NCBI GenBank assembly: GCA_934446675.1
Contig: CAKSEL010000007.1
Span: forward strand, 445 to 64,444
Source: an uncultured Eubacteriales bacterium
Lineage (GTDB): Bacteria; Bacillota; Clostridia; Oscillospirales; CAG-382
Length of the DNA: 64,000 nucleotides
Reading direction: 5' to 3'
Shown here: positions 1-64,000 of the stretch, piece by piece
Position numbering within the stretch: the first letter of the stretch is position 1
How the letters are laid out: each line of letters starts with the position of its first letter
Translations under genes and position numbers: made by a program
The notes under the pieces: model-generated
Database searches by the model: none
Told to the model about the DNA's origin: nothing
The model's input: the letters and a program-made list of their open reading frames with translations, nothing else

Positions 1-1
1 A

Positions 2-484
2 GCTGTGGATTGGGCAGTGGAGAACGGCATTACGCAGGGAACTGATGATACCCACTTCTCCCCGGACGGCATCTGCACCCGCGCACAGGCCGTGACCTTC
101 CTGTGGCGTACCGCTGGCAGTCCCGAACCAGAAACCCGTACCATGCCATTTACCGACGTTCCCGTGGGCAGCTACTACTATGACGCTGTGCTGTGGGCGG
201 TAGAAAACGGCATCACCAATGGCACCAGCGACACCACGTTCAGCCCCAACATGACCTGCTCCCGCGCCCAGATTGTTGCGTTCCTCTGGCGTTCTGAGAA
301 GTCCCCGGCAGCGGGTACAGCCAATCCCTTTGCCGATGTGAAGTCCACCGTCTACTATGCCGACGCAGTACTGTGGGCGGTCAAGGAGGACATCACCAAG
401 GGAACCACCAACATCACTTTCAGTCCCGATGCGGATTGCACCAGAGCGCAGATTGTGACCTTCCTCTGGCGCTGCAAGAAGTGA
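2..484 (+). CDS. SLH (S-layer homology) domain protein, C-terminal part; the 5' end lies outside the window
   Basis: The frame is open from the window edge. It has three tandem ~55-aa repeats (WAVENGIT.GT...FSP...CTRAQ.VTFLWR), the classic SLH signature. A hairpin terminator follows. Confidence 0.8.
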   Translation, partial: AVDWAVENGITQGTDDTHFSPDGICTRAQAVTFLWRTAGSPEPETRTMPFTDVPVGSYYYDAVLWAVENGITNGTSDTTFSPNMTCSRAQIVAFLWRSEKSPAAGTANPFADVKSTVYYADAVLWAVKEDITKGTTNITFSPDADCTRAQIVTFLWRCKK

Positions 485-543
485 ACGGCTGACATACGGC
501 TAAACATCAAAGCCGCTGGCATGACCCCATAAGCGAACATCGG

Positions 544-592
544 ACAGCGCAGCGGACGGGCATCTCGCCCCGAAGCTGCGCTGTTCTCTTTT
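544..592 (+). terminator. Rho-independent terminator
   Basis: Perfect 10-bp stem ACAGCGCAGC (544-553) / GCTGCGCTGT (575-584), followed by TCTCTTTT. Confidence 0.6.
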
Positions 593-661
593 CGCTACAA
601 GAAACAAATCAATGACATTTTGAGCTGCGCCGCTATCCCAGCGCGGCAAGGAGACAGCATT

Positions 662-976
662 ATGAAAAGAATCACAAGAATCATTCGTCCGATCATCTGC
701 ATGGCCGTCCTTCTCTTTGCCATGACCACGGCAGTCATGGGCTGCTATCAGAAAGAGGCGGAGCCTATCGACATTCCCGGCAGAACGCCTTCCGGCACAT
801 CTGCAGCTCAGCCATCAGCGACTCCCGCAGGCGAAGTTATCCCCTCGGTGGACAGACAGGCAGAGTTGGCAGAAGCCAGAGCGAAGAATCCCGACACCGT
901 GGCGTCGCTGTATATTCCCGGTGCGGAGGTAGACGATCCCGTGATGCAGGCGGAGGGCAACGGCTACAGACCATAA
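662..976 (+). pseudogene. Class B sortase-like gene, N-terminal fragment only
   Basis: ATG at 662 gives MKRITRIIRPIICMAVLLFAMTTAVMGC (signal/anchor). The segment KNPDTVASLYIPGAEVDDPVMQAEGNGY matches the conserved sortase-B N-terminal block (NPD.VGW..IPGT.IDYPVVQ..DN.YY). The ORF then stops after 104 aa, before any catalytic domain. Confidence 0.5.
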
Positions 977-1007
977 GGCGGATCCCGTTCAGGCCGTCAA
1001 GGCGCTG

Positions 1008-2201
1008 GTGGAGTCTGCCGACTTTACGAACACGGAATGGAACGAAGCTGCAATCAAGGCTAAGTCTACTGAAGTGCTGGCTGAAAAGGCCGACGCAAAG
1101 GTCATCTCTGTCAGCGTTTCCGACAGCACTACCAAGATCACGCTGCGTTACGGCTACTCCGAAGCCACTGCAACGATCTATACCCCGAGCGATGCTGCGG
1201 CGCAGTGGACCGCCCACATTGAGTCTACAAAGCTCGGCTCCACCACGGTTCCCGGCTCTGACATGAAGTGCAGCGAGACCCCGGACATTCAGAAGGCAAT
1301 GGCTGATGGCTATTCCGCCATCTGGGCTGCGAAGACCGAAGTTGATGCAACCAAGGCGCTGGAAGATTCCAAGGCTGCATTGCTGAAAGTTGTGCAGGAC
1401 TATGTCAAGTTCCTTGCCGACACTGTCTACAACAAGGGTGAGGCAACCGTCATCGGTGATAAGTCCTACACCGTCAGTGAAACCGACTATAACACGGCTG
1501 TTACCACAATCACCGGCGCAGAAAATGTTGCCAAAGTGCTGAACGCTTATAACACCATGCTGTCTGCGCAGACCAGCAAGCAGCACCCCTATCTGACCAA
1601 GACCGAAGCCAAGGCTGCGACTTACACAGAGACCGGCAATAATGAATACTACACCTGCTCTGTTTGCCAGAAGGTCTTTAAGGATGCGGCTAGTACACAG
1701 GAAACCACTGTTGAAGCGGAGATGATTGCAAAGCTGCCCCGTCCGTCCTCCGGCGGCTCCAGCAGCCGTGGGGATCGTGATCCCAGCTATGCAGTGACCG
1801 CACCCAGCACCAAGAACGGCGATGTGACCGTCAGCCCCAAGAATGCGTCCAAGGGCGACCGCGTGACCATCACCGTGACCCCCGATAAGGGCTACGAGTT
1901 GGACAAACTCACCGTCAAGGACGCCAGCGGCAATAAGCTCAAACTCACCGTCAAGGGCAACGGCAAGTATACCTTCACTATGCCCGGCAGCAAGGTCACC
2001 GTTTCCGCTGAGTTTGTCGAGGAGCAGGCGGCTTCCGTTTTTGCGGACGTTCCCGCCGACGCTTATTATGCCAAGGCTGTGGAATGGGCTGTAAAGAAGG
2101 GCATCACCAACGGCAAGGCCAACGGCCTGTTCGGTTCCAACGATCCCTGCACCCGTGGCCAGATCGTTACCTTCCTGTATCGCGCCTATCAGGGCAAATA
2201 A
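1008..2201 (+). CDS. SLH-domain cell-surface protein with an Ig-like/B-repeat module, apparently 5'-truncated (no signal peptide)
   Basis: C-terminal SLH motif FADVPADAYYAKAVEWAVKKGITNG...CTRGQIVTFLYR. Preceding beta-sandwich repeat GDVTVSPKNASKGDRVTITVTPDKGYELDKLTV. The frame opens at 945 with no ATG, the first possible start is GTG 1008, and there is no leader peptide. Confidence 0.6.
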   Translation: MESADFTNTEWNEAAIKAKSTEVLAEKADAKVISVSVSDSTTKITLRYGYSEATATIYTPSDAAAQWTAHIESTKLGSTTVPGSDMKCSETPDIQKAMADGYSAIWAAKTEVDATKALEDSKAALLKVVQDYVKFLADTVYNKGEATVIGDKSYTVSETDYNTAVTTITGAENVAKVLNAYNTMLSAQTSKQHPYLTKTEAKAATYTETGNNEYYTCSVCQKVFKDAASTQETTVEAEMIAKLPRPSSGGSSSRGDRDPSYAVTAPSTKNGDVTVSPKNASKGDRVTITVTPDKGYELDKLTVKDASGNKLKLTVKGNGKYTFTMPGSKVTVSAEFVEEQAASVFADVPADAYYAKAVEWAVKKGITNGKANGLFGSNDPCTRGQIVTFLYRAYQGK

Positions 2202-2228
2202 GGGGCATCAGCCTATATAATGCAAAGC

Positions 2229-2257
2229 GAGGCCACCGGAAATTATCCGGTGGCCTC
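2229..2257. terminator. Hairpin between convergent genes (possible bidirectional terminator)
   Basis: 12-bp perfect stem GAGGCCACCGGA / TCCGGTGGCCTC with a 5-nt loop. The flanking T-runs are weak on both strands. Confidence 0.4.
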
Positions 2258-2338
2258 GTGCTCTGCTCATGAACGGTATTTGGTTGATGCCCCTCTGCGG
2301 GGGTGCCTTATGCGTTCCGGGCTTTTTCTTATATTCCG

Positions 2339-3106
2339 TTAAGCGCCGCACCGCGGACTTTTGCCGTAAACTCTCTTGTATGTTCTGCAAAAATAGCTCA
2401 CATCGTTAAATCCGCAGCTTTGCGCGACCGCCGAAAGCTTTATGCTCGGATCGTACAGCATTATGCGCGAATGTTCAAGACGTATTTCGGTAAGCCTTTC
2501 AAATACGGTCTTTCCGAACGCCGCGTAAAAGTCGCGGCACAGCTTTGACTTTGAATACGGATAAAACTCAAGTATATCCGAAAGAGTTACGGGAAGAAAA
2601 TAGTTTGCCTCAAGATATTCTTTGACTTTGTATATATCGCTGCGTTCCGTCTGCAAAGCGGCTCTGAAAAACACCGAGGCGATCTCATACGTTTTTGCGC
2701 AGAGCATGGCGCTGTCGGCTGTGCTTCCGAATTCGCCGTAAAATCCGTCGATAAGCGCAAGAAAAGCGCGGCTGTCCTTTCCTTTATACACGCCGCTGCC
2801 GCCTGCGCCGAAATATCTGTACAGCTTTTCGGCATAATCTCCGTTAAAGCCGAGAAAAGCCGTTGTAAAGCTGTCGTTTCCGTAATATGAGTGCGGCACA
2901 TCTTTTCGTACAAAAAACATATCGCCCATTTCAAGCTCATATTCTTTTCCTCCGGCTTCAAAAACGCCCTCTCCGCCGCGTACCGCAAAAATCTGGTCAA
3001 ACACAAGCCCGTCCGGACGGACTACCTTTTCCTGCAAGTGGCGGTTTCCTATACTTATCGGGTAAAGAGGAAACATATCCTTATGTTCAAACACGCAGGT
3101 TTTCAT
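2339..3106 (-). CDS. AraC family transcriptional regulator (cupin sensor domain plus C-terminal HTH)
   Basis: 255 aa. N-terminal cupin-like region (GGEGVFEAGGKEYELEMGDMFFV) and C-terminal AraC HTH (SAVAQSCGFNDVSYFCRTYKRVYGKSP). Divergent from the GH2 gene. Confidence 0.9.
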   Translation of the reverse strand: MKTCVFEHKDMFPLYPISIGNRHLQEKVVRPDGLVFDQIFAVRGGEGVFEAGGKEYELEMGDMFFVRKDVPHSYYGNDSFTTAFLGFNGDYAEKLYRYFGAGGSGVYKGKDSRAFLALIDGFYGEFGSTADSAMLCAKTYEIASVFFRAALQTERSDIYKVKEYLEANYFLPVTLSDILEFYPYSKSKLCRDFYAAFGKTVFERLTEIRLEHSRIMLYDPSIKLSAVAQSCGFNDVSYFCRTYKRVYGKSPRCGA

Positions 3107-3241
3107 GATGTTCTTATCTCCGTTTGTGGAATATAGTTATATGATTTGAAAAATAATTATATTTACTTTCAAAATTACGTGCTATATAATTATATTACAT
3201 TAAACTGTTTCCAAAGTCAAGCAGAAAAGGAGAACCGAGAA

Positions 3242-5602
3242 ATGAAAAAAGTATGTATTTCAAAAAACTGGCTGTTTTGCTCCCCCGACTTTAACGGCAC
3301 GTCAACCGTCGATCTGCCGCACGATTACTCCATAAAGCTTCCGCGCGACAAAAACGCGCCTGATCACGGTTCCAACGGTTTCTTCACCGGAACAAGCGGA
3401 GAATATACAAAATATATGACGTTTGACGACAGCGCGCATACAATTCTCGATATAGACGGCGCATATATGTGCGCGAGAATCAGCTTTAACGACAATCAGA
3501 CGGATATGCACCCCAACGGATATATGCCGTACCTCGTGGATATTTCCGACAGAGTACGCCCCGGAAGAAACAACAAGATCTCGATACACGTTACAAACGT
3601 TCAGCCCTCAACGCGCTGGTATTCGGGTTCGGGCGTTTACAGAGATGTGTTTATATGGACGGGCGGAAAAATAAGAATAGAGCCGTGGGATCTCTACGTC
3701 ACAACCGAAAGCATATCCGAAAAAAGTGCAAGAGTCGCGGTGCGCACCTGTATAAGCGCTGATTACGGCGCAAATATAAAGCTCGAATTTGACTTTGCCG
3801 ACAAAAACGGAAATACCGTTCTTTCAAAAACTCAGAATGTTGACGTTGCCGCAGGCAAAAATGATTTTGTGTTTGACTTTGACATCGGAAATCCCATGCT
3901 TTGGGACTGCGATAATCCAAACCTCTACACTCTCGGCGTAAAAATTTTTTCGTCTGACGTATGCGAGGACGAATTTACCTCTCGTTTCGGAATAAGAACG
4001 GTACAGACCGACGCCGAAAACGGTCTGCGCCTTAACGGAAAGTCCGTAAAGCTTCACGGCGGCTGCATACATCACGACCATGCCCTGCTCGGCAGCGCAG
4101 AATATCCGGCAGCCGTCAGAAGAAAGCTTGAAAAGCTGAAATCCGTCGGATTTGACTCGGTTCGCACGGCACACTGTCCTCCGTCGCTTACATTTCTCGA
4201 GCTTTGCGACGAAATGGGCATAATCGTAATGGACGAGGCGTTCGACGTGTGGAACAAGCCAAAAAAAATCATGGATTACAGCCTTTGGTTTGCCGATTGG
4301 TGGGAAAGGGATATAAGCTATATGGTAAAGCGCGACAGAAGCCACCCATGTGTATTCTCTTACTCTGCCGGAAACGAAATAATCGAATGCAACGGAAGTT
4401 CCGACGGTTACGTATGGGCGAAAAAGCTGGCTGACGAAATAAGAAAATACGATACGACGCGCCCCGTCACAAGCGCTGTATGCTGTATCCGCGACGAGCC
4501 GAATCCATATGCGCCCGACGATTATAAGCAGGATTACAAAAAGCTTGTAATGCTCGATTATCCGGATACAAACAGCTCATGGGACGAAAGAACCGAAAAA
4601 TACATGGATCCGTTGGACATTGTCGGGTACAATTATATGTTTGAAAGATATGCCAAAGATCGCGAAAAATATAAAGACCGTGTTATATGGGGTTCCGAAA
4701 CGCACGCGCTTTATTTCTATGATTCATGGAAAGCCGTAACGGAAAATCCTAACGTAATAGGCGACTTTACATGGACGGCATACGACAATCTCGGAGAAGC
4801 AGGAACAGGAAGATTCGGCTGGGGCGGCGACGGCGTTTATATCCGCGGAATTTCCATTGCGGACTATCCGTGGAGAGCCTGCTATCAGGGAGATTTTGAC
4901 CTTTGCGGAAACCGCAGACCGCAGTCTTATTTCAGAGAGGCAATCTGGAAGGACATGACAGCGCCGCACATTTTCACAACTCACCCAAAGCGCAACGGCG
5001 ACTGTTTTTCGGGTACGGTCTGGCACTGGTACGACGTTCACGAAACATGGACGTTTGACGAAGAATACATAGGACAGCCCGTAAAAACCGACGTATACAC
5101 AACAGCAGACGAAGTTGTATTCTATCTCGGCGAAAAGGAAGTCGCAAGAGCCGTTCCCGAAAAAGCCATAGCCACGGCATATATTCCGTATCAGCCCGTA
5201 AAACTGACTGCCGCCGCATACAGAAACGGCAAAGAGGAATGCAAATTTTCGCTTTGTCCCGTAAACAAGGCGCACGGGCTGACAATAACTCCCGACAAGG
5301 ATAGTATCAGAGCCGACAACCGCGATCTGTGCTACTTTGACATAAGCGTGACCGACAGAGACGGAAATCCCGTGACGGACGGAGAGCACGAGATCAGCGT
5401 TACGGTTTACGGTGCGGAACTCATAGGCGTGTACGGCGCAAATCCCTGCAACGAAGATATGTACGGAACGAACAAATGCCACACCTTTGAAGGAAAAGCG
5501 CTGGCGGTGGTAAAGGCGGCGTCGCCCGACTATGTAAGAGTTTTTGTAAGCTCGTGCGGACTTAACGGCGCGGTTGCTTTCATTCCCGCGATACAGCCTT
5601 AA
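3242..5602 (+). CDS. Glycoside hydrolase family 2 (beta-galactosidase/beta-glucuronidase-like)
   Basis: Start chosen at MKKVCISKNW, with AAGGAG ~9 nt upstream. GH2 blocks are VRTAHCPPS, MDEAFDVW and RDRSHPCVFSYSAGNEI. No signal peptide. Confidence 0.85.
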   Translation: MKKVCISKNWLFCSPDFNGTSTVDLPHDYSIKLPRDKNAPDHGSNGFFTGTSGEYTKYMTFDDSAHTILDIDGAYMCARISFNDNQTDMHPNGYMPYLVDISDRVRPGRNNKISIHVTNVQPSTRWYSGSGVYRDVFIWTGGKIRIEPWDLYVTTESISEKSARVAVRTCISADYGANIKLEFDFADKNGNTVLSKTQNVDVAAGKNDFVFDFDIGNPMLWDCDNPNLYTLGVKIFSSDVCEDEFTSRFGIRTVQTDAENGLRLNGKSVKLHGGCIHHDHALLGSAEYPAAVRRKLEKLKSVGFDSVRTAHCPPSLTFLELCDEMGIIVMDEAFDVWNKPKKIMDYSLWFADWWERDISYMVKRDRSHPCVFSYSAGNEIIECNGSSDGYVWAKKLADEIRKYDTTRPVTSAVCCIRDEPNPYAPDDYKQDYKKLVMLDYPDTNSSWDERTEKYMDPLDIVGYNYMFERYAKDREKYKDRVIWGSETHALYFYDSWKAVTENPNVIGDFTWTAYDNLGEAGTGRFGWGGDGVYIRGISIADYPWRACYQGDFDLCGNRRPQSYFREAIWKDMTAPHIFTTHPKRNGDCFSGTVWHWYDVHETWTFDEEYIGQPVKTDVYTTADEVVFYLGEKEVARAVPEKAIATAYIPYQPVKLTAAAYRNGKEECKFSLCPVNKAHGLTITPDKDSIRADNRDLCYFDISVTDRDGNPVTDGEHEISVTVYGAELIGVYGANPCNEDMYGTNKCHTFEGKALAVVKAASPDYVRVFVSSCGLNGAVAFIPAIQP

Positions 5603-5669
5603 ATCTGTAAACACAAATTTCCAACCCGGTCCGGTATGCTTTTGTGCCGTTCCGGGTAATTTTATATGC

Positions 5670-5699
5670 AAAAAAAGCCCTCCGTTTCAAGGAGAGCTT
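5670..5699 (-). terminator. Rho-independent terminator of galE
   Basis: Minus strand reads AAGCTCTCC-ttgaaac-GGAGGGCTT followed by TTTTTTT. Confidence 0.6.
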
Positions 5700-5721
5700 T
5701 GATCTGCAATTCGTTTTTTAA

Positions 5722-6738
5722 TCAGTCGCCGTAGCCTGTGGGATTGTTCTTCTGCCAGTTCCAGGAATCGCGGCACATATCTTCAAGGTTCTTCTTTGCA
5801 GTCCAGCCGAGAATTTCTTTTGCCTTTGCGGGATCTGCATAGCACTCGTCAATATCTCCAGCGCGTCTGGGAGCTATAACATACGGAATCTTTACTCCGT
5901 TTACCTTTTCAAACGCCTTTACCATGTCAAGAACGCTGTAACCTATACCGGTTCCGAGGTTGATTATATCCGTACCCTTGAACTTTGTCGCATATTCGAG
6001 TGCGTCAACATGACCTGCTGCAAGGTCTACTACGTGAATGTAGTCGCGCACACCCGTGCCGTCGTGCGTCTTGTAATCGTTTCCGTAAACGGACAGCTGC
6101 TTTAACTTTCCTACGGCAACCTGCGAGATATACGGCATAAGGTTGTTGGGTATGCCCTGGGGATCTTCGCCCATAAGTCCGCTTTCATGCGCACCGATAG
6201 GATTGAAGTAACGCAGAAGCACGCAGGTAAGCTCTTTGTCGGCGGTCGCTGCGTCGGTGAGTATCTGCTCGATCATATACTTTGTCCAGCCGTAAGGATT
6301 TGTGCAGCCGGTCTTTTTCATTGTTTCGACAAGCGGCACTTTTTCGGGCACACCGTAAACGGTAGCTGACGAGCTGAACACTATCTTCTTTACGTCATGT
6401 CTTCTCATGCTTTCAAGCAGCGAGAGTGTGCTGTCGATGTTGTTTCTGTAATATTCGATAGGCTTTGCGCAGGATTCGCCTACTGCCTTGAGTCCGGCAA
6501 AGTGAACGACCGCGTCTATCTTCTGCTCGGAAAATATCCTGTCAAGTGCAGACGCGTCGCATACGTCTGCCTGATAAAACACCGGGCGCTTGCCTGTTAT
6601 TTTTTCAATGCGGTTAAGAACCTCCGGCTTTGAATTGACAAAGTTGTCGGCGATTACGACGTCGTAATTTCTGGAGAGCAGCTCAACTGCCGTGTGGCTT
6701 CCGATATAACCTGTTCCGCCTGTAAGAAGAACTTTCAT
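5722..6738 (-). CDS. galE: UDP-glucose 4-epimerase
   Basis: 338 aa. N-terminal Rossmann motif MKVLLTGGTGYIGSH, full-length similarity to GalE (YG.TK active-site region, VRDYIHVVDLA). Confidence 0.95.
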   Translation of the reverse strand: MKVLLTGGTGYIGSHTAVELLSRNYDVVIADNFVNSKPEVLNRIEKITGKRPVFYQADVCDASALDRIFSEQKIDAVVHFAGLKAVGESCAKPIEYYRNNIDSTLSLLESMRRHDVKKIVFSSSATVYGVPEKVPLVETMKKTGCTNPYGWTKYMIEQILTDAATADKELTCVLLRYFNPIGAHESGLMGEDPQGIPNNLMPYISQVAVGKLKQLSVYGNDYKTHDGTGVRDYIHVVDLAAGHVDALEYATKFKGTDIINLGTGIGYSVLDMVKAFEKVNGVKIPYVIAPRRAGDIDECYADPAKAKEILGWTAKKNLEDMCRDSWNWQKNNPTGYGD

Positions 6739-6916
6739 TTCAATATACCTCCGGATAAAGTTTCTTTTTTTCTTTTATTTTATCCCATATTTTCCGAGTT
6801 GTCAACACCAAAATCATGTCATTTTGTTACTCTTTTTTCAAAAATTGCCTCATATGTGAATACATAAAAAAATGACGGTTAATAATAACACATAAATAAG
6901 GGTGCGGAGGTAAAAA

Positions 6917-7225
6917 ATGATAAAAGGCTGTACAAAAAGAGTGATAGTTGTAAAGGACGTAAGGAGCGATATATTTGAAGAGGCGTATTTTATTCTTCGT
7001 CCGTCGCAGCAAAGCAATGCCCCGGAGAAAAGCCGTAACGACATTCTCACCGAGGCAAACAGAATAGTATCAACTTGTGAGTGCGACGCGCCGAGAGGCA
7101 CGGTCGGAATATCCTGCAAAAAACAACAGAAATTCAAAATACGCGACTTTTTGTTTTTCACCTGCGGATTTGCTTTCGCAGCTGCGTGCTATGCGGCGGT
7201 ATGCGCGCTGGGTCTTGCACTTTGA
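6917..7225 (+). CDS. Small hypothetical protein with a C-terminal transmembrane helix
   Basis: 102 aa with GGAGG 6 nt upstream of the ATG. The N-terminal block KRVIVVKDVRSDIFEEAYFIL resembles a small conserved clostridial protein of unknown function. Hydrophobic C-terminus FLFFTCGFAFAAACYAAVCALGLAL. Confidence 0.5.
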   Translation: MIKGCTKRVIVVKDVRSDIFEEAYFILRPSQQSNAPEKSRNDILTEANRIVSTCECDAPRGTVGISCKKQQKFKIRDFLFFTCGFAFAAACYAAVCALGLAL

Positions 7226-7259
7226 AACAAATGTGTTTTTTTACACGGACGGCGAAACT

Positions 7260-10200
7260 TTACTTTGTCGTCTTTTGTTTTTTTGCCCTGCGTTTCTTCT
7301 TCAGGACTATCGCGATAACTGCCGCGATTATACCGAGAATACCGCCGCAGAGAACATATATAAGCGTTACCGACTTTGCGTCGCGCCAGCCGTATATTAT
7401 GCAGAAAGTTTCGGTCTTTCCCGACATTTCGGTAATGATATAACTTCCGCGGTTTTCGGATTTAAGGCGTTTCCACTTGCCGTCGTCAAGTTTCCAGACA
7501 GCGGCTTTCTTTTTGTCGGGATTGAGAATTCGCACCTGTGTTATATCGTTTTCGCCGAGGTCTGTTCCGAAAAGCTCGGCGTCAAGCACGACCGCGGTCT
7601 GTTTTGCATGGAGAGAGGCGGCAGGGCTTGTGTTGCCGAATTTTACGTTTATATAGGCTTTATCGGTAAACTTGCCCTCTGCGATTATCATGGGCAGCGT
7701 ATATCCGTCGAGAATTCCGCTTTCAATGGTTTCGATATACGGCAGATACAGCGCGTTTACCGTGACGTCGGCTCTTATATTATTGCAGTCGGATATATTT
7801 TCCCAGGAGCCGTAAAATCCGTCGCGTTCGGGCACTTCGGGTATTCTTTCTGCTTCAAGCGACGAGCCGTAATCGGCATAAAGCACATACAGCGTTTCGG
7901 GTTCGTCCTCATCGCCGTCGGTAAAGGTAATTTTAAGCTTTGAAAGCGCTTCGGGAGCGCCCTCGATCGAGCTTACCGCGTCAAATCCGACAGCCGTCGC
8001 GCGTCCCGTATAGCTTACGCCGTCTATCGCGCCCACTCCGCTGTCAACGTATATATTGTCCTTTATCTTTTCAAGGTCGCCGAAACCGCCTGCCACTGCG
8101 CCTGCCGCCTCATCAGAGCTGACTCTGCATACCGAAACGCAGCCCGTAAGCGTTTCTGCGCGTCCGGCAATGCCGCCTGCGTACTTTTCCGCGCTTACCG
8201 CGCACTTTGCATAGCTCTTTCTTACAGACGACGAGCTGAAACCGGCAACTCCTCCGGCATATTTTCCGGCGGTGCTTTCAACGTCGCCGAAACCGTAGCA
8301 GACATACACCGTTCCGAGGTTCATCCAGCCGACAATACCGCCTATGCAGTCCTTTTTGCCGGTTATCCTGCCGAAGTTCTCACATTCCTGAAGTATGGAC
8401 TTTGTACGGTAGGTAAAATTGAGAGTATCGGGCTTTTCTATATCGTCCTCGGGGTCAGACGTATATTCCACAGCCATAGAACCGGCAATACCGCCGACAT
8501 TTCTGTCTGCGTCGATTTTGCCGTAGTTGCGCGACGATTTTACCTTTCCTTCGCGTGTAGCCTCTATGTTTTCCTCCGACGCGTCCTCAAGATAATCGTC
8601 TAAATTATTGTTTCTGAGTTCGTCAACGGCGTCTTTGAGCACGTTATTAATAGAAGAAAAGCGGTCGTATATCTTTCTGAGATCGGCGTCTATGGTATCG
8701 GCTTTTCCCGAAAGTTTGCCGTTAATCGAGTCTATTTCCTTGCCTATCGACTCCATGGCGTCGAAGATATTGTCGCTTGAGGTTCGCGTTTCCTCGCTTA
8801 TCTTTACAAATTTGAAGTCCTTTTCGGAAAGGTCGGAGATAATATCTCCCGTCTTGTCAACGGCGTCGGAAAGAATATCGCTTGTTTCGGAGAGCTTGTC
8901 AAAAGCTGCGGAAAGATCGTCGCAGGCAGCGTTTATCTGATCTGCGGTTTCGTTTGCAAAGTCCTTGTACAGCGTTCTTTCCTCGTCTATGGCATCGGAC
9001 AGCGTATCGACCGCCGAATTCATCTTCTTCATTGCAAATGACAGCGATTTTGACGCGCTCTGCAATCTGTCCGTAAAGCTCTCAAACGAGTCTATATCGA
9101 ATTCCACGTTCTGCGACACCGTAAGCATTGCGTTCATAATGCCGTTCAGTGCGTCGCTCATGTCCGAAACCGAGCCTGCTATGTTTTTAAGGTACTTTGA
9201 CAGGCTCTTGTAGATAAGCAGCACTTCGTCTATGTTTTCGGGAGGAAGTTCATCCATTACGCCCTGAATTTTGTCGAGCGAATTTCCGAGCTTTGTATTT
9301 GCCTGCACAAGAAGCGCGAACGAATCCGCCATATCCTTGAACGCCGACTTTACTTTGCTCTTGTTCTTGATTACAAATGCGTCCTCAAGGTCGCTCATTG
9401 CAAGGGAAAGCTTGTCGAAAGCCGAGCTTAACGCGTCAACCGAGACCTGCATTTCGTCAACTCCGTCGCACAGCTTGTCGTAAGCCGCGTCAGAATCGGG
9501 AAGATTTATATCTATGTTGTCCACGGCTTTTTTCAGAAGATCCATGGATTCGGACAGTCCGTCAAAACCGTCCCTTATCTCGTCGGTCACGGGTTCGAGT
9601 TTGTCGAGTGTGTCGGACAGCGTATTGAAAATATCGTTTACGACGTCGATATTCTCGTCGGCAAAGTCCGTAACTCCGTCGGCAAGGTTTTCGGCATTTT
9701 TGCGCGCCTCATCTGTAAGACCGTTAATGCTGTCAACACTCTGTGAAATGTCGTCCGACGTTTCGGAGGCATGGTCTGTAAGGGTGTTCATCTCGCTGTT
9801 AAGTCCGTCAAGCTCGCGCTTTAATTTATCGAGTGCGCTTTCCGAAATAGACAGCACAATAAACGGTTCGGCCTGCCCGACAATACCGCCTACGTCTTTT
9901 CTTCCGTATATTCTGCCGTAGTTTGAGCAGTTTTCGATATATCCCGACTGACGTCCGGCAATACCGCCGATATTGTAGCCTATATGCTGATAACCCACAA
10001 CGGCATTGTTTCGGCAGTTGTTTATAGTTCCGTCGGAAAATCCCGCGATACCGCCGGCGTCCGAATGACCTGCGACTATTGATTCTTCATTCTGCTCGCG
10101 CGAAATGCGGAATTTTTCCAGAGCCGCGCTGAAATCCGTATCCAGTCCGTCAAGAGAGGTTGATGTGCTTTTCTCATACGAGTTTACGTCGCCGTTGTTT

Positions 10201-10829
10201 ATACAGCCGCTTATCGTACCGGAATTCTTGCCTGCGATACCGCCGGTATAACGCTTGCCCGAAATGCTTGCATACGACGTGCAGTTCCTTATATACGCGC
10301 CCTGTTTGTTTATTCCGGCAATACCGCCGATATAAAGGCTTCCCGAAAGAGTGCCCGTAAAGGTGCAGTCCGATATGGTGCCTTCGTTGCTTGCGGCAAT
10401 GCCTGCTATATAGTTATCCGTTCCCTTGGGACTTATATCTCCCGAAACGTTCAGATTCTTTATAACGCCGCTTTTAAGCACATATCTGAACAGAGCCTTA
10501 TATTCTCCGCCCGACGTTATTTTAAGTCCCTTTACGGTATGTCCCGCGCCGTCGAACACGCCCGAAAACGCAGGCACGCCCGAAAACGAGGTCTTTGAAA
10601 GGTCAATGTCGGCTTTCAGAACAAAGGTCTTGCCCGACGAATAGGTATCAAGCGTGCAGAGATCTGCAAATTCGAGAAAATCCTCGGTGCTCGAAATAAG
10701 ATACGTATTTTCCGCCGCGGCAGCCGATACATAAAGACCGGGAATATACGAAAGGCTCTGCAAAACCGGCGAAAACGCGCACATTAAACAAAGAACAAGG
10801 CTTATTATCTTTTTTGCCGTATTTTTCAT
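7260..10829 (-). CDS. Large surface protein: signal peptide, GLUG-motif repeats, ~430-aa acidic coiled-coil core, more GLUG repeats, B-repeat/Ig-like region, C-terminal TM anchor
   Basis: 1189 aa. Signal peptide MKNTAKKIISLVLCLMCAF. About 14 GGIAG/GGIVG-centred GLUG-type repeats. The central D/S/L-rich helical region resembles YhgE/Pip-type extracellular helical repeats. C-terminal TM LIYVLCGGILGIIAAVIAIVL is followed by KKKRRAKKQK. Its RBS (GGAGG) lies inside the last codons of the upstream MMPL gene. Confidence 0.8.
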   Translation of the reverse strand: MKNTAKKIISLVLCLMCAFSPVLQSLSYIPGLYVSAAAAENTYLISSTEDFLEFADLCTLDTYSSGKTFVLKADIDLSKTSFSGVPAFSGVFDGAGHTVKGLKITSGGEYKALFRYVLKSGVIKNLNVSGDISPKGTDNYIAGIAASNEGTISDCTFTGTLSGSLYIGGIAGINKQGAYIRNCTSYASISGKRYTGGIAGKNSGTISGCINNGDVNSYEKSTSTSLDGLDTDFSAALEKFRISREQNEESIVAGHSDAGGIAGFSDGTINNCRNNAVVGYQHIGYNIGGIAGRQSGYIENCSNYGRIYGRKDVGGIVGQAEPFIVLSISESALDKLKRELDGLNSEMNTLTDHASETSDDISQSVDSINGLTDEARKNAENLADGVTDFADENIDVVNDIFNTLSDTLDKLEPVTDEIRDGFDGLSESMDLLKKAVDNIDINLPDSDAAYDKLCDGVDEMQVSVDALSSAFDKLSLAMSDLEDAFVIKNKSKVKSAFKDMADSFALLVQANTKLGNSLDKIQGVMDELPPENIDEVLLIYKSLSKYLKNIAGSVSDMSDALNGIMNAMLTVSQNVEFDIDSFESFTDRLQSASKSLSFAMKKMNSAVDTLSDAIDEERTLYKDFANETADQINAACDDLSAAFDKLSETSDILSDAVDKTGDIISDLSEKDFKFVKISEETRTSSDNIFDAMESIGKEIDSINGKLSGKADTIDADLRKIYDRFSSINNVLKDAVDELRNNNLDDYLEDASEENIEATREGKVKSSRNYGKIDADRNVGGIAGSMAVEYTSDPEDDIEKPDTLNFTYRTKSILQECENFGRITGKKDCIGGIVGWMNLGTVYVCYGFGDVESTAGKYAGGVAGFSSSSVRKSYAKCAVSAEKYAGGIAGRAETLTGCVSVCRVSSDEAAGAVAGGFGDLEKIKDNIYVDSGVGAIDGVSYTGRATAVGFDAVSSIEGAPEALSKLKITFTDGDEDEPETLYVLYADYGSSLEAERIPEVPERDGFYGSWENISDCNNIRADVTVNALYLPYIETIESGILDGYTLPMIIAEGKFTDKAYINVKFGNTSPAASLHAKQTAVVLDAELFGTDLGENDITQVRILNPDKKKAAVWKLDDGKWKRLKSENRGSYIITEMSGKTETFCIIYGWRDAKSVTLIYVLCGGILGIIAAVIAIVLKKKRRAKKQKTTK

Positions 10830-10831
10830 GA

Positions 10832-13339
10832 TTATTTTACCTCCTCTTTGCTTTGCGGCGCGTCATTTTCGGCGTCGCTCTGTTTATCGGGACTGCCGTC
10901 ATCGGTCGTACCGCCGGTATTCTGCGTATCCGTACCGTTTTCCTTTACGCCGGACAGTTTTGCGTCTATCTCTCCGTTTACCGTACCGTAGAATATACCG
11001 TCAAGACGTCCGTTTACGTTTCCGTGGATTATTCCGTTTACGGCTGTTATGCCGCCTGTCGTAACGGTTCTTGTGCCTGCCTTGAATTTGAGCGAAGTCT
11101 TATCTATAATAAAGTCTCCGAGAAGCAGAAGCTGCGGAAGTATAAGCATTACGAGAACCATTGATATAAGAGTTCCGCGTCCTAAGCACGAACCTATGGA
11201 GCTTATTGCGGCGTCTGACGAAAGAAGTCCGATAAACGCGCCGGCGCAGGCAAGAATCGTACCCGATGTGAGTATTGTCGGGAACGCAAAGTTGAGAGAT
11301 TCGACAATAGCCTGCTTTTTGGGCATTGTCTGGCGGAATTCCGTATATCTGCTCGTAATTACTATCGCGTAGTCGATATTCGCGCCCATCTGAATAGAGC
11401 TTACAACCAGGTAGCTTAAGAAGAACAGCGGTTTGCTCTGAAGATATGGGAACGAGAAGTTTATCCATATACTTCCCTGAATTACAAGTATCAGTATAAC
11501 GGGAAGTCCTGCGGACTGGAACGTGAATAACAGTATTGCCATGACGAATACGACGGACAGCACGCTTATAAGCACATTATCCTGTCCGAAGGTGCTCGAA
11601 AGGTCAAAGTCGCTCGTAGAGTTTCCGGCAAGCACAACATCATCGCCGTAATATTTCTTTGCGGTATCTCTTACGGTGTCGAGAAAAGCAAATGTCTCCT
11701 CGCTCTCTTCCGGAATATTCAGGTCAAGCACAAGACGCGAATGTTTCGGACCTTTAAGCTGCTTTTTGCCGTCCTCAAGCTGTTCGTGAAGATCCTCAAG
11801 GTCGTCCATAAGATCGTCGTCAAGAGTTACGTACCCTTCGTCAACCTTATCATATACGAATGTAAACATATCTATAAGCGGAACGCCGTAGGAGTCTATT
11901 CCGCCGACTACCGCGCCGTAGTTTTCCGAATCGACGGCATATGCGGCATACAGAAAGTCAACGACTTCTATATCCATGTCTATAAGCTCAGAGAAATTTC
12001 TCGGCGTAAGCTTATCCGCAAGGCAGTATCCGTCTATCGCCTCGATATTTGCAATGCCCATTGCGGTGTCTATCTCGTCATAGGCTTCAAGCTCGGTAAG
12101 CAGAGCCTTTTCCTTTTCGTAATCTCCCGTCGGGACAAGAACCGCAAGCGTGTTTGAACTGCGGAAGGTATCGCGTATCATCTCGTCGGCGATCTGCGAA
12201 TCGTTCTTGGCTATTGTGGTAAGATTTGTGTAGCTGTACGCATACGGGCACATATTCGAGAAGAAAAATCCTGCGACTATAAGCACCGCAAATATCACGG
12301 GAGTTATGTATCTGAGCTTTACAACGATCTTGCCCCAGATATTTATTTTCGGAACAAAGTTTTTGTGGTGCGTCTTGTCTATAAGCGCCGAGAAGGACAT
12401 GAGAAGTCCCGGCATGAGCGTGAACACGCAGACAATGCTGAGCAGCACCGCCTTTATGAGTATGATACCCATATCATAGCCGAGTCTGAAATGCATGAAC
12501 ATCATTGCCGCAAGTCCCGAAAGCGTTGTAAGACAGCTGCCGGAGATTTCGGGTATCGCCTTTGAAAGCGCCGTGATAACAGCCTCTCTCGCGTTCATCT
12601 TTTCGCGTTCCTCGGTATATCTGTGGCAGAGTATTATCGCGTAGTCGATAGCAAGCGCAAGCTGGAGTATTACGGCTATCGAGTTTGATACGAACGATAT
12701 GGTTCCGAACATATAGTTTGTGCCTACGTTAAGCAGCGCCGCCATTCCGAAGGTCAGAAGCATTACCGGAATTTCCATATACGTCTGCGACGTAAAGAAC
12801 AGAACTATAAGTATAATAATTACGGTTATCACCATTACGACGTTTATCTCGTTCTGAATGGTGTTTGCCTTTGTGTCGCCAAGCTCTGCCGAAACGTAGG
12901 TGTCGTATCCCTCAAGTAGCTTTTGCGCGTTCTCAAGAGCCTCCGCGCTTATGGGATCGTCATCCTCGCCGTCAAAGGTCAGCGTAAACATCGCCGCGGA
13001 ATTTGCATAGTGCTTTTCGGTGTCGTCAAACGCAACCTCTTTTACGCCCTCGACGTCCTCAAGCCTGCTGCAAAGACTTTCCGCCGTATCGTAGGAAATG
13101 TTGTCCACCATTATCTGCGCCGTGGCATACGTCACAAATTCCTCGTCCATTATGGAAAGTCCTATGTGCGTTTCGGTGTCGTCGGCAAGATAGTCCGATA
13201 TGTCGTTGTTTACCTTTACCCAGCCGTTTGAAACAACGCTGAACACGGCAAGGCATATGTACACAAGATAAAACGCCTTTCGTTTGTCTACTATGAACGC
13301 CGCAGCCTTCTCCACCGGCGACGTCTTGTTATTTCCCAT
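10832..13339 (-). CDS. MMPL/RND-superfamily membrane transporter with a C-terminal bactofilin-like tail
   Basis: 835 aa with two 6-TM bundles separated by large extracytoplasmic domains, the typical firmicute MMPL layout. Its stop is 2 nt from the start of the GLUG gene. The last ~90 aa are not membrane-like. Confidence 0.85.
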   Translation of the reverse strand: MGNNKTSPVEKAAAFIVDKRKAFYLVYICLAVFSVVSNGWVKVNNDISDYLADDTETHIGLSIMDEEFVTYATAQIMVDNISYDTAESLCSRLEDVEGVKEVAFDDTEKHYANSAAMFTLTFDGEDDDPISAEALENAQKLLEGYDTYVSAELGDTKANTIQNEINVVMVITVIIILIVLFFTSQTYMEIPVMLLTFGMAALLNVGTNYMFGTISFVSNSIAVILQLALAIDYAIILCHRYTEEREKMNAREAVITALSKAIPEISGSCLTTLSGLAAMMFMHFRLGYDMGIILIKAVLLSIVCVFTLMPGLLMSFSALIDKTHHKNFVPKINIWGKIVVKLRYITPVIFAVLIVAGFFFSNMCPYAYSYTNLTTIAKNDSQIADEMIRDTFRSSNTLAVLVPTGDYEKEKALLTELEAYDEIDTAMGIANIEAIDGYCLADKLTPRNFSELIDMDIEVVDFLYAAYAVDSENYGAVVGGIDSYGVPLIDMFTFVYDKVDEGYVTLDDDLMDDLEDLHEQLEDGKKQLKGPKHSRLVLDLNIPEESEETFAFLDTVRDTAKKYYGDDVVLAGNSTSDFDLSSTFGQDNVLISVLSVVFVMAILLFTFQSAGLPVILILVIQGSIWINFSFPYLQSKPLFFLSYLVVSSIQMGANIDYAIVITSRYTEFRQTMPKKQAIVESLNFAFPTILTSGTILACAGAFIGLLSSDAAISSIGSCLGRGTLISMVLVMLILPQLLLLGDFIIDKTSLKFKAGTRTVTTGGITAVNGIIHGNVNGRLDGIFYGTVNGEIDAKLSGVKENGTDTQNTGGTTDDGSPDKQSDAENDAPQSKEEVK

Positions 13340-13383
13340 AATTTCACAACACTCCTCATCACAAAAATTTAACCGAAAAGATT

Positions 13384-13399
13384 ATTGACAAATGTCAAT
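13384..13399. promoter_or_regulatory. Candidate TetR operator (inverted repeat)
   Basis: ATTGACA-AA-TGTCAAT, 7-bp perfect arms. It overlaps the -35 of the tetR promoter and lies just downstream of the predicted MMPL-operon start site. Confidence 0.5.
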
Positions 13400-13413
13400 T
13401 AAAAGAATATAAT
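13385..13413 (+). promoter_or_regulatory. Sigma-70-type promoter of the TetR gene
   Basis: TTGACA (13385-13390), 17-nt spacer, TATAAT (13408-13413). Confidence 0.55.
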
Positions 13414-13415
13414 AT

Positions 13416-13444
13416 ATTATATCAGCAAAAGTACATCATTTCAA
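13416..13444 (-). promoter_or_regulatory. Sigma-70-type promoter of the MMPL/GLUG operon
   Basis: Minus strand: TTGAAA (13444-13439), 17-nt spacer, TATAAT (13421-13416). Its -10 abuts the tetR -10 within the palindromic TATAATATATTATA. Confidence 0.5.
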
Positions 13445-13507
13445 GACACAATTATTAAATTCACATTACAAATATGCAAAAATTATGATAATATGAAAGG
13501 CAGCACC

Positions 13508-14086
13508 ATGAATACAACAACCGACAGACGCGTCAGACGCACAAAAAAGCAGCTTACGGACAGTCTTGCAAAGCTGTTATGCGAAAAGCCGCTAAAGAAT
13601 ATAACGGTAAGAGAAATATCCGAGCTTGCGGATATAAGCCGCGGAACCTTCTATCTTCACTACCGCGACGTATACGATATGGTAGAACAGCTCCAGAACG
13701 AGATGTTTGAAAAGCTTAACGACATAATAGACGGCTGCGACAAAGAAGCGCCGGCGGAAAGGCTAAACAGCATATTAAAAGCCATGCTCGAGCTGCTTGA
13801 CGAAAACAGGGAGCTTTCAAAGTGCCTGCTCAGCAAAAACGGAGACGCCGTGTTTACCGACCGCGTAAAACAGCAGATACTCACGAGATGTTTCCAGCCG
13901 ATATACGACAACCGTTCGTTCAATCCCGCGATAGACTTCAAGTATTTTTCAAACTTTATAATTTCCGGCAGCGTCGGCGTTATAAGCGAATGGCTTGAAA
14001 CGGGCAGCCTTGACACTCCCGACGAAATTGCGGCGCTTCTCGAATCCCTCATCAAAAACGGGGCGTCGGCTCTTATAAATATGTAA
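13508..14086 (+). CDS. TetR/AcrR family transcriptional regulator
   Basis: Start at MNTTTDRR (GAAAGG 7 nt upstream). N-terminal HTH ITVREISELADISRGTFYLHY. Divergent from the MMPL gene. Confidence 0.9.
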   Translation: MNTTTDRRVRRTKKQLTDSLAKLLCEKPLKNITVREISELADISRGTFYLHYRDVYDMVEQLQNEMFEKLNDIIDGCDKEAPAERLNSILKAMLELLDENRELSKCLLSKNGDAVFTDRVKQQILTRCFQPIYDNRSFNPAIDFKYFSNFIISGSVGVISEWLETGSLDTPDEIAALLESLIKNGASALINM

Positions 14087-14109
14087 AAACAAGGCTTTAT
14101 ATTACAAAT

Positions 14110-14176
14110 CAGACCTTTGCAAAGCTGTTTTCCGCACAGTCTTACGGAAAAGCAGGTAAAGGTCTGTTTTTATTTT
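14110..14176 (+). terminator. Rho-independent terminator (long hairpin)
   Basis: CAGACCTTT (14110-14118) pairs with AAAGGTCTG (14158-14166) around an inner stem, then TTTTTATTTT. Confidence 0.6.
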
Positions 14177-14259
14177 GCAAAAATACGGCAAAGTGCATAA
14201 TTTGTCCTACGAAAGCAAATAATAGCTGCGAACATAAAAAATGAAAGGAAGAAGATACA

Positions 14260-15609
14260 GTGAAAATATCAAAAAAGACATTGTGCCTGACAGCAGCCTT
14301 TGCAATAGCCGTTCTCACGGCGGCAGCCCAGTTTGCCTCGCTCTCTCCGGCAATAGACGTTATAAAGGACAGCATGGAACTTAAAAAATGCGGAGTTATA
14401 AACTGCGACGTAATGTTCTCGCAGAACGACTTTGACTCGTCGCTTACCGAAAAGGTCGAATACGTCACAATCTCGTCTCTGCCGGACAGCTCCGTCGGAA
14501 CTCTCTGCCTTAAAGACGTGCCGGTAATTCAAAACCAGACCGTCTCGCGCGAAAATCTCGGCGAACTGCGCTTTGTTCCTGCCAAAGATACCGCCGGAAA
14601 CACAAGTTTTAACTTTTCCGACGCACGCGACAGCAGCGTAAGCGCCGTATGCACGGTAAACGTGCTTGATGAAATTAATTTAAGCCCCGAAACCGCCGAC
14701 CAGACGCTTACAACGCAGAAAAACATTGCCGCGTTCAAGTTTCTGATGGCAGCCGATCCCGAAAACGACAGCATGACCTTTAACGTGGTAAGTTACCCGA
14801 AAAACGGCTTTGTCTCGCTTAAGGATTCTTCAAACGGCGGCTTTGAATACGTCCCGTCGGACGGATATATCGGCAAGGACAGCTTTGTATACACCGCGAC
14901 AGACGTATACGGCAACACCTCGTCTCCGGCAAAGGTCAGCATAGACGTAATAAAGCCCGCGTCGGACGTATACTTTGACGACATGAAAGACCACTGGGCG
15001 CACAACAGCGCCGTTGAAATGGCTGCAACCGGTCTTATGTGCGGCACGGACGAGGACGGAAAGCTCATGTTCTATCCCGAAAGCGGCATTTCGCGCGGAG
15101 ATTTTCTTGCAATATCGCTTATTATGGCAGGACGCGAAAACGATATACCAGAGGTGTCCGTCACAAGCTTTGCCGACGACGGCTCCATTCCGTCAAACAT
15201 CAAAAGCTACGCCGAATACGCGCTTAAAAACGGCATAATTTCGGGCTATACTTCACCCGACGGAATAAATTTCAAAAGTACCGAACCCATAACGCGCTCC
15301 CAGGCAGCCGTGATTGTGGATAAGCTGCTCTCGCTTCCCGAAATCTCCTCCGACAGCCGCGAATTCAGCGACGCGTCAGCCGTTCCCGACTGGGCAAACA
15401 GCTCTGTATGCTCTCTTGCCGCCTGCGGTATTCTCAACGGCAACGGCAGCGGAGAGATATCTCCCGAAAGCACTCTTACAAAGGGTCAGGCGGCTCAGAT
15501 GCTGTGCAATGTCTCGGATTATCTCGAAAGCCGCGAAAACGAACAGCGCGACAGTGAAAAAGACGCGCCCAAAAAGAATATTTTTAATCTGTTCGGACTT
15601 TTGGGATAA
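14260..15609 (+). CDS. Secreted protein with a cadherin-like/Ig-like repeat and C-terminal SLH domains
   Basis: GTG start and signal peptide KISKKTLCLTAAFAIAVLTAAA. The segment FNVVSYPKNGFVSLKDSSNGGFEYVPSDGYIGKDSFVYTATDVYGNTS is typical of cadherin-like/VCBS-type repeats. SLH-like repeats follow from FDDMKDHWAHNSAVEMA. Confidence 0.75.
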   Translation: MKISKKTLCLTAAFAIAVLTAAAQFASLSPAIDVIKDSMELKKCGVINCDVMFSQNDFDSSLTEKVEYVTISSLPDSSVGTLCLKDVPVIQNQTVSRENLGELRFVPAKDTAGNTSFNFSDARDSSVSAVCTVNVLDEINLSPETADQTLTTQKNIAAFKFLMAADPENDSMTFNVVSYPKNGFVSLKDSSNGGFEYVPSDGYIGKDSFVYTATDVYGNTSSPAKVSIDVIKPASDVYFDDMKDHWAHNSAVEMAATGLMCGTDEDGKLMFYPESGISRGDFLAISLIMAGRENDIPEVSVTSFADDGSIPSNIKSYAEYALKNGIISGYTSPDGINFKSTEPITRSQAAVIVDKLLSLPEISSDSREFSDASAVPDWANSSVCSLAACGILNGNGSGEISPESTLTKGQAAQMLCNVSDYLESRENEQRDSEKDAPKKNIFNLFGLLG

Positions 15610-15633
15610 GCGTCAATAAACGTATAACCTTGC

Positions 15634-15671
15634 TTACCCGGCTTATTTTATCTGAGCCGGGTAATTTTTTT
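15634..15671 (+). terminator. Rho-independent terminator
   Basis: TTACCCGGCT / AGCCGGGTAA 10-bp stem followed by T8. Confidence 0.8.
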
Positions 15672-15985
15672 GCGCCGTAATCAAAACATATAAAAACTAT
15701 TGAAAAACCTCTTACTTTGCGGCACGATATAATCAATTGTAATTGTTTTCGCGGACAAAACAAAGCTTTCCTCCGAGAAAAACTACATATCTTCTGACAG
15801 GCTCAAAAAGAGCATAAACACCGTGGATTCGGAGAATTCAGAAAACCGAAATTCCGACGAAAAGAGCAGTCACGCGTATAGCATCGTTTCAGCAATCGGA
15901 ACAATTCGTTTGACTTACGATATCTGACAGAACCGTTTATCACACAGAATGGGATCAAGGCTAAGTTTCCAATGTGATAAAGCAA

Positions 15986-17212
15986 TCATCTCAAACCGCA
16001 CATTTTTTTGACATCAGCAAGGCTCATATTGTTCTCTCTTGCAATACGTGCAAGATCCTCAAATTCGTACTTTTCTCTTGTAACGCCGAATCCCGACGAT
16101 ATCTTTTTACGCACTTGTCCGTATTCAGTCATTACCGAATCAAAAGAGCGTGAAAGGGTATATCTTCGGCTGATATTCTCCCTCACCCCGAGAGTTGTTG
16201 TATGCCTGAATATCAGACGTATTATTTCATCTTTATTCTTTTCACAGCACATAACCGTAAGCAGCGTTCCCGGTCTGGATTTCTTCATTTGCACCGGTGC
16301 CGTATATACTTCAACAGCTCCGGCAGCAAAGAAACGTTCTTGTGCAAATCCTATCGCCTCGGCAGTCATGTCATCAAGATTGCAGACAAGTTCAACGATT
16401 GTATCACTCTTTTCATTCGTCTCGCCAAGCAGTGCTCTTACGCAGTTTGCATTTTCAAAATCCTTTTTTCCCATACCGTAACCTATTGCCGACACTTTCA
16501 TTACCGGCATATCTCCAAAGTCCGACGCAAAATGTTTAAGCAGTGCGGTGCCGGTAGGAGTACACAGCTCACTTTTGATTTCGCCGCTGTAAAAAGGAAT
16601 GCCCTGCAGAATATATGCTGTTGCAGGTGCCGGAACCGGCAGAATTCCGTGGGCGCATTTTACCTGACCGCTGCCCGTATTTACAGGTGATACCACAACA
16701 TTCTCTGCGGACAGGTATTCCATTAACATACAAACCGCCGTTATATCCGCAACAGCGTCCATTGTCCCCACTTCGTGAAAATGTATCTGTGAGACGGGAA
16801 CGCCATGAACATGGCTTTCCGCCTGTGCGATAATTGAATAAACCGCCATAATATCGTTCTTTACCTTTTCCGACACATTCAGATTCTCAATAATGTGCTC
16901 TATCGCGTGCATACTGCTGTGGTGATGCGTATGTTCTTCACCATGCGAATGTATGTGGTCATGATGTAAGTGCTGACCGTTTTCATGCGAGTGCGGCATT
17001 TCCGATTCCACTTCTCCGCCGGCTTTTACCGTAATATGTGTGCCTTTGATTCCGCACTTTACCGAAGTTTCGCATATAAATTCAACTTCCGGAATACCGG
17101 CATGATTAAGCTTATCAACAAATTCCGCCTTGTCGGAAACAAGTTCAAGCAATGCCGCCGTAAGCATATCTCCGGCTGCTCCCATACCGCAGTCCAAATA
17201 TAGTGTTTTCAA
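15986..17212 (-). CDS. larC: Nickel-pincer cofactor biosynthesis protein LarC (nickel insertion, DUF111 family)
   Basis: 408 aa with a TTG start 1 nt after the larB stop. N-terminus MKTLYLDCGMGAAGDMLTAALLEL. His-rich metal segment HSHENGQHLHHDHIHSHGEEHTHHH. Confidence 0.9.
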   Translation of the reverse strand: MKTLYLDCGMGAAGDMLTAALLELVSDKAEFVDKLNHAGIPEVEFICETSVKCGIKGTHITVKAGGEVESEMPHSHENGQHLHHDHIHSHGEEHTHHHSSMHAIEHIIENLNVSEKVKNDIMAVYSIIAQAESHVHGVPVSQIHFHEVGTMDAVADITAVCMLMEYLSAENVVVSPVNTGSGQVKCAHGILPVPAPATAYILQGIPFYSGEIKSELCTPTGTALLKHFASDFGDMPVMKVSAIGYGMGKKDFENANCVRALLGETNEKSDTIVELVCNLDDMTAEAIGFAQERFFAAGAVEVYTAPVQMKKSRPGTLLTVMCCEKNKDEIIRLIFRHTTTLGVRENISRRYTLSRSFDSVMTEYGQVRKKISSGFGVTREKYEFEDLARIARENNMSLADVKKMCGLR

Positions 17213-17213
17213 T

Positions 17214-17966
17214 TTATTTTACCTCCATATGATTAATCATGCTTGCAAGATACCCTGCCCCGAATCCATTGTCGATATTGACCGCAGACACTCCGCTTGC
17301 ACAGGAATTCAGCATAGATAAAAGAGCGGATAGTCCGTTGAATGACGCACCGTATCCGACGCTTGTGGGAACTGCTATTACCGGACAGTCCGCAAGTCCT
17401 CCGATCACACTTGCAAGCGCGCCCTCCATTCCGGCTACGGCAATTATAACGCTTGCGCTCATTATTTCGTCAAGGTGTGACAGCAGCCTGTGCAGTCCGG
17501 CAACGCCGACATCATATAACCGCACAACTTCATTTCCGTGCACTTCCGCGGTAAGCGCAGCCTCCTCAGCCACCGGAATATCGCTTGTTCCGCCAGTTGC
17601 CACAACAATTTTACCGATCCCGTCAGCGTCCGGAATTTTCCCTATGATTCCGATTTTTGACTGTTCATGATAATCAATATCGTATCTTTCGGCTATTTTT
17701 TCGGCAGCTTCCGTATAAAGCCTTGTAACAAGTATGGTCTTCTGCCCGTTTTGCCTCATTTTTTCTATTATCCCTATTATCTGTTCCGGAGTTTTACCGG
17801 CTCCGTATATAACCTCCGGCATACCTTGACGAATATTGCGGTGCAAATCTATTTTAGCATAGCCTATGTCCTCAAACGGTTCTTTTTTCAAAGCCAATAC
17901 AGCGTCGTCAACCAAAATACTCCCGTCGCGTACTTTTTCCAATATTGTTTTTAAACCGGTCTTCAT
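17214..17966 (-). CDS. larB: Nickel-pincer cofactor biosynthesis protein LarB (PurE-like carboxylase/hydrolase)
   Basis: 250 aa. DLHRNIRQGMPEVIYGAGKTPEQI and a PurE-like C-terminal half. ATGA start/stop overlap with larE. Confidence 0.9.
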   Translation of the reverse strand: MKTGLKTILEKVRDGSILVDDAVLALKKEPFEDIGYAKIDLHRNIRQGMPEVIYGAGKTPEQIIGIIEKMRQNGQKTILVTRLYTEAAEKIAERYDIDYHEQSKIGIIGKIPDADGIGKIVVATGGTSDIPVAEEAALTAEVHGNEVVRLYDVGVAGLHRLLSHLDEIMSASVIIAVAGMEGALASVIGGLADCPVIAVPTSVGYGASFNGLSALLSMLNSCASGVSAVNIDNGFGAGYLASMINHMEVK

Positions 17967-18709
17967 TTGCGCACCTCCAAATCAAGCAGAACGCCGGAAT
18001 AATACTTTTTTAATTCCGAAATAATAATTTCACGCTTTTCGAGTACCTGTGCAAGCTGATCGGCAGGTACCTGTATTTTTGCTGAATTTCCCGTTTTTCT
18101 CACTCTGAAATTACTGAATCCGAGAGAAAACAAATAATTTTCCGCCATCTCCGTCGCTCTCAGTTTTTCCTCTGTAATACGTTCGCCTGCCGGAATACGG
18201 GTTGCAAGACAGGCATAGGCCGGCTTATTCCATGTGAACAGCCCGGCTTCTTTTGAAAGCCGGCGAATTTCGCTTTTTGTCAATCCGCACATACGCAGAG
18301 GAGAAAATACGGACAGTTCTTGCAAGGCTTTCATACCGGGACGGTCCTGCGCATCATCAGACGCATTTGTTCCGTCAAGCAAAACTGTAAATCCGTCATC
18401 TGCCGCCTGCTTTTTTATGGTTTCAAATATTGTTTTCTTGCAGTAGTAACAGCGATTGTTCGGGTTAGACGCTGTTTTTTCATCAGCAAGCACATCTATA
18501 TGCAGCGTTTTCATCTCCGCACCAACCTGTTTTGCCAAACGCACGGCGTCCTCGTATTCAAACTGCGGCTGAAAAGCCGATTTTGCATAATATGCGCACA
18601 CTTTTTCCGCATGGAGCTTTGCAAAATAGAAAAGATATGACGAATCGACGCCGCCGGAAAACGCGACCGCAACCTTTGTATGTTCCCTGAAAAAATCTTC
18701 TAAATTCAT
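17963..18709 (-). CDS. larE: ATP-dependent sacrificial sulfur transferase LarE (PP-loop ATPase)
   Basis: Start moved to MNLEDFF (AGGGG 7 nt upstream). PP-loop VAFSGGVDSS and CYYCK motif. Confidence 0.9.
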   Translation of the reverse strand: MNLEDFFREHTKVAVAFSGGVDSSYLFYFAKLHAEKVCAYYAKSAFQPQFEYEDAVRLAKQVGAEMKTLHIDVLADEKTASNPNNRCYYCKKTIFETIKKQAADDGFTVLLDGTNASDDAQDRPGMKALQELSVFSPLRMCGLTKSEIRRLSKEAGLFTWNKPAYACLATRIPAGERITEEKLRATEMAENYLFSLGFSNFRVRKTGNSAKIQVPADQLAQVLEKREIIISELKKYYSGVLLDLEVRK

Positions 18710-18725
18710 ATGATACCCCTGTATT

Positions 18726-18762
18726 AAAAACGGGCAGCTCCGCAAATCATACAGAGCAGCCC
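18726..18762 (-). terminator. Weak hairpin plus U5 between the small membrane-protein genes and larE (possible partial terminator)
   Basis: Minus strand: GGGCTGCTC...GAGCTGCCC (one mismatch) followed by gTTTTT, in the 62-nt gap before larE. Confidence 0.3.
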
Positions 18763-18771
18763 TGCGGCTGT

Positions 18772-19086
18772 TTATTTCTTTCCGAATAATACGTTCTTAA
18801 CAACGCCTTTGGGATCTTTAACAAGCAAATTTACGATCCAAATGCAAAGTCCGAATGCCACGGCAGACAAGCCCAGATAAAAATCGTTAAGCATATCTGC
18901 CGGCGAAGGCGTAAAATACGCTGTTCCGAGTTCCGCATATTCAAAAATTGCATCGGCAAGCCACATGAATGAGGCACCCCAATACATAAGTGTCAGAAAA
19001 CCTAAATTTATATCGCTTTTCGGAGCATTGTTATACCAGATGACCGTGCAGATAACTGCCGCAAATACCGTTGTCAGCAAAGTCAT
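18772..19086 (-). CDS. Small 3-TM membrane protein, unknown family (paralogous to the upstream gene product)
   Basis: 104 aa from MTLLTTVFAAV (AGAGGG 9 nt upstream). Three hydrophobic helices and the motif LMYWGASFMWLADAIFEYAE. Confidence 0.6.
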   Translation of the reverse strand: MTLLTTVFAAVICTVIWYNNAPKSDINLGFLTLMYWGASFMWLADAIFEYAELGTAYFTPSPADMLNDFYLGLSAVAFGLCIWIVNLLVKDPKGVVKNVLFGKK

Positions 19087-19088
19087 AA

Positions 19089-19502
19089 TTATATGCCCTC
19101 TTTTGCGGTTTCCGGTACACTTAACGCTTTCTTTTCGATAACAGTGCTTACCGCAACCATGCCGAGCCACACCGCTGTGACAATAGCAGACATCAATACT
19201 CCCGTGCTTCCGATTTCTGCGAGCATCTCAGCTGTTTCTCCGGTTTTGACTGCCGTAAGAAACGGAAAGAATGGAACAACTTCACCGTGCCATACATGCT
19301 CAAAAGCAAGCAGTGCAGAACCTCCCCACAGCATTTTGTTGAGCCAGCCGAGTTTTACGGAAAACGGAATCTTTACCGTCTCCACCGTTGTTTTTTCGGA
19401 AAGAGAAATACTTTCGTTTTCTCTCTTTTCCTGTGATTTAACCGCCTTTGCCGCGATTGTTGTGATGACTGCTTCAGCAGCCGGAGCAATAAAACATGCC
19501 AT
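19089..19502 (-). CDS. Small 3-TM membrane protein, unknown family, His/Glu-containing loop
   Basis: 137 aa from MACFIAPAAEAV (AGGAGG 8 nt upstream). Motif KMLWGGSALLAFEHVWHGE parallels that of the downstream gene. Its stop abuts the next start. Confidence 0.6.
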   Translation of the reverse strand: MACFIAPAAEAVITTIAAKAVKSQEKRENESISLSEKTTVETVKIPFSVKLGWLNKMLWGGSALLAFEHVWHGEVVPFFPFLTAVKTGETAEMLAEIGSTGVLMSAIVTAVWLGMVAVSTVIEKKALSVPETAKEGI

Positions 19503-19670
19503 GATCAAAAACCTCCTGAAATTTCCGGCGAAAATATATAAAAAAGAAGGCATAACGGCTCTCTTCTGAAAAACCGCATACCTTCATAGTACACATAATC
19601 GCCTGTATTGATTTAAAATTTTGTTAATATCCGTATGCTTCGGCATACATATCGGAATTCATATTCCGAT
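19503..19670 (-). promoter_or_regulatory. Structured ~165-nt 5' leader (candidate riboswitch/attenuator) of the membrane-protein/lar genes
   Basis: Two perfect hairpins sit at the predicted 5' end: ATCGGAAT/ATTCCGAT at 19651-19670 and GTATGC/GCATAC at 19633-19648. An intrinsic terminator lies at 19540-19585, upstream of the RBS. Confidence 0.45.
19540..19585 (-). terminator. Leader-internal rho-independent terminator
   Basis: Minus strand: GAAGGUAUGCGG-loop-CCGUUAUGCCUUC followed by U6, ending 38 nt before the start codon at 19502. Confidence 0.55.
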
Positions 19671-19676
19671 GGGAAT

Positions 19677-19705
19677 ATTTTACCATATTTTAAGAGTGAT
19701 GTCAA
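19677..19705 (-). promoter_or_regulatory. Sigma-70-type promoter with extended -10
   Basis: Minus strand: TTGACA (19705-19700), 17-nt spacer ending in TGG, TAAAAT (19682-19677). Confidence 0.6.
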
Positions 19706-19722
19706 TATTTAACGGCAAAGTT

Positions 19723-20355
19723 TTACTTTATTTCTTCAAAAACCTTAAGCCATTCGCGAGCTATAAGCTCATGTCCGGCAGGTGTCGGATGAATACCCTC
19801 ACCCGTCCAGAATCCGTTTACCGGATACTTTTCATAAGCCTCATCAAAGGCTTTCTGAAGCGGCACATACTTTAAATTATACTTTTCTGCAATGAGTTTC
19901 GCTTTTTCCGCGCGAAGCCCGACCTCGTACTTAAAATCGTTCCATACGGTGTCCGTAAACGAGCCGTGCGTCACATAAGGCTCCATAATCATTATTTTGA
20001 TATCCGGCAATGCCTCAAGAACTTCTTTTATAAGCATATCATAAATCATAAAGTATTTATCCGCGTCAACGCCGTTTCTGTATTCCTCGAACTCATGCCA
20101 GACGTCATTTACGCCGACAAGTATACTCATAACGTCGGGCTTTAAATTGATTATATCCACCTTGATGCGGGCATACAGGTCAACAATTCTGTTTCCGCCG
20201 ATACTGCGGTTGTAAAATTTGTATTCTCCGGGATTCTCATAGTCCATCTTTCCGACTATTCTTAACGGATAGCCTTGTCCCGGAAACTCTTTGCCGCGTT
20301 CTCTCGGACGGCAGCAGTCTGTTATGGAATCTCCCTGAAAAAGTATTGTTTTCAT
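19723..20355 (-). CDS. SGNH/GDSL hydrolase (carbohydrate esterase-like)
   Basis: 210 aa. Block I MKTILFQGDSITD, block III GVNDVWH, C-terminal DGIHPT. Confidence 0.85.
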   Translation of the reverse strand: MKTILFQGDSITDCCRPRERGKEFPGQGYPLRIVGKMDYENPGEYKFYNRSIGGNRIVDLYARIKVDIINLKPDVMSILVGVNDVWHEFEEYRNGVDADKYFMIYDMLIKEVLEALPDIKIMIMEPYVTHGSFTDTVWNDFKYEVGLRAEKAKLIAEKYNLKYVPLQKAFDEAYEKYPVNGFWTGEGIHPTPAGHELIAREWLKVFEEIK

Positions 20356-20437
20356 AGTTGTTTTCTCCTTCTTGTAACTTTTTTATGTTTAATATTATAG
20401 TGTTTTAAAACCGTTTTCATTAAAACTTGCGCTGCTT

Positions 20438-21283
20438 TTATTCCATATCAAGTACATCTGTAAGGTTCAGTTCGCATATAACCGCGCGTTCAAACGGGGA
20501 TCCATTGGGGGCATGCATAACAAACATAGTTTTTCCCTCAAAAGTATTGAAAATCATGCCATGTCCGCCCTGTTCTGAAAACAGCGGAGTTTTTTTGACC
20601 GTCCAGTTTCCGTCTATATCGCCGTTGCTGCTGACTGATACCAACTCCGTATAGCCGTTTTTATTAAAGCTTGACCATATGCATATGAGCTGACCCTTGC
20701 TTACTCTATACAGAAACGGGCCGTCCGTAACATACGATTTTTTGTCAGGAAAAGCATTTGCAACATCTTCATAGTCCGACGCCCTCCACAAAACGCGCGG
20801 TTCGCTTACGGCTTTCGTTAAATCTTCCGATAATTCCATTTCACAAATTGTTCCGTCGCCAATCTGCGCCCATTCATGGCAAAATACTATATGCGGACGG
20901 TTATTTATATCCACATATAAAGTTCCGTCAAGGCAGTCCCAGTCACGCGGAGTTACGGGATATTCGGTAATGGGAGCAAACAGACCGTCGGGAGTATCAC
21001 AAACCAGAATCTGAGTCCCTCGGCAATATCCGTTTGCCTTAAATGACGCAAACATATAGAATTTTTTGTTGTAAATGTGAACCTCCGGCGCCCAAAAATC
21101 CCTGTCCGCCCAAAAATTTTCCGATGGCAGAAACACAGTTTCGGGCAAAGACCATTCAACAAGATCTTTGCTTTTATAAACGCAAAAATTCTGCGTTCCG
21201 TCAACCCCTTTACTGTACATGTAATATGTGCCGTCATACGTCAGTATAAAAGGATCTCTTATATTGATGTCTTTTAATTCCAT
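20438..21283 (-). CDS. Glycoside hydrolase family 43 (arabinofuranosidase/xylosidase-type five-bladed propeller)
   Basis: 281 aa. IRDPFILTYDGTYYMY, FWAPEVH and LDGTLYVD blocks typical of GH43. No signal peptide. Confidence 0.85.
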   Translation of the reverse strand: MELKDINIRDPFILTYDGTYYMYSKGVDGTQNFCVYKSKDLVEWSLPETVFLPSENFWADRDFWAPEVHIYNKKFYMFASFKANGYCRGTQILVCDTPDGLFAPITEYPVTPRDWDCLDGTLYVDINNRPHIVFCHEWAQIGDGTICEMELSEDLTKAVSEPRVLWRASDYEDVANAFPDKKSYVTDGPFLYRVSKGQLICIWSSFNKNGYTELVSVSSNGDIDGNWTVKKTPLFSEQGGHGMIFNTFEGKTMFVMHAPNGSPFERAVICELNLTDVLDME

Positions 21284-21352
21284 TTTGATTTCTCCTTATT
21301 CATTCCGGTATGATTGTACATCGACAGAAAAACACTAATTCAAGAATTACGT

Positions 21353-21757
21353 TTACAGTATTTTTTCAAGCTCTTTTACAGCGTTATCTATCAGCTGTAC
21401 GACAGTAAAGCTTGAAGCGCCGGCAACAATGTTGTCGCAGTGGTTCATGGGCAGCAAAATACGTTTCGCCATGCTCTGTCCGACGGCAAGCGCCATTGAC
21501 GGTGTGATCTCTCCGTACATTGCGTCTGCAATTACGATACCGATAGGCCCCATAATAATATCAGCTTTGCGGCAGCCGACAATAACAGCGTTCTCACCGG
21601 TTGCGGCATGATCCGCACCGGCTTTTAACATTGCCGCCGTTGCGATTGTATTTGTTCCCACCGCCGTTATTACGGCTTTCGGCACTTTTTCTCTTATTGC
21701 CGCAACAAGCTGCCTGCCTATGCCGCCGCCCTGCGCATCTATGATCAATATGTTCAT
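21353..21757 (-). CDS. DUF3842-like small protein
   Basis: 134 aa. MNILIIDAQGGGIGRQLV N-terminus, recalled from the DUF3842 family. Confidence 0.65.
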   Translation of the reverse strand: MNILIIDAQGGGIGRQLVAAIREKVPKAVITAVGTNTIATAAMLKAGADHAATGENAVIVGCRKADIIMGPIGIVIADAMYGEITPSMALAVGQSMAKRILLPMNHCDNIVAGASSFTVVQLIDNAVKELEKIL

Positions 21758-21806
21758 TGTTATTCACCCAAGCACATCAGATATCCGTTTTGTTTAAAAA
21801 CTTTCG

Positions 21807-22775
21807 TTAAAAGCACAGACAGATTGTAGCGGCGACGCCGCACATAATACCGCCCCACTGCTTTAAGGTAAGCCTTTCTTTAAACAGCAAGACACCTGCC
21901 ATTATATTAAGTATAAGCCCTCCGCCGTTTAAAATCGGAAAAAGCACCGCGCTTTCCACAACTCCCGACAAATACAGGTTAAAATAGTTATTCAAAGCAA
22001 TGCATATACCCGATATTATCAGAATCAAAACAAACACTGCGCGCATTTTCCTGCTTTTTGTCTTATTTCCGTCATCTGCGGCTGCAAACTGAACGTTCTT
22101 GTTTTCTGCTTTGCGCCTTGTTTCAATTTTGTATGCTGCAACCGAAAAGACAAACGACACCGCGAATGCAATAATTAAAAACGGAACAAGTTCGCCGCTG
22201 TGTTCTGAGCTTTGATGCACCTTTTGCATTATTCCTATTCCGGCAGTAGCGACAGCCGCGGCAAAAGCCAATATCAGCCATTTTACGGAAAAAGTTTTTT
22301 CTTCGTCATCTTTTCCGACTGCAAGCACAAAACAAAACATCATGAGAATTATACCGGTAATTTTAAGCGCATTAAGCTTTTCGTGCCAAAAAATAAAACC
22401 CGAAAGCGATGTAATAACCGTAGAAAAAGAAATAATTACAGAAGTATACGACCAGGGACCGACTTTGAGAGCCATAGTTGTAAAAACAGTGGCAGCCATA
22501 GTTACAATACCGAAAAGCACTGCCATAATAACAGTATACAGCGACGCGCTTAAACGAAATCCGGCTATAACCGCCAAAGTTGCGGCACACAATACGCTTG
22601 TTACACCGTTATACACGTAATTGCCGCTTTTTTCGGTTATAAAGGTATTGGAATAGTAATTGCGGAAAATTCCGCAAAGAAGATACGCCGCCATGGAAAC
22701 AACTATAATAACGGCAGTTGGCATTGATGCTAAATTCATTTTCAAAACGGCAATACCGGGCTTTTTGCCCGACAT
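21807..22775 (-). CDS. Polytopic membrane permease, DMT/EamA-like (about 10 TM)
   Basis: 322 aa. Two 5-TM halves separated by a charged loop (RRKAENKNVQFAAADDGNKTKSRK). The family assignment comes from topology only. Confidence 0.55.
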   Translation of the reverse strand: MSGKKPGIAVLKMNLASMPTAVIIVVSMAAYLLCGIFRNYYSNTFITEKSGNYVYNGVTSVLCAATLAVIAGFRLSASLYTVIMAVLFGIVTMAATVFTTMALKVGPWSYTSVIISFSTVITSLSGFIFWHEKLNALKITGIILMMFCFVLAVGKDDEEKTFSVKWLILAFAAAVATAGIGIMQKVHQSSEHSGELVPFLIIAFAVSFVFSVAAYKIETRRKAENKNVQFAAADDGNKTKSRKMRAVFVLILIISGICIALNNYFNLYLSGVVESAVLFPILNGGGLILNIMAGVLLFKERLTLKQWGGIMCGVAATICLCF

Positions 22776-22830
22776 TCTCCCTTTCTCTTAAATAACTTTG
22801 CGAACGGATAAACGGTAACGTTATTTTACA

Positions 22831-24198
22831 TTATAATCTCAGTGAAGTTTTAAAAGCGAAATCCGCATCTTTCACAAGCTCGTCATCATTAATGCCGCAT
22901 TTGACATTTTCGCACTCAATTTTTCCCTTGCTCCAAACTGTTATCAGGGAATCGCCGCCGTAATTTTCAACAACTACATTATTAAACGAGATCAAATCAT
23001 AGTTGCACGCATGCATAAAACAGTATTTTGCGGATTTTTCACGAAAACCGACCTTGGCATTATTTAATCTTACCGTAACCTTGTTTTCCGCGTCTCCGTA
23101 AACAACAAACGGCATAATTATTCCGGTTGCATTTATGTTTTTAAATGTAATGGAATCCAAAGGACGGTTCTGCTGCCAGATTTCACTGCCGGAATAATTA
23201 TAATACAAAAATCTGTCGGCATTTTCAATCGTGCAGTCCGATATGACAATATTGCCCGGACGGTGCTCTATATCCACCGAAAAATCCGAGTAATATGTAA
23301 ACACGCTCAGCATATTGTTGCGGTGTCCTTCGACGGTGGGTTTTATACCGTTCTTCTTCTCTTCCACGCTTAAGCTGCCGCGGAAAAGATACCTGCACGG
23401 TCCGTATATGTGACACTTTTCAACAAAAACATTTGTGCCGCCGAATCTCATTGCATTGCACGCGGAATTGAGTTCGCACCCCTTTACAAGCACATTTGTG
23501 TTGGCAAAGCCTGCGACGCAGTCATCTCCGGTATAAAACTTGCAGTCCGTTATTTTAACATTATTGCAAACCGTTATATGTATGCCGTCGTGTCCTGCCA
23601 ATACCGTAATGCCGTCTGCCGTAATGTTATCGCAGTAAAAAGCCGCCGTCGCCCAATTTGCGCTGTCTTTTATCGTATAGCCTTGCAGACGGATATTTTT
23701 ACAGTAAAACATATTAATACAGTGCGGTCCGCGGTAGTATTCTTCTCCGAGTTCGTCATAGCAGTCGCTTCCGTCAAGAACAGAGCCCTCGTCGCCGATG
23801 ATCGCAATATTTTCGGCATTTATCGCCCTTATAAGAGCATTATTCCATCTGCTGCCGGGAATACGCATAAACCGGTAATCCTTTACCTCGTCATATTCGG
23901 TTCGTTTCCAGGGTGCGTCGGTTACAAGCCCGGGCGCTAACGGCTCTGTTTTGTCATTTAAATATCCAAAATAATCTTCGGGATTCTTGCTGCCTTTCAA
24001 TACGGCATTTTTCAGCAAATGCAGCGTAACGTTGCTGCGGAGTCTGATTCCTCCCGTTAAGAATACTCCCTCCGGGATCTGTACTTCGCCGCCGCCCAAA
24101 TTAAAGCAATAATCAATCGCGTTCTGAATTTTTGCGGTCTGAAGTTCATTATTCCTTTCAGCGCCGAAATCACATATTGATACTATCGTTCCTGACAT
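22831..24198 (-). CDS. Right-handed beta-helix glycosidase, GH28-like (polygalacturonase/rhamnogalacturonase superfamily)
   Basis: 455 aa. The N-terminus ICDFGAERNNELQTAKIQNAIDYC...GGGEVQIPEGVFLTGGIRL is typical of GH28. HDGIH and TGDDCVAG blocks. No signal peptide. Confidence 0.7.
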   Translation of the reverse strand: MSGTIVSICDFGAERNNELQTAKIQNAIDYCFNLGGGEVQIPEGVFLTGGIRLRSNVTLHLLKNAVLKGSKNPEDYFGYLNDKTEPLAPGLVTDAPWKRTEYDEVKDYRFMRIPGSRWNNALIRAINAENIAIIGDEGSVLDGSDCYDELGEEYYRGPHCINMFYCKNIRLQGYTIKDSANWATAAFYCDNITADGITVLAGHDGIHITVCNNVKITDCKFYTGDDCVAGFANTNVLVKGCELNSACNAMRFGGTNVFVEKCHIYGPCRYLFRGSLSVEEKKNGIKPTVEGHRNNMLSVFTYYSDFSVDIEHRPGNIVISDCTIENADRFLYYNYSGSEIWQQNRPLDSITFKNINATGIIMPFVVYGDAENKVTVRLNNAKVGFREKSAKYCFMHACNYDLISFNNVVVENYGGDSLITVWSKGKIECENVKCGINDDELVKDADFAFKTSLRL

Positions 24199-24216
24199 AA
24201 TAACCTCCTGAAAGCT

Positions 24217-24849
24217 TTAGATTGCTTCGAGAAATTTTTTCAGCTTTTCAGCCAAAACACGGTTTCCGGCATCATTCGGGTGAAGTCCGTCCGGGCAAAA
24301 TGCTTCTTTCTGTTCCGGAATGTCCGGACAAATGCCGAACGACGCAAACAAATCAAGCACCGGAAGTGAGTACATTTCAGCAGCCTCGCGGATTACATCA
24401 ACATAATCCTTTAACACTTTTTGATTTGAGCTGTTAGGCTTGTAATCGTGTATACGGTGCATGGGAGTAATTATAATTATAGGCTTTGTCGGGTACTTTT
24501 CGATAAGACCTCTGAACAGGTAATGAACCGCGCCGCAAAAAGTCTGGGGTGTACGATCCGTAAATTCTCCGAACGGCGCGTCGCCGTGACCGTAATCGTT
24601 TGTTCCGCCGAAAACAACAACCGCATCGGCGTCATCGTCCATGCCGGAAAAACGCGCGCAGAAATCCGTCGTATCGGGGCACGCTATCTGTCTTGCTATA
24701 CGCGTTCCGCCTATACCGTAGTTCCGTATTTCCGAAAGACCCGCCGTTTCCTTCAATACGCACGTAAAGCGCGCCGCCTCGCAGCTTGTTCCGGAGCCTT
24801 CCGTAATGCTGTCGCCCAAAAAAGCAATTTTCTTTCCATTCAGTTCCAT
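24217..24849 (-). CDS. SGNH/GDSL hydrolase (carbohydrate esterase-like)
   Basis: 210 aa. FLGDSITEG, GGTNDYGH, DGLHPN blocks. Confidence 0.85.
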   Translation of the reverse strand: MELNGKKIAFLGDSITEGSGTSCEAARFTCVLKETAGLSEIRNYGIGGTRIARQIACPDTTDFCARFSGMDDDADAVVVFGGTNDYGHGDAPFGEFTDRTPQTFCGAVHYLFRGLIEKYPTKPIIIITPMHRIHDYKPNSSNQKVLKDYVDVIREAAEMYSLPVLDLFASFGICPDIPEQKEAFCPDGLHPNDAGNRVLAEKLKKFLEAI

Positions 24850-24933
24850 ATTAACCTACCTCCGCGACTTAACTTTTGCCTTATCTTAACATAACAGGCT
24901 GAAAAAAACAATCATTATATTTGACAAAAACTA

Positions 24934-24962
24934 TTGCAATATTGACACTTTTATGGTATAAT
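24934..24962 (+). promoter_or_regulatory. Promoter of the AraC gene (possibly giving a leaderless mRNA)
   Basis: TTGCAA (24934-24939), 17-nt spacer ending in TGG, TATAAT (24957-24962). The ATG at 24969 begins 7 nt after the -10 and has no SD. Confidence 0.5.
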
Positions 24963-24968
24963 AGAACC

Positions 24969-25775
24969 ATGAAAAATACAGTTTTTAAGGAACATCAGGA
25001 GTTCAGTTTAAAAAAGCCCTGGGAATACAAAATTCATACTTTTCCTACCGACAGAGTCGTTCCGCCGCACTATGCCGAAACGCTCGAAGTGCTTATTTAC
25101 GACAATCTTATCGGTGAAACGCACATAGGAGGTCACCGTCTGAAGCTCGGCGGAAAACAGGTCTTTTTTGTAGGGCCGAATGTTGTTCACGCCATGTATT
25201 ACAAGAAAAACGACGGCAAAAACATAACTCTTAAAATAGATACGGAATTGCTCAAGCCCATATTCGATATTTCCGCCTATCTCGACTATTACGGAACAAA
25301 CTTCACCAATCTTCCTATGGAAATATTTGATTTTGATAAGATAATCGAAATTTCCGAGGTGTTTCTGAACGGAGAAATATGCGATGTTATACCGGCAATT
25401 ATCAGACTGTTTTCTATCCTGATTTCACATTCCGACGATTACAGTCATTTTCCTTTTCCGCAGAGCAACGATATGCTTGCGATTATCTCCTGGACCGAAA
25501 ACAATTTCAGCAGAAAAATAACGCTTGAAGAAGTTGCAAAGCAAGTCGGTTACAGCAGGCATTATTTATGCCGCAAATTTAAGAACGAAACCGGCACGAC
25601 TTATTTATCATATCTCAATTTTTTGCGTATCAGCAATGCCTGCAAGCTTCTGAAAGCAGGTCAGCCGATACCGGTAGTCTCCGAAAGCTGCGGTTTTGAA
25701 GATATATCGTATTTCACACAGCTTTTCAAGAAAATTGTCGGAGTTACGCCGAAAAAATACACGCAGCTTCACTGA
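24969..25775 (+). CDS. AraC family transcriptional regulator
   Basis: Start at MKNTVFKEH. C-terminal HTH KQVGYSRHYLCRKFKNETG...ESCGFEDISYFTQLFKKIVGVTP. Confidence 0.85.
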   Translation: MKNTVFKEHQEFSLKKPWEYKIHTFPTDRVVPPHYAETLEVLIYDNLIGETHIGGHRLKLGGKQVFFVGPNVVHAMYYKKNDGKNITLKIDTELLKPIFDISAYLDYYGTNFTNLPMEIFDFDKIIEISEVFLNGEICDVIPAIIRLFSILISHSDDYSHFPFPQSNDMLAIISWTENNFSRKITLEEVAKQVGYSRHYLCRKFKNETGTTYLSYLNFLRISNACKLLKAGQPIPVVSESCGFEDISYFTQLFKKIVGVTPKKYTQLH

Positions 25776-25799
25776 ACAAACTAAGATCTCACATTCATT

Positions 25800-25831
25800 T
25801 CCGCCGCCAAAAACGGCGGATTTATTTTTTT
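25800..25831 (+). terminator. Rho-independent terminator
   Basis: TCCGCCG-ccaaaaa-CGGCGGA followed by TTTATTTTTTT. Confidence 0.8.
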
Positions 25832-25834
25832 CAT

Positions 25835-25870
25835 AAAAAAAGCCCTGACAGACAGTTAAGTCCGTCAGGG
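25835..25870 (-). terminator. Rho-independent terminator ending the long minus-strand glycan-gene array
   Basis: Minus strand: CCCTGACGGAC-ttaact-GTCTGTCAGGG (one mismatch) followed by T7. Confidence 0.65.
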
Positions 25871-25959
25871 TCCGCTTTATACAACTAAAAATTGCAGATT
25901 AAGATAGGAGAGAGTAAAAAAACTGCGGATTGTATGTTGTTGTATAAGAGCCGGTGAAG

Positions 25960-26085
25960 TTAATGGAAAAGTTCAGATGTGTCAAAGAGATTCTCTTTTT
26001 CGGGTGTTTCGCCGCTGCCTTCGAGAATGTCCTCTGCACTCATCATAAACTTTTCAAGTTCGGGTGAAGAATAGGTCTTTTTCAT
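25960..26085 (-). CDS. 41-aa acidic peptide ORF (below the ORF-track cutoff)
   Basis: MKKTYSSPELEKFMMSAEDILEGSGETPEKENLFDTSELFH. GGAAAGGGG RBS 8 nt upstream. It starts 17 nt after the stop of the 923-aa gene and is followed by the terminator at 25835-25870. Confidence 0.35.
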   Translation of the reverse strand: MKKTYSSPELEKFMMSAEDILEGSGETPEKENLFDTSELFH

Positions 26086-26102
26086 TAATTTTTCCCCTTT
26101 CC

Positions 26103-28874
26103 TTAACCCTCGGTTGACTGTGAAGCAAGCCACTCATTATACTTATCTATAAGCGGCTGTGCTGCAGCTTTTCTTTCATCATCAAGGCTGTTCAGTATTT
26201 CAAGAATGGAAACGCTCATAGGTGTGCCGTACTGATACTCGCCGTCAACAAGCGACCATGCACGTACGGTAAACTTGTCGCCGTAGTGAGCCATCGGAAT
26301 GTTTACAAGTACACAGCTGAATACGTCTGCCTGAAGATCAGTATCAGGACCAAGCTTAAGGTCGGTGCCTGTTTCCTTGTTATAGTTAGCGTGTGAAATA
26401 AACGGCGTTACCACACCTTCCGGCTTAAATGTGTGAGTAAGTTCAGCATTATCAGCCGCCTTGAGAACGTCGGTGCGCGCTACGATAAAGCCGTATTCTG
26501 TAAGCTTTTCGTCGTTTTTGTAATCATATCCAATATAACCCTTGAATCTGAGACCGCTCTTGTTGTCAATGACATTTCCTTCGGTGTCTTTCTGAACGCG
26601 GATTGAGGTAACGTCCTTTGGATCGGTTGCGTCATTGTACCAGTGCGGTGCATACTTGGTATCAGCTGTCGGATCATAGGGAGTAAACGCAACGGAGAAC
26701 TCGTCGAACAATATTTTAGTGGTAACAGAAGATGTACCGATGTAGAACATCATATTCTGAAGCATTCCGTCGGTATATTCTTTTTCAATTACAGGACTGT
26801 TCTCTACTTTGTTGTTTTCGGTATATCTGATGTAAAGAGTTCCGTCCTTGTCAAATACTTCAATGTCGAACAATACGGTTATATATCCGTCGTCGTCGGC
26901 AATATACTGATTTACCCAGCCGGCAGATGTGCTGTATTTGCCATTTTTATCGTTAAGAACGAAACTTCCTGCGTCCAAGTCGGTTTTAAGAACAACTTTA
27001 AACTGATATGTTCCGACTTCCTTGATGCCGGAGAGTCCGTAAAAACCGAGTGAATGATACTGCTGCGCACTCTTGTCTGCAAATTCAAGAACATTTCTTC
27101 CGTTTACGGTTTTGGTTGTTAAAACTTTAGCATCGTTGAAATCCGCTGCGGCAAGACCGCCGTCATATCCGGGCGCTTTATATGAGAAATCATGAATAAT
27201 ACCCCCGGCTGTTGAAGGCACGGTATGGATATATCTTTTTCCGAAGTTTTCTCTTAAAACAATATTCGTTTCACTTACGGTGAACTGAATTTCCGAAACA
27301 CCGTCAGATACATAATATGCTTCGCCGGGCAGATAATCCTCGCCGTCAATTTCAAACGAAGGGTTGTAATCAAGTCCAAGCTCTGCCGCTGTCGGGAGAA
27401 TGTATCTGCCTTCAAAGCATTCTGCAGTTTCGCTGAAAACAGTTGTGCTGCCGGAAACAAATTTTGCGGTTACTGTTTTGGGTGCTTCATATATTATGCT
27501 CAGATCGTCAACATATACAACAACATTTGCTCCGCTCGGTGCGAAATATACCTGCCATGTTGCGTCGCCGAATGCCGAATCAGCTTCAAAGCTGTTAACA
27601 TTACCGCTTGAATTAGATATTGTATAAGTATACTTGCCGCTGCTGTCTTTGCTTACATCGACAGTCCAGCCAAGTGTGTGCCATACGTCAGCCGGCAAAG
27701 AATTAATACGTTCCATGCTAGGTGCTTTCGAGCCGAGTGCCTGTGTCCACAGTCTGCCGGCTAAATTTCCGCTTTCCATCTTGGCATTAACATTTATATG
27801 ATAAGTACCGGGTTCTGTAAAGTTAAGGTGAAGGAATTTAAATCCTACGCATGAATATCTACCTTTGCTGCCGGTAATTTTCGCAACGGTATTGCCTTCA
27901 TCATCAACGGTTGTAATATAAAGACCGTTATTGCCGGGTTCATCACCGTTTACTATTGATACATTTCCCAAACCGTCATACGAAGGTTTCGCGGTAAAAT
28001 CTTTACCTGCGGTATTGAAATCATGACCGGCGCCGATAGTGTCAAATCCTTCGTATACAAGAAGATTTGTTTCGCCGACAGTCAGCTCAATATCTTCAAA
28101 ATTCAGAGGATAAGAAGCTCCGGGTAAATATTCTGCGCCGCTGCTTGTTATATATACCGGATAGAACTCGGTACCAAGTTCGGATTTGGAGGGAAGCTTG
28201 AACGAAGTCTGATCGGGTTCTACATAAACTTCCTTAAGAACGGATCCGTCAGAATTCTTATATGTTACCTTGTAAAACGGCATTACAGATATGTCGTCAT
28301 AATAATCGGTATACGGTGCTGAAGCGTGCTGGACATGTGTTCCAATCTTTTCGTCTGCATTAAGGACGTCAAGGTCAGCGTAATATGTTGTCCAGCCATT
28401 GCTCGTGCTTGCTGCAGTTGTACCGACTTGCTGTGTAGTTGTTCCATTATTACGACGCACTAATAAACCTGTGTTTTTGACTGTAGACTTATACTTGAAC
28501 GTCACACGCACCTTTCTGTCAACGACAGTACCGGCGGGCCAGAAAATAACACCGTTATGCCATACATTAGTAGATGCATTTGATGCAGATATTACCGAAT
28601 TATCACCGTCCATAACAAGTTCAACATCATCGTCCCATCGGGAAACATAATTGCCGAGACCTAAATCAAAGGTATACGGGGTGCCGTCGCCGGTAAGAAG
28701 ATTAATTCCGGGAACAGCCTCGGACATGAGATCAGCATTTTCAGAAACACGCGCGTCATTCTGAACGGAAAACTCGTCGCTTGTTTCTACGTCAACAGTC
28801 TCAAGAGCAAAGGCATTTACAGAGGACGCAACCATTAACATTGAAACGGCGAGTGCAAGGAATTTGCTTTTCAT
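26103..28874 (-). CDS. Secreted multi-CBM-like glycan-binding protein (paralogous to 39640-43080)
   Basis: 923 aa. Signal peptide MKSKFLALAVSMLMVASSVNAFA. Repeated CBM4/9/22-like beta-sandwich modules ending in YYDDISV / VYVDDLSI / ILFDEFSV. The C-terminal SGLRFKG...EYGFIVAR module is shared with the 1146-aa protein. Confidence 0.75.
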   Translation of the reverse strand: MKSKFLALAVSMLMVASSVNAFALETVDVETSDEFSVQNDARVSENADLMSEAVPGINLLTGDGTPYTFDLGLGNYVSRWDDDVELVMDGDNSVISASNASTNVWHNGVIFWPAGTVVDRKVRVTFKYKSTVKNTGLLVRRNNGTTTQQVGTTAASTSNGWTTYYADLDVLNADEKIGTHVQHASAPYTDYYDDISVMPFYKVTYKNSDGSVLKEVYVEPDQTSFKLPSKSELGTEFYPVYITSSGAEYLPGASYPLNFEDIELTVGETNLLVYEGFDTIGAGHDFNTAGKDFTAKPSYDGLGNVSIVNGDEPGNNGLYITTVDDEGNTVAKITGSKGRYSCVGFKFLHLNFTEPGTYHINVNAKMESGNLAGRLWTQALGSKAPSMERINSLPADVWHTLGWTVDVSKDSSGKYTYTISNSSGNVNSFEADSAFGDATWQVYFAPSGANVVVYVDDLSIIYEAPKTVTAKFVSGSTTVFSETAECFEGRYILPTAAELGLDYNPSFEIDGEDYLPGEAYYVSDGVSEIQFTVSETNIVLRENFGKRYIHTVPSTAGGIIHDFSYKAPGYDGGLAAADFNDAKVLTTKTVNGRNVLEFADKSAQQYHSLGFYGLSGIKEVGTYQFKVVLKTDLDAGSFVLNDKNGKYSTSAGWVNQYIADDDGYITVLFDIEVFDKDGTLYIRYTENNKVENSPVIEKEYTDGMLQNMMFYIGTSSVTTKILFDEFSVAFTPYDPTADTKYAPHWYNDATDPKDVTSIRVQKDTEGNVIDNKSGLRFKGYIGYDYKNDEKLTEYGFIVARTDVLKAADNAELTHTFKPEGVVTPFISHANYNKETGTDLKLGPDTDLQADVFSCVLVNIPMAHYGDKFTVRAWSLVDGEYQYGTPMSVSILEILNSLDDERKAAAQPLIDKYNEWLASQSTEG

Positions 28875-29061
28875 AATTTTTTCTCCTTTATATTTTTTGT
28901 AGCAGTTTTTATTCCCCTCCGGGAATTGTGATTCGAGCAGAAAATCACATTTTATGAGAACATATGCTTTCCGCGGACAGTCCGGCGGCAGCCGGAAACA
29001 TAATTCACACTTAAATATTCATCAAAAAGCGCTTATGTATGTTTCCGGTGCCGAAAAACAG

Positions 29062-32000
29062 TTACGAAAGGCGTATGTAGTCAATATAAGCTTCAGAGGC
29101 ATAGTTGAACGGGTCAATTCTTAATCCCGTTACAATGCCCTTCCAGTCAGCATTCGTCGTCATATCGAATGTTGCCTCGTAAATCTCGCCGTCAACAAGT
29201 TTTGACGCATTATAATTATGCATAACACTCTTTTCGGCAGTGAGATCGGGCGCTGCGGAAGTAGTAAAGAACACCTGCATAAATCTGTCGGTCATTGCTT
29301 CCTTATTAACCTTTATGCCGACAGTTACCTTCTTTGCCTTTGCTGCGTCAATATTCAGATTTCTGAACATGAAATTGACGTCGGGGCTTGTCGGATATTT
29401 CATCGTAAGCATACCGTTTTCAACAGCAAAGTAGTCTACGTTATACGGCGTACAGTCTTTGATATCGGCTTCCGAATTAAATTCATATGCAAATACCGTA
29501 CCTGCAGGGCTTTGCGCCGGCTGTGCAGGCTGCTGTGGGTTCTGATTATTGGAATTTCCGGAATTTGTACCGGTTCCCTGTGCAGTGTTTTTGCAGAAAA
29601 CTATATAGTCAATGTGCGAATCAGCGATTGCATTGAAAGGATCGAATCGGAGCATTGTTATTGTGCCGTTCCAGTCCTTATTCGACTTCATGTTAAACGT
29701 AAGCTCGATTATTTCGCCGTCCTGAACACCGGTAAGGTTATAATTTACACCCTTGCTCATCTCTGCATTAAGTCCGGGTTTGGAATCGGTTGTGAAGAAT
29801 ACTTCAAATTTTCGATTGCTCATGTTTGCGACGTCTGCTCTGATACCTACTTTAACAGTATCAAAATCCGACGCGCTTATTCCGACTTCTTTAAGCAGTG
29901 CATTTTGGTCTGTAGTTGTTGTGTTTGTCAGGTTCAGACAGCTGTCCGAAACAGAAGCGGTGCAGTTTGTAGGAACGAACAAATTACCTTCAGATGCGGA
30001 ATCAAAGTCATAGCGCTTGACAACTTCATAGCTTTCTGAGCTGAGAGATGCCTGATCCGAAACAAAGTGAATATAATCTATGGCACATTCGAGCTTTGCG
30101 CTGCAAACATCAATTCGTAAGAATTTTACTCTTCCCAACCACTTGGGGTTCTTTGAAAGGTCGATTTCAAACTCGAACAGTTCACCCTCTTTTATAAGCG
30201 ACGGATCATAATAATACTTTACACTCTTTTCCTCGGTAAGAGCGTCTCCGGCATGGAAGAACATCTGGAAAAACTTTCCTTCAACATCTTCGGGCTTGAC
30301 GTACATTCCGACCTTCAGTTTCTTGTACGCCGAAGCGTCAAGCGAAATGCCGTCATCAATATACATCTGCATATCGTCCTGAATCGAATTATTGATATAC
30401 ATATTGCCGTTTGCAACGGTAAGCGGCGAAAGTCTGCTGTACCAGCCTTCGGTATTTCCTGTATTGTCAAAGTCCCAGCCGTAGTAATCCTTCTTCAGAG
30501 GAGAATCGGAGTGAACGGTGTCAGTGCTTACGATGTCCATGACATCATTTTTAAGGCTTACCTTAAAGCCGAGCATTTCGCATAACTTATTAAGACGTAT
30601 TACCGGCAGACCGTCCCTTAAGGAGAACGTATATCCGAGTTCGGTCTCATTTCCGTCAACGATCGCTTTATCTGAGCCTACCGTAAGAGTTACGCTGTGA
30701 GATTTGCTTTCAATAAGAAGCTTTCCGGTAAATCTGTTATATGAATGGTGCAGATTGAGCATTGTGAAGAATCCGAGTCTCGGATTAGCGGTTACTTCAA
30801 CATCTCCGTCGGAAGTGTATGCCGTGGGGAAATCAAACTGCATTTCATTGCCGTTTGCCTTTACCGCCGCACCGGTGGAAACAACGTCAAGCAATTCAAC
30901 GAGAGCCACTTCAAATTCTCCGGTATGTCTTACGGCGTCTATACGAAGTCCGTAAAGTTCTCCGGTCCATGCGGGATTATCCGAAAAGTCAATGTAATAA
31001 TCTACAAATTCGCCCTGAGTCTGAACCGGAATACTCTTGCGCTTGGTTTCAAACTCATACTGCATGGAATCCGTCGTTGCAAAGAAGACGTCCATTACGG
31101 AAGCTTCACTTACTTTGAGCCTTACATGAAGAACCGGCTTTGAAGCAAGGCTTACCGACAGCGACTTTGTAAGCATCTGCGGGTCTGCGGTAAGACCGCG
31201 AATCTTAATTCCGTCTGCAGTCTTTTCGGGAGGATTTACATTGCTGTAATTCCAGTCGTTTATAGCGTCATCTGTTTTGAAATCCCATGTCTTAACCGGC
31301 GCATATGTAATCTGCGACGAAGCATTCTCCAATCTGAAAATGCGTATGGGAGTGTAAGTAAGCGGACTCATCTTTGTAATGCGCTCTTTCTGGCTCGCGG
31401 TGGGTTTTACGTCGAGTGCCGTATGATCGCTCTTATCGTCCGTGAATACATCTTTTATGTTTTCAAGGTATCCGTATCCGAAATCTCCGGACGGCAGCAG
31501 ATAGTGTCCTTCAGAGTACTCGTTCCAGTTTGAAACAAAAAGCGTATTGTCTTTCCATGTTCCGGTTTTCTTTGAAGCAAGATAACCGTCTCTGATATAC
31601 TCTGCAACCTGCTTATGACCTTCAAGAGAAATAAGGCTGCTTCTGGTATCGTTTCTGCCTATATCGTTATGACCGACAGCAACGGTGGGGATTGTATGCA
31701 TATCTGTGCCGACAGCATCTTTTAATGTGTTTATCTGATGCTCGGCAGAACTGCCCGCCTGTGCATAATGAACATAGTAGGTTGCGTCAAAGCCGAGAGA
31801 CTCAGCCTTTTCATTTCTGACGGTGAGACCGCCGCCGATAATGATAATATCGTCGAAGCCGAGAGTTTTTATATCCTCGCGCATAAATGCAACGGCTTCC
31901 TTTGCGTTTTCAAGTCCGCCGAAGAATTGAATGAAATTATCATAGTTCCAGACAGACATTACGGGCTTATTGTCGAGCACTTCATAGCGCGAATCGCTAA

Positions 32001-34161
32001 AATAGTACTCTTTCCAGTATTTCCAATAGTATTCCTTAAATTTTTCAAGCGAACCGCCTCTGGCATTTCCCTCGTTTTCCCACAGCAGGCAGAACTTGAC
32101 CATATCGCTGTATTTTGCATTGAAGTATCCGTCATGGAGGGCAGCATAGCTTGTAGTGGTTTTCTTGATAGGCTCGTTGACGACAGTGTTCGGTGTATAC
32201 CAGCAAACGTGCTGGAAGTCAATACCGTGCTCTGCCATCATCTTGATTTCCCAGTCGGCGACTTCCGGAGAACCCTCGTCATAGAAACCGAGATAAGGTT
32301 CCAGTTCCGGGAACGGAGTTACTGCCTGCCAGCCTTCTCTTGTTACGGCGTCGTGCCAGAGATTGCAGACATATATACCTATGTTATATCCGCCGTTATT
32401 GTTTGCTTTCGGAACGGGCGTATAGTCGTCGTGATCGACAGACATTCCTGCCTTTATATCGTCAAACCACATAATTCCGTCTTTGTCGGGATTTATGCCT
32501 ATCTTTATGCCGTCGATATAGTCGGCGGAAATTGCAACCTCTCCGGCTTTCTTTCCGCATATTTTGATAAGCGCCTTTTTAGCCGAAGTATCCGTTTCGA
32601 TTCTGAGCGTCTGCCATACGTTTTCGGTATAATTTCTGAGCTTGGTATCGCCGGCATACCATGCGCCGTCTTTGGATACGACCTTTACGACCTCATTTCC
32701 GCCGCTTGTCAGGGTGAAATAAGCGCCGTTCAGATTTTCGGGAAGTAAAATGTATGATTCAAATATTCCCTTTTCGTAAATACGTGCAAAGGTCTTTGAC
32801 GCACTGCTTTCCTGACCCTTCTTTGCATCAATTTTTGCGCTGTGATTATCTTTTGAGGACTCAGACGTATATTCTTCAATCGTAATATTTCCGGAAACGT
32901 CCATTGTATATATGGACTTATCGGTCATAGACGAAGACACGGCAAAAGTCTCTGCAAATGCATAGTTATTATATATTCTTACATGAGACGGTATTGCAAT
33001 ACCGGTTCCGGACGGTGTAGAACCTATCGACATGCTCGATACGCTTGCCGCCGGATCTATTTCAACGGTTTGAGTAAGCTTTCCGTTGATATACGCATAC
33101 ATTTCCTTGTTGTCAAAATCCGTAAACAGCAATATTGCATATTCTACCGGATCTTTTGTTGCCACCGCAATATCGGTTTTAACAGTATTTTTGCCTTTCA
33201 GTGCAAAATATCCGTTCTGCGTTGCAATGCCGGCGACAAGATTTTTGTTTTCATCTGTAAAGCCGAGATATATTCCGTCATCTTCGGAACAAATATGCAC
33301 ATATACTTCCGCAATCAGGCGTCCCGAATTCACTTTGCCGATATCTCTGTAAAGACGGGTATACTCTTCTTTTGAATTATCGGTAATTGACGGACCAATT
33401 TTTCCGTCCTTGATGAATTCAACATTTTTGTTATCGCACTGCCAGCCGTTAGGCAAGCTGAAAATGGAACCGTAAGCCATATATGTAGCGTCGGCAAGCA
33501 TACCGGAATCCTGCTTTGGCATTACGTCAAAACTCCTTTTTACACGTATGTCAGGTGTAGCGACACGGTTGATAAGCGCGGAGAATTCTGCCCGTGTAAT
33601 ATTTGTATCGGGGTTGAATGTTCCGAAAACATCGCTTCCCATTGCAATACCGGCACGGTAGAGCAAAATAAGCTCGTTGTAGGAATCGTTATCTGCTTTG
33701 ACATCGGGTATGTTATATACCTTGTTTATCTGAGAGAAATACTCTGCGGGCAAAGATTTTGCAAGCAGTCTTGCAACTTCGATTCTTTTTGCAGATCTTG
33801 TATAAGAATCAAATTCATCTTTGGCGATTATTCCCTTTTCCATGGCATAATCGACATATCCCTGATACCATTCCCCCGACTTGTCGGGAATTTTTGCGTT
33901 GTTATAAACAGCATTGAGTCTTGATGCGAGGGTAACAGCCTGAGCGACCGTTACGGTGCCTGTCGGGTTAAACATATTCTGTCCGACTCCGTTTACCAGA
34001 CCGAATTCATATGCGCTGATAACATCAGACGCATACCATGCATCGCTTGCAACATCTGTAAACGTACCGTCGCTGTACTTTACGGTTTTGTTAAACTGTG
34101 CCGCAAGAGCCGTTGCCGACAAAAGCAATGCGAGCATTACTGCCGAAATTAACCTTTTCAT
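29062..34161 (-). CDS. Giant SLH-anchored secreted protein: 3 SLH domains, LamG-like domains, WbsX/GH99-like catalytic-type domain, amine-oxidase-N-like domain, 4 copies of a ~150-aa C-terminal repeat module
   Basis: Start at the second ATG (MKRLIS, AAGGAG 8 nt upstream). SLH repeats FTDVASDAWYASDVISAYEFGLVNG. Central block PELEPYLGFYDEGSPEVADWEIKMMAEHGIDFQHVCWY resembles the Glyco_tran_WbsX / GH99-like family. Four C-terminal modules each end in L(R/K)(I/F)D(P/A/V). Confidence 0.75.
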   Translation of the reverse strand: MKRLISAVMLALLLSATALAAQFNKTVKYSDGTFTDVASDAWYASDVISAYEFGLVNGVGQNMFNPTGTVTVAQAVTLASRLNAVYNNAKIPDKSGEWYQGYVDYAMEKGIIAKDEFDSYTRSAKRIEVARLLAKSLPAEYFSQINKVYNIPDVKADNDSYNELILLYRAGIAMGSDVFGTFNPDTNITRAEFSALINRVATPDIRVKRSFDVMPKQDSGMLADATYMAYGSIFSLPNGWQCDNKNVEFIKDGKIGPSITDNSKEEYTRLYRDIGKVNSGRLIAEVYVHICSEDDGIYLGFTDENKNLVAGIATQNGYFALKGKNTVKTDIAVATKDPVEYAILLFTDFDNKEMYAYINGKLTQTVEIDPAASVSSMSIGSTPSGTGIAIPSHVRIYNNYAFAETFAVSSSMTDKSIYTMDVSGNITIEEYTSESSKDNHSAKIDAKKGQESSASKTFARIYEKGIFESYILLPENLNGAYFTLTSGGNEVVKVVSKDGAWYAGDTKLRNYTENVWQTLRIETDTSAKKALIKICGKKAGEVAISADYIDGIKIGINPDKDGIMWFDDIKAGMSVDHDDYTPVPKANNNGGYNIGIYVCNLWHDAVTREGWQAVTPFPELEPYLGFYDEGSPEVADWEIKMMAEHGIDFQHVCWYTPNTVVNEPIKKTTTSYAALHDGYFNAKYSDMVKFCLLWENEGNARGGSLEKFKEYYWKYWKEYYFSDSRYEVLDNKPVMSVWNYDNFIQFFGGLENAKEAVAFMREDIKTLGFDDIIIIGGGLTVRNEKAESLGFDATYYVHYAQAGSSAEHQINTLKDAVGTDMHTIPTVAVGHNDIGRNDTRSSLISLEGHKQVAEYIRDGYLASKKTGTWKDNTLFVSNWNEYSEGHYLLPSGDFGYGYLENIKDVFTDDKSDHTALDVKPTASQKERITKMSPLTYTPIRIFRLENASSQITYAPVKTWDFKTDDAINDWNYSNVNPPEKTADGIKIRGLTADPQMLTKSLSVSLASKPVLHVRLKVSEASVMDVFFATTDSMQYEFETKRKSIPVQTQGEFVDYYIDFSDNPAWTGELYGLRIDAVRHTGEFEVALVELLDVVSTGAAVKANGNEMQFDFPTAYTSDGDVEVTANPRLGFFTMLNLHHSYNRFTGKLLIESKSHSVTLTVGSDKAIVDGNETELGYTFSLRDGLPVIRLNKLCEMLGFKVSLKNDVMDIVSTDTVHSDSPLKKDYYGWDFDNTGNTEGWYSRLSPLTVANGNMYINNSIQDDMQMYIDDGISLDASAYKKLKVGMYVKPEDVEGKFFQMFFHAGDALTEEKSVKYYYDPSLIKEGELFEFEIDLSKNPKWLGRVKFLRIDVCSAKLECAIDYIHFVSDQASLSSESYEVVKRYDFDSASEGNLFVPTNCTASVSDSCLNLTNTTTTDQNALLKEVGISASDFDTVKVGIRADVANMSNRKFEVFFTTDSKPGLNAEMSKGVNYNLTGVQDGEIIELTFNMKSNKDWNGTITMLRFDPFNAIADSHIDYIVFCKNTAQGTGTNSGNSNNQNPQQPAQPAQSPAGTVFAYEFNSEADIKDCTPYNVDYFAVENGMLTMKYPTSPDVNFMFRNLNIDAAKAKKVTVGIKVNKEAMTDRFMQVFFTTSAAPDLTAEKSVMHNYNASKLVDGEIYEATFDMTTNADWKGIVTGLRIDPFNYASEAYIDYIRLS

Positions 34162-34213
34162 ATACATATCTCCTTCATTGTAGTTGTTGACTTGCGATTT
34201 AGCACAAAAATTA

Positions 34214-37200
34214 TTACTGTTTTACTTTAAGCCGTATTGTCTTTACTTCAAACGCCCTGAAATTAAGCTTAATTGTATCGTCTGTCACCGCAACACATTC
34301 CGCGTCCTCCTCAAGCATATTTGTTAAATATGCCTCTTTGACCGCAAATCCGAGTTTCACGCTGCACATTGTGTAGTTGTTTGTTTCCTCGGCAAGTCTG
34401 ATAATAATATCACCTTTCCCATCCTCAGAAATTTTCGCGGCGGTAAGAACGACATTGGGTTGTGAAATGCTGAGCGCGGACTGTTTGCCTGCATATCCCG
34501 GAACAACCTTCACCGGGCAGTTAAGCTCAAATGCAGCATTTACAATATTACTGTTATAAAATGTTCCGCAGAAAGGCATGAAACAATAAGTAAAGCGCTG
34601 TATTCCCATATCTGCGTTAAGCGCGGGATTCTGCGGAGCTTTAAGCAGCGTAAGACTCATTCGTCCTCCGTCTGCGCTTATACCGTATTTGCAGTTGTTG
34701 AGAATTGCGGCTGCTCTGTTGGATTCTGCAAGTGCAGACCACTTATGCTGGCAAACTTCAAATCTGTCGGCATCATACTTTCTGTTTCTATGCGTAGGTC
34801 TTTTTACAAATCCGTACTGCGTTTCCGAGATAAGCTCTTCGGTATTGAAGTTGGTATCAAAATCGACTTTAAGCAGCTTATGACGTTCTTTCCAGTCTAT
34901 CTGAGTATCAAATTCAATCGCTCTTGAACCCTTGCGCAATGTAACTTTCTGTACAAGCGTCGAATTGTTGATTTCACGCTTTATTACCAATGAAGATGCA
35001 AGCGTTCCGGACTGAATACTCTCTATTTTTGCCGGTTCTGCAAGTTTTACTTCATTGTTTTGATATATGCTGTCGATATCCCATGCATCATGCGCCGCAG
35101 TCTGATCCTCATACATACGCAGGCGGTTCGATCTGCCGGACAAAAACTCAATTCCCGTCTGTTTGTCCACTACGCTTGAAAGCTCGCCGTTTTCATTAAA
35201 CTCTGCACGGACAAGATCATTCTCGAGGATCGGTTTTGTTCCTGAGCTGACTGCATTTGCCTTTTCTTTGCCCAAAACAAACGACGCATATCCGCATGAC
35301 GGAACATCAACAGCGGCAAAAGTGCCGTTTGCGTCGGTTTCGCATTCATATGCCTTGCCGTCCGAAGCACAGATTGAAGTATAACCTTCGGGAAGTTTGA
35401 TATAGGCTTTTCTGTCCCACGAAAGCGAGTTGAAAACCGTAATAACTCCGTCCTTTGTTTCGGAAACGGTTTCAAGAACATCTTTGGTTATATTTTCCGC
35501 CTTTTCCGCAACTTCAGAAAGCTCGGATTCGGCTCTTTCATATACCTCGGCAATCGACGAACCCGGAAGAATATCGTGGAACTGATTGAACAGTACAGTT
35601 TTCCACAGCGGATCGGTCTTTTCTTTTGTATCCTGCCTTAAAAATGCCGACCAAAGCTCTGCGTCTCTCAGTTCATTTTCGCACTTTCTGTTCAGCAGCT
35701 TTGTCTTTGCCTGTGATGTGAATGTTCCCCTGTGAAGCGCATAGTAAAGCTCTCCGACATAGGTTTTGTCTATCTCACATTCATTCTCAACATCATGGAA
35801 AAATTTATTCGGAGAGGCCTGAATTACTTTAGGCATTCCCTCAAGATCATGCTCACGCTTGAGCTGTTCGTAATAAAATCTCGTTGCTCCTCCGCCGCCG
35901 TCGCCGAAGCCGTAAGGATATAATCTGTACGGAATATTGTCCCTCTCGCTGTTAAATCCCCAGTGGACCTTTGTCTGGCTGGGATATGTGCCGTTTGCAT
36001 AGCCGCGTATTATGTTGCAAAGCACTTCGGAGCCGTCGTTTCCTTTCCAATTAAACATACTGTAAGGGAATACATCTCCGCCGTTTATAAGCCACATAAG
36101 CTTTGCGCTCATAAAATACTTAATTCCGCACCCTTTAAGGATCTGAGGGAAAGCGCCGCTGATTCCGAACGTATCCGGGAGCCACAGTATCTCGCTGTCT
36201 ACGCCGAATTCATTTTTCATAAACTTTTTGCCGAAAACAAACTGACGGATAATACTCTCGCCCGCAGGAATATTTGCGTCGGATTCAACCCACATTCCGC
36301 CCTCGACAACAATATTTCCGCTTTTGACCGCCTGCTTTACCCTTTCGTAAAGCTCCGGGTAATTGTTTTTGACGGTTTCAAGGATCCATGCCTGCGACTG
36401 AATATACTTGCAGTCGTCGAACTCATTTATAAGTTCAAGCTGATTACCTATTGTTCTGGCGCATTTTCTTGTTGTTTCATTTACCGTCCACAGCCACTCC
36501 AAGTCAAGGTGAGAATGGCTTATCGCATACATGGTCGGCACTGTCGGACCGTTATGGCAATCAAACAGCGGTTTTAATATCTCGCGCGCCTGCTTCACAT
36601 TTTCGGCGAATTCGTCATAAGGCAATTCAAGATCGACAAAGTCGGCAATTTTTCTTATTGCCTTTTCTATCTTTGCTCTGCGCAAAGACGTTTCCTCCTG
36701 GCACTTTGATAAATCAACCAGCACCTCAATGTCTACATAAAGCTGGAAAACATCATCGCGGAATATACCGTAGGTTCCGTTTGAAACGCATTTCTGCGTA
36801 ACATCTTCGGGAAAAGGCTTTATATTAAGTTCCGGAATAAGCGCAGTGTAATGCATGACGTCCTTAATCATTTCATCACCGTGTCCGGCATAAACCTCAG
36901 CGGCTATATCAAACGTTTCGCCTGCCTTGGCAGATGCGGACAGCATTATTTCCTTATGTGCATGATCAAGCGCGCCGACCACTCTGCCGTTTACATAAAC
37001 CGTGCTTTCTACAAGGTCAGCCTTAAAGCATATACGTTTTCCCTCGCACTCTTTCGGAACGGTTATCTGTGTAAAGAACCAGCCGTACTCCCATTTGCGT
37101 CCCCATCTGAGCCCCTGAGGAAGTTTTTGCCTGTCATGCTTTACGGCGTCTTCATACGATAACCTGTCGTATGTAAAAAAGCCCTCAAACTCCGTCGTTC

Positions 37201-37276
37201 CGACAGGCACGTAAAAACGTGACGGAAGCTTGCCCCGAAGCCGGTCAATTTTCTTTACATATTCTTCGCTAAACAT
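34214..37276 (-). CDS. Glycoside hydrolase family 38 alpha-mannosidase (cytoplasmic)
   Basis: 1020 aa. GH38 metal/catalytic block YAISHSHLDLEWLW, FNQFHDILPGSSI, and a full-length layout typical of bacterial GH38. No signal peptide. Confidence 0.9.
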   Translation of the reverse strand: MFSEEYVKKIDRLRGKLPSRFYVPVGTTEFEGFFTYDRLSYEDAVKHDRQKLPQGLRWGRKWEYGWFFTQITVPKECEGKRICFKADLVESTVYVNGRVVGALDHAHKEIMLSASAKAGETFDIAAEVYAGHGDEMIKDVMHYTALIPELNIKPFPEDVTQKCVSNGTYGIFRDDVFQLYVDIEVLVDLSKCQEETSLRRAKIEKAIRKIADFVDLELPYDEFAENVKQAREILKPLFDCHNGPTVPTMYAISHSHLDLEWLWTVNETTRKCARTIGNQLELINEFDDCKYIQSQAWILETVKNNYPELYERVKQAVKSGNIVVEGGMWVESDANIPAGESIIRQFVFGKKFMKNEFGVDSEILWLPDTFGISGAFPQILKGCGIKYFMSAKLMWLINGGDVFPYSMFNWKGNDGSEVLCNIIRGYANGTYPSQTKVHWGFNSERDNIPYRLYPYGFGDGGGGATRFYYEQLKREHDLEGMPKVIQASPNKFFHDVENECEIDKTYVGELYYALHRGTFTSQAKTKLLNRKCENELRDAELWSAFLRQDTKEKTDPLWKTVLFNQFHDILPGSSIAEVYERAESELSEVAEKAENITKDVLETVSETKDGVITVFNSLSWDRKAYIKLPEGYTSICASDGKAYECETDANGTFAAVDVPSCGYASFVLGKEKANAVSSGTKPILENDLVRAEFNENGELSSVVDKQTGIEFLSGRSNRLRMYEDQTAAHDAWDIDSIYQNNEVKLAEPAKIESIQSGTLASSLVIKREINNSTLVQKVTLRKGSRAIEFDTQIDWKERHKLLKVDFDTNFNTEELISETQYGFVKRPTHRNRKYDADRFEVCQHKWSALAESNRAAAILNNCKYGISADGGRMSLTLLKAPQNPALNADMGIQRFTYCFMPFCGTFYNSNIVNAAFELNCPVKVVPGYAGKQSALSISQPNVVLTAAKISEDGKGDIIIRLAEETNNYTMCSVKLGFAVKEAYLTNMLEEDAECVAVTDDTIKLNFRAFEVKTIRLKVKQ

Positions 37277-37459
37277 AAATTACTTTTCCTCCGTTTTATG
37301 TTGTTTTTCGGAATGTATTTCAAGTTATTTGTTATTATATTATTAGTTCAAGTTAATTATATTGCAAATATAACTAAAAATAAAGCAATAATATTGACAA
37401 ATTATGTTGTTTTGTTGTCTTTAGCTTTTCCGGGCAGCAGCTTTAATCGCTTATACAAA

Positions 37460-39616
37460 TCACTTTTTAAGTAAAAGCATAATTACGCTGCTTGCCGGAA
37501 CGGTAAGCTCTTTGACACCGCCGTCCAAATGCCCGGTAACGTTTCCGTTTTCATCTATTATTTCCGCACCGTCCGTTTCAGACAGGTCAATTTTGCATTT
37601 TACATCTTCCGCAAGATAGTTTGCAAGGAACTGTGCCTTTGTGCCGCCGTCTTCTTCGGTCCATGCCGTTGTAAGAACTGCGGGATAGTCGGTGGAATAA
37701 TCGTAATTTACCTTATACATCGGCACACCCGGCGCTTCGACATTGCACGGCTTTGCCATTCTGCCGAATACGAGATATTTCTTTCCGGGACCTCTTCTGT
37801 AAGCCGTAGCGCATTTTACGAATTTCATCATGGGCTTTCTAGGAGGAAGCACCGAAAAGTCGCGCTCTCCCCAGCTCCATACAATTTCGCCGTCCTGGTT
37901 TATAACAAGCGTTATCAGGTCTCCGGCAAGGAATGAATAAGCAATGCGCATAAGATGGCAGTCGGGCGACTTTTTAATATCTATAAAGTCAAGAGAGGCA
38001 ACGGAATTTCCGGAAAAGTTGTGCAGATACTCATGATAAATATATCCGTAAAGCGGAACGGTGCGTCCGAAGTGGTAGTTAATATTAAATCTGTTATCGC
38101 TGAGCTTTAAATAAGGAATATAAGCCTCGGAGGAAGCCGATTCGCAGCCGAGCAGCACCTTATCGCCGACAGCTTTTTTCAGCGATGACAACAGCTTTCT
38201 CATATCCTCAACCATCCACTTTCCGGGTACGGGAGGGTGTCCGTGCTTATCGCTGAAACAAAAATACGGTGTGCCGCCGTGATTCTGGTCAAGAATCTGT
38301 ATGTAATCAAGGTCGCTTGTAGCTATTTTTGCAGCCTCGTCAGTCAATGTGTTTAACGTAAAGTCCTGCGAAACACACATATCGTAGCTTTTTCGCTGTC
38401 CCTGACAAATATTTGAAACGGGATCCGATCCGTCCGGCGGAGCGCACATAAAACGCTTTAAGCCTTCCTTTTCGTATCGCTCTTCATTTCCGTAGTCGTT
38501 CAGATTGCTGTGAATCGTATATCCGACGCCGCTGCAATAAACGCCGAGAAGAAATTTACGTTCATGCAGTCTGTCGGCAAATTCGTGTAACAGCTTTTCT
38601 CCTCCCAGCGGTGGCCACACATACGGCGGCGCCCAGGGTGCGGTACCTTCCCAATGCATAAGCAGAGCCATAATTCTGCTGTTTGTTTCTTCGGCAATTC
38701 CGTCAAGCACCGGGAGAGCATTGTCATACGGGAAAAGTCTGTTGGGTTTGGGTTCGTCCATGTCATGTATGCCCTGAACGGGGTATGTAACTATCAAAGG
38801 CGAATCCGAATACCATTCAGGCATTTTTTCACCGTGTCCGAGCTTTTCAAGTCCCTCGGGAAGATTGTTTTCAAACCATGTGCGGTAAAGCTCCGCTGCG
38901 CTGTGCCAATCGCCGGTGAAGAAATCCATAACAACGGCAAACGGAATCTCATACCCGGTTACATTCGCCTCAACACCGGGATAAAGCTTGAACTGAAGTC
39001 TTATACCGTTTCCGTCGGTGCGGAAATCAACTCCCTTTATCGAACGTTCCGGATCTTCCGCAGCAAAATACAGACCTGCTGTACCGTCATAATAAGCCAT
39101 GAACTGACTCTGAACAACTGCCGGGAACATTGCGCCCAAACCTCTGCTCGGATAGCAAAGCTCTCTGTAAGGAGAAAACTTTTCCTTGAGCGCCATATCT
39201 TCGATAATAAGTCCTTCATTGGAGTCTATAAGCAGGCGTCCGCTGCCGCCGTTTCTCACGAGGTCATCAGGCACGGCTATAAGCGGAAAATCCACCCACT
39301 CAACACACATTCCGGTACGGTTTTCAAAAGAAATACGCCATTCAATTCTGTCTGAAAACAATGCTTTTACACGGAAAGAAAGATCAAGATTTCCGAAACC
39401 CGAATACTCAATACTTACACTGTCGCCGCCCTTGTCAACAGTTACCTTTTCGGCGCAGTCGGAGGTGTAACCGGCGGTGTCTTTGCCCTTTCTCATCTGA
39501 AATGAAAACAGAGGCAGTTTCTGACCTATAAACTCTTTACCGTTACTTACAAGAGAGTTTATGGATCCGTTATTTTCATCAAGCGCAATGCAATATTTAT
39601 TATTTTCAAACTGCAT
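37460..39616 (-). CDS. Uncharacterised putative glycosidase (DUF-type; possibly the DUF6259 family), cytoplasmic
   Basis: 718 aa with no signal peptide. N-terminus MQFENNKYCIALDENNGSINSLVSNGKEFIG resembles unassigned glycan-locus proteins. It lies between the CBM protein gene and GH38, 23 nt after the upstream stop. Confidence 0.5.
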   Translation of the reverse strand: MQFENNKYCIALDENNGSINSLVSNGKEFIGQKLPLFSFQMRKGKDTAGYTSDCAEKVTVDKGGDSVSIEYSGFGNLDLSFRVKALFSDRIEWRISFENRTGMCVEWVDFPLIAVPDDLVRNGGSGRLLIDSNEGLIIEDMALKEKFSPYRELCYPSRGLGAMFPAVVQSQFMAYYDGTAGLYFAAEDPERSIKGVDFRTDGNGIRLQFKLYPGVEANVTGYEIPFAVVMDFFTGDWHSAAELYRTWFENNLPEGLEKLGHGEKMPEWYSDSPLIVTYPVQGIHDMDEPKPNRLFPYDNALPVLDGIAEETNSRIMALLMHWEGTAPWAPPYVWPPLGGEKLLHEFADRLHERKFLLGVYCSGVGYTIHSNLNDYGNEERYEKEGLKRFMCAPPDGSDPVSNICQGQRKSYDMCVSQDFTLNTLTDEAAKIATSDLDYIQILDQNHGGTPYFCFSDKHGHPPVPGKWMVEDMRKLLSSLKKAVGDKVLLGCESASSEAYIPYLKLSDNRFNINYHFGRTVPLYGYIYHEYLHNFSGNSVASLDFIDIKKSPDCHLMRIAYSFLAGDLITLVINQDGEIVWSWGERDFSVLPPRKPMMKFVKCATAYRRGPGKKYLVFGRMAKPCNVEAPGVPMYKVNYDYSTDYPAVLTTAWTEEDGGTKAQFLANYLAEDVKCKIDLSETDGAEIIDENGNVTGHLDGGVKELTVPASSVIMLLLKK

Positions 39617-39639
39617 ATCATTAAATCCTTCTTATATTA

Positions 39640-42600
39640 TCAGTTGTAGAGATCGGAAATATCAAATTCGGTTTCATACTTTCTTACGGTTTCAAGGATT
39701 TTCTCGATAAATTCCATATTATTCTTGTACAGCTCACCGTTTTCATCTTTAATTCTCTGTGCCGCATGTGCAAGAGTATCGGTATAAACGTCACTGTAAG
39801 AATACACGCTTCCGCTCTTTACAAAAGCTCTTACGGAAAGCTTTTCAAGATAACTCTTTTCAGGAATATTTATGAGTGCTGCCGCAAAAACCGTCTTGTC
39901 GTCGCCTTTTGCAAAAATAATATCAATATTATGATCCTTGTCATAAGCAATACCTTCAACGGCTTTTACCGTACCGTTGTTCATATTTGCATGATTGAGT
40001 TCCGCCTTGGACAGATCCGAAGCGCGCGCAACGATAAAACCGTACTGTGAAACCTCGGCTCTTTCGGTATTGTCAATGCTTGCTTTAAAGCGGAGACCGG
40101 AGGGCTCTTTAATTCTTACAGAAGTTTCATTTTCAACGGCAACGCTTGTCTTCTTTATAAAAGCGATTTTATCGACAGAAGCAGTGCACTCGCTCATCGA
40201 AACCTTTACGGTAAATCCGGTAATTGTTCCCGTAAGTCCGGAAATATCAAAAGAGTAGGTTCTCATCGAAGAATCGGGTATCTCCGCCGTGAAAACTTTA
40301 TCTCCGTTTGTCGTGTTCAGCGTCACGGTGTAACTCTGATTGCTTTCTGAGCTTAACACTTTTGCCGCGAAAGAGAAAGTTTCAAAATCGGCAGCATTGA
40401 TAAGGAGATTATCTGCCGAGAATGAAAGACCTGTCTGATAAGATATGCCGTTCAAAGTTCCGTCCTTTACGGAAACATTAAATGCATTCATACTTACGCC
40501 TTCGTCATAACCGTCAGTATTAAAGTCCCAGAAATACGCAAATTCCCATACTGCGTAAACCGTTGTATCTGCAGTAATAACAGTTTCGGTTACGGTATCT
40601 CCGTTTTCCGAAAGCGCCCAGCCGACAAATTTATAGCCTGCTCTTGCCGGTGCCTGCGAAGAAAGAATATACCTGCCTTTTGCGTATTCATCTGTTTCGG
40701 GAAGATTTGTGACGCTGTCCTCGCATCCGGCAGCGTAAGTGAGTCTGAAGTGCTCGGTCTGACCGGTTATGGTTACGGTCTTTGAAGAACTGATGCTTGT
40801 GTCATACGCATATTTTGCAGTTATTGTTACTGTTCCGTTATTCAGCGCGGTAAGAACGCCTGCGTCAGATATTGACGCAATGTTTTCATTGTCAACCGAC
40901 CAGATTACAGCCTTTTCCGCCTTTGAGGGATTCATAATTACATCATACGATACGCTTTTGCCTTCATCGGAAATTGTATCGGCGCCCGTAATCTGTATGC
41001 TTTCGGGAATATAGCGGTATTCAAGCGGAATTGATGCCGGTATCGCGCTCTCAAGGCAATTAACCGCCTGCTGCGCAATATATTCCATGCCGAAGTCTCC
41101 GGGGTGCGATCTGAACTCGATACCGGGGACATAATCCGGATACTGTCTGAATGCGAGATAATTATTGGATTCATTAATGCCAAGACTGCCTATGTAAGAT
41201 GTGTCCGCAAACTCAAATCCGTATTTTTCAGCATACTTCTTTGCTACATGGTGTCTGTTATCGTCCGGCAGCCATATCGAAATGCATACGACAACGCTGT
41301 TTTTAGGCATTTCTTTTGCTACCATGCCGTACAGTGTATCATAAAACAGCGAAAGAGCAGCCTCGTCGGTCGTTTTTATATTTTCTGCAAGCTGAATAGT
41401 CAGAATGTTGGGCTTGAATTCCCTTATCTTATTCCGAAATTCAATAAATGCCGCGGAATCTTCATAGGTGTCCTTTGTTGCCGTTGTTGAGCACAAGCCT
41501 TCAAAAGCTGACATACTTTTGCGCTCTGCCGTTATTGATGAGTAGAATTTTGCAGAAAGTTTCGACTGTATCTGATTGAAATAATCCTTTGAAACATCGC
41601 TTGCAGCCATACCCATTCCGCCGACATCAGACCAGCCCTTGAGCGGCGGGTGTACAAGGAAAGAGTTTCCGACGGCATAGTATCTGAACGAATAAGATGA
41701 AGTCTTTGCAAGCTGACCGGAAATTTCAACGGTAATTTCCGCCTTTGTTTCTGTATTCTGCTTATCATAAGCCGTAATCACAACGCTGCCGTTATTAATT
41801 GCGGTAAGCTTTGCGCTGCCGTCGCTGTTTTTCTCAAGCCATGCCGATTCGCTGCTTGAACAATTCCATTCAACGCTTGATGAAGGCGCGTCTGCATAAA
41901 ATACGCGTCCGTCAAGATCAAGTGTTCCGGCATCTTCGGTTATGCTGTCAGAGCCGGCAAATATTCTTACGGCGCTGTCGCCCGATGTATAATCCGACAA
42001 TATATAAATCTCGGCAAAAGTATCCGTTCCGGCAATCCCGCAGCGGATCTTTGCAAGTCCCTCTTTCATAGAAGTAACCGTTGCGGTTCCGTCTCCGTTA
42101 TCTGAAATGCTGACTGTGTCCGCACCCGAAACAACGCTGAAAGAAAGCTTAGGCTTCGATGTATCGCCGTATTTTACGTACTCGCCCGTAACAAGCGCAC
42201 TTTTTCCCGCAGCCGTGAGCAGGCTTATATCTTCATTAATATAAACATGCGCATTTTCATCGTAAACGGCATAAAGCGTTATATCTTCATGCAAAAGAGC
42301 AACGTTTTCATCAGCGGTTTTGTCGTTTTCCACTGACCAGCCTATTCTGTAAAGCGCCTTGTCCTCGTCTGTTAAAACCGGTTCAAAGCTTTCTTCGTCA
42401 AAATAATCGTATTCCTCACGTATAAGACTTCCGTCGGTATCACGATAAGTAATCTTATAAGACGGTATTATGGAGAAGTCGTCAAAATATGCCTCTTCAT
42501 GGATATTTTCCGTATCATTATTATCCCTTGCCCACTGTATAATGAATTTTTCTATATCCGAAGTGTCAAGCACACCGTTATTGTCATACAGTTTTCCAAA

Positions 42601-43080
42601 GTTTTTCAGAACATAGGAATGTTCCGTCCATGAAGCTGCGTTCGGCGCAAAATTGCCTATATAGTTTACAACCTGCCAGCCTGCTCCGCCGTTTTTCATA
42701 AGCCAAAGCGAGGCGTCGGTGCCGTATCCGGCATCTGCACGTTTATATGATTTGAAAGAAAACTTATATGCACGTTCTTTCGGGTATTTGAGCAAAGAAT
42801 TGCTGAAAGAAACCCACATATATTTACCTCTCGGTTTGGACACAAGCACGCTGTTGTTATCGTCACCGTTCACGGGGCTTTCTGTGAGAGCACAGCCGGC
42901 TTCGATAGCTATTCCTTCGGGAAAAGTCATGCTGTCGCACGTCCACACCGAGGTGTCCCCGGTAATAATATTGTAACCCGGAACTACTTTTTCTTCTGCA
43001 GCGGCCGTTACGGAATTACCGAAAAGCGGCATTACGGATAATGCCAGGCATGCAAAAGCGCCGATAAAACGTTTTTTCAT
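39640..43080 (-). CDS. Secreted multidomain protein: CBM4/9/22-like module, Ig-like domains, SGNH-hydrolase-like domain, Big_2 and Listeria-Bacteroides (Flg_new) repeats, C-terminal module shared with 26103-28874
   Basis: 1146 aa. Signal peptide MKKRFIGAFACLALSVMPLFGNSVTAAA. AYFDDFSIIP (CBM end). YYAVGNSFLVHPP (SGNH-like). VIWSVDNENIASISDAGVLTALNNGTVTITAKY (Big_2). YKFVGWALSENGDTVTETVITADTTVYAVWE (Flg_new). Confidence 0.75.
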   Translation of the reverse strand: MKKRFIGAFACLALSVMPLFGNSVTAAAEEKVVPGYNIITGDTSVWTCDSMTFPEGIAIEAGCALTESPVNGDDNNSVLVSKPRGKYMWVSFSNSLLKYPKERAYKFSFKSYKRADAGYGTDASLWLMKNGGAGWQVVNYIGNFAPNAASWTEHSYVLKNFGKLYDNNGVLDTSDIEKFIIQWARDNNDTENIHEEAYFDDFSIIPSYKITYRDTDGSLIREEYDYFDEESFEPVLTDEDKALYRIGWSVENDKTADENVALLHEDITLYAVYDENAHVYINEDISLLTAAGKSALVTGEYVKYGDTSKPKLSFSVVSGADTVSISDNGDGTATVTSMKEGLAKIRCGIAGTDTFAEIYILSDYTSGDSAVRIFAGSDSITEDAGTLDLDGRVFYADAPSSSVEWNCSSSESAWLEKNSDGSAKLTAINNGSVVITAYDKQNTETKAEITVEISGQLAKTSSYSFRYYAVGNSFLVHPPLKGWSDVGGMGMAASDVSKDYFNQIQSKLSAKFYSSITAERKSMSAFEGLCSTTATKDTYEDSAAFIEFRNKIREFKPNILTIQLAENIKTTDEAALSLFYDTLYGMVAKEMPKNSVVVCISIWLPDDNRHHVAKKYAEKYGFEFADTSYIGSLGINESNNYLAFRQYPDYVPGIEFRSHPGDFGMEYIAQQAVNCLESAIPASIPLEYRYIPESIQITGADTISDEGKSVSYDVIMNPSKAEKAVIWSVDNENIASISDAGVLTALNNGTVTITAKYAYDTSISSSKTVTITGQTEHFRLTYAAGCEDSVTNLPETDEYAKGRYILSSQAPARAGYKFVGWALSENGDTVTETVITADTTVYAVWEFAYFWDFNTDGYDEGVSMNAFNVSVKDGTLNGISYQTGLSFSADNLLINAADFETFSFAAKVLSSESNQSYTVTLNTTNGDKVFTAEIPDSSMRTYSFDISGLTGTITGFTVKVSMSECTASVDKIAFIKKTSVAVENETSVRIKEPSGLRFKASIDNTERAEVSQYGFIVARASDLSKAELNHANMNNGTVKAVEGIAYDKDHNIDIIFAKGDDKTVFAAALINIPEKSYLEKLSVRAFVKSGSVYSYSDVYTDTLAHAAQRIKDENGELYKNNMEFIEKILETVRKYETEFDISDLYN

Positions 43081-43180
43081 AAAAAAACACGCTCCTTAAA
43101 AAATACTGTTTAATGTTTTAGATAAAACCCGGGTTGCATATCATTCGTTTTTTGATGATAATACCCACAAATCCATATAT

Positions 43181-43208
43181 ATTTTATCACACCATATGTC
43201 AAAATCAA
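43181..43208 (-). promoter_or_regulatory. Promoter of the 1146-aa protein operon
   Basis: Minus strand: TTGATT (43208-43203), 16-nt spacer, TAAAAT (43186-43181). Homologous in layout to the SDR promoter at 50819-50846. Confidence 0.45.
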
Positions 43209-43210
43209 CA

Positions 43211-43240
43211 AAAGATATTAACAAAAAATGTGTCAATATT
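43211..43240 (-). promoter_or_regulatory. 30-bp upstream element shared with 50849-50878 (candidate activator site)
   Basis: 27/30 identity to 50849-50878. Minus-strand reading: AATATTGACACATTTTTTGTTAATATCTTT. AATAT half-sites are 21 bp apart, and the element abuts the -35. Confidence 0.5.
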
Positions 43241-43335
43241 AACCCGACATTTACGGCGTGAAACATAGTCCTGCAATTTGCATTGCCGCACATTCATTGA
43301 ATATGCACACATAAGCCATAAAACGCAAGCACCGT

Positions 43336-43372
43336 ATATTGAAACAGCCTTTGCAATAATGACCGCAAAGGC
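43336..43372 (-). terminator. Probable terminator of the HAD-to-mutarotase operon
   Basis: 8-bp stem GCCTTTGC / GCAAAGGC with a 10-nt loop. A moderately U-rich tail (CUGUUUCAAUAU) follows on the minus strand. Confidence 0.45.
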
Positions 43373-43386
43373 AGGCGTTTTCCGTT

Positions 43387-44241
43387 TCAAACCTGCAAAA
43401 CGGTAATTTTGTGTACCGCGTTGTATGTCTGTCCCTTGTCCAGTTTTATTATGCCTTCTTTTTTTGTAATATCATAATCCGAACCGACAATATCCTGTAT
43501 TCCGTCCCACGGCTCAAGACATATATACGGGGCATTCTGTTTATGCCAGATAAGGAAATACGGAGCAAAATCAAAATCAATCTTTACAGCCCTTGTGCCC
43601 GTCCTGCTTCTCAGAATTGCGGACTTTGATTTAAGTTCTTTGAAAACAAGGGCGTCTACCGTAAAGTATTTTTCGTAAAGCGGAAGTACATTACAGTCTT
43701 TTATGATCGGCAAAAGCTGATCTGAAAGAAGGTTTCCGTAAAGCACATACGAATTAAGCGTTTCGGGCTGAGGAAATACAACATCGTAATTTTCTATACC
43801 TTCCGGTGTGTAATATCCCTCGTGCGCTCCTATGGAAAAGTACATTGCGCCCTTTGATTTATTATCTACACGATACGAAATACCGAGAGACGTATTTTTC
43901 AGCTCATACGTTATTCTCAGCTCGTAGTCAAAGGGATAGCAACGCTTTGTTTCATCATTTGACTTGTGTACGAGAACTACTTTTTTGTCGTCTGCATATT
44001 CGGTAACGAAAGAAACCGTACTGCCGAAACCGTGCTTGGGCAAAACATATTCTTTTCCGTTATACGTGTACTTATCGTTCTTCAGTCCGCCGCATATCGG
44101 AAATAATAGCGGAGAAGATCTGTTCCATATCTCTTTGCACGACTGCCATATATACTCTTTTTCGTCGCAGACCATGCTTTTCAGTTCCGCACCGAGTTCA
44201 TTTATCTTTACTTTTACTCTGTCGTTTTGTAAAGTCAGCAC
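43387..44241 (-). CDS. Aldose 1-epimerase family protein (mutarotase-like)
   Basis: Start set at GTG 44241 (GAGGTGG 6 nt upstream). LTLQNDRVKVKINELGAELKSM and FPICGGL...YNGKEY.LPKHGF are typical of LacX/aldose-epimerase-family proteins. Confidence 0.8.
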   Translation of the reverse strand: MLTLQNDRVKVKINELGAELKSMVCDEKEYIWQSCKEIWNRSSPLLFPICGGLKNDKYTYNGKEYVLPKHGFGSTVSFVTEYADDKKVVLVHKSNDETKRCYPFDYELRITYELKNTSLGISYRVDNKSKGAMYFSIGAHEGYYTPEGIENYDVVFPQPETLNSYVLYGNLLSDQLLPIIKDCNVLPLYEKYFTVDALVFKELKSKSAILRSRTGTRAVKIDFDFAPYFLIWHKQNAPYICLEPWDGIQDIVGSDYDITKKEGIIKLDKGQTYNAVHKITVLQV

Positions 44242-44317
44242 AAACTTCCACCTCACTAAATTTACCGACGCTGCTTTGTTGCCGCCGTAACAAGAGCAAA
44301 AAGCAGATCATCTGTAA

Positions 44318-45289
44318 TTATTTTTTCAAGACCTCAAGTATTTCATGTATTGTTGCGCTTCCGGTCGTACCTATCTTTTTTATAGTAACTGCACTTGCCG
44401 CATTAGCGAAGAGCGCTGCTTTTTCAGGTTCAAAACCGCTTGCCCAGAACGTCCCGAACGCCGCCATAAACGTATCTCCGGCACCGCAGAAATCTATCGG
44501 AGGTTCAACGTCAAACGCCGGAATTTCGTAAATCGCCGTGCCGTCCGAAACAAGGCAGCCCTTACCGCCGAGCGTTACTATTGCGGGTTTTTGATTTTTC
44601 TGAGAAAGAAGCTTTGCCGCAGAGTGCAGATCGTCTGTTTCCACAGCGCGCGCCGCCTCAACCTCATTGGGTTTTACCGTGACATTTGAATACAGGCTTA
44701 CCCGGTCGCGGCTGTCAACGATTATCTTCATGCCGCTTTTTCCGAGTTCGGAAATTTCCTGCCTGAGCTTATCCGTGATACAGCCGCACTTCATCTGGTC
44801 GCACACGCATAAAACGTCTATTTTATCTTTAATTGCCAAAAGTGCTTTTAAAATGCTTTCTTCGGTTTCATCGCTGATTTTTTCGTAATTCTCAAAATCA
44901 AGGCGCGGATCTTCATATTTTACATCGGATATTCCGCAGCGTATCGGTTTTATATAGGTGTTTGTAAATCTGCCGTCGCATTTTACAAGCCCTTCCGTAT
45001 CAATTCCGCTAAATGCAAGCTGTTCCGAAAGCGCCTTGCCGCGCCAGTCATTGCCGATACAGCCTATTGCATAAACCTTGCCGACGCCGAGACTTGACAC
45101 ATTCACTGCAACATTTCCGGCGCCTCCGGCAGACATTCTTTCTTCGACAACCGGCAGAGGATAGTGCGGTGTTTCACGGGAAAGCTCGCTTTTCTTCATA
45201 TCGGCAGTCCAGTATACATCAAGACAGAAATCGCCTATTATTCCGACTTTCAGGTTCTTGATTTGCCCGAAATCCTTTTCAGTCCACAT
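44318..45289 (-). CDS. PfkB-family sugar(-phosphate) kinase, RfaE domain-I-like
   Basis: 323 aa. KVGIIGDFCLDVYW...PVVEERMSAGGAGNVAVNVSSLG closely parallels the N-terminus of heptose-7-phosphate kinase (RfaE/HldA). C-terminal GAGD motif. Overlaps the upstream gene by 11 nt. Confidence 0.75.
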   Translation of the reverse strand: MWTEKDFGQIKNLKVGIIGDFCLDVYWTADMKKSELSRETPHYPLPVVEERMSAGGAGNVAVNVSSLGVGKVYAIGCIGNDWRGKALSEQLAFSGIDTEGLVKCDGRFTNTYIKPIRCGISDVKYEDPRLDFENYEKISDETEESILKALLAIKDKIDVLCVCDQMKCGCITDKLRQEISELGKSGMKIIVDSRDRVSLYSNVTVKPNEVEAARAVETDDLHSAAKLLSQKNQKPAIVTLGGKGCLVSDGTAIYEIPAFDVEPPIDFCGAGDTFMAAFGTFWASGFEPEKAALFANAASAVTIKKIGTTGSATIHEILEVLKK

Positions 45290-46262
45290 TAAAATTCCAT
45301 CCTTTCTTTTTCAGCTCGTCGTAGAGTGCGGGAATAGTCTGCTTATGATCTCCGACAAAGTGGAATCCCATACCGTTAAGGCTGACGGGACGGTTCACGA
45401 TATTTTTTCTCGGACGGTAATAATAGTTAGGATCGTCATAACCTATTTTGCATTTGTAATTGCCGAGATTTATCAAATCAAAGTTTGCGGTAGTAATATC
45501 AAATGTATCGTATCCGAGATTTCTCGAAATAGACAGCGCCTTTAAGAATACCTCAGGTCCGATAACGCTTGAACCGAAGTTCATATAAACTCCTTTGTCA
45601 AGATGTGCTACCGAATAGCACATTCTGTGAAAATCGGTTCCGCTTGCAGCGCCTATCGCAGAAAAATCAACAATCGGATGCTGATGAATTATATCGGTTC
45701 CGAGAGCAATGTGATATGTAGCCGTAACATTGTGCTTATATGCCTGATACAGCACGCAATCGTCCTTGTACGGGAATTTTTCGGGATTTTCGTCGATATA
45801 TCTTGCAAGGCTCTCGCCGTATCCCCAGCCTTCTCTCGCACCTTTTTGAATTGCCTCATTCATCCATCTGCCTGTCTGCTCCCACATACCGAACGAGCCG
45901 TCCTCGATTGCCGTGGGGACATCTTCGGATGTTCCGCCGAGATACGCCAGTTCAAAATCGTGTATCGAACAAGCACCGTTTCCGGAAATATGCGTTATGA
46001 GTCCGGATTTTATAAATGCAATAAGATAACGCGACAGACAGTTCTTTATAACGTGCGCACCCTGCGACCAGATAACGGTTCTGCCGTTTCTGCGCGCCTC
46101 AAGTATTCTGTCAACAAGTGTATCAAAATTTGCATCTTTGTTTTCCCACGGCATTGATTCGGAAACGCCGGGAGTCAGAAGTGTGTCTATTCTTACAAGA
46201 TTGTGACGTTCGGCCGCCGAATACGTTTTGATGTTGTCAAATTTAAGTTCATTGTACTTCAT
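45279..46262 (-). CDS. Conserved protein, deoxyhypusine-synthase-like fold (function unknown)
   Basis: 327 aa with GGAGGG 8 nt upstream. ISGNGACSIHDFELAYLGG and HIALGTDIIHQH resemble the TTAGGVEEDLIK and ILGGGVVKHH blocks of deoxyhypusine synthase. The gene call is solid; the family call is tentative. Confidence 0.5.
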   Translation of the reverse strand: MKYNELKFDNIKTYSAAERHNLVRIDTLLTPGVSESMPWENKDANFDTLVDRILEARRNGRTVIWSQGAHVIKNCLSRYLIAFIKSGLITHISGNGACSIHDFELAYLGGTSEDVPTAIEDGSFGMWEQTGRWMNEAIQKGAREGWGYGESLARYIDENPEKFPYKDDCVLYQAYKHNVTATYHIALGTDIIHQHPIVDFSAIGAASGTDFHRMCYSVAHLDKGVYMNFGSSVIGPEVFLKALSISRNLGYDTFDITTANFDLINLGNYKCKIGYDDPNYYYRPRKNIVNRPVSLNGMGFHFVGDHKQTIPALYDELKKKGWNFNVD

Positions 46263-47055
46263 TGTCTTTTCCCTCCATAAGCGACATTATTTTACCGAGT
46301 TCAAGGTAATCTCCGATTATTACGTCGGCTCCTGCCTTTATAAGACGTTCTCTTTTCTTGGCGTTTACCCCGCACAGCTTTTGCTCGTCGCTGGCAACGC
46401 CTATTGTCAGCGCTCCGGCATTGTTTCCGAGTGCAATTTCCACCTTTCCGTCTCCGGCAACGCAAAGCTCATCGCCCGAATATCCGCATTTTTCCAAGAG
46501 TTCGGACATTACCTTTTCCTTTGAGCAATCCTCGCATCTTTCCGGGGCGCCGCACAGCTCGTCAAAGTATTTGTCTATTCCGAGAAGCTTTGCTTCTTTT
46601 ACAACGTCGGCATGATCCGTGCCGCTGGCAACAAATATTTTAATTCCTGCTTCTTTCAGACTCTTCAATAGCTTTTCCGATCCGGCTACAAGAAATTCCT
46701 CAGGCTTTGCCGTTCCTTCTTCAAGAGACTTTTTCTTGTCGGCAAGCATTTCCATAAGCATATCGTTGTAGTCGGCTTTGTAATCCCACATATCCTTGGC
46801 TTTGCCCGTTCTTTCAAGCGATTGCTGCACAAGCCACTTCATCTGTTTGACAGTCTGTATTCCGGTTGAATAATCTATGTATTCATCAACCGTCTTTTCA
46901 AGCTCCGCATCATCTTTTCCGTTTGAAAGAACCTTCAGCATGAGCTTTCGCATTACACCTTCCCAGCCGCAGCGCAATGTGGAAAAAGTGCCGTCAAAAT
47001 CAAACAGCACCGCCTTTATTTTTCTCCCTTTTTTTATATCCTTGCAAAATTCCAT
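46249..47055 (-). CDS. HAD-superfamily hydrolase/phosphatase
   Basis: Start at MEFCKD (AAGGTG 6 nt upstream). Motif I VLFDFDGTF, motif IV GDGKVEI. 14-nt overlap with the downstream gene. Confidence 0.8.
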   Translation of the reverse strand: MEFCKDIKKGRKIKAVLFDFDGTFSTLRCGWEGVMRKLMLKVLSNGKDDAELEKTVDEYIDYSTGIQTVKQMKWLVQQSLERTGKAKDMWDYKADYNDMLMEMLADKKKSLEEGTAKPEEFLVAGSEKLLKSLKEAGIKIFVASGTDHADVVKEAKLLGIDKYFDELCGAPERCEDCSKEKVMSELLEKCGYSGDELCVAGDGKVEIALGNNAGALTIGVASDEQKLCGVNAKKRERLIKAGADVIIGDYLELGKIMSLMEGKDNEVQ

Positions 47056-47080
47056 ATCTATCACCTTTTATACCTTATTT

Positions 47081-47098
47081 TGTGCTCAGTATAGCACA
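47081..47098. promoter_or_regulatory. Inverted repeat overlapping the predicted -10 of the HAD-operon promoter
   Basis: TGTGCT-N6-AGCACA. On the minus strand the spacer contains TGcTATACT (an extended -10). Confidence 0.35.
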
Positions 47099-47198
47099 GC
47101 CTTACATGGTTTTCATGTTTGATTTTGCTTTTTGTATTGCATTTTTTGATGTTTTGTGTATAATAGTAAAAAGAAGCAACATAACAGGGAGACAATGC

Positions 47199-48032
47199 AT
47201 GGAAAAGAAATATACGAAAATACTGCTTGATAATAAAGCAGGTGCTATGAAAGAAGTATTTATAAGAAAACACGCTTTGAAAAACTATGTTCTTCACCGT
47301 CACGACTGTTTTGAATTCGAGCTTGTAATAAGCGGTTCGGCACGGCACACGGTAAACGGAGAAACAAACACCATTTCACGCGGCGACATGTATCTGATCC
47401 TCCCGACGGATATACACGGTCTGGAGCTTGAAGAAGAAGGCGAACTCTATAACATAATGTTCCGCGAAAGTATCATAAGCAAGGACATTCTTCTCGAATT
47501 TCTTAACTTCAACTCAAATACCGTACATTTATCGGACGAAGATTTTACGCGGATCTGTTTTCTGATTGAAAGTGCCATAAAGGAATCTACGGAAAAAAGG
47601 CGTTTTGCATCGCTGTTTATGCACAATCTGATAGAGTGCATTTTTATCACATTTCTGCGCAACCAGGCACCGAATGTAAAGAAAACAATACCGCAGCAAG
47701 GCGCCGTTCACACTGCTCTTATCTACATTCAGTCGCATTACACCTCAAATCTTTTCCTGCATGATGTCGCTGCACACGTTTTTTTAAGCGACAGCTATTT
47801 CAGCAGACTTTTTCACATAAAAACCGGAGTAACATTCAAGAAATATTTATCAAATCTGCGTCTTGTATACGCAACAAAGCTGCTGCGTTCTTCTTCGCTT
47901 TCGGTTACGGAGATATGCTTTGACTGCGGCTTTACATCATTCTCGCATTTTTTGCGTTCTTTCCGTGAAATGTACGGAACTTCTCCCGGAGAGTACAGAA
48001 ACAACACCGCTCTGAACAAAACCGAGAAATGA
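47199..48032 (+). CDS. AraC family transcriptional regulator
   Basis: Start at MEKKYTKILL (AGGGAG 7 nt upstream). The promoter TTGCAT-16-TATAAT lies upstream. C-terminal HTH ICFDCGFTSFSHFLRSFREMYGTSP. Divergent from the HAD operon. Confidence 0.85.
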   Translation: MEKKYTKILLDNKAGAMKEVFIRKHALKNYVLHRHDCFEFELVISGSARHTVNGETNTISRGDMYLILPTDIHGLELEEEGELYNIMFRESIISKDILLEFLNFNSNTVHLSDEDFTRICFLIESAIKESTEKRRFASLFMHNLIECIFITFLRNQAPNVKKTIPQQGAVHTALIYIQSHYTSNLFLHDVAAHVFLSDSYFSRLFHIKTGVTFKKYLSNLRLVYATKLLRSSSLSVTEICFDCGFTSFSHFLRSFREMYGTSPGEYRNNTALNKTEK

Positions 48033-48051
48033 TACCTATACACAATGCCGG

Positions 48052-48091
48052 CAAATCAAAAGATGAGTCCGGCATATCTCCGAACTCATCT
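48052..48091 (-). terminator. Terminator of the GH127-like gene
   Basis: 8-bp stem AGATGAGT / ACTCATCT, followed on the minus strand by TTTTGATTT. Confidence 0.5.
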
Positions 48092-48140
48092 GAAAGCAGG
48101 CTGTTTTATATACCGGTTTCCACAAATTCCGCACACAATC

Positions 48141-49970
48141 TCAAACGTTCTTTACAAGCGGAATCTCGGTCATTCTCAAATTTGTGCAACCATATGGGAT
48201 AAGCTGGATCTTCTGCACATTTCCCAACGGCGCCGTTGACACCGGAAGTCTGTCGCAATGGCCGCAGTTAAACCTCCAGTCTATTTCAACCATATCCGCC
48301 ATAAGCGATACGGGCGGATTTTCGGGATTAAACGGCGCATCAAACTCATGCTCGGAAATTTCAAACCTGTCGTCTGCCAAAGCGTAATTCCATTTTGATT
48401 CGGGATATATGTAATAATCGCAATACGGATATTTTCTTTCCACTCCGTTTTTAACGTACTCTACCCTCTCACGTTTTTCTTTGACAGGGATTGAGTAAAA
48501 AAGCGGTCCTCTGCGCACACAAACCATATTTTCAGGACGTTCAACAATCTCTGTTTCAAAACCGAATTCTGCATAAATCTCTGTTTCTCCGTCCCAGCAT
48601 TTTGATATTTCCGCAAACTCGCCGCATTTTACATCTTTGCCATCAATTTTTGCCGATTTTGCAAATGACGGTATACGTATAAACAAGCTGAATTTAACCG
48701 GCGAGTCGGTTTTAACCGTATATTTGAGCGTGCCTCTGAACGGATATTCCGTCGAAAGTCCGCACTTTACATTAACTCCGTCAATTACTGTTTCAACAGC
48801 CGAGGGCAGCAGAACGCACGACGCAATTCCTTTGCCGTTTTTGAAAAATGTACTCAGTGCAAGTTTCGGAAAGCCCTGCCCGAAATTCGCGGTGCAGCAG
48901 CCGAAATGCGGTTCAAGACCGAACAGATGAGCCTCGTTGTTATTTGTTCTGAACGGCTGCTTTGACATCGGGAATGACGCAGCCTGATTTATCATCTGAT
49001 CGTACTGATGCGTCCACATATCCGGACTTACCGCTGCCGGAAGTGAATTATATGCCAGCATTTCCAAACGGTCAAGGAATTTTATATTTCCGGTTATTGA
49101 AAACAGTATCTCATAAGAGTACATGAGTTCAACTATGCTGCAAAGCTCGGCGCCCTGTATCGGCGAATTGCCCGAAAGGTTTTCATCACCGTTGAAATGT
49201 CCGACGGCAGTGCCGTGTTTTTTATCAAGGTATTCAAGCGCGGCAAATACAAATCCTTCAGCGTCGCAATCTCCGAAAAGCGACCACAACGCCTCCGATT
49301 TAAGCATCATTGCAACGTTTACTATATGCGAATAATACTCCCATTCATCAGTGCAGTCGTCAAGAAGGTAATTTTTGAACAGGCTGTTCCAGTCAAAGCC
49401 CTGAACACGAAGTTTTTTTGCAAGTGTAATCAGCCATTTCTCTCCGGTCTTTTCGTAAAGCCAGTATATTGATATTAATCCTTCAAACCATCTTGCCGCA
49501 CCCCAGTTGCGCAGTGTATTGCGGTTTATATGCGTGTTAAACTGTTTCAGGCACTTTTCTATTACAATGATTACCGAATCGTCATTTGAACAATCGCAGT
49601 ACAGACACAGCACCTTGCATACGAGAAGTACAGCCCATGTATCATAATTATTTCTTTCATGATCGGCACAGGGGCAGATCCAGCCGTCGTTCTTCTGCGC
49701 GGCGATTATTGCATTTATGTACTTTTTCGCCCTTGAGATCATATCTTCATTGCCGAGCAGATATGCAAGCGGAATAAAGCCGTCAAGCCAATACGGGACT
49801 CTTTCCCAGCCTTCTCTGTTTCCGCCTATCCACGCACTGTCACGGACATCAGGCCATACTTTGTCAAGATTTCCGCACAGTCCGTCCGCCTGAATTTCAA
49901 GCTGCTTTTTAAGCCAGCCCTCAGGCTTTATTTCGTTTGTCGTAAAAAACTTATATTTCGGTGTGTTCAT
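48141..49970 (-). CDS. Beta-L-arabinofuranosidase-domain protein (GH127/GH146-like six-hairpin glycosidase)
   Basis: 609 aa. N-terminus IKPEGWLKKQLEIQADGLCGNLDKVWPDV...PYWLDGFIPLAY and the FGCCTANFGQG Cys pair are typical of the DUF1680/GH127 clan. Confidence 0.7.
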   Translation of the reverse strand: MNTPKYKFFTTNEIKPEGWLKKQLEIQADGLCGNLDKVWPDVRDSAWIGGNREGWERVPYWLDGFIPLAYLLGNEDMISRAKKYINAIIAAQKNDGWICPCADHERNNYDTWAVLLVCKVLCLYCDCSNDDSVIIVIEKCLKQFNTHINRNTLRNWGAARWFEGLISIYWLYEKTGEKWLITLAKKLRVQGFDWNSLFKNYLLDDCTDEWEYYSHIVNVAMMLKSEALWSLFGDCDAEGFVFAALEYLDKKHGTAVGHFNGDENLSGNSPIQGAELCSIVELMYSYEILFSITGNIKFLDRLEMLAYNSLPAAVSPDMWTHQYDQMINQAASFPMSKQPFRTNNNEAHLFGLEPHFGCCTANFGQGFPKLALSTFFKNGKGIASCVLLPSAVETVIDGVNVKCGLSTEYPFRGTLKYTVKTDSPVKFSLFIRIPSFAKSAKIDGKDVKCGEFAEISKCWDGETEIYAEFGFETEIVERPENMVCVRRGPLFYSIPVKEKRERVEYVKNGVERKYPYCDYYIYPESKWNYALADDRFEISEHEFDAPFNPENPPVSLMADMVEIDWRFNCGHCDRLPVSTAPLGNVQKIQLIPYGCTNLRMTEIPLVKNV

Positions 49971-50045
49971 GTTTTTCTCCCGGTATATTATTACATTGCC
50001 CGAAAACGGCTGATTATGAGACCTTCAAAACCAAATACAGCCTGT

Positions 50046-50783
50046 TTACTGTTTCTTTCTGCAACCGTCAATCTGAATACTCTGACCCGATATGTAGCTT
50101 GCTTCATCGCTCGCAAGAAAACATATAAGATTTGCATTTTCTCTGTCGGTGCCGGTTCTGCCCATAAAGGAAAGTTCACTGGGTTCATAATAATCCAAAT
50201 CCGGGTTTTCGCAGGGACTTACGCTGCCCGGAGATACACAGTTTATTAAAACATTCTTGTCAGCAACTTCTTTCGCTAGTGCTTTCGTCATTGAAATAAG
50301 CGCGCCTTTGGTTGCGGAGTAATGTACCATATTGGCATTGCCGTACACACCGGCAACCGACGCTACATTTATGATTCTGCCGTATTTTCTTTCAATCATG
50401 CCAGGAAGAATTGCCCGTGTCAAATAAACAACCCCCATGACATTCACGTCAATAAACTTTTTCCAATCTGCAACAGGCGTCTCGGTGAACGGTGCCCAAC
50501 ATCTCCAGATTGCCGCATTGTTTACAAGAATATCTATTGCACCCAGCTTTTCGCTGCCTTCTTTTACTACTTGGTTTACTTGAGTCTCATCACTAACATC
50601 ACATACAAATTTCAAAACATCATTTGTATATTCCTTTATTTCTTCTTCAACCAATCGCAGCTTTTCCTCATTTATATCCAGCAAGATAAGTTTTGCACCG
50701 CCTTTTGCAAGCAGGATAGCAGTCGCTCTGCCAATTCCAACCGCCGCGCCGGTGACCAATGCTGTTTTACCTGTAAATCTCAT
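50046..50783 (-). CDS. Short-chain dehydrogenase/reductase (FabG-like)
   Basis: 245 aa. TGAAVGIGRA cofactor motif, NNAA, and YSATKGAL catalytic Y..K. Confidence 0.9.
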   Translation of the reverse strand: MRFTGKTALVTGAAVGIGRATAILLAKGGAKLILLDINEEKLRLVEEEIKEYTNDVLKFVCDVSDETQVNQVVKEGSEKLGAIDILVNNAAIWRCWAPFTETPVADWKKFIDVNVMGVVYLTRAILPGMIERKYGRIINVASVAGVYGNANMVHYSATKGALISMTKALAKEVADKNVLINCVSPGSVSPCENPDLDYYEPSELSFMGRTGTDRENANLICFLASDEASYISGQSIQIDGCRKKQ

Positions 50784-50818
50784 GTTTCATTCTCCTTAAA
50801 AAAAGTAGTGTTTTTTTA

Positions 50819-50846
50819 ATTATAACACCTGATAACACTATTTCAA
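50819..50846 (-). promoter_or_regulatory. Promoter of the SDR gene (extended -10)
   Basis: Minus strand: TTGAAA (50846-50841), 16-nt spacer, TGtTATAAT (-10 at 50824-50819). Confidence 0.5.
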
Positions 50847-50848
50847 AT

Positions 50849-50878
50849 AAAGATATTTACAAAAAATGTTGCAATATT
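50849..50878 (-). promoter_or_regulatory. 30-bp upstream element shared with 43211-43240
   Basis: Minus-strand reading: AATATTGCAACATTTTTTGTAAATATCTTT. 27/30 identical to the other copy, in the same register relative to the -35. Confidence 0.5.
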
Positions 50879-51044
50879 GATTTTTTTCGTGATATGCTGA
50901 CAGCATGAATATAATTATAAGATAACAAACGGCGCGGACGGTTAAATATGTCATTTTGTAATTTAAAAAAGTCACTTTTTCCCATTTTTCCAATGTTTTT
51001 TTATGTTATAATCGAAACCACGAACAAAAAAGGAGGAAAAATAA

Positions 51045-52178
51045 ATGTTTGTAAATACGCCGCCTATGGGCTGGAACACATGGAACACCTTTGGTCATAA
51101 CATCAACGAAGAACTTGTGCTTAAAATGGTCGATCTCTTTGTCGAAAAGGGATATAAGGACGCAGGATACGAGTATGTCGTAATTGACGACTGCTGGTCT
51201 GAAAAAGAAAGAGATGAAAACGACAGATTGGTTGCAGATCATGAAAAATTCCCGCACGGAATGAAGTATATCGGAGACTATATCCATTCAAAAGGATTGA
51301 AATTCGGTATGTATTCCTGTGCCGGAACAAGAACCTGCGCAAACTATCCGGGAAGCTACGAACATGAATACATCGACGCAAAGACCTTTGCAGAATGGGG
51401 CGTCGATCTTCTTAAATACGACTTCTGTTTTTACGACGGCGTCGATTCAAAACGCTCATACCTTACAATGAGCATGGCGCTCAGAGCCTCGGGCCGCGAT
51501 ATACTTTTCTCGGCTTGCCAGTGGGGAATGAACAATCCCGCGCAATGGATGCGTTCTATCGGTGCGCATATGTTCCGTTCCACCGATGATATTAAAGATA
51601 TATACGAGTCGCAGCTCGATATTATCACAAAGCAAAAAAACAATTTCAACGGAAACGCCGCCGGCTGTTTCAACGACCTTGATATGCTAACCGTCGGAAT
51701 GTACGGAAACGGACATGTAGGCCGCCCGACAAAGATGACCTTTGACGAATATGAGCAGCAGTTTGCGTTCTGGTGTTTTATGGGAAGCCCACTTATGATG
51801 GGCGCAGATCTTTCAAAAGTAGACGATGATTGTTTAAAGCTTATGCAAAACAAGGAACTCATTGCAATAAACCAGGATAAAGAGTGCAGACCGGCATATC
51901 TTTTCTGCGAAACCGACAACTGGGTAAAAAATACACTCAAATACATCAAACAGCTCGAAAATAACGAGTTTGCCATCGCAATTTTCAATCTGCGCGATAG
52001 TGATATAACCGACATACTTACCTTCTCTCAGTTTGGTATTCCTTTCGTGTCCAGAAGAAATATCGACATGAAAGATATTATGACCGGTGAAGTTTTCAAG
52101 GAAAAGCATCATGAATTCCAGACAGTTGTAAAGGCGCACCACTTCAAGATCTTCAGATGTAAGTACTCAGAGGTGTAA
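51045..52178 (+). CDS. Glycoside hydrolase family 27 alpha-galactosidase
   Basis: 377 aa. PPMGWNTWN, YVVIDDCW, KFGMYSCAG, LKYDFC blocks. AGGAGG RBS. No signal peptide. Confidence 0.9.
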   Translation: MFVNTPPMGWNTWNTFGHNINEELVLKMVDLFVEKGYKDAGYEYVVIDDCWSEKERDENDRLVADHEKFPHGMKYIGDYIHSKGLKFGMYSCAGTRTCANYPGSYEHEYIDAKTFAEWGVDLLKYDFCFYDGVDSKRSYLTMSMALRASGRDILFSACQWGMNNPAQWMRSIGAHMFRSTDDIKDIYESQLDIITKQKNNFNGNAAGCFNDLDMLTVGMYGNGHVGRPTKMTFDEYEQQFAFWCFMGSPLMMGADLSKVDDDCLKLMQNKELIAINQDKECRPAYLFCETDNWVKNTLKYIKQLENNEFAIAIFNLRDSDITDILTFSQFGIPFVSRRNIDMKDIMTGEVFKEKHHEFQTVVKAHHFKIFRCKYSEV

Positions 52179-52181
52179 GAA

Positions 52182-52397
52182 TTGGCACCGTTTCCCGTGT
52201 GTGAGGTGTGCGAAAAGCGCATAACGTCTGACAATGCGGCTCTTTGCGTCAAGTTTTTCGGAGTCGATCCTCCGCCTATGCTTTGCTATGACTGTATCGC
52301 GGCAAGGTGCGAGTGTTCGGTTGAACAGGTAAAGGAAGTTGAGCTGAATTACAGACGTCTCGGCTGCACACTGTTTTCACCGCTTGAAGAAGAATAA
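52182..52397 (+). CDS. Small Cys-rich (two CxxC) zinc-ribbon-like protein
   Basis: 71 aa. TTG start 4 nt after the GH27 stop, with GAGGTG 7 nt upstream. CEVC...CYDC motifs. A terminator follows. Confidence 0.4.
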   Translation: MAPFPVCEVCEKRITSDNAALCVKFFGVDPPPMLCYDCIAARCECSVEQVKEVELNYRRLGCTLFSPLEEE

Positions 52398-52403
52398 TTT
52401 TTA

Positions 52404-52442
52404 GGCGAAAGTTGCACTCAAAACGCGGCTTTCGTCTTTTTT
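52404..52442 (+). terminator. Rho-independent terminator
   Basis: GGCGAAAG / CTTTCGTC stem (one G-U pair) followed by T6. Confidence 0.6.
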
Positions 52443-52666
52443 GCGTTGATTATTAAGACGTTCTGTAAACTTATATGTCCGAAAAATGCAACAATGTAAT
52501 GTCATAAAATAAAAAGGCGGATTTTATGCCTGCCTCTTTTTTATATGCATTTAAAAGAAATTTATATCATCTTTTTATACTCTCTTGACACATTTTTTCC
52601 TTTTGCCGCAATATGTTGCATATTTGTTTATTTTTGTTGTAATGTTGACTTTAAAACATGCAAGTG

Positions 52667-52695
52667 TTGACAAAATTGCATTTGTATATTATAAA
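52667..52695 (+). promoter_or_regulatory. Promoter upstream of the mutarotase pseudogene
   Basis: TTGACA, 17-nt spacer, TATAAA. Confidence 0.5.
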
Positions 52696-52808
52696 CTTAT
52701 TGGTAAATCAAAGCACGTATGCCGTTTCAGAATCTATTATTCTATTCCCAAAATGCACAAGATTTTTTGCGCAGAGTCTTTATAAAATGATAGTGAAGTG
52801 ATTAAAAA

Positions 52809-53728
52809 TTGAAAAATATAATAACTTTAGTCGGCGGAGCTTATTCGGCTGAAATAAACTTAAGCAGAGGTGCAAACTGCATAAGTCTCAGAAATTCCGA
52901 ATATAATGCGAAAATTCTGCGTGAGCCGGATTTTTCGGCTGAATTGGACAATCCGTATCTTTACGGAATGCCGATTCTGTACCCCGTAAACAGAATAGAA
53001 AACGGAAAATTCGTTTTTGAAAACAGACAATATTCTTTTCCGATAAACGAACCAAAGACAAATTGTCATATTCACGGTTTTGTACATGAAACTCAATTTG
53101 ACGCGGTGCAGGTTAACGAAAGCTGCGTAAACTGCAGCTATGAGGGACAGTTTGCCGATTGTAAACAAAAATTCAGAATCGAATTGTATTATGAAATATC
53201 CGATAAAGGTCTTTTGCAAAAAACAACAATAACCAATTTATCCGATAAAAATATGCCTGTTTTTTAGGATTTCATACCACCTTTAATGTCCCATTTATAA
53301 ATAATTCAGATGCAAAAAACATAAGAGTTCGTGTTGATAATGATTTAGAAGTGCAAAGAAATACGGACACGTATCTCCCGACCGGAAAACTTCCTGATCC
53401 CGACGATGTTACACAAAGTCTTAAAGACGGAAATTTCGTTTCGCACGGCAGACCTATAAGCCGCCATTACAGAGCAGGGGCATCAGGGGCAATGGAAATA
53501 TATGATGTTAAAAACAAGCTAAAAGTTGTTTATGAAAATGATAAAAAGTTTGGCTGGAGATTGATATATAACGGTAACGGTGAAGATTATATATGCCTTG
53601 AACCTCAGACCTGCATGGTTAACTGTCAAAATTCCGGGCTTGACAGAGAATTTACGGGTTTTGACTATATAAAGCCCGGATCATCAAAGGAATATGTGTC
53701 GAAAATTTATATAAATAAAATGCAATAA
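52809..53728 (+). pseudogene. Aldose 1-epimerase family gene interrupted by a frameshift in a T6 run
   Basis: ORF 52809-53267 (YGMPILYPVNRIENGKF...HIHGF) ends ...MPVF*. The family continues in the next frame as LGFHTTFNVPF from 53264 and on into ORF 53351-53728. One extra T at 53260-53265 would restore a single reading frame. Confidence 0.75.
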
Positions 53729-53747
53729 TTAAGGAGTGTAATTTTTG

Positions 53748-54830
53748 ATGAATTCAGTATGGAGTAAAGAAAAAGCATGGGAATGGTATAATTCAAGAAA
53801 GTGGATCCGCGGATGCAATTTTATGGGAAGCGACTGCGCCAACCGAATAGATCAGTGGCAGGAACTGGGTTTTGAAGAAAGGCTTAAAACTGCGGACCGT
53901 GAATTGGAGCTGGCAGCGAGCACCGGTTATAATTCAATAAGAATTGTATTGGAATTCATTGTGTGGAAAGAAGAACATGATGGATTTATGAACAGGCTTG
54001 AAGAATACATCAAAACAGCCGATAAACATGGCATATCCTGTATGATCGTTTTCGGAAATGACTGTATGCTGCCAAAAACAGAGGGCTGGAAACCGCAGAA
54101 ACTCGGTGTTCAATCATACGATTGGGGATATCACGGCGGAAGAAAATTCTCTCAGCACGGAACATTTGATATTCCCGGCTATCATTTGCTTGATGAGCCG
54201 GAGCTTGCCGAAGAGCATTATAAATGGGTAGCTGAAATTGTTACAAAGTATAAAGATGATAACAGAATAATAATTTGGGACGTGTTTAACGAACCGGGCA
54301 ATTCACACAGAGGCAATATGTCCTTCCCGCATATAAAGAAATTTTTTGAAATAATCCGTGAAATAAACCCCATACAGCCGCTGACGTCCGCGATTTGGTC
54401 AAACACAAAGCATATTGATGAGCTTCCGGAAATAGAAAAATTTGCACTTGATAATTCCGATATTGTATCATTCCATAATTACTTTTCATATATAGATAAC
54501 ATCGAAACCATAAAAGAGCTTAAAAAGCTTGGCAGACCCATTATTAATACAGAATGGCTTGCACGCTGCTTACATAATAATGTTGCGGAATTGTTCCCTC
54601 TTTTTTATCTTGAAAAGATAGGCTGCTACAACTGGGGATTTGTTGCCGGCAAGTATCAGACATATGAACCCTGGAATTCCATGTGGGACGTATATGAAAA
54701 AAATCCGAAAGTTAATTATGATTTTACCAAATGGTTTCATGATTTATACAGACCCAATTTTCATCCGTATGATCCTAAGGAAATCGAAATTATTAAAAAG
54801 TTCTGCGATCTGGCAGATAAAGAAAATTAA
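53748..54830 (+). CDS. Clan GH-A (beta/alpha)8 glycoside hydrolase, family uncertain (GH5-like)
   Basis: 360 aa from the ATG (TTG at 53745 is an alternative start; AAGGAG at 53731). IIWDVFNEPGN acid/base block and TEW nucleophile-type block. No signal peptide. Confidence 0.65.
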   Translation: MNSVWSKEKAWEWYNSRKWIRGCNFMGSDCANRIDQWQELGFEERLKTADRELELAASTGYNSIRIVLEFIVWKEEHDGFMNRLEEYIKTADKHGISCMIVFGNDCMLPKTEGWKPQKLGVQSYDWGYHGGRKFSQHGTFDIPGYHLLDEPELAEEHYKWVAEIVTKYKDDNRIIIWDVFNEPGNSHRGNMSFPHIKKFFEIIREINPIQPLTSAIWSNTKHIDELPEIEKFALDNSDIVSFHNYFSYIDNIETIKELKKLGRPIINTEWLARCLHNNVAELFPLFYLEKIGCYNWGFVAGKYQTYEPWNSMWDVYEKNPKVNYDFTKWFHDLYRPNFHPYDPKEIEIIKKFCDLADKEN

Positions 54831-54982
54831 AAGTGAAGTATACGGAAACCGCAAAACTTGAATTGATAATTGTAAGGGCAGCCCGACATTAAACCCCGCT
54901 CGCTTTTCCTGCATAAAAACATGAGAGAATTTGTGTGTTTGTACTATAATTCCTTGTATCATTTAAGATAAGGAGAATGTAA

Positions 54983-56395
54983 ATGAAATTCAGAAAGCCA
55001 CTTGCTCTTCTGGCTGCTGCACTGATGCTTACCTGCATCGGCTGTAAAAAGTCGGAAACCCAAAAGAACAATACAGACGTTACTATTGATGAAAACGATC
55101 CGTATACTTCAAACCTTGAAATTAATAACTATGACGGCTACAATTTCCGCATGCTTGTACGTCCTTCGTGGATCAAAGACCAGTATCTCGAAGAAGGAAG
55201 CGGCGACCCGATTGAAGACGCTATTTACAAGAGAAACCTTATGGTTGAGGCGATGTACAATATTACAATAAGCGCCACGCCGTCATCTGACAGCAACTAT
55301 GAGACGGACGCGCTCAACTCGATCCTCGCGGGAGATGACGCATATGACGTAATCTACCCACATTCGAGAGCTGCGTTCTCTTATGCAACCCAGCACGCAC
55401 TTCTCAACATAAACGAGATCGACTCCATACATCTTGAAAACCCCTGGTGGGCAAAAGACATTGTTGAGAGTGCCGACATAAACGGCAACCTTTACGTGCT
55501 CGACGGAGATATTACTCTTGCAAGATACAAGAACGCCATGTGTCTGTACTTTAACAAGAGAATATTCGACGAACTCGGTCTCGACTATCCTTATCAGATG
55601 GTAAAAGACGGCACATGGACATTTGACGAATTCGCAAAGCTCGCCAAGAGCGGCGCAAAAGACCTCAACGGTGACGGAGTTATGGACGTTGAAAACGACC
55701 AGTACGGTTTTCAGACCGGCGAATGGCTGTCGCCGATAGCAATTCTCTACACCGGCGGTCAGAGAATTTACAACAAGAATGACGAGGGTATTCCGGAGCT
55801 TACGCTCAACACACCAAAGACTGTTGATATATTCGACAAGTACTTTGACCTTATGGATTCTACGGGAAACGTTATTTACGCTGATAATATAGTTACAGGT
55901 CCGGATATGTTCAGAGAAGGACGCGCAATGTTCAGTGACGGCGGTCTGAACAGCGCACAGGGTCTCAGAAGCATGGACGACAACTTCGGTATTCTTCCCT
56001 ATCCTAAGTTTACCGAAGATGATAAATACGCAAGCATAGTAAACGGCTCCGCGCACCTGCTCATCATTCCGCTTACTGTTTCGGACGCGCACAGAACCGG
56101 TAACATTATCGAGGCTCTCTGCGCAATAGGTTCGCGCGACGTTGTTCCCGCATTCTACGAACAGTCTCTTAAATCAAAGTTCAGCCGTGACAACGAGTCT
56201 GAAGAAATGATCGACATTATCAGAGACAGCATCATATACGATCTCGGCTATGTTGCCAACGGCACGTTTGATTCCATAGGACGCAATCTTGCGAGAAGCA
56301 CAACTCACGACTTTTCCTCCACATATGCCTCCCAGGAAGCTGTTGCACTTGCAGCGCTTAAAAATTTCAACAAGGCTTACGGAGAAATCGAATAA
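54983..56395 (+). CDS. ABC-transporter extracellular solute-binding lipoprotein (sugar-type), with no adjacent permease genes
   Basis: 470 aa. Lipoprotein-type signal MKFRKPLALLAAALMLTCIGCKK. Size and sequence style match family-1 sugar SBPs. Confidence 0.8.
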   Translation: MKFRKPLALLAAALMLTCIGCKKSETQKNNTDVTIDENDPYTSNLEINNYDGYNFRMLVRPSWIKDQYLEEGSGDPIEDAIYKRNLMVEAMYNITISATPSSDSNYETDALNSILAGDDAYDVIYPHSRAAFSYATQHALLNINEIDSIHLENPWWAKDIVESADINGNLYVLDGDITLARYKNAMCLYFNKRIFDELGLDYPYQMVKDGTWTFDEFAKLAKSGAKDLNGDGVMDVENDQYGFQTGEWLSPIAILYTGGQRIYNKNDEGIPELTLNTPKTVDIFDKYFDLMDSTGNVIYADNIVTGPDMFREGRAMFSDGGLNSAQGLRSMDDNFGILPYPKFTEDDKYASIVNGSAHLLIIPLTVSDAHRTGNIIEALCAIGSRDVVPAFYEQSLKSKFSRDNESEEMIDIIRDSIIYDLGYVANGTFDSIGRNLARSTTHDFSSTYASQEAVALAALKNFNKAYGEIE

Positions 56396-56424
56396 TCGGA
56401 TACCAATATTAATTTAAAACTTTG

Positions 56425-56447
56425 CCCGGTCTTTACGACCGGGTTTT
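56425..56447 (+). terminator. Rho-independent terminator
   Basis: CCCGGTC-tttac-GACCGGG followed by TTTTCTT. Confidence 0.7.
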
Positions 56448-56597
56448 CTTGTATAGAGAAAACCACGCGATAGTTGCGCGGTTCAAAAGGTTAACCGGTA
56501 AATCCCCCGTTTTACGGTTGATATTTATTGTATTATAAAAATTGTATTTAAGGTATAAATAAAATTGATTCAATGTATGAAAATATAATTTCGAGTA

Positions 56598-56626
56598 TTG
56601 ATAAACTTGAGCAAATATGATATAAT
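56598..56626 (+). promoter_or_regulatory. Consensus-like sigma-70 promoter
   Basis: TTGATA, 17-nt spacer, TATAAT. Confidence 0.5.
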
Positions 56627-56677
56627 AAATATGTTATACTAGCTTTTTTCTCAATAGTGAGAAAGGAGTCTATAGAT

Positions 56678-56752
56678 ATGTGGGAAACGCTATCGCAGGT
56701 TTTGGAGTACATAGATAGAATTACCGTAAAAACAACGCCGGATCAACGCTGA
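56678..56752 (+). CDS. 24-aa ORF downstream of a strong promoter (uncertain)
   Basis: MWETLSQVLEYIDRITVKTTPDQR with AAAGGAG 8 nt upstream. It could be a gene remnant or a leader peptide. Confidence 0.25.
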   Translation: MWETLSQVLEYIDRITVKTTPDQR

Positions 56753-56865
56753 AAGCCGTACAACAATTTGAAACAAAAACAATATAATAAAATGGTGTAG
56801 AAATGGTGTAAATCATTTTTCGCAAACGCCGAAACACCAGTAAAATCAAGGAGATGTAACATAAA

Positions 56866-57960
56866 ATGAAACTAGGTATAGTAGGACTTCCGAACGTCGG
56901 AAAAAGCACGCTTTTCAACGCAATAACAAACGCAGGCGCGGACGCAGCAAACTACCCGTTCTGCACGATAGATCCGAACGTCGGCATTGCTCCCGTACCG
57001 GACAAGCGCCTTGACGTGCTTGCGGAAATGTATCACCCCGAAAAATACACGCCCGCCGTAATCGAATTCGTAGACATCGCAGGTCTTGTAAAAGGCGCGT
57101 CTAAGGGCGAGGGCTTGGGCAACAAGTTCCTTTCGCACATAAGAGAGGTTGACGCGGTGGTTCACGTTGTACGCTGCTTTGAAAACGACGACATAATCCA
57201 CGTAAACGGTCACATTGACCCGGCAGACGACGTAAACACCATAAATCTTGAGCTTATTTATTCGGATATCGAGATAGTCGAACGCAGACTTGACCGCGCA
57301 AAAAAACTTCTCAAGGGCGACAAGTCCGCGCAAAAGGAAATTGACCTGCTTGAAAAGATCCTTGAGGTGCTCAATTCCGGCAAAAAGGCAAGCTCGCTCG
57401 AATACACAAAGGACGAGCTTGAAATATTGAAGGAGGTTCCGCTGCTTTCGATGAAACCCGTAATCTACGTTGCAAACATCAACGAGGACGAGGTCGGCAC
57501 GGATCTTACCAAAAATCCCTACTACATGAGCTTAAAGGCTATCGCCGACGAAGAACATTCCGGAATTATCAGCATATGCGCCGGAATAGAGGCGGAGATC
57601 AGCGAGCTTGAGCCTGAAGAAAAGAAAGCTTTTCTCAACGATCTCGGCATAGAAAACAGCGGTCTTGACGTGCTTGTTTCTGCGTGCTACGAGCTTCTCG
57701 GACTTATAAGCTTTCTTACCGCAGGACCGCAGGAAGTCCGCGCATGGACAATAGAAAAGGGCACAAAAGCTCCTCAGGCGGCAGGTAAAATACATTCAGA
57801 CTTTGAACGCGGCTTTATACGCGCGGAGGTCGTTTCGTTTGACGATCTTGTTGCGTGCGGCTCTACCGCTGCGGCAAAAGAAAAAGGTCTTATGCGTTCC
57901 GAAGGCAAGGAATATGTCATGAAAGACGGAGACGTAGTTCTGTTCAGATTCAACGTCTGA
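56866..57960 (+). CDS. ychF: Redox-regulated ribosome-binding ATPase YchF
   Basis: 364 aa. [20 protein letters not shown]-loop, [10 protein letters not shown], and the conserved C-terminal TGS-like region [18 protein letters not shown]. Confidence 0.95.
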
Positions 57961-58007
57961 TTTTGTCGTTTTTTGTCCCGGATTGTCGTCCGCACGTCCT
58001 TTTTGTG

Positions 58008-58037
58008 TAAGTTGTGCCGCTATTTGTGTTAGTTGTG
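58008..58037 (+). promoter_or_regulatory. Pair of 9-bp direct repeats with a 12-bp spacer (LytTR/AgrA-type site architecture)
   Basis: TAAGTTGTG (58008-58016), 12 nt, TTAGTTGTG (58029-58037). AGTTGTGCC is identical in both copies, with a 21-bp period. A TATAAT lies at 58068-58073, 30 bp downstream. Confidence 0.5.
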
Positions 58038-58112
58038 CCAAAGGCCGCACAAATGAGTTTTCGGGTGTATAATGTATACATCAAATGAAAACAAAAAAGG
58101 AGGACACAAGAA

Positions 58113-58244
58113 ATGTTTGAACTTATAAGCAGCCTTCTCACAGGCGCAGCTTACGACGCAGCAATCGATTCCGTAGGTCTTGCATCATGCAACGGTCTTT
58201 ACGAAATGAAGATGCCCGAAGCTCTCAACGAAATCGCAAAGTAA
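58113..58244 (+). CDS. agrD: AgrD-like cyclic-lactone autoinducing peptide precursor (43 aa; absent from the ORF track)
   Basis: MFELISSLLTGAAYDAAIDSVGLASCNGLYEMKMPEALNEIAK. AGGAGG lies 9 nt upstream. It has a hydrophobic/amphipathic leader, a single Cys plus 4 residues, then a charged tail with the P-E-x-L motif typical of AgrD. It has its own terminator. Confidence 0.65.
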   Translation: MFELISSLLTGAAYDAAIDSVGLASCNGLYEMKMPEALNEIAK

Positions 58245-58270
58245 GTTTTTTTCAAAGCTTAAAATGCGTA

Positions 58271-58305
58271 AAAGGCGGTACTTTTCGTGCCGCCCTTTCT
58301 TTTTG
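58271..58305 (+). terminator. Rho-independent terminator
   Basis: AAAGGCGGTAC / GTGCCGCCCTTT stem (one G-U pair) followed by CTTTTT. Confidence 0.7.
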
Positions 58306-58529
58306 CCGTTTTGCGGAAAAAAGTGTCTTAATTTATAAAAATTACCTTAAATAACTTTTGGCTTTATGCAAACAATAATAGCGTAGTCACGGGAAAGACA
58401 AAAGCGCGGTGCGACCGGCACGGCTTTATCAAAAGTTTTTTCACGCGGCTAAAAAACAAAAGCCGCAAACGGTGTTTATACAAAATGCCGGCGCGCGGCA
58501 AAAAAGTAATTTTTAAGGAGAAATTGATT

Positions 58530-58727
58530 ATGAATAGCAAGAGACTCGTTCCCGAAGCAAAGGAAGCAATGGATAAGTTCAAGATGGAAGCAGCAAACGA
58601 AGTAGGCGTTAACCTCAAGCAGGGTTACAACGGCGACCTCACCTCCAAGCAGGCAGGTTCCGTAGGCGGTCAGATGGTTAAGAAAATGATCCAGAACGCC
58701 GAGAACGCAATGAAGAACAACGGCTAA
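58530..58727 (+). CDS. Small acid-soluble spore protein, alpha/beta type
   Basis: 65 aa from MNSKRLVPEAKEAMDKFKMEAANEVGV...SKQAGSVGGQMVKKMI, the canonical alpha/beta SASP sequence. AAGGAG RBS. Confidence 0.9.
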   Translation: MNSKRLVPEAKEAMDKFKMEAANEVGVNLKQGYNGDLTSKQAGSVGGQMVKKMIQNAENAMKNNG

Positions 58728-58756
58728 TCACAACCCTTAATCAAAAGCTATACCAC

Positions 58757-58790
58757 GGCGCGGCGGTTAATTCCGCCGCGCTTATTATTT
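58757..58790 (+). terminator. Rho-independent terminator
   Basis: GCGCGGCGG-ttaatt-CCGCCGCGC followed by TTATTATTT. Confidence 0.75.
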
Positions 58791-58850
58791 ACCACGTTTA
58801 AAAATCTATTCCGTACATATTCCTCTCTCCCGTATTTTTGATTTTTACTG

Positions 58851-58879
58851 TTGACAAGCGGATTTTGCAATGTTACAAT
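58851..58879 (+). promoter_or_regulatory. Consensus sigma-70 promoter
   Basis: TTGACA, 17-nt spacer ending in TGT, TACAAT. Confidence 0.65.
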
Positions 58880-58909
58880 TCAATAAAATCAAAGACGCAG
58901 GAGGACAGC

Positions 58910-60631
58910 ATGGACATCAGAAACGTAAGAAACGGAGATCCCATTCCCGTAATGAATTACAGCGATCAGCCGTATGTTGTAAAGACAAACGACGGCGGCT
59001 GGCTCATGGCCGTAACGACCGGAATCGGCGAAGAAGGCAGCCGAGGGCAGCACATAACGTCCGCAAAGAGCTTTGACTGCGGAAAAACATGGTCTGAGCC
59101 TGTATGCGTGGAGTCTCCCGACAGTCCCGAATCGTCATATGCCGTGCTTTACAGGACGGACTTCGGCAGAATATACTGCTTTTACAATTACAACGCCGAA
59201 AACAGGCGGTTTGTCCTGTCCGATCCCGGAACGCTGAACGGCGGCAAAAGCTTCCGCGTGGATTCGCAGGGCTCTTTCGTATACAAATACACCGACGACA
59301 ACGGTCTTACATGGTCTGACAGGCGGTACGACATTCCCATGCGTATCTTCGACGTTGACAGAAACAATCCTTACGGCGGAAAAGTCCTTTACTTCTGGAA
59401 CGTCGGCAAGCCTTTTACGCTAAAAAACAGCGTATATGTTCCATTATACAAAATAGGCGGACTCAAAAATACGTTTATGTACAACACAGAGGGCGTGCTT
59501 TTGAAATGCGATAACATAAACTCTGAAAAGGACGCGTCAAAACTGCACTGGGAGACGCTCCCCGACGGTGAAAACGGCATAAAAGTCCCGAGAGAGATAA
59601 GCGAGATATCCGAGGAGCACAGCTTTGTAACTTTAAGCGACGGCAGCATTTTCTGCGTATTCCGAACCGTGTCAGGCAACCCTTACTGTTCTTACAGCCG
59701 CGACGGAGGACACACCTTCAGCCCTCCCGAAAAAATGACCTATGCCGACGGCAGGGCAATGCGCCACCCGCGGGCCGCAAATTTCATATGGAAATGCAGC
59801 AACGGCAAATACCTGTACTGGTATCACAACCACGGCGGCAAAGGCTACGACGACAGAAACCCCGTATGGATCTCCGGAGCTGTCGAATATGAGGCGTCCG
59901 ACGGCATACGTCTGAAATTTTCCCAGCCGGAAATTCTGCTGTACGACAAAGACGTTATGATACGCATGAGCTATCCCGACATGATAGAACAAAACGGAGA
60001 ATACTACTTTACCGAAACGCAGAAGAACGTTGCAAGAACGCACCGCGCAGATAAATCCCTGATAGAGGGATTATGGAGTCAGTTTGACGCGGACAGCGCC
60101 GTAAAAACACACGCAACGGTACTTAAAAACGGAGACGCAATGCCGGCTCTATCACCGTTTATCGAGCGTGACTTATCGTATACAGACAGCCGTTCAAAGG
60201 ACGTCTGCAAAGGCTTCAGCATCTGCATTGACGCGGAGCTTGACAAAAGCGGCGTGCTGTTTTCGACGTTTGATAATGAGCGCAGGGGCATGAACGCGGT
60301 TTTCGACGGTGAAAAGATAGTTTTCACCATGAGCGACGCAAGGCGTACCTGCTGTTTTTATTCGGACAAACAGCCGCTGTCGGCAAAAGGACGGCACAAG
60401 ATAACAATTCAGGTTGACGCAGGTCCGAGAATAGTGTCCATGATTACGGACGGCAGGCTCTGCGACGGCGCAGATGAACGTCAGTTCGGCTACGGCTGGT
60501 TTGACCGCGGCATGATAAGCGCAAACGGTGCAAAAAACATCTTTATTTCCGACAGCGTAAAGTCGTTTGAGCTGTTTACGGAAATGCTCACAAACTCGCA
60601 AGCCTGCATACTCCAAAACAAGCATGGTTAA
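58910..60631 (+). CDS. BNR/Asp-box repeat glycosidase of the sialidase fold, with a C-terminal LamG/concanavalin-like domain
   Basis: Start at MDIRNVRNGD (AGGAGG 7 nt upstream). Asp-boxes SFDCGKTWS, TDDNGLTWS, SRDGGHTFS. No signal peptide. Confidence 0.75.
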   Translation: MDIRNVRNGDPIPVMNYSDQPYVVKTNDGGWLMAVTTGIGEEGSRGQHITSAKSFDCGKTWSEPVCVESPDSPESSYAVLYRTDFGRIYCFYNYNAENRRFVLSDPGTLNGGKSFRVDSQGSFVYKYTDDNGLTWSDRRYDIPMRIFDVDRNNPYGGKVLYFWNVGKPFTLKNSVYVPLYKIGGLKNTFMYNTEGVLLKCDNINSEKDASKLHWETLPDGENGIKVPREISEISEEHSFVTLSDGSIFCVFRTVSGNPYCSYSRDGGHTFSPPEKMTYADGRAMRHPRAANFIWKCSNGKYLYWYHNHGGKGYDDRNPVWISGAVEYEASDGIRLKFSQPEILLYDKDVMIRMSYPDMIEQNGEYYFTETQKNVARTHRADKSLIEGLWSQFDADSAVKTHATVLKNGDAMPALSPFIERDLSYTDSRSKDVCKGFSICIDAELDKSGVLFSTFDNERRGMNAVFDGEKIVFTMSDARRTCCFYSDKQPLSAKGRHKITIQVDAGPRIVSMITDGRLCDGADERQFGYGWFDRGMISANGAKNIFISDSVKSFELFTEMLTNSQACILQNKHG

Positions 60632-60672
60632 ACCCGTTATACATCAAAATTATTTCAAAATAGCATAAAAAT

Positions 60673-60710
60673 GCGCGGCGGTTTGATTTTCCGCCGCGTT
60701 TACTGTTTTA
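60673..60710. terminator. Bidirectional terminator between convergent genes
   Basis: CGCGGCGG-tttgatttt-CCGCCGCG with A/T-rich runs on both sides. Confidence 0.7.
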
Positions 60711-60718
60711 ATCGTGTT

Positions 60719-61369
60719 TTATTTTCCGCTTATCATATTTTCAAGCAGTCCGTAAAGCTCTTTTGTGGTATATGCAATAAAATCGGGTTTGTTCTGCTTT
60801 ATTGCCGCAGCGTCCGCGTCCTTTGACCATGCTGCGGAAATAACCCTTATACCTGCGTTTTTCGCGCATATTATATCGGTCACGGCGTCGCCGACGTATA
60901 TCGACTCATCGCGCTGTATTCCGAGAGTTTCAAGCGTGGTATTTATGTTGGCTGTCTTGTTTATCTTTTCGGGGTGTCCGGGTTCAATGTGCGAGAATGT
61001 ATTTTCAAGTCCGAACTGTCTTAGCGTCACGTCAAGCGACGGTTTTCCCTTGCCCGTAACCAGTGCGCACTTTACGCCGTTTTTCTCAAGCAGCTCAAAG
61101 ACTTCTTTCATTCCGTCAAACATATCGGGGCACATTACCGGGTGAAGTTCGGTATACTTCTTTAAATAAAGCGCTGTTCCCTCCTCTATCCCGTCGGGTG
61201 CGAAAGCCTTTATTGTCGCCACTTCGTTCGGACCGAACGTCGCGGTAATCTCGTCCGACGAAGGAGTTTTTCCCGTAAGCTCATAAACTGCCCTCTTGAA
61301 AGCCTCTATACAAAGCGGAAGCGTGTCGGCAATCGTCGCGTCCATATCGAATATTACACATTTAATCAT
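60719..61369 (-). CDS. HAD-superfamily hydrolase (phosphatase/beta-phosphoglucomutase-like subfamily IA)
   Basis: 216 aa. MIKCVIFDMDATIADT motif I, VTGK, and YVGDAVTDI motif IV. Confidence 0.85.
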   Translation of the reverse strand: MIKCVIFDMDATIADTLPLCIEAFKRAVYELTGKTPSSDEITATFGPNEVATIKAFAPDGIEEGTALYLKKYTELHPVMCPDMFDGMKEVFELLEKNGVKCALVTGKGKPSLDVTLRQFGLENTFSHIEPGHPEKINKTANINTTLETLGIQRDESIYVGDAVTDIICAKNAGIRVISAAWSKDADAAAIKQNKPDFIAYTTKELYGLLENMISGK

Positions 61370-61398
61370 TTTTGTTTTCCTTTCCGTATTCTTACCCT

Positions 61399-62169
61399 TT
61401 ATTTACTGTTTATATGCAAAAGCGGCGCGCTGTTTCTGAATTTTGACGGCGACATTCCCTTGTGATACTTATAATAGTTTACAAAGGCGTTTGGGCTGTC
61501 AAATCCGAGAACGTCGGCAATCTGCTTTACCGAAAAATCAGAATTGCACAGATAATTGTCCGCGTCGCGTATTATATGCGTGTTTATAAGCGCCTTTACG
61601 GATATGCCGTAGTAATTCTTTATAAGTTTTGTCAGATACTCGCAGTTATATCCGAAATGCTCTCCGACGTCCGAAACAGAAATGCGCGCGCTTGAGTTTG
61701 CGCCTATCCACGCGTATACCTCCGCTGCAAGTTTGCTCTTCGGCGCGCTGCCGTCTGCGCACAGCTCTCCGAGAAGATACGCAAGCTTTGTCTCCGAAAC
61801 AATATCCCTTTCCGCGGCGCACACCGAATGTATTATCTCCTTGAACAGATACGCCTTGCCGAATTTTTCAAACACGTTTGATTTTATCGGAAGATCGCGG
61901 TACAGATCGTCGCAGAAAAAGTGCAGCCAGTAAAATTCCGTTCTGCCGTAACTGTATTTGTACCCTTTGTGAAATCCCGGCTTTAATATTATCACGCTGC
62001 CCTTGGTGAGATGATATTCCTTTCCGTCCTCGGAAATATACGCTTCTCCCAAAAGCATACAGATTATTTCATACGTCTTTTCGGTAATTGCAGGGTGAAT
62101 CCAGCGTCTGTCAGTCGAAAAAAGTCCGCAGCCCGAAATTTTAATTTCACAGTCTCCTATACGAATCAT
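61399..62169 (-). CDS. AraC family transcriptional regulator
   Basis: Start taken at MIRIGDCEI. Cupin-like N-terminus and C-terminal HTH IADVLGFDSPNAFVNYYKYHKGMSP. Divergent from the GH127 gene. Confidence 0.85.
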   Translation of the reverse strand: MIRIGDCEIKISGCGLFSTDRRWIHPAITEKTYEIICMLLGEAYISEDGKEYHLTKGSVIILKPGFHKGYKYSYGRTEFYWLHFFCDDLYRDLPIKSNVFEKFGKAYLFKEIIHSVCAAERDIVSETKLAYLLGELCADGSAPKSKLAAEVYAWIGANSSARISVSDVGEHFGYNCEYLTKLIKNYYGISVKALINTHIIRDADNYLCNSDFSVKQIADVLGFDSPNAFVNYYKYHKGMSPSKFRNSAPLLHINSK

Positions 62170-62292
62170 ATCGGTTTTTCTCACCCTTTATCTGTTTTTG
62201 ATTATTGATTTTAGGCATTAAATATTATATTATAAATACAGCGATATGTCAACAGTCAGCTCAAAAAGAGCGTATAAAGTAAAGGAGTGCGC

Positions 62293-64000
62293 AATGAATT
62301 ACATAAATTACAAAAACGCCGACATTACAGGCGGATATTGGAGCAAAAAACAAAAGCTGAACCGCGACGTTACAATAAACGCGGTATATGACAGATTTCT
62401 GCACACCGGAAGAATAGACGCATTCAAATGCAACTGGCGCGAGGGCACCGAAAACAAGCCGCATTACTTCTGGGACAGCGACGTTGCAAAATGGATTGAG
62501 GGCGCTGCTTACATTCTCGCCAAAACGCCCGACAAAGAGCTTGAAAGCAAGGTCGAGAGCATTATAGACGACATTGAGAAAAACATGGGTGCAGACGGAT
62601 ATTTCAACATATATTTTACCGCGATAGAACCGTCAAAGCGCTTTTCCAACCGCGACTGCCACGAGCTTTACTGCGCGGGACACCTTATCGAGGCTGCCGT
62701 CGCGTACTTTGACGCCACGGGAAAAGACAGATTTTTAAAGCTCATGTGCAGATACGCAGACTATATATACGACGTGTTCTGCGTAAAACATTCCGCAGCC
62801 TTTGAAACTCCGGGACATGAGGAAATAGAGCTTGCTCTGTACAGGCTTTACAAGTGTACGGGCAACAAAAAACATCTTGAGCTTATGACGCACTTTCTGC
62901 TTGTGCGCGGAAACAATCCAAAGGACACCTACATGCCCTTTTACAACTATTCGGGCTATGCTCAGGACTATGCGCCGGTATTTGAACAGACGCACGCAAT
63001 AGGTCACGCCGTGCGCGCAATGTATCTTTACAGCGCAATGGCGGATCTTGCAAAGGAAACCAAAAATCCCGTATACGTAAAAGCCTGCCGCACGCTTTTT
63101 GACGAAATATATTCTTCAAAGATGTACATAACAGGCGCACTCGGCTCGACGCGGCACGGCGAAGCCTTTACAAAGCCGTATGATCTGCCGAATTCCGAGG
63201 CATATGCCGAAACCTGCGCGTCAATAGGGCTTATGTTCTTTGCAAAGAGAATGTCGGAGCTTGAAAACGACGCAGTTTTCGCGGACGTACTCGAAAGAGC
63301 AATGTACAACGGCATGATTTCCGGACTTTCGCTTGACGGAAAGAGCTTTTTCTACGAAAATCCGCTTGAGATAGATCTTGAAAAGCGTGACAGCCTTTAT
63401 TACCGCGACGCAAACGCGCCTATATACGGCATAACTCAGCGCGCCGAGGTTTTCAGCTGTTCCTGCTGCCCTCCAAATCTCAACCGTCTGCTTTCTTCGC
63501 TTTCGGGTTACATATACGCGCTGGATAAAGACACGGTTTTTATAAATCAGTATATGCAAAGCACGGCGCACCAAGACGGCGTTACGGTAAGCACCGTTAC
63601 GGACTATCCGCTAAACGGCGGCATAAAGATAAACATCGGCGGTGCAAAGAAAGCGGCGCTCAGAATTCCGTCGTGGTGCAAAAGCTTTAAGCTGAACAGG
63701 CAGTATACGCTCAAGGACGGATATGCTTACACCGATACCGACGGAGAAATTCTGCTTGAGCTTGACATGACGCCCTCCCTTGTCTATGCGAATCCCAAAT
63801 GCCGCGACCTCTGTTCAAGAGCTGCGGTGCAGAGAGGCCCCATAGTATACTGCGCCGAAGGCGTTGACAACGGCGGCACAAACCTTAACAACCTCTTTCT
63901 TGACGCAAACGCCGCATTTTCCGAACAATACAGCGAAGATCTTGACTGCACCGTGTTAAAAACAACGGGTTTAAGTGCCGTCGGAAGTGCAAATCTTTAC
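62293..64000 (+). CDS. Glycoside hydrolase family 127 beta-L-arabinofuranosidase (HypBA1-like); the 3' end lies outside the window. Not in the ORF track because no stop is reached.
   Basis: ATG at 62293 with AAGGAG 6 nt upstream. MNYINYKNADITGGYWSKKQKLNRDVTINAVYDRF..., HELYCAGHLIEAAVAY, and the FSCSCCPPNLNR Cys cluster typical of GH127. The frame stays open through 64000. Confidence 0.85.

Follow-up and report, generated by a model that had tools for sequence, protein, structure and literature searches.

What is a giant GLUG-repeat protein doing beside an MMPL-family transporter, and does the TetR-family regulator encoded next to them belong to the same system? This question was raised by a locus within a 64-kb stretch of DNA (hereafter the window). 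Open reading frames and Pfam matches confirmed three genes, with exactly the boundaries that a first, sequence-only reading of the window had given: a TetR gene on the plus strand and, on the minus strand, an MMPL gene followed by the gene for a 1189-aa GLUG protein, here called the partner (Table 1). The window as a whole abounds in genes for SLH-anchored surface proteins and glycoside hydrolases.

Table 1. Coordinates of genes, partner segments and candidate control elements within the window.
Feature	Position	Strand	Size or residues	Basis or remark
TetR-family regulator	13493..14086	+	197 aa	N-terminal HTH and TetR_C_8 ligand domain
MMPL/RND-superfamily transporter	10832..13339	-	835 aa	
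Partner (GLUG protein)	7260..10829	-	1189 aa	
Partner, signal peptide and linker (MKNTAKKIISLVLCLMCAFSPVLQ...SAAAAEN)	10713..10829	-	1-39	Hydropathy peak 8-26; AF2 helix 4-25, then low-pLDDT linker
Partner, N-terminal GLUG beta-helix	9849..10712	-	40-327	AF2 pLDDT above 90; Glug PF07581
Partner, acidic helical domain	8550..9848	-	328-760	Nine AF2 helices (331-733), mostly ~40 residues
Partner, C-terminal GLUG beta-helix	8040..8549	-	761-930	AF2 beta-helix 762-930
Partner, membrane-proximal beta-sandwich (Ig-like) domains	7380..8039	-	931-1150	AF2 strands 944-1147, pLDDT about 75-90
Partner, C-terminal TM and polybasic cytoplasmic tail, then stop	7260..7379	-	1151-1189	AF2 helix 1152-1184; hydropathy 2.77 at 1157-1175
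Shine-Dalgarno GGAGG of partner gene	10840..10844	-		Within final MMPL codons, 10 nt before ATG
Candidate TetR operator, perfect 7-2-7 palindrome ATTGACA-AA-TGTCAAT	13384..13399			Sequence pattern
tetR promoter, consensus sigma-70-like TTGACA-17-TATAAT	13385..13413	+		12/12; pattern match only
MMPL-operon promoter-like site TTGAAA-17-TG-TATAAT	13416..13444	-		11/12; pattern match

MMPL was located directly upstream of the partner gene, on the same strand, in 89 of 89 related loci (partner identity 29-97%). The flanking gene contexts of these loci were unrelated, and no locus with a partner but without MMPL was found among those surveyed. A reverse check from the MMPL side detected the partner downstream in both of two MMPL homologues. 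The pair is spread across Clostridia, with gut metagenomes as the main source in this survey. In two natural proteins, MMPL and partner are fused in frame: P0101 (1912 aa), which occurs on four contigs from assemblies in NCBI and ENA, and P0117 (1885 aa). The fusions connect TM12 of MMPL directly to the partner signal peptide and keep a segment equivalent to the signal peptide and linker, with a VRA|ED site.

At the junction of the two genes, the MMPL stop codon (TAA, 10834-10832) is followed by 'tc' and then by the partner ATG at 10829. The 2-nt gap and the internal GGAGG, both described before, were thus verified at the nucleotide level. In 65 of 70 distinct loci, a Shine-Dalgarno sequence and a signal-peptide start were present at -125 to +16 relative to the MMPL stop, and 48 of these 65 starts fell within -20 to +2. 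The commonest start position was -14 nt, overlapping the MMPL stop, with the Shine-Dalgarno sequence inside the MMPL coding sequence. Such abutting or overlapping genes fit the proposal of translational coupling between the MMPL stop and the start of the partner. Taken as evidence from gene arrangement, the 89/89 adjacency, the overlapping or abutting genes and the two fusions strongly support a dedicated partnership of the large protein with the MMPL transporter, which the sequence-only reading had suggested along with a survey of the adjacency in relatives. In the same relatives, MMPL was 62-69% identical and the partner 36-41%, the pattern expected of a membrane core and an exposed subunit.

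The transporter matched Pfam PF03176 in two stretches (E 3.8e-41), with 12 TM segments predicted from the hydropathy profile. Two loops, at about residues 44-160 and 366-588, lie on the extracytoplasmic side, and the cytoplasmic tail is variable. In an alignment with MmpL4, both Asp-Tyr (DY) pairs of the proton relay are kept ('IDYAIILCHRY' and 'NIDYAIVITSRY'). Judged by sequence, MMPL has the features of an active transporter: its two halves and both DY pairs. The nearest solved structures were MmpL4/5 (E 1.9e-11 by sequence), MmpL3 and HpnN. Among NCBIfam models, HAE3 (TIGR00921) was the top match (E 5.6e-37, score 127 vs a cut-off of 351.9), followed by weaker similarity to the hopanoid transporter HpnN (TIGR03480; 69 vs 752) and weak similarity to the sterol transporter BstA. 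The protein stayed under the curated cut-off of every named NCBIfam subfamily, and far under the MmpL3 equivalog-domain cut-off.

For the partner, the AF2 model bore out most of the domain order proposed earlier: a signal peptide, a beta-helix, a helical core, a second beta-helix, Ig-like domains, a TM helix and a polybasic tail (KKKRRAKKQK). The earlier label 'B-repeat' lacked Pfam support; the beta-sandwich region had no Pfam match in the partner, and a faint Flg_new match was seen in homologue P0094. Glug PF07581 scored 34.7 bits (cut-off 20.5). The counts of about nine and five GLUG repeats given before hold as approximations only, strict GG[IV]xG motifs numbering five and five. In the family alignment columns, the N-terminal beta-helix closes with an invariant motif, GRKDxGGIxGQxEP (residues 309-322). 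In the C-terminal beta-helix, a conserved loop of low AF2 confidence (residues 789-807, consensus 'KDPEDDIEKPDxLNFTYRTK') is a candidate interface.

In the AF2 model, the acidic helical domain (pI 4.09; net charge -55; D 15%, S 11.5%, L 10%) sits as an insert of ~400 aa between the two beta-helix parts (helical-domain model: pLDDT 76.8, pTM 0.63). Across the family, the length of this insert is quantised (about 193, 340, 425, 485, 568, 686 and 1078 aa), with steps of ~85 aa. Model and length steps together favour hairpins of ~40-residue helices packed as a bundle; the earlier label 'coiled coil', in the sense of one long coiled coil, is not supported. No significant structural relative of the helical domain appeared among the Foldseek matches listed (best E 7e-4, TM at most 0.29), and on informal inspection no signature of a hydrophobic or Met-rich lumen was obvious. 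Since this domain is the least conserved segment of the partner, a spacer or an exposed surface would fit equally well as a conduit.

The regulator matched TetR_N (25.2 bits, cut-off 24) and TetR_C_8 (61.7 bits, cut-off 26.1) in Pfam; an alternative start is possible at Met6 (13508). As stated in the sequence-only reading, it is divergent from the operon, with an operator-like palindrome between them. The perfect -35 of tetR falls inside this palindrome, which would cover the MMPL transcript from about +10 to +25. The -10 of the MMPL-operon site is 2 bp from that of tetR, giving divergent overlapping promoters. With two mismatches allowed, the palindrome occurs once in the window. Perfect inverted repeats with arms no shorter than 7 nt and a gap no longer than 4 nt arose in 13% of dinucleotide shuffles of the AT-rich 153-bp spacer, and in 1.6% when at least two G/C per arm were required; by itself, the palindrome is only moderately improbable. 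It gains weight because a block (TTTAAT-NNAACA-YTTGTCAAT) is kept at this position in the orthologous loci L003, L005 and L010, whose TetR orthologues (46-52% identity) occupy the same divergent position. Paired TATAAT..ATTATA boxes are kept in L003 and L005. TetR was found upstream in only about 12 of the 89 related loci, and it is missing or sited elsewhere in L007, L008, L091 and L092. On this distribution, TetR is a clade-specific add-on and the conserved core is a unit of two genes, MMPL and partner, instead of the three-gene module proposed earlier. A role in inducible efflux is therefore not generalisable, and in most species the pair may serve housekeeping functions.

With moderate confidence, we consider it most likely that the two proteins form a bipartite exporter powered by the PMF, whose substrate is lipophilic and whose extracytoplasmic subunit serves as a scaffold or acceptor. 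The core of this system would be a two-subunit envelope exporter, made of the MMPL/RND transporter and one dedicated single-pass partner; since the partner start appears coupled to the MMPL stop, matched amounts of both proteins would be favoured. The ectodomain, a presumably rigid GLUG beta-helix bearing the acidic multi-helix bundle, would be tethered by the beta-sandwich domains and the C-terminal TM helix, and thus be placed outside the membrane, beside the two extracytoplasmic domains of MMPL. We infer a physical complex of the two, the class of substrate and the role of the partner as follows. MMPL would take a lipophilic or amphiphilic molecule out of the membrane, possibly a lipid or glycolipid of the envelope; toxic amphiphiles, for instance fatty acids or bile acids, are the other option. 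The molecule would then be passed to or along the partner, which would accept it, act as a scaffold or conduct it into the cell wall, in parallel to MmpS and the coiled-coil domain for mycobacterial MmpL4/5. For this lineage, we also infer that TetR represses the operon by binding the palindrome, at its own -35 and where transcription from the MMPL promoter has just begun; a ligand would release it, as in FarR/FarE.

SecDF is a member of the RND superfamily that pulls on polypeptides. MMPL could similarly do PMF-driven conformational work on the partner, moving no small molecule to it. The ectodomain might in this way be extended, inserted or remodelled within the wall, with adhesion, wall remodelling or sensing as the purpose. 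The strict 1:1 pairing with its fusions, the retained proton relay, the large structured ectodomain with its conserved, predicted-flexible loop 789-807 and the invariant GRKDxGGIxGQxEP, placed where the helical domain is hinged, would all suit such a motor. However, the MMPL sequence resembles MmpL/HpnN/HAE3, not SecDF, TetR control beside a transporter usually signals small-molecule efflux, and lipids, siderophores or drugs are what the characterised members of the MMPL family export (PMC6463170; PMC12501195), which makes this explanation unlikely. Less probable again is mere co-expression, with the partner an ordinary adhesin or glycan-binding beta-helix protein that merely happens to be encoded in one operon with an efflux pump for lipids or drugs. 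GLUG beta-helices are common in surface proteins (109,400 profile-search matches at E<=1e-3), the window is rich in SLH-anchored proteins and glycoside hydrolases, and the partner ectodomain evolves fast; yet independence hardly accounts for complete adjacency in deeply diverged loci whose flanks are unrelated, start and stop codons that overlap, independent in-frame fusions and the lack of any locus found with a partner alone. The resemblance to YhgE/Pip noted earlier, which would make the ectodomain a Pip/EsaA-type extracellular needle for phage adsorption or type VII-like secretion, is very improbable: it rests on the general look of a membrane protein whose ectodomain is long, acidic and helical, and on weak compositional matches to coiled-coil tails (ZorA, Mce C-termini, MakA), against which stand no YhgE/Pip model at E<=0.1 in Pfam or NCBIfam, no EsaA/YhgE structure in the list of the 50 best Foldseek matches of either model, PADLOC matches that span coiled-coil tails only, and a topology of signal peptide and one C-terminal TM in place of multi-pass domains flanking the ectodomain. 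The sequence-only reading had named such an outcome as refuting; with this null result the analogy falls and the module stands.

Returning to the bipartite exporter, no description of an MMPL/giant-partner pairing was found in the literature or among solved structures, in agreement with the earlier statement that no characterised system has this composition; the RefSeq name of the Monoglobus orthologue is "hypothetical protein". Known systems share parts of the design. (i) The MFP adaptors of Gram-negative tripartite RND pumps are a functional analogy only: they are dedicated extracytoplasmic subunits that have alpha-helical hairpins and beta domains and serve an RND pump (PMC4446572; PMC8277102). 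They differ in fold, size and anchoring; there is no outer-membrane factor to join here, and no HlyD/MFP-family match was obtained in Pfam or NCBIfam. (ii) HAE3/HpnN-type RND lipid transporters are similar to MMPL in sequence, with all scores under the curated cut-offs, and the family names and descriptions of TIGR00921 and TIGR03480 mention no GLUG or helical partner. (iii) In Staphylococcus aureus, the TetR protein FarR is encoded divergently from the MMPL-type RND pump FarE, which exports fatty acids (PMC10019231). Compared at the level of gene arrangement, this regulatory layout matches ours; FarE is described without a giant partner, and TetR is optional across the MMPL/partner family. 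(iv) Mycobacterial MmpS-MmpL4/5 (siderophore and bedaquiline efflux) likewise combines an MMPL-family RND transporter with DY pairs and an operon-encoded, single-TM, Ig-like partner that is required (PMC12501195). Efflux by MmpL5 needs MmpS5 (TM and Ig-like domain) and a helical tube, and in MmpL4/5 an extracytoplasmic alpha-helical element, proposed to form this tube, is required for export (PMC12501195). That element lies within PD2 of the transporter, whereas here it is on the partner. Unlike MmpS, the partner is encoded downstream and adds a GLUG beta-helix; it also differs from MmpS in size (~1189 aa) and in its C-terminal rather than N-terminal TM, and had no MmpS-family match in the Pfam scan. 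The host, a Clostridia-class Firmicute with SLH-type surface proteins, is without a mycomembrane, unlike mycobacteria. Set beside these systems, the pairing suggests an undescribed export machine of the envelope with two parts, which in this lineage would be switched by TetR.

A TetR-family regulator, an MMPL transporter and a GLUG-repeat protein (hereafter the partner) were recovered as open reading frames of 197, 835, and 1189 aa, respectively, with identities assigned by Pfam; all three lie where they had been placed from sequence alone, and the observation as a whole was confirmed. The locus is 97% identical to that of the human-gut MAG 'uncultured Clostridiales UMGS1387'. The MMPL/partner pair, which represents an uncharacterised and abundant family, is most likely an exporter of the RND/MMPL type whose accessory subunit is novel and obligatory.

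Positions of the module, its parts and neighbouring features (window nucleotides unless residues are indicated)
Feature	Position	Strand or basis
Partner gene	7260-10829	minus
MMPL gene	10832-13339	minus
tetR gene	13493-14086	plus
Perfect palindrome ATTGACA-AA-TGTCAAT	13384-13399	inside the 153-bp tetR/MMPL spacer
MMPL stop codon TAA	10834-10832	minus
Shine-Dalgarno sequence GGAGG	10844-10840	inside last MMPL codons
MMPL tail after TM12	10832-11110	residues ~744-835
MMPL hydropathy peaks	residues 23-43, 165-183, 213-238, 290-308, 338-356, 589-630, 685-712, 727-745	Kyte-Doolittle
Hydrophilic extracytoplasmic MMPL loops	residues about 44-160 and 366-588	Kyte-Doolittle
Partner signal-peptide helix	residues 4-25	AF2
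Partner right-handed beta-helix	residues 40-327	AF2, pLDDT above 90
Partner GRKDxGGIxGQxEP motif	residues 309-322	invariant, helical-domain entry
Partner helical insert	8550-9848	
Partner nine helices, mostly ~40 residues apiece	residues 331-733	AF2
Partner DxS...GK segment	residues 749-762	invariant residues, helical-domain exit
Partner beta-helix resumed	residues 762-930	AF2, pLDDT above 90
Partner conserved loop	residues 789-807	low confidence in model
Partner beta-sandwich domains	residues 944-1147	AF2
Partner TM helix, then polybasic tail	residues 1152-1184	AF2
Hairpin overlapping partner stop codon	7247-7273	T-run on plus strand
ORF beside the hairpin	6917-7225	
Three adjoining genes (Ni_insertion, AIRC, PP-loop ATPase)	15986-18745	minus
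SLH; glycoside hydrolase genes	1008-2201, 14260-15609, 29062-34167; 3146-5602, 22831-24198, 34214-37276, 48141-49970	
923-aa ORF	26103-28874	

The 835-aa protein matched PF03176 at 141.6 bits (cut-off 20.5, E 3.8e-41) over two stretches corresponding to both pseudo-symmetric halves, and its PDB matches were MmpL4/5, MmpL3, and HpnN. Its hydropathy profile agrees with a 12-TM RND topology with loops after TM1 and TM7, some helices being left unresolved by the Kyte-Doolittle scan. Both Asp-Tyr pairs, at the TM4 and TM10 equivalents, are present: 'IDYAIILCHRY' aligned to 'TDYGIFIIGRY' of MmpL4, and 'NIDYAIVITSRY' to 'GSDYNLLLVSRF'. Presumably, these pairs form the proton relay, as in published MmpL3 work. 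The nearest NCBIfam families were HAE3, actII-type MMPL, and HpnN, and the protein scored under every curated cut-off; HAE3 (TIGR00921; 127.2 bits vs 351.9 required) is the closest named subfamily, but the protein is no member of it by the NCBI criterion. The cytoplasmic tail after TM12 is variable; in the window protein it contains repeats of the GxVxG type (GGITAVNGIIHGNVNGRLDGIFYGTVNGEIDAKLSG) and is acidic at its end. By eye it looked bactofilin-like, and it matched no Pfam family. Most homologues have a tail of 17-26 aa ending in 'GG..DEK/EE', whose codons carry the downstream Shine-Dalgarno sequence. The GxVxG tail, which most homologues lack or have only in short form, does not belong to the conserved system.

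Homologous loci were collected by a genome scan, an alignment-based metagenome scan and look-ups of exact proteins, yielding 89 loci (L001-L089; L090-L092 are counted separately). The single-protein genome scan contributed two, its patterns being too specific, and the metagenome scan 80. In 89/89 loci, an MMPL homologue lies directly upstream of the partner on the same strand, with identities to the window proteins of 46-98% (MMPL) and 29-97% (partner); the adjacency survey that had been proposed therefore bore out a conserved neighbourhood. Viewed from the MMPL side, both homologues considered, one from Flintibacter muris and one from an Oscillibacter, are followed by a partner gene that overlaps them by 8 nt. 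Flanking genes vary between loci, which indicates that the pair moves as a unit. Among top hits the transporter is the better conserved of the two (62-69% identity vs 36-41% for the partner).

The gene junction is as tight as had been described: in the window, the MMPL stop codon is followed by 'tc' and the partner ATG, with the Shine-Dalgarno sequence encoded inside the MMPL gene. In 65 of 70 distinct loci, a Shine-Dalgarno sequence and the start of a signal peptide lie between -125 and +16 relative to the MMPL stop, the commonest arrangement being a 14-nt overlap of the partner start with MMPL. Moreover, MMPL and partner are fused in frame in two related proteins, P0101 (1912 aa), which occurs on four contigs (NCBI and ENA assemblies), and P0117 (1885 aa). 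The joint runs from just past TM12 directly into the partner signal peptide ('...DKTSFSIKN-MRRAGAGAMAAVMAVGLVPTVRA|EDG...'). As the MMPL C-terminus is cytoplasmic, the signal peptide within the fusion would either act as an extra TM helix or be cleaved at the retained VRA|ED site; the fusion topology works. Fusion of two genes is a classic sign that their products form a complex, whether physical or functional. Taken together, the adjacency, the family-wide overlapping junctions and the two fusions show the earlier proposal of a dedicated partner to be largely right.

Most likely, MMPL and partner form one envelope machine. In the mechanism we propose, a lipophilic or amphiphilic substrate would be drawn out of the membrane by the PMF-driven transporter, and the partner, anchored beside it, would serve as an extracytoplasmic acceptor, scaffold or conduit. 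The rival that survives best assigns the MMPL protein the role of a PMF motor acting on the partner; the predicted proton relay and the strict pairing are compatible with it as well, but the likeness of the transporter to MmpL4/5, MmpL3, and HpnN speaks against it. An independent adhesin fares less well against the invariable pairing and the fusions. For the favoured exporter, an MMPL/partner complex is directly testable thanks to the natural fusions and strict synteny.

The AF2 model of the partner reached a mean pLDDT of 75.4 (55 homologues). Its GLUG assignment (PF07581, 34.7 bits vs a cut-off of 20.5) agrees with the modelled beta-helix. Because the acidic helical domain (residues 328-760) is flanked by two parts of one beta-helix, we regard it as an insertion. 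Modelled alone (118 sequences), it showed the same helices (pLDDT 76.8, pTM 0.63). It is strongly acidic (pI 4.09, net charge -55) and is the least conserved segment of the partner, invariant residues being concentrated in the beta-helix, chiefly at the entry of the helical domain, with further ones at its exit. Among homologues (P0092-P0476), insert lengths are quantised, with a main class of ~425 aa, a common class of ~340 aa and rarer ones of ~193, 485, 568, 686, and 1078 aa. A step of 85 aa is common and corresponds to one hairpin of two ~42-residue helices, which a short antiparallel hairpin bundle or array fits better than one long coiled coil. The C-terminal beta-sandwich region matched no Pfam family.

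The helical core had been likened to YhgE/Pip. Neither this analogy nor a Pip-like receptor role is supported: the Pfam and NCBIfam scans (run without a positive control) gave no hit to a YhgE/Pip model at E<=0.1, no such structure was among the Foldseek matches listed for the whole partner or the helical domain, and YhgE/Pip proteins have multi-pass domains on both sides of the ectodomain, whereas the partner has a signal peptide and one C-terminal TM helix only.

Searches against other families gave similarly distant results. With Foldseek, the whole partner matched nothing in the PDB at E<1e-3, and for the helical domain by itself the matches were marginal ones to helical bundles (TM<=0.29). 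No match reached TM 0.3 normalised by query, and only a small designed helical bundle (8r5s) exceeded this value when normalised by target (0.43-0.50). On these grounds, homology to alpha-PFTs, TTYH, chemoreceptors, EsaA, and Mce was rejected. For the ClyA-family alpha-pore-forming toxins (AhlB/SmhB/MakA/Hbl), the best Foldseek E was 7.3e-4, with TM 0.20-0.29 and an rmsd of ~40 A, and the MakA profile scored 18.4 bits vs a cut-off of 320. The Mce 'needle' scores (TIGR00996, 38.2 bits vs 140.5; PF11887, 20.6 vs 32.6) were taken as compositional or coiled-coil-level likeness. Sequence-profile matches of the partner in the PDB comprised only myosin, SMC, MCP, spike, and designed coiled coils and are compositional; likewise, matches to ZorA/JetC tails, MakA, SMC, DUF948, and MCP were sub-threshold or compositional, as is typical of helical repeats. 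Among the anti-phage defence systems in PADLOC, the coiled-coil tail matches to ZorA and JetC are noise, and neither MMPL nor TetR was matched.

The TetR protein combines an N-terminal HTH (TetR_N, 25.2 bits, cut-off 24) with a helical C-terminal ligand domain (TetR_C_8, 61.7 bits, cut-off 26.1). The palindrome reported in the tetR/MMPL spacer is indeed perfect and is unique within the 64-kb window. A palindrome of such quality occurred in 13% of dinucleotide shuffles of the AT-rich spacer, and in 1.6% when at least two G/C were required per arm; at this chance level, the palindrome alone is only suggestive. A consensus scan placed a tetR-directed promoter (TTGACA-17-TATAAT, 12/12) with its -35 box within the palindrome and an MMPL-directed promoter (TTGAAA-17-TGnTATAAT, 11/12) whose transcript would carry the palindrome at about +10 to +25. 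The two divergent promoters overlap, with -10 boxes 2 bp apart, and the predicted start sites lie near 13409 (minus strand) and 13420 (plus strand). In three further loci (L003, L005, and L010), whose TetR proteins are 46-52% identical to that of the window, the candidate operator is conserved within a block of paired TATAAT/ATTATA boxes (less exact in L010) followed by TTTAAT-NNAACA-YTTGTCAAT. The better-conserved half-site is the one doubling as the tetR -35. Such an arrangement is consistent with autoregulation, in which TetR would bind one candidate operator and repress both promoters.

The regulator as a core component of a three-gene module was overstated, since tblastn detected a divergent upstream TetR in only ~12/89 loci. 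One locus (L007) has a two-component system downstream of the pair in place of TetR, and two (L008 and L091) lack a regulator in the vicinity. In an Oscillibacter (L092, 10887-12390), a TetR_C_8 gene lies downstream, convergent with the pair and adjoining a DegV-family gene. The DegV family is fatty-acid-binding, and this neighbourhood is a weak hint at fatty-acid-related regulation. The complete TetR/MMPL/partner arrangement occurs in the cultured Monoglobus pectinilyticus (L090, NZ_OY725729.1, 3684-10530), where RefSeq names the 1179-aa partner 'hypothetical protein'. That locus lies on 'plasmid 5', a 37.7-kb 'non-mobilizable plasmid' with phospho-sugar mutase and rubredoxin genes near the module; given these housekeeping-type genes, the 'plasmid' may be part of a chromosome. 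More distantly related modules (L006, 3061-3384; L022; L023, two copies; L026; L027) have an ORF of ~100 aa between the divergent TetR and MMPL genes, with the motif 'YxVTLHSPMGPREGRLxL' and without signal peptide, TM helix or Pfam family. It is absent from the window and may be a fourth component in the clades carrying it.

A profile search for the partner returned 10,026 representatives at E<=1e-30, a figure that includes partial sequences and other GLUG-repeat proteins; the best 150 of these were mostly full-length. At 90% clustering there were more than 5,000 hits, and one 90%-identity cluster held 3,668 members. Clostridia of the human gut commonly carry the family, among them Oscillibacter, Flintibacter, Anaerotignum, and Monoglobus, so that the substrate could matter for colonisation, for the export of envelope lipids or for tolerance of bile acids or fatty acids. 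Cultured carriers are available in M. pectinilyticus and F. muris.

Around the module, no convincing minus-strand intrinsic terminator follows the partner gene; the hairpin at its stop codon looks like the terminator of a plus-strand transcript. Neither the ORF at 6917-7225 nor the 923-aa ORF belongs to a Pfam family. The Ni_insertion (PF01969, E 1e-137), AIRC and PP-loop ATPase genes, which adjoin one another, resemble the LarC/LarB/LarE genes that serve the nickel-pincer cofactor of lactate racemase. Many genes of the window encode SLH-domain surface proteins, among them a 1701-aa protein with a WbsX-like domain, and glycoside hydrolases (GH2, GH28, GH38, and GH127), a gene content which indicates an S-layer-anchored, glycan-degrading lifestyle.

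To our knowledge, RND/MMPL transporters of Firmicutes are poorly understood save for a few cases such as FarE, and we know of no dedicated extracytoplasmic partner described for them. The literature search found no paper combining GLUG with MMPL, and papers on the GLUG motif or domain concerned unrelated subjects only. The pair is relevant to the route by which hydrophobic molecules pass from a monoderm membrane across a thick wall. Possibly, though we consider it rather unlikely, it represents a new monoderm bipartite class of RND export, in which the partner would supply in trans two functions that are divided in mycobacteria, the MmpS clamp (TM plus Ig-like) and the MmpL4/5 coiled-coil tube; partners around an MMPL oligomer would form a wall-penetrating beta-helix/helical-bundle conduit for lipids or amphiphiles, with the quantised hairpin number (~85 aa per step) setting its size. 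If so, the partner would be the first subunit of its kind, a dedicated extracytoplasmic conduit, to be described for an RND transporter from a Firmicute.

Among known systems, the TetR layout of the window parallels FarR/FarE of S. aureus (PMC10019231), which suggests, by analogy, that in this lineage a membrane-active compound induces the response; constitutive envelope-lipid export is equally allowed in other lineages, as most loci are without TetR. Profile scans of the partner gave no match to an MmpS or MFP adaptor family. MmpS is small, with an N-terminal TM helix and one Ig-like domain, and is encoded upstream of mmpL, whereas the partner has 1189 aa, a C-terminal TM helix and a downstream gene, so that the two can be compared in function only. 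The closest working analogy is MmpS5-MmpL5, where export depends on a helical tube as well as on an Ig-like partner with a single TM helix (PMC12501195); here, both elements would sit on one separate polypeptide.

Follow-up and report, generated by a model that had tools for sequence, protein, structure and literature searches.

The window, which is the whole 64,000-nt stretch of DNA analysed here, carries on its minus strand a gene cluster coding for two membrane proteins (MP1 and MP2) and for LarE, LarB and LarC. The lar genes were assigned by their family matches (TIGR00268, 3.5e-79; NF033503, 3.1e-88; LarC1/LarC2, PF01969, 1.3e-137). MP1 has 5388 homologs. Its N-terminal MAC(F) and its FEHxWHGE motif are invariant, and its MACF... 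start is kept in 79 loci. An AlphaFold model of MP1 was of too low confidence to be of use (pLDDT 54). A leader of about 168 nt precedes the cluster. The features of the region are listed in Table 1.

Table 1. Features of the leader and of the genes around it, in the order of transcription (positions in the window).
Feature	Position	Strand	Description
DUF3842 gene	21353..21757	(-)	134 aa; candidate trans-acting factor; PF12953 is the sole Pfam match
Promoter	19677..19705	(-)	sigma-70-type; TTGACA 19705-19700, 17-nt spacer, extended -10 TGgTAAAAT, -10 hexamer 19682-19677
P1 (hairpin 1)	19651..19670	(-)	transcript 5′ end; ATCGGAAT-ATGA-ATTCCGAT as DNA, AUCGGAAU-AUGA-AUUCCGAU as RNA
P2 (hairpin 2)	19633..19648	(-)	GUAUGC-CGAA-GCAUAC
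Variable linker	19604..19632	(-)	sequence not conserved
P0, 5′ strand	19599..19603	(-)	GGCGA; partner 19531-19527; seen in MFE fold
P3 (antiterminator hairpin)	19576..19594	(-)	'a' GUGUAC 19594-19589, loop UAUGAAG 19588-19582, 'b' GUAUGC 19581-19576
Intrinsic terminator	19540..19585	(-)	5′ arm 19585-19569, 3′ arm 19563-19546, U6 19545-19540
P4 (terminator tip)	about 19573-19559	(-)	UUUUUC-AGAA-GAGAG, GAA loop
P0, 3′ strand	19527..19531	(-)	UCGCC; between U-tract and SD
SD and start codon of first regulated gene	19500..19517	(-)	SD AGGAGG 19517-19512, ATG 19502-19500
MP1	19089..19502	(-)	137-aa membrane protein, no Pfam or NCBIfam family
MP2	18772..19086	(-)	104-aa membrane protein, always adjoins MP1
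larE, larB, larC	15986..18745	(-)	larE 18745/18709-17963, larB 17966-17214, larC 17212-15986; nickel-pincer nucleotide cofactor biosynthesis

Every element that an earlier note on this DNA had named was found on the minus strand where it had been placed. The near-consensus promoter scores 11/12 and has in addition the TG of an extended -10 element. It is the top promoter-like site in a 6-kb scan (15.5-21.5 kb), and an equivalent promoter (at least 10/12) lies 5-10 nt ahead of P1 in 26 of 35 orthologous leaders. Transcription is predicted to start approximately 7 nt past the -10 hexamer, so that P1 and P2 would form the 5′ end of the RNA. The two adjacent perfect hairpins described in the note are indeed present at this end, and the intrinsic terminator lies ahead of the ribosome binding site as reported there. 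The 170-nt leader folds with a minimum free energy (MFE) of -54.4 kcal/mol, compared with -32.6 +/- 3.4 kcal/mol in dinucleotide shuffles (z = -6.3; none of 200 shuffles was as good). Alignment of orthologous upstream regions, a check proposed in the note, showed that the elements recur there with compensatory base changes and are therefore far beyond chance.

The leader is a member of a so far undescribed RNA motif that is found at well over 100 loci in gut and rumen Clostridia. The motif consists of P1 and P2, a free linker (15 to >500 nt), P3, which competes with the terminator, and P4 at the terminator tip. Two models of the motif were used: R1 matches positions 19630-19676 (29.4 bits, E=2e-4) and R2 positions 19534-19607 (70.7 bits), and both match once per locus, each time in a 5′ leader. 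A pattern search of metagenomes gave 89 matches, four of which (L103, L110, L113 and L152) are chance matches inside coding regions. No further copy was detected in the 64-kb window or in the flanks of the other loci; an extra match at 43398-43470 (17.8 bits, E=0.77) is noise. The earlier note could not match the leader to any riboswitch class, and this was borne out by the Rfam searches. Rfam 15 gave no matches at gathering thresholds in the 64-kb window and none in 15 other leaders, and at E<=10 only noise was obtained for 19450-19760 (best match Gut-1, 21.8 bits versus a gathering score of 50). The NiCo/czcD riboswitch model did not match even at E<=10, and the searchable literature gave nothing relevant on a riboswitch in connection with larB/C/E, with nickel-pincer or with DUF3842.

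Strong base conservation in the motif is limited to four GAA triplets. Each of the apical loops (P1, P2, P3 and P4) displays one of them at its 3′ side. They are near-invariant in P1, P2 and P4 and present in all 58 P3 loops, while the loops differ in size (4, 5, 7-8 and 4 nt). The P1 loop has the family consensus A-n-G-A-A, and the loops of P2 and P4 are AGAA, UGAA or CGAA, the P2 loop being closed by a C-G pair. The distance between the triplets is also kept: the GAA of P2 lies 19 nt past that of P1 in the window, which is the family mode, and the GAA of P4 lies 19 nt past that of P3, in 54 of 58 sequences. The GAA elements thus form a short RNA repeat in a fixed register, with a spacing of 19 nt in each of the two hairpin pairs.

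The stems surrounding these loops covary. In the family alignment, both-sided changes occur at all seven P1 pairs. In P2, pair 36-45 is CG in 22 and UA in 12 sequences and is never unpaired, and pair 37-44 is AU in 19, GC in 13 and GU in 2. Altogether, 82.8% of the P1/P2 cells are paired, versus 67.5% in shuffles and 31-40% in slid controls, and 101 cells show double changes versus 37 in shuffles (0 of 500 shuffles as high). Locus L135 lacks P2, and L061 lacks both P1 and P2. The linker that follows is approximately 15 nt to 540 nt long elsewhere and tolerates a whole inserted ORF (L176) or, in other loci, a MITE-like insertion.

The second half of the leader contains two alternative folds. 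Strand 'b' and the loop sequence GAAG are common to P3 and to the 5′ arm of the terminator. In P3, 'b' pairs with 'a', and this helix is the RNAalifold choice for the family. In the alternative fold 'c' (GUUAUGCCUUC) pairs with GAAG and the 'b' that follows it, which completes a terminator of about -21 kcal/mol that is followed by U6. Across 58 distinct sequences 98% of P3 is paired (GC46/AU6/GU5, UA27/UG20/CG10, AU38/GU12/GC6), with double changes at three of six pairs; for P3 and P4 together the figure is 97.2%, and 8 of their 12 pairs show compensatory changes. The bases G-A-A-G-G of P3 are invariant or nearly so. The terminator is kept in all 62 aligned leaders and has a folding energy of -20.7 kcal/mol here and of -16 to -27 kcal/mol in 28 other leaders, compared with -7 to -18 kcal/mol for P3 and P4. 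In all 29 leaders folded it is the MFE structure, P3 and P4 being weaker by 6-14 kcal/mol, which implies that an activating factor that stabilises P3 is required. Thus, a G+C-containing hairpin with a U-tract directly behind it is located between promoter and start codon, and a covarying alternative helix engages one terminator arm, as expected for an attenuator. The note's proposal of a regulated, promoter-proximal attenuator with mutually exclusive terminator and antiterminator folds ahead of the membrane-protein/larEBC operon is supported.

In the read-through RNA an additional helix, P0, encloses the P3/terminator element. A targeted shuffle test with 22 MP1-class leaders gave -9.25 kcal/mol for cognate versus -5.71 kcal/mol for shuffled strands (Wilcoxon p=2.6e-5), and covariation is visible in the strand pairs CAGGUAG/CUACCUG, CAGGCGGC/GCCGCCUG and GGAUGAU/AUCAUCC. 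An earlier global test of cognate versus non-cognate duplexes was not significant (p=0.09).

Several other explanations for the conserved leader were considered and rejected. The palindromes are not a DNA operator, since the stems covary around loops that do not change. Leader-peptide attenuation was rejected because there is no conserved ORF or SD and the linker is not conserved; an AUG at 'a' soon meets stop codons in many leaders, for example AUG UGU ACA UAG in L014-16. A T-box was rejected on size.

The genes that follow the motif include larE/B/C and four types of importers: the novel MP1-MP2 pair, Nik/Opp-type and FecCD-type transporters, and an ECF S component. This regulon is what would be expected of a regulator of nickel or nickel-pincer nucleotide (NPN) status, and suggests that the leader gates nickel uptake and NPN cofactor genes in gut Clostridia. 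The earlier note had drawn a connection with nickel and its pincer cofactor from the downstream genes, and this is strongly reinforced by the combination of larEBC with importers. MP1 is a candidate subunit of a nickel importer.

A second gene is linked to the motif. In other loci a gene for a DUF3842 protein usually ends approximately 40-50 nt before P1; in the window, genes for a GH43 protein (21283-20438) and an SGNH hydrolase (20355-19723) separate it from the leader. DUF3842 is located directly upstream in 27 of 34 motif loci, versus 1 of 45 MP1 loci that lack the motif (Fisher p=1.3e-13). Loci with motif and DUF3842 are scattered among motif-less ones across the MP1 tree. The pair precedes varied genes (MP1-MP2, larBC, ECF S component). 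The protein family comprises about 880 clusters at 50% identity, and the structure model is confident and Rossmann-like (pLDDT 88). GGGxG, K45 and C107 are invariant and C62 and H106 near-invariant. DUF3842 is also found fused to the nickel-binding protein CooT (PDB 6FAN), with one fusion located in a CbiQ/ABC-ATPase operon. Foldseek returned only generic Rossmann and flavoprotein matches (TM 0.4-0.57), and comparison with the sequences of solved structures gave no meaningful match.

Taken together, the anatomy of the leader leans towards an attenuator operated by a protein: conservation is confined to apical loops ending in GAA, the register of 19 nt is fixed, the hairpin pairs can be up to ~540 nt apart and DUF3842 is adjacent. 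From this sequence evidence such a device seems more likely than one made of RNA only. In the model that we propose the terminator would win by default and the operon would be off, and read-through would need a factor that holds P3. The four loop triplets, the equal register of both pairs and the fact that the second pair is present only in the antiterminator fold lead us to propose an oligomeric RNA-binding protein that recognises pairs of GAA loops and clamps P3 and P4, which would result in antitermination. The best candidate for this factor would be the DUF3842 protein encoded just upstream, in a gene order as for hutP or pyrR; it has a Rossmann-like fold of the nucleotide-binding type and conserved Cys/His residues, and the CooT fusions tie it to nickel. 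The nickel-free (or cofactor-free) protein might bind the RNA and switch the genes on, while the loaded form might release it, leading to feedback repression. Protein-dependent antitermination that works as in these systems, with DUF3842 as prime candidate, is our preferred model, to which we give slightly less than even chances.

Some observations count against a role of DUF3842 on the RNA. We know of no RNA-binding activity or homology for this family, and with approximately 11 basic and 11 acidic residues DUF3842 is not a basic protein. It could instead serve as a chaperone for nickel or NPN, or as an enzyme that uses NPN, and simply share the location. As gene and motif are less than 50 nt apart, one recombination event can gain or lose both. 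DUF3842 genes without a nearby motif are found beside FGGY-araA-araD (L170/L178) and beside a RelA/SpoT-like gene. A very abundant gut species (larE-class) has the motif but no DUF3842 within 10 kb of it, and 7-8 MP1 loci with the motif also lack the gene.

That abundant species would fit a true riboswitch, in which the RNA itself binds Ni2+, NPN, the metal-free precursor P2TMN or NaAD through GAA-loop contacts and thereby shifts the balance between P3 and terminator. The regulon is of the cofactor-riboswitch type, with biosynthesis genes and metal or salvage importers, the intrinsic terminator lies inside a highly conserved, covarying leader, and P0, P3, P4 and the c:d hairpin could build a multi-helix junction in the read-through RNA. 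Guanidine-II RNAs provide a precedent for tandem hairpins with conserved tetraloops and a variable linker. The motif has, however, no conserved internal loops, junctions or pseudoknots, but only GAA in apical loops of unequal size, and kissing of these loops is not obvious because GAA cannot form Watson-Crick pairs with GAA. An ORF or a distance of up to ~540 nt can come between the two hairpin pairs, and some loci lack P2 or both P1 and P2. Furthermore, the 3′ strands of P0 and 'd' are transcribed only past the termination point. As the terminator is far more stable than P3, the ligand would have to activate, which is hardly how an end product or a metal would be expected to control its own importers. 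We consider a riboswitch less likely than the protein model, but its main rival.

Two further readings were considered. According to the earlier note, the 3′ arm of hairpin 2 (GCAUAC) pairs with GUAUGC of the terminator and acts as the antiterminator, which would make hairpin 2 an anti-antiterminator. The complementarity itself stands, with a perfect 6 bp in the window, and the 3′ arms of P2 alternate purines and pyrimidines like 'a'. Across the family, however, this arm reaches at least six contiguous pairs (G-U allowed) with GAAG and 'b' in only 13 of 34 leaders, with a median of five pairs including wobbles, while a:b has a median of six and reaches at least six in 29 of 34. The conserved covarying helix is thus the one between 'a' and 'b'. 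In addition, the P2 stems covary irrespective of 'b', P2 is up to ~540 nt away from 'b' or absent, and both RNAalifold and the covariation counts favour a:b, which makes the proposed role of the P2 arm very improbable. An equally low probability is assigned to a leader that does not respond to a signal at all, with a leaky constitutive terminator that also ends upstream transcription, P1 and P2 as 5′ stabilisers or processing sites, and regulation elsewhere. 5′-terminal hairpins stabilise mRNAs in Firmicutes, and degenerate variants that have the terminator only are found (L043, L061). But stabilising hairpins need neither invariant GAA loops nor a fixed 19-nt register, a covarying P3 with strand 'b' in common with the terminator is what marks a switch, and the motif is tied strictly to one functional regulon over different gene types.

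The protein-operated attenuator that we prefer resembles several known systems. In the hut operon of Bacillus subtilis the regulator gene comes first, followed by a terminator/antiterminator leader and the structural genes. HutP is an oligomer that recognises repeated trinucleotides in two clusters about 20 nt apart, and the ligand- and metal-activated protein blocks terminator formation upon binding. The gene order, with DUF3842 as the candidate regulator, and the repeated trinucleotides in two clusters are similar here. HutP, however, targets single-stranded UAG repeats and responds to histidine, whereas here GAA is located in hairpin loops and nickel or the cofactor is the proposed signal. 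PyrR, whose gene stands first in the pyr operon, is a small alpha/beta protein that binds nucleotides. It recognises a conserved hairpin loop in terminator/antiterminator leaders, and several attenuators of the pyr regulon share the motif. A gene for a candidate regulator with a nucleotide-binding type of fold, usually just ahead of the operon, a conserved loop, alternative terminator and antiterminator folds and a motif repeated over a regulon are likewise seen here. PyrR with UMP stabilises an anti-antiterminator and promotes termination, whereas binding here should give read-through, since the second GAA pair is displayed only in the antiterminator fold. PyrR has a PRTase fold, so that fold family and RNA motif both differ, and searches with DUF3842 (Pfam PF12953 only; generic Rossmann-like matches in Foldseek) gave no homology to HutP, PyrR or TRAP and neither a sequence nor a fold match to HutP.

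The targets of ANTAR proteins (EutV, NasR, AmiR) are similar in having two small adjacent hairpins with conserved loop positions in fixed register, the second of which overlaps the terminator, and protein binding leads to antitermination. The hexaloops of ANTAR sites carry A1 and G4, whereas the loops here have 4, 5 or 7-8 nt and end in GAA; an ANTAR dual-hairpin target was rejected on these loop rules. An ANTAR target has one hairpin pair, the leader described here has two, and no ANTAR-domain gene was seen among the neighbouring-locus genes looked at. Guanidine-II (mini-ykkC) RNAs share tandem simple hairpins with covarying stems, conserved C-G-closed tetraloops and a variable linker. Their ACGR loops kiss through C-G pairs, which nGAA loops cannot do, and the motif has four loops in two fixed-register pairs together with an explicit terminator switch. 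With loops AGAA, UGAA, CGAA or AnGAA instead of ACGR and no Rfam match, the leader was not assigned to this class.

Nickel-linked control of transport genes is also exerted by the NiCo (czcD) riboswitch and by NikR. The NiCo riboswitch is a four-way-junction RNA that switches exporters on at high Ni/Co, and is distinct from the leader, which its model did not match. NikR controls nickel importers in other bacteria and overlaps with the regulon found here, but is a DNA-binding repressor, whereas the stems of the motif covary as RNA helices. Cobalamin and Moco riboswitch regulons are similar in that cofactor biosynthesis genes, a metal importer and salvage transporters of the FecCD or ECF type all follow one kind of cis-RNA; there the RNA is a large multi-junction aptamer for which ligand binding is proven, and the motif has no such conserved core.

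We think it reasonably probable that DUF3842 is the first of a new family of antitermination proteins that bind RNA and sense a metal or a cofactor or, equally novel, that NPN or its precursor is sensed by the RNA alone, as the first riboswitch for such a ligand. Whichever of the two holds, protein or riboswitch, the abundant Clostridia of human gut and rumen would have a regulator of a new class. To our knowledge, the regulation of NPN synthesis and of its nickel supply is essentially unknown outside Lactobacillus (LarR). The nickel-pincer nucleotide cofactor is a recent discovery, and new families of enzymes that require it continue to emerge (PMC13524815). As a widespread cis-element, the leader offers defined helices and four invariant GAA loops as concrete targets for mutation. 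Its regulon exposes the very common and uncharacterised MP1-MP2 pair as a probable new nickel importer, and DUF3842 gains a testable role. If true, antitermination by DUF3842 would be the first described regulatory circuit for nickel-pincer cofactor supply in Clostridia.

When the minus strand is read, the promoter, the two 5′ hairpins, the terminator with its U6 tract, the SD sequence and the ATG described in an earlier note are all present. The promoter has 11 of 12 matches with an extended −10 and is the top site of a 6-kb scan, and the leader folds more stably than its dinucleotide shuffles, by 6.3 standard deviations. Five same-strand genes follow, encoding the small membrane proteins MP1 and MP2, LarE, LarB and LarC. 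Genes for an SGNH hydrolase, a GH43 glycosidase and a DUF3842 protein (21757-21353) are located upstream.

Leader elements, P0 helix and membrane protein genes in the window
Feature	Position	Strand	Sequence or product	Basis
Promoter	19705-19700 (TTGACA); 19682-19677 (−10)	minus	TTGACA, 17-nt spacer, TGgTAAAAT	sequence read
Hairpin 1 (P1)	19670-19651	minus	AUCGGAAU-AUGA-AUUCCGAU	sequence read
Hairpin 2 (P2)	19648-19633	minus	GUAUGC-CGAA-GCAUAC	sequence read
P0	19603-19599 with 19531-19527	minus	GGCGA with UCGCC	
Terminator	19585-19546; 19545-19540	minus	long bulged hairpin; U6	sequence read
SD; start codon	19517-19512; 19502	minus	AGGAGG; ATG	sequence read
MP1	19502-19089	minus	membrane protein, 137 aa	
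MP2	19086-18772	minus	membrane protein, 104 aa	

Among 80 genome loci collected solely by MP1 homology, 34 have the same leader 5′ of MP1. It begins with a strong promoter, the −10 of which ends 5-10 nt 5′ of P1; 26 of 35 leaders match the consensus at 10 or more of the 12 positions. The stems of P1 and P2 are variable, with the loop A-n-G-A-A in P1 and an nGAA loop with a C-G closing pair in P2. The sequence of the linker between P2 and P3 is unconserved, and the 3′ block has the consensus GUGUAC-yAnGAAG-GUAUGCG-UUUCUC-nGAA-GAGAAA-nGUAUGCC-U(5-7). In P1/P2, 82.8% of the cells are paired versus 67.5% after shuffling, and double-change cells number 101 versus 37; none of 500 shuffles scored as high and slid controls reached 31-40%. 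One pair, for example, is CG in 22 and UA in 12 leaders and unpaired in none. For the 3′ block RNAalifold picked P3, in which GUGUAC pairs with GUAUGC, and P4 at the tip of the terminator. Across 58 distinct sequences pairing in these two helices amounts to 97.2%, and 8 of the 12 pairs have compensatory changes (P3 counts: GC46/AU6/GU5, UA27/UG20/CG10 and AU38/GU12/GC6). The alignment of orthologous loci proposed in the earlier note thus revealed compensatory changes in P1/P2, P3 and P4.

Covariance models of P1-P2 (R1) and P3/terminator (R2) each match once per motif locus, always within the leader. The window scores 29.4 bits with R1 and 70.7 bits with R2, and the rest of the 64 kb yielded only a noise-level R2 match (43398-43470, 17.8 bits, E=0.77). 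The window and 15 other leaders gave no match to any Rfam 15 family and the NiCo model does not match the leader even at E≤10, in line with the earlier note, which could assign the leader to no riboswitch class. In one locus (L109) GTGTCCAAA is repeated four times in tandem between P2 and the linker, a duplication of the P2 3′ arm. Two loci have degenerate leaders approximately 70-100 nt upstream of MP1, with a strong terminator after the promoter and without P1/P2; L043 additionally lacks segment a of P3 and L061 the P4 GAA loop.

The terminator competes with P3. Segment b (GUAUGC, 19581-19576) and the preceding GAAG are common to both folds: b pairs with a (19594-19589) in P3, and b plus GAAG pair with segment c and CCUUC in the terminator. 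Folding of 29 leaders gave the terminator as the minimum-energy structure each time (−16 to −27 kcal/mol), with P3+P4 weaker by 6-14 kcal/mol. Since the terminator outweighs the alternative, termination is probably the default and read-through would need a stabiliser of P3. The earlier note had instead paired the 3′ arm of hairpin 2 with b. This pairing is perfect in the window, but it is not a family feature, with at least 6 contiguous pairs in only 13 of 34 leaders versus 29 of 34 for a:b, and we consider the mechanism very unlikely. A further helix, P0, joins the segment just 5′ of a with a segment between the U-tract and the SD sequence and so encloses the P3/terminator element. In 22 MP1-class leaders its covariation is visible and its duplex energy is −9.25 versus −5.71 kcal/mol for shuffled sequences (p=2.6e-5). 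Beyond the U-tract many leaders also contain a segment d complementary to c, in the 3′ arm of the terminator. The 3′ strand of P0 and d are transcribed only past the termination point, and P0 and c:d are possible only in read-through RNA; mRNA stability, translation or locking of the ON state are candidate roles.

Strong conservation is limited to four GAA triplets, each on the 3′ side of an apical loop. P1 has AUGAA, AAGAA, AGGAA and similar loops, P2 has AGAA, UGAA or CGAA, P4 has AGAA or UGAA, and the 7-8 nt loop of P3 ends with GAAG (G-A-A in all 58 sequences). Within P3-P4 the GAA triplets are 19 nt apart in 54 of 58 sequences; within P1-P2 the spacing has its mode at 19 nt (range 16-20), and in the window it is 19 nt for both pairs. 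The RNA therefore consists of two hairpin pairs sharing one register, of which the second forms solely when the antiterminator folds. Coupling between the pairs is loose, with a linker that varies from approximately 15 to approximately 540 nt. In L176 (6594-7055) it contains an ORF for a 153-aa signal-anchored protein without family, of which a remnant is left after deletion in L157, and in a species with larE directly downstream some strains carry a MITE-like insertion of approximately 300 nt (L081, L158, L159 and L164 versus L095). L135 lacks P2 and L061 lacks P1/P2.

Metagenome contigs were scanned with a gene-independent pattern from the b-P4 region, which returned 89 stretches; four were chance matches within coding sequence. 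MP1-MP2 are downstream of 22, larB-larC of three and larE-larB-larC directly downstream of approximately 50, all from one very abundant gut species. The larE-class operon of this human-gut Clostridiales species (L182/L183 10001-16525; the LarE cluster has 1430 members) extends into genes for a Nik/Opp-type ABC importer (SBP_bac_5 and two BPD_transp_1), with no larA within 10 kb. The motif also precedes a transporter of FecCD permease, ATPase and binding protein (L162), ECF S components (L157, L135) and MP1-MP2 where no lar genes follow; these classes have P1-P2 as well. MP1 and MP2 have no family in Pfam or NCBIfam and are always adjacent (window 19502-18772; loci L001-L080); in Clostridia, Treponema and Elusimicrobia larE/B/C usually come next. 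MP1 has 5388 homologs, approximately 70% identity across Clostridia, Treponema and others, and an invariant N-terminal MAC(F) and FEHxWHGE motif. The pair looks like an undescribed nickel importer. [quoted passage not shown]

Two Treponema loci (L024, L034) lack the RNA motif and have Fur-box-like palindromes (AATTTGATAATGATTATCAAATT) approximately 150-200 nt 5′ of MP1 (about 3800-3950), upstream of MP1-MP2-larEBC, suggestive of a DNA-binding metalloregulator in the same role. The relative closest to the window is L054 (URVJ01000010.1, UMGS1387 MAG, 96-98% amino acid identity), where the SGNH gene, the entire leader, MP1 residues 1-56, larE, larB and the central part of GH43 are missing, owing to either locus decay or an assembly artefact.

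In 27 of the 34 motif loci from the MP1-selected genomes a DUF3842 gene ends 40-50 nt 5′ of P1, versus one of 45 motif-less loci (L009, with a divergent leader; Fisher p=1.3e-13, loci counted irrespective of phylogeny). Motif-plus-DUF3842 loci are scattered among motif-less ones in the MP1 tree, and the DUF3842-leader unit is also found ahead of larBC (L123) and of an ECF S component (L176). In the window two genes are inserted between DUF3842 and the leader. The linkage is tight, not absolute: DUF3842 occurs beside FGGY-araA-araD, where the motif is absent within 10 kb, and beside a RelA/SpoT-like gene, and in the larE-class species DUF3842 itself is absent within 10 kb. The protein (134 aa, mostly stand-alone; 877 clusters at 50% identity, E≤1e-10) has a confidently predicted Rossmann-like structure (pLDDT 88) with only generic structural neighbours. 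GGGxG, K45, R99 and C107 are invariant and C62, R63 and H106 approximately 90% conserved. Two representatives (P0391, P0436) are fused to CooT, a nickel-binding CODH accessory protein (2.6e-16 against PDB 6FAN), one of them immediately downstream of CbiQ and an ABC ATPase (contig of P0391). The NHCDN/GCR motifs are missing from the fusions, as if a metal site had been replaced by CooT. Arabinose/arabinan-related genes directly follow DUF3842 in two unrelated contexts, FGGY kinase-AraA-AraD (L170/L174/L178; DUF3842 at L178 10001-10405) and GH43 plus SGNH esterase (window 21283-19723), which may be coincidence or hint at a sugar-linked role.

The leader is conserved and promoter-proximal, with a terminator competing with a covarying hairpin, and we regard an unregulated structure as highly improbable. 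Attenuation operated by a protein is the explanation we favour, at slightly below an even chance. We infer recognition by an oligomeric protein because five features fit it better than a small-molecule pocket: conservation is confined to loops, these are unequal in size and all end with GAA, the 19-nt register is identical in both hairpin pairs, huge linkers are tolerated, and an activating factor appears to be needed. A direct riboswitch, which these features fit less well, is possible though unlikely. DUF3842 specifically is a candidate for the protein factor, an assignment that must be considered doubtful. The gene order resembles hutP and pyrR, with candidate regulator, leader and structural genes, and PyrR is a nucleotide-binding alpha/beta protein that doubles as attenuation factor. 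In protein-operated attenuation the metal-free or cofactor-free protein would bind the leader and cause antitermination, and the metal- or cofactor-loaded form would let go of the RNA, the most parsimonious scheme for control of importers and biosynthesis genes.

A literature search found no riboswitch or RNA motif tied to lar genes, the nickel-pincer cofactor or DUF3842, and a 2026 paper about lar gene neighbourhoods is silent on regulation. Terminator/antiterminator attenuation is a mechanism of known kind; what is new is the RNA family, the GAA dual-hairpin logic, the regulon and the candidate factor, which make it possible to test directly how nickel-pincer cofactor supply is regulated.

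Follow-up and report, generated by a model that had tools for sequence, protein, structure and literature searches.

What might a protein that resembles deoxyhypusine synthase (DHS) be doing between a sugar kinase and a phosphatase? The question is raised by a 64,000-nucleotide stretch of DNA (here, the window) from an uncultured Eubacteriales bacterium (GCA_934446675.1 CAKSEL010000007.1:445-64444), in which a preliminary description had placed such a protein of 327 residues in an operon and could connect it to no sugar pathway.

Gene organization of the cassette

Four open reading frames on the minus strand encode a HAD-superfamily enzyme, the 327-residue protein, a PfkB-family kinase and a mutarotase-like protein, and an AraC-family regulator gene diverges from them on the plus strand (Table 1), as first described; the interval given then for the HAD gene corresponds to its ATG start. 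The proposed overlaps among the first three genes are exact at base level. The HAD stop and the start of the 327-residue protein share ATGAAGTACAATGA (14 nucleotides, with GGAGGG before the overlap), and the stop of the latter shares ATGTGGACTGA with the kinase start (11 nucleotides, with AAAGGA before the overlap), while a 61-nucleotide gap separates the kinase gene from the mutarotase-like gene. The motifs quoted previously (KVGIIGDFCLDVYW, GGAGNVA, ISGNGACSIHDFELAYLGG and HIALGTDIIHQH) are all found in the translations. The longest reading frame of the AraC gene is 46977-48032 (+), and its start, read from the translation, is probably the methionine at 47199. The minus strand of the intergenic region holds one weak, TG-extended sigma-70-like site (47116-47088), with no enrichment over shuffled sequences. 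The four genes form a single operon under AraC-type control.

Table 1. Features of the window discussed in the text
Feature	Coordinates	Strand	Basis or remark
HAD gene, operon gene 1	46249-47064	-	GTG start; alternative ATG at 47055 gives 46249-47055
GSU2086-family protein gene, 327 aa	45279-46262	-	ORF
PfkB kinase gene, 323 aa	44318-45289	-	ORF
Aldose_epim (mutarotase-like) gene, 289 aa, operon gene 4	43387-44256	-	ORF
Divergent intergenic/promoter region, AraC versus HAD gene	47065-47198	.	~134 bp given AraC start at 47199
AraC-family regulator	47199-48032	+	HTH_18 9.2e-24; HTH_AraC 1.6e-17; AraC_binding 9.2e-09
GH38 alpha-mannosidase	34214-37276	-	GH38N 3.9e-70; GH38C 6.1e-58
LarE, nickel-pincer sulfur transferase	17963-18745	-	TIGR00268, 265.7 bits versus cutoff 150
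LarB-like (AIR-carboxylase-like domain)	17214-17966	-	PF00731 2.9e-17; between LarE and LarC; 4-nt overlap with LarE gene
LarC, full-length (LarC1 + LarC2), nickel-inserting cyclometallase	15986-17212	-	Ni_insertion 1.3e-137; LarC1 212.5 versus 90; LarC2 136.1 versus 50

The 327-residue protein belongs to the GSU2086 family

The protein has no match to a well-characterised, unrelated family; its sole match is NCBIfam NF052581 (the uncharacterised 'GSU2086 family'), at 389.8 bits versus a cutoff of 250. This family is very widespread, and our search of the literature found no function assigned to it. The suggested resemblance to DHS stands at the level of the fold: a structure model (pLDDT 96.5) has DHS as its top Foldseek match, with ArgZ/AgrE and 3c2q also among the best (TM 0.5-0.58). 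Membership of the DHS family does not stand. There is no match to PF01916, which some relatives reach only below threshold, and the sequence is nearer to the ornithine-cyclodeaminase domain of ArgZ/AgrE, so we rejected a DHS identity. The GSU2086-family profile likewise ranks ArgZ first (ArgZ, 2.2e-7; AgrE, 5e-7; 3c2q, 1e-5; DHS, 2e-4), and the motif NGA..HD[FI]E is common to all of these and the family. Judged from the model, the fold is of a DHS-like or ornithine-cyclodeaminase-like Rossmann type; the ornithine cyclodeaminase model NF052526 is matched only faintly (14.8 bits versus a cutoff of 440). The DHS and cyclodeaminase relatives all hold a nicotinamide-type cofactor, with which they catalyse reactions that involve no net redox change.

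Identity within the GSU2086 family is 70-80% across distant Firmicutes, and about 20 polar residues (His, Asp, Glu, Lys, Arg) are invariant or nearly so. By our own reading of the topology, several of them appear to lie at the ends of predicted strands or the starts of the following helices, the place where Rossmann-type folds bind a cofactor. H70 and K73 are private to the family, cyclodeaminases having V and H at these positions, and together with H101 and H193 they make up a candidate functional site. Where GSU2086 copies stand in tandem within one protein, H70, K73 and H101, and usually H193 as well, are missing from the C-terminal copy, although its remaining core is intact; such a degenerate copy is always accompanied by an intact one. 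Nineteen sequences have Arg in the position of K73, which disfavours an obligatory covalent lysine tether of the kind known from LarA and NphT.

Partner enzymes

The HAD enzyme matches Pfam PF00702 (6.6e-15), and its NCBIfam matches all fall far under cutoff. Structural neighbours of its model (pLDDT 93.7) include phosphoglycolate-type phosphatases, phosphonatase and beta-phosphoglucomutase. It is a C1-capped HAD-superfamily phosphatase or phosphomutase, two activities that the fold comparison does not separate. We rejected a GmhB-type assignment because of the C1 cap and a HAD-IIIA score of 23.5 versus a cutoff of 44.6.

The kinase (Pfam PfkB, 8e-34) has rfaE_dom_I (TIGR02198) as its best NCBIfam match (3.2e-50, 171 bits versus a cutoff of 345), bearing out the earlier likening to RfaE domain I. 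Residues 9-309 give a full-length match to HldA (4e84, 7.8e-14), and the match to fructokinase 3hj6 spans most of the kinase, excluding the N-terminal 50 residues. The protein is a paralogue of the HldE/RfaE heptose-7-phosphate kinase domain, for which we propose an anomeric (C1) kinase role. The fourth protein is of the aldose-1-epimerase family, as predicted (PF01263, Aldose_epim, 1.1e-21), and matches 3dcd and 3q1n, each a 'galactose mutarotase related enzyme' (4e-45). Related cassettes also hold an Aldose_epim or DUF4432 partner.

A conserved set of NDP-heptose pathway paralogues

Co-conservation of the HAD, GSU2086 and PfkB genes is strong and extends across many phyla. Dozens of unrelated genomes have the trio in this gene order or a permuted one, and fused versions of the proteins exist too; the arrangement thus exceeds chance. 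Of 86 loci, 44 have a PfkB gene, 38 a SIS gene and 27 a HAD gene no more than 3 kb from the GSU2086 gene. Fusion partners are HAD (in many relatives), PfkB, PfkB plus a cytidylyltransferase-like domain (a whole HldE), a GmhA-like SIS domain, a cytidylyltransferase-like domain alone (HldC-like), and a DUF89 phosphatase plus a cytidylyltransferase-like domain; by sequence assignment they span all enzyme classes of the NDP-heptose pathway. The Geobacter operon reads gmhB-hldE-GSU2086-gmhA, and growth on electrodes is impaired in the same way by Tn-seq insertions in hldE, in GSU2086 and in gmhA. The view that the DHS-fold protein lacks any connection to a sugar pathway therefore has to be given up: the family is embedded among a GmhA-like SIS protein, an HldE-like kinase and a phosphatase in the GmhB role.

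Linkage to nickel-pincer cofactor genes

In five of eight Bacillales loci, larB, larC and larE adjoin the cassette; the other three have no adjacent lar genes. LarC2, which holds the CTP site and has been reported as essential for LarC activity, lies within the cassette operon in four of them, once followed by the nickel permease NicO. This last case is Cohnella (L028), where LarC1-LarB-LarE diverges from HAD-DUF4432-GSU2086x2-PfkB-SIS-LarC2-NicO. The islands of P. montanisoli (L094) and P. sinopodophylli (L095) are of the Cohnella type in differing neighbourhoods. In P. agaridevorans (L089), LarC2 is immediately upstream of HAD and LarC1-LarB-LarE lies ~6 kb away, and in Bacillus sp. T33-2 (L088) a same-strand LarE-LarB-LarC closes the cluster. 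There are thus at least three architectures. The sequence of the Bacillus locus stops within larC; the other four islands are fully contained, and in their available sequence, which for Cohnella spans a 21-kb locus, we found no nicotinamide-fold protein, whether LarA, AKR or another. Each of the seven best-scoring named relatives of Cohnella LarC1 belongs to a species in which a tandem GSU2086 protein is also encoded.

The window itself encodes a genuine larE-larB-larC set 26.5 kb downstream of the cassette in the same minus-strand gene array, and neither LarA nor an AKR is among the reading frames that were scanned. In Geobacter, the Tn-seq defect list that contains GSU2086 also has nikMN, the adjacent genes GSU0140 (PurE-like, 750 bp) and GSU0141 (1167 bp), and GSU0536 (alpha-hydrolase superfamily, 810 bp); from annotation and gene size, the last three may be larB, larC and larE. 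Furthermore, an ornithine cyclodeaminase has been reported to use a nickel-pincer adenine dinucleotide (NPAD; Desguin 2025, as cited in PMC13524815). In our view, this enzyme probably groups with 3c2q and NF052526.

Given these observations, we think it somewhat probable that the cassette is built around a GSU2086-family hidden-redox epimerase, probably nickel-pincer dependent, that acts on kinase-made sugar phosphates. The NAD site that the preliminary description wished to see inspected in a predicted structure would then probably hold a nickel-pincer nucleotide instead.

The same cassette and chemistry could be retained with tightly bound NAD(P)+, which is how DHS works and is the state of the AgrE crystal (6lrg, with NAD+); NAD is present in the structures of both relatives. 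The lar and NicO linkage would then reflect co-regulation with another nickel-pincer client or a lineage-specific quirk. The ~80 non-Bacillales loci examined all lack lar genes within 10 kb, which suits such an enzyme, as does the Arg in place of K73; these loci include one from Saccharibacteria (L043), whose genomes are very small. LarA homologues are common in Clostridia, and the window lar operon may therefore supply a LarA encoded outside the window. We nevertheless consider NAD(P)+ unlikely in view of the LarC2 genes inside cassette operons, the complete islands free of any nicotinamide-fold client, the recurrence of the linkage in several architectures and neighbourhoods, and the species-level co-occurrence of LarC1 with tandem GSU2086 proteins.

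Proposed pathway and its direction

The cassette, in our proposal, is a sugar-phosphate conversion set made of NDP-heptose pathway paralogues and one extra, central enzyme. A manno-configured sugar would be released by GH38 and its neighbours, and the mutarotase-like protein would supply the beta-anomer. The RfaE-like kinase would phosphorylate the anomeric oxygen, and the ring would thereby be locked in its product, either a beta-sugar 1-phosphate or a 1,6- or 1,7-bisphosphate. The GSU2086-family protein could then epimerise one carbinol carbon by oxidising it transiently and re-reducing it with a tightly bound hydride-transfer cofactor, probably the LarB-, LarE- and LarC-made nickel-pincer nucleotide or an adenine-dinucleotide variant rather than NAD. 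Finally, the HAD enzyme would remove a phosphate, or shift it as beta-phosphoglucomutase does, and the product would enter central metabolism. The sugar input and fate are guesses, since the window has no SIS/GmhA gene and no nucleotidyltransferase.

As to direction, the wider glycan locus looks catabolic rather than biosynthetic, with glycosidases, regulators and an S-layer-anchored enzyme. The alpha-mannosidase and WbsX neighbours were correctly recognised (GH38 and an SLH/WbsX protein), and the window also encodes DUF6259, GH127 and GH27 proteins. GH38 is a recurrent Firmicutes companion of the cassette (adjoining it in L001-L004, L015, L018, L021, L022, L024, L089 and L091), and in L091 it sits within the operon between HAD and PfkB. 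Elsewhere, the HAD-GSU2086-PfkB order is repeatedly flanked in Firmicutes by ABC or MFS importers and by ROK or AraC regulators. We therefore doubt that the cassette is biosynthetic here, making the 1-phosphate of a beta-heptose or a hexose, perhaps after epimerisation, for the nucleotide sugar of an S-layer or cell-wall glycan, with the glycosidases incidental. Such a role would fit the paralogy of all partner enzymes to the biosynthetic GmhA/HldE/GmhB set, the Gram-negative phyla in which the family keeps company with a true HldE, GT9 heptosyltransferase and KdsB (neighbours in a clade of ~40% identity), the Anaerolineae and archaeal units that lie among housekeeping genes without a transporter, and the several SLH-domain surface proteins in the window. 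It fits poorly with a window that has no nucleotidyltransferase or GmhA, and with kinase and SIS paralogues far under the heptose equivalog cutoffs (144 versus 209 for SIS partners in related Firmicutes cassettes).

It is quite improbable that the 327-residue protein acts on a C-N bond instead of epimerising a carbinol, for example as a hidden-redox deaminase, cyclase or transaminase-like enzyme of amino-sugar phosphates. To our knowledge, all characterised superfamily members oxidise a carbon adjoining nitrogen, as in DHS and AgrE chemistry, and the HD[FI]E motif is shared with the cyclodeaminases; against this, H70 and K73 are family-specific, no locus examined has an aminotransferase, deacetylase or amino-sugar gene beside the cassette, and the constant partners handle neutral manno-sugar phosphates. 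Still more improbable is a non-redox scaffold, regulator or cofactor-independent isomerase organising the kinase and phosphatase, which the fusions to every partner enzyme and the degenerate tandem copy would also suit, given the extreme conservation, the invariant polar residues at a predicted cofactor-binding place and the unfailing presence of an intact copy.

Relation to known systems

The NDP-heptose pathway is the closest parallel to the proposed hidden-redox cassette, with its GmhA-like SIS protein, HldE-domain-I-like anomeric kinase, phosphatase step and, in some lineages, HldC-like nucleotidyltransferase. GSU2086 fills the fifth-enzyme slot in the Geobacter operon, and the usual fifth enzyme, HldD, is itself a hidden-redox epimerase, although of SDR rather than DHS-like fold. 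The window departs from that pathway in its diverged kinase, its C1-capped HAD in place of the HAD-IIIA GmhB, its missing SIS and nucleotidyltransferase genes and its catabolic-looking setting, and the SIS partners of other Firmicutes cassettes are likewise diverged.

By sequence profile, the ArgZ/AgrE domain and the LOR/SDH-type archaeal protein 3c2q are closest, sharing fold and motif, and through the NPAD-dependent cyclodeaminases the superfamily reportedly includes a nickel-pincer user, as far as the source cited above relates. Identity to these proteins is only 12-16%, however, as it is to DHS, and the GSU2086 partners are sugar-phosphate rather than arginine or ornithine enzymes; the eIF5A/polyamine context of DHS is also absent. 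LarA and NphT would share with the GSU2086 protein a LarB/LarE/LarC-made cofactor for hydride transfer with zero net redox and a conserved His/Lys set in the presumed cofactor crevice, and NphT the same logic of discovery, namely lar genes without a nearby LarA. The fold is unrelated to that of either (lactate racemase superfamily and AKR, respectively), the proposed substrates are sugar phosphates rather than 2-hydroxy acids or free sugars, covalent tethering is doubtful and cofactor use is putative. The Leloir pathway (GalM, GalK, GalT/GalE, phosphoglucomutase) offers an analogy only: a sugar other than glucose reaches central metabolism by way of a mutarotase, an anomeric kinase, a hidden-redox epimerase and a phosphomutase or phosphatase. 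Its proteins are non-homologous except for the generic mutarotase fold, and the cassette has no nucleotidyl transfer, the proposed epimerase acting directly on the sugar phosphate. The GSU2086 family is a candidate for a new kind of nickel enzyme.

Organization of the operon

Translation of the ORFs and Pfam profile matches bore out the four minus-strand genes, with their coordinates, that a preliminary description had read from the window: a HAD hydrolase, a 327-aa protein, a PfkB kinase and a mutarotase-like protein of the aldose-1-epimerase family. The overlaps of 14 and 11 nt given there for the first three genes proved exact at single-base resolution. ATGAAGTACAATGA contains both the stop of the HAD gene and the start of the 327-aa gene, with a GGAGGG ribosome-binding site ahead, and ATGTGGACTGA contains both the stop of the 327-aa gene and the start of the kinase gene, with AAAGGA ahead. 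A profile search also recovered the AraC-family gene described as divergent from the operon; it likely starts at 47199, leaving about 134 bp of intergenic DNA between the two. Promoter and terminator scans yielded signals no stronger than in shuffled sequence.

Genes of the cassette operon and of the lar operon in the window
Gene product	Position	Strand	Basis
HAD	46249-47064 from GTG, or from ATG at 47055	-	Pfam HAD, 6.6e-15
GSU2086-family protein, 327 aa	45279-46262	-	NF052581
PfkB kinase, 323 aa	44318-45289	-	PF00294, 8e-34
Aldose-1-epimerase-family protein, 289 aa	43387-44256, after a 61-nt gap	-	Aldose_epim, 1.1e-21
LarE	17963-18745	-	above NCBIfam equivalog cutoff
LarB-like protein	17214-17966	-	window annotation
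LarC	15986-17212	-	both halves above NCBIfam equivalog cutoffs

From the HAD gene to larC, about 31 kb of the window (15986-47064) are encoded on the minus strand, save for an AraC gene at 24921-25775 (+). This array also holds GH38, a 1701-aa SLH/WbsX protein, DUF6259, GH28, GH43, two GDSL esterases and an EamA transporter, and may be one large glycan-utilisation island. Two of its ORFs have no Pfam match, one of 923 aa at 26103-28874 (-) and one of 154 aa at 19089-19553 (-), the latter just upstream of larE. A 152-aa ORF at 52809-53267 (+) matches the N-terminal half of Aldose_epim only (2.8e-14) and may be a truncated or frameshifted second mutarotase gene. The first 2000 nucleotides have a GC content of 0.57, against 0.41-0.49 elsewhere, and hold an SLH/Flg_new_2 surface-protein ORF (1008-2201). 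At 7260-13339 (-), a 1189-aa coiled-coil/GLUG protein is encoded beside an 835-aa MMPL-family transporter, and a TetR gene lies at 13493-14086; these genes are unrelated to the cassette.

Family and predicted fold of the 327-aa protein

Profile searches of the sort proposed in the preliminary description matched the other three proteins to HAD, PfkB and Aldose_epim, and placed the 327-aa protein above cutoff in a single NCBIfam family, NF052581, named after the Geobacter gene GSU2086 (389.8 bits, cutoff 250, E 9.8e-117, profile positions 2-300 of 301). The Pfam deoxyhypusine synthase (DHS) profile, DS (PF01916, gathering score 27 bits), does not match the window protein, and GSU2086-family relatives reach 25.8 bits at most, below that gathering score; Pfam gives a weak match to ArgZ-like_C_2nd. 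Comparison of the sequence with PDB chains returned nothing related, only a chance nanobody match. An AlphaFold model built from 68 homologues (pLDDT 96.5, pTM 0.93) has its best Foldseek matches in the PDB to DHS (7cmc, 1roz and 1dhs; TM 0.5-0.58, probability 1.00), and also matches the C-terminal ornithine-cyclodeaminase domain of ArgZ and AgrE and the archaeal LOR/SDH-type protein 3c2q (overall TM 0.45-0.58, identity 12-16%). As modelled, the protein has a DHS-like Rossmann fold. The AgrE crystal structure contains NAD+.

The GSU2086-family profile matches ArgZ at 2.2e-7, AgrE at 5e-7, 3c2q at 1e-5 and DHS (7cmc) at 2e-4, and by this sequence measure the cyclodeaminase-type domains are the closest relatives of the family. 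An early suggestion of DHS likeness thus stands as to fold, by Foldseek, and falls as to family membership, there being no DS match; the block that had prompted it, NGA..HD[FI]E, is common to the GSU2086 family, ArgZ, AgrE, 3c2q and DHS. With no DS match and the cyclodeaminase-type domains nearer by sequence, we reject identity as a deoxyhypusine synthase. NF052526, the model for NPAD/NPN-dependent ornithine cyclodeaminase, scores 14.8 bits against a cutoff of 440 (E 0.0096, residues 43-109 only), which indicates a distant superfamily relation, not membership. Pfam and NCBIfam gave no match to LarA (the lactate racemase superfamily) or DUF2088 in the window protein.

A search of 5.8 billion sequences with the 327-aa protein gave at least 7997 significant hits, counted among 8000 scored candidates, and the closest 120 among the matches listed are all at least 71% identical to it. 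Representatives of 50%-identity clusters matched in 1974 cases at E<1e-3, 1236 at E<1e-10 and 353 at E<1e-30. An insertion at about residues 268-284, NLGNYKCKIGYDDPNYY, is found in the window clade (at least 57% identity) and is absent from an LPS-type clade of about 40% identity. The literature searched contained no functional study of the family, of the nickel-pincer cofactor with heptose, or of DHS with heptose, GH38 or PfkB, and no paper there gives the family a function or ties it to nickel.

Conservation and fusion of the cassette genes

A 74%-identical homologue is encoded in the context SBP, two permeases, GH38, HAD, GSU2086, PfkB, SIS_2, Aldose_epim and Metallophos, and a 73%-identical one in the context MFS, ROK, HAD, GSU2086 and PfkB. 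Scanning one genome per GTDB species, with a 14-sequence alignment as query, gave at least 599 relatives. The best 80 of these, which we examined, come from Bacillota, Chloroflexota, Poribacteria, Planctomycetota, Nitrospirota, Omnitrophota, Verrucomicrobiota, Cloacimonadota, Saccharibacteria and Geomonas, and also from Nitrososphaerota, Crenarchaeota and Woesearchaeota. Neighbours in 86 loci were counted with profiles built from the window proteins and fusion proteins: within 3 kb of the GSU2086 gene, 44 of them have PfkB, 38 have SIS and 27 have HAD. This co-occurrence check, a follow-up that had been proposed for the operon, finds the trio co-conserved across phyla, and its members are also fused.

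HAD::GSU2086 fusions occur in dozens of proteins. GSU2086::PfkB is also found, as is GSU2086::PfkB::cytidylyltransferase-like, in which a whole HldE is joined to the family domain. SIS is fused in both orders (SIS::GSU2086 and GSU2086::SIS), and further fusions are GSU2086::cytidylyltransferase-like, DUF89-phosphatase::cytidylyltransferase-like::GSU2086 and one with ROK. Together they span all NDP-heptose enzyme classes: isomerase, anomeric kinase, phosphatase and nucleotidyltransferase. A complete NDP-heptose pathway in the window is rejected, since no scanned ORF there carries a SIS (GmhA) or cytidylyltransferase-like (nucleotidyltransferase) domain; both are present in related loci.

A minimal unit of a GSU2086::SIS fusion with PfkB and HAD occurs in an Anaerolineae locus (L093, 10001-13658) and in two archaeal loci (L027 and L031); in the Anaerolineae locus it stands among housekeeping genes, without transporter or glycosidase. 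These three-gene units look biosynthetic, unlike the Firmicutes setting. P0126, a 723-aa protein catalogued under an assembly of the oomycete Aphanomyces euteiches, joins a GSU2086 domain to GH38 fragments; bacterial contamination, a mis-join or horizontal transfer might explain it.

Partner enzymes

The window kinase scores 117.8 bits against PF00294 (gathering score 25.8). Its likeness to RfaE domain I, pointed out in the preliminary description, is upheld: the top-scoring NCBIfam family is TIGR02198 (rfaE_dom_I), aligned end to end at 171 bits against an equivalog cutoff of 345, and the only full-length structure match is the heptose-7-phosphate kinase HldA (4e84; residues 9-309, 7.8e-14), the match to fructokinase 3hj6 spanning residues 51-310. 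Kinases of Firmicutes-type cassettes score 171-184 bits against the 345 of rfaE_dom_I, and their SIS proteins 144-147 against the 209 of gmhA; on these scores, both are diverged paralogues of heptose-pathway enzymes. Because the window kinase is such a paralogue, below the equivalog cutoff, its substrate identity cannot be assumed.

The HAD-IIIA signature TIGR01662 scores 23.5 bits on the window HAD, against 44.6 required, and the modelled fold is that of a C1-capped type-I HAD; the protein is thus no HAD-IIIA GmhB. The beta-phosphoglucomutase models TIGR01990 and TIGR02009 score 20-27 bits against cutoffs of 153-189; beta-phosphoglucomutase structures are among the neighbours of the HAD model (TM against target up to 0.78), ranked no better than phosphatases.

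The LPS-type clade

The gene order in Geobacter is gmhB (GSU2084), hldE (GSU2085), GSU2086, gmhA (GSU2087), and transposon insertions in the last three cause similar defects in growth on electrodes (hldE -3.1, GSU2086 -3.2, gmhA -3.7; PMC5585712). Among 123 neighbours flanking genes of the clade at about 40% identity, there are 14 SIS_2, 10 PfkB, five HAD, three KdsB-type cytidylyltransferases, two GT9 heptosyltransferases and two HldC-like cytidylyltransferases; the Geomonas neighbour is a true HldE (528 bits, cutoff 521). We found no case for an SDR-type HldD beside these genes, as the top-ranking neighbour families include no Epimerase family. The result is compatible with replacement of HldD in the clade and is not proof of it.

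The Tn-seq table that includes GSU2086 also lists GSU0140 ("phosphoribosylaminoimidazole carboxylase-like", 750 bp), the adjoining hypothetical gene GSU0141 (1167 bp), the alpha-hydrolase-superfamily gene GSU0536 (810 bp) and the nickel transporter nikMN (GSU1279), and one fitness pattern is common to GSU0140, GSU0141 and GSU0536 (PMC5585712). By size and annotation, these three look like larB, larC and larE. They share the electrode-growth defect with nikMN, hldE, GSU2086 and gmhA, on which the authors are silent (PMC5585712, Table 1 and supplement).

Association with nickel-pincer cofactor genes

For nickel-pincer cofactor biosynthesis the window has a complete larE-larB-larC operon, encoded on the strand of the cassette and separated from it by 26.5 kb in the downstream direction, where the minus-strand array ends. 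No LarA/DUF2088 or AKR protein is encoded among the window ORFs scanned. LarA homologues are common in Clostridia, so this lar operon may serve another enzyme.

Among eight Bacillales loci, five have lar genes linked to the cassette, with LarC2 (one half of LarC) in the operon in four and NicO in one. One locus of the 80 from GTDB was conspicuous, that of Cohnella sp. REN36 (L028). There LarC1-LarB-LarE is divergent from, and adjoins, an operon of HAD, DUF4432 (mutarotase-like), tandem GSU2086, PfkB, SIS_2, LarC2 and a NicO nickel permease; a hidden LarA is rejected, as the 21-kb locus, bounded by TetR and ROK regulators, contains none. Islands of the Cohnella type occur in unrelated neighbourhoods in P. 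montanisoli, where the LarC2 start overlaps the PfkB stop, and in P. sinopodophylli. In Paenibacillus agaridevorans, LarC2 is directly upstream of HAD, LarC1-LarB-LarE is about 6 kb off, and the cassette is flanked by two GH38 genes. In Bacillus sp. T33-2 (locus L088), LarE-LarB-LarC stand on the same strand at the cluster end, where the sequence stops within larC. Between cassette and lar genes in this locus (13085-15748) are genes for a zinc ADH, for an OMP-decarboxylase-family protein of the KGPDC or hexulose-phosphate synthase type and for a sugar-phosphate isomerase or epimerase of the AP_endonuc_2 family, which hint at downstream pathway steps in that genome.

No LarA lies within the sequence covered of the five lar-linked loci (L088 being covered only to within larC), and GSU2086 is the sole nicotinamide-cofactor-type fold in the Bacillales lar islands. 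LarC2 bears the CTP site essential to LarC activity (PMC13510736), so that in four genomes a component of the machinery for making the cofactor is co-transcribed with the cassette. When named relatives of Cohnella LarC1 are ranked by score, the first seven all come from species with tandem GSU2086. Linkage is not general; it is seen only in the Bacillales loci and, loosely, in the window. No lar genes lie within 10 kb at the loci of Neobacillus ginsengisoli, P. pectinilyticus (whose LarC is encoded on another contig) and P. radicis, or at about 80 other loci, a Saccharibacteria locus included.

LarA is missing from about 15% of the genomes that carry lar genes (PMC11796402). PMC13524815, citing Desguin 2025, reports only two non-LarA users of the cofactor, the AKR-fold NphT and an ornithine cyclodeaminase using nickel-pincer adenine dinucleotide (NPAD). 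We infer that the NPAD-dependent cyclodeaminase is the enzyme modelled by NF052526 and that it groups with 3c2q-type proteins, close relatives of the GSU2086 family.

A candidate functional site

H70, K73, H101 and H193 occur together in 382 of 497 near-full-length GSU2086 domains; almost every functional copy has H70 and H101, which degenerate copies have lost. Tandem GSU2086 proteins of about 660 aa are found in Paenibacillaceae and Bacillaceae (L028 at 10001-11989, L087-L091, L094 and L095). In the Bacillales tandem proteins the N-terminal copy keeps all invariant residues. In the C-terminal copy, H70 is replaced by N, K73 by G, D or S, H101 by Q and, in most cases, H193 by Q; D102, E104, T111, E113, H184, H195, D210, K241, R283, R291 and H306 are retained. 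This pattern of loss suggests a pseudo-dimer with one active site. On the predicted fold, the positions of these losses fall directly behind strand 1, within the helix that follows strand 2 and within the loop that follows strand 180-184, and our reading of the topology would place H70, K73, H101 and H193 in the putative cofactor crevice.

LarA and NphT have a conserved His as nickel ligand and a conserved Lys as tether. In the GSU2086 family H70 and H101 are conserved, and K73 is usually Lys but is Arg in 19 sequences (Poribacteria, Planctomycetota and Armatimonadota). The substitution favours a phosphate-contacting role for K73 over obligatory covalent tethering, and weakens the case for a LarA-like tether.

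Proposed roles of the GSU2086 family

The operon first noticed in the window is confirmed, and its interpretation is supported and sharpened. For the window cassette we favour catabolism of a mannoside-derived sugar by a Leloir-like route, on the strength of GH38, the many other glycosidases, AraC control and the lack of SIS and nucleotidyltransferase. A manno-configured sugar, or its phosphate, would be phosphorylated on the anomeric oxygen by the RfaE-like kinase, to which the mutarotase-like protein would supply the beta-anomer. GSU2086 would epimerise a single carbinol carbon, the hydride passing transiently to an enzyme-bound cofactor that is probably the nickel-pincer nucleotide, and the HAD enzyme would remove or relocate a phosphate. 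In LPS-type genomes, the natural reading of GSU2086 is an HldD-like step on heptose phosphate.

We tentatively put forward, as possible rather than probable, that the GSU2086 family is a third structural class of nickel-pincer enzyme and the first acting on sugar phosphates, with LPS-heptose and Leloir-like roles, and that it explains part of the LarA-less lar-positive genomes. In the LPS role it would be an unrecognised fifth heptose enzyme of many non-enterobacterial phyla, for instance in Geobacter, Nitrospirota, Planctomycetota and Verrucomicrobiota, and might take over from HldD in LPS heptose biosynthesis. In the Leloir-like role, in Firmicutes, Chloroflexi and some archaea, the anomeric kinase would lock the manno-sugar and the nickel cofactor would epimerise it.

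The partner kinase and phosphatase define a substrate class and so offer a biochemical handle on the family, a testable candidate for the missing non-LarA nickel-pincer users and for a heptose-metabolism step that has been overlooked. If the proposal is true, the family would be a large further client class for the nickel-pincer cofactor, the textbook ADP-heptose pathway would gain an additional or alternative nickel-dependent step in many phyla, and LPS integrity and the Geobacter electrode-growth phenotype would be tied to nickel supply. For gut and rumen Clostridia, the cassette points to an undescribed route for mannoside-derived sugar.
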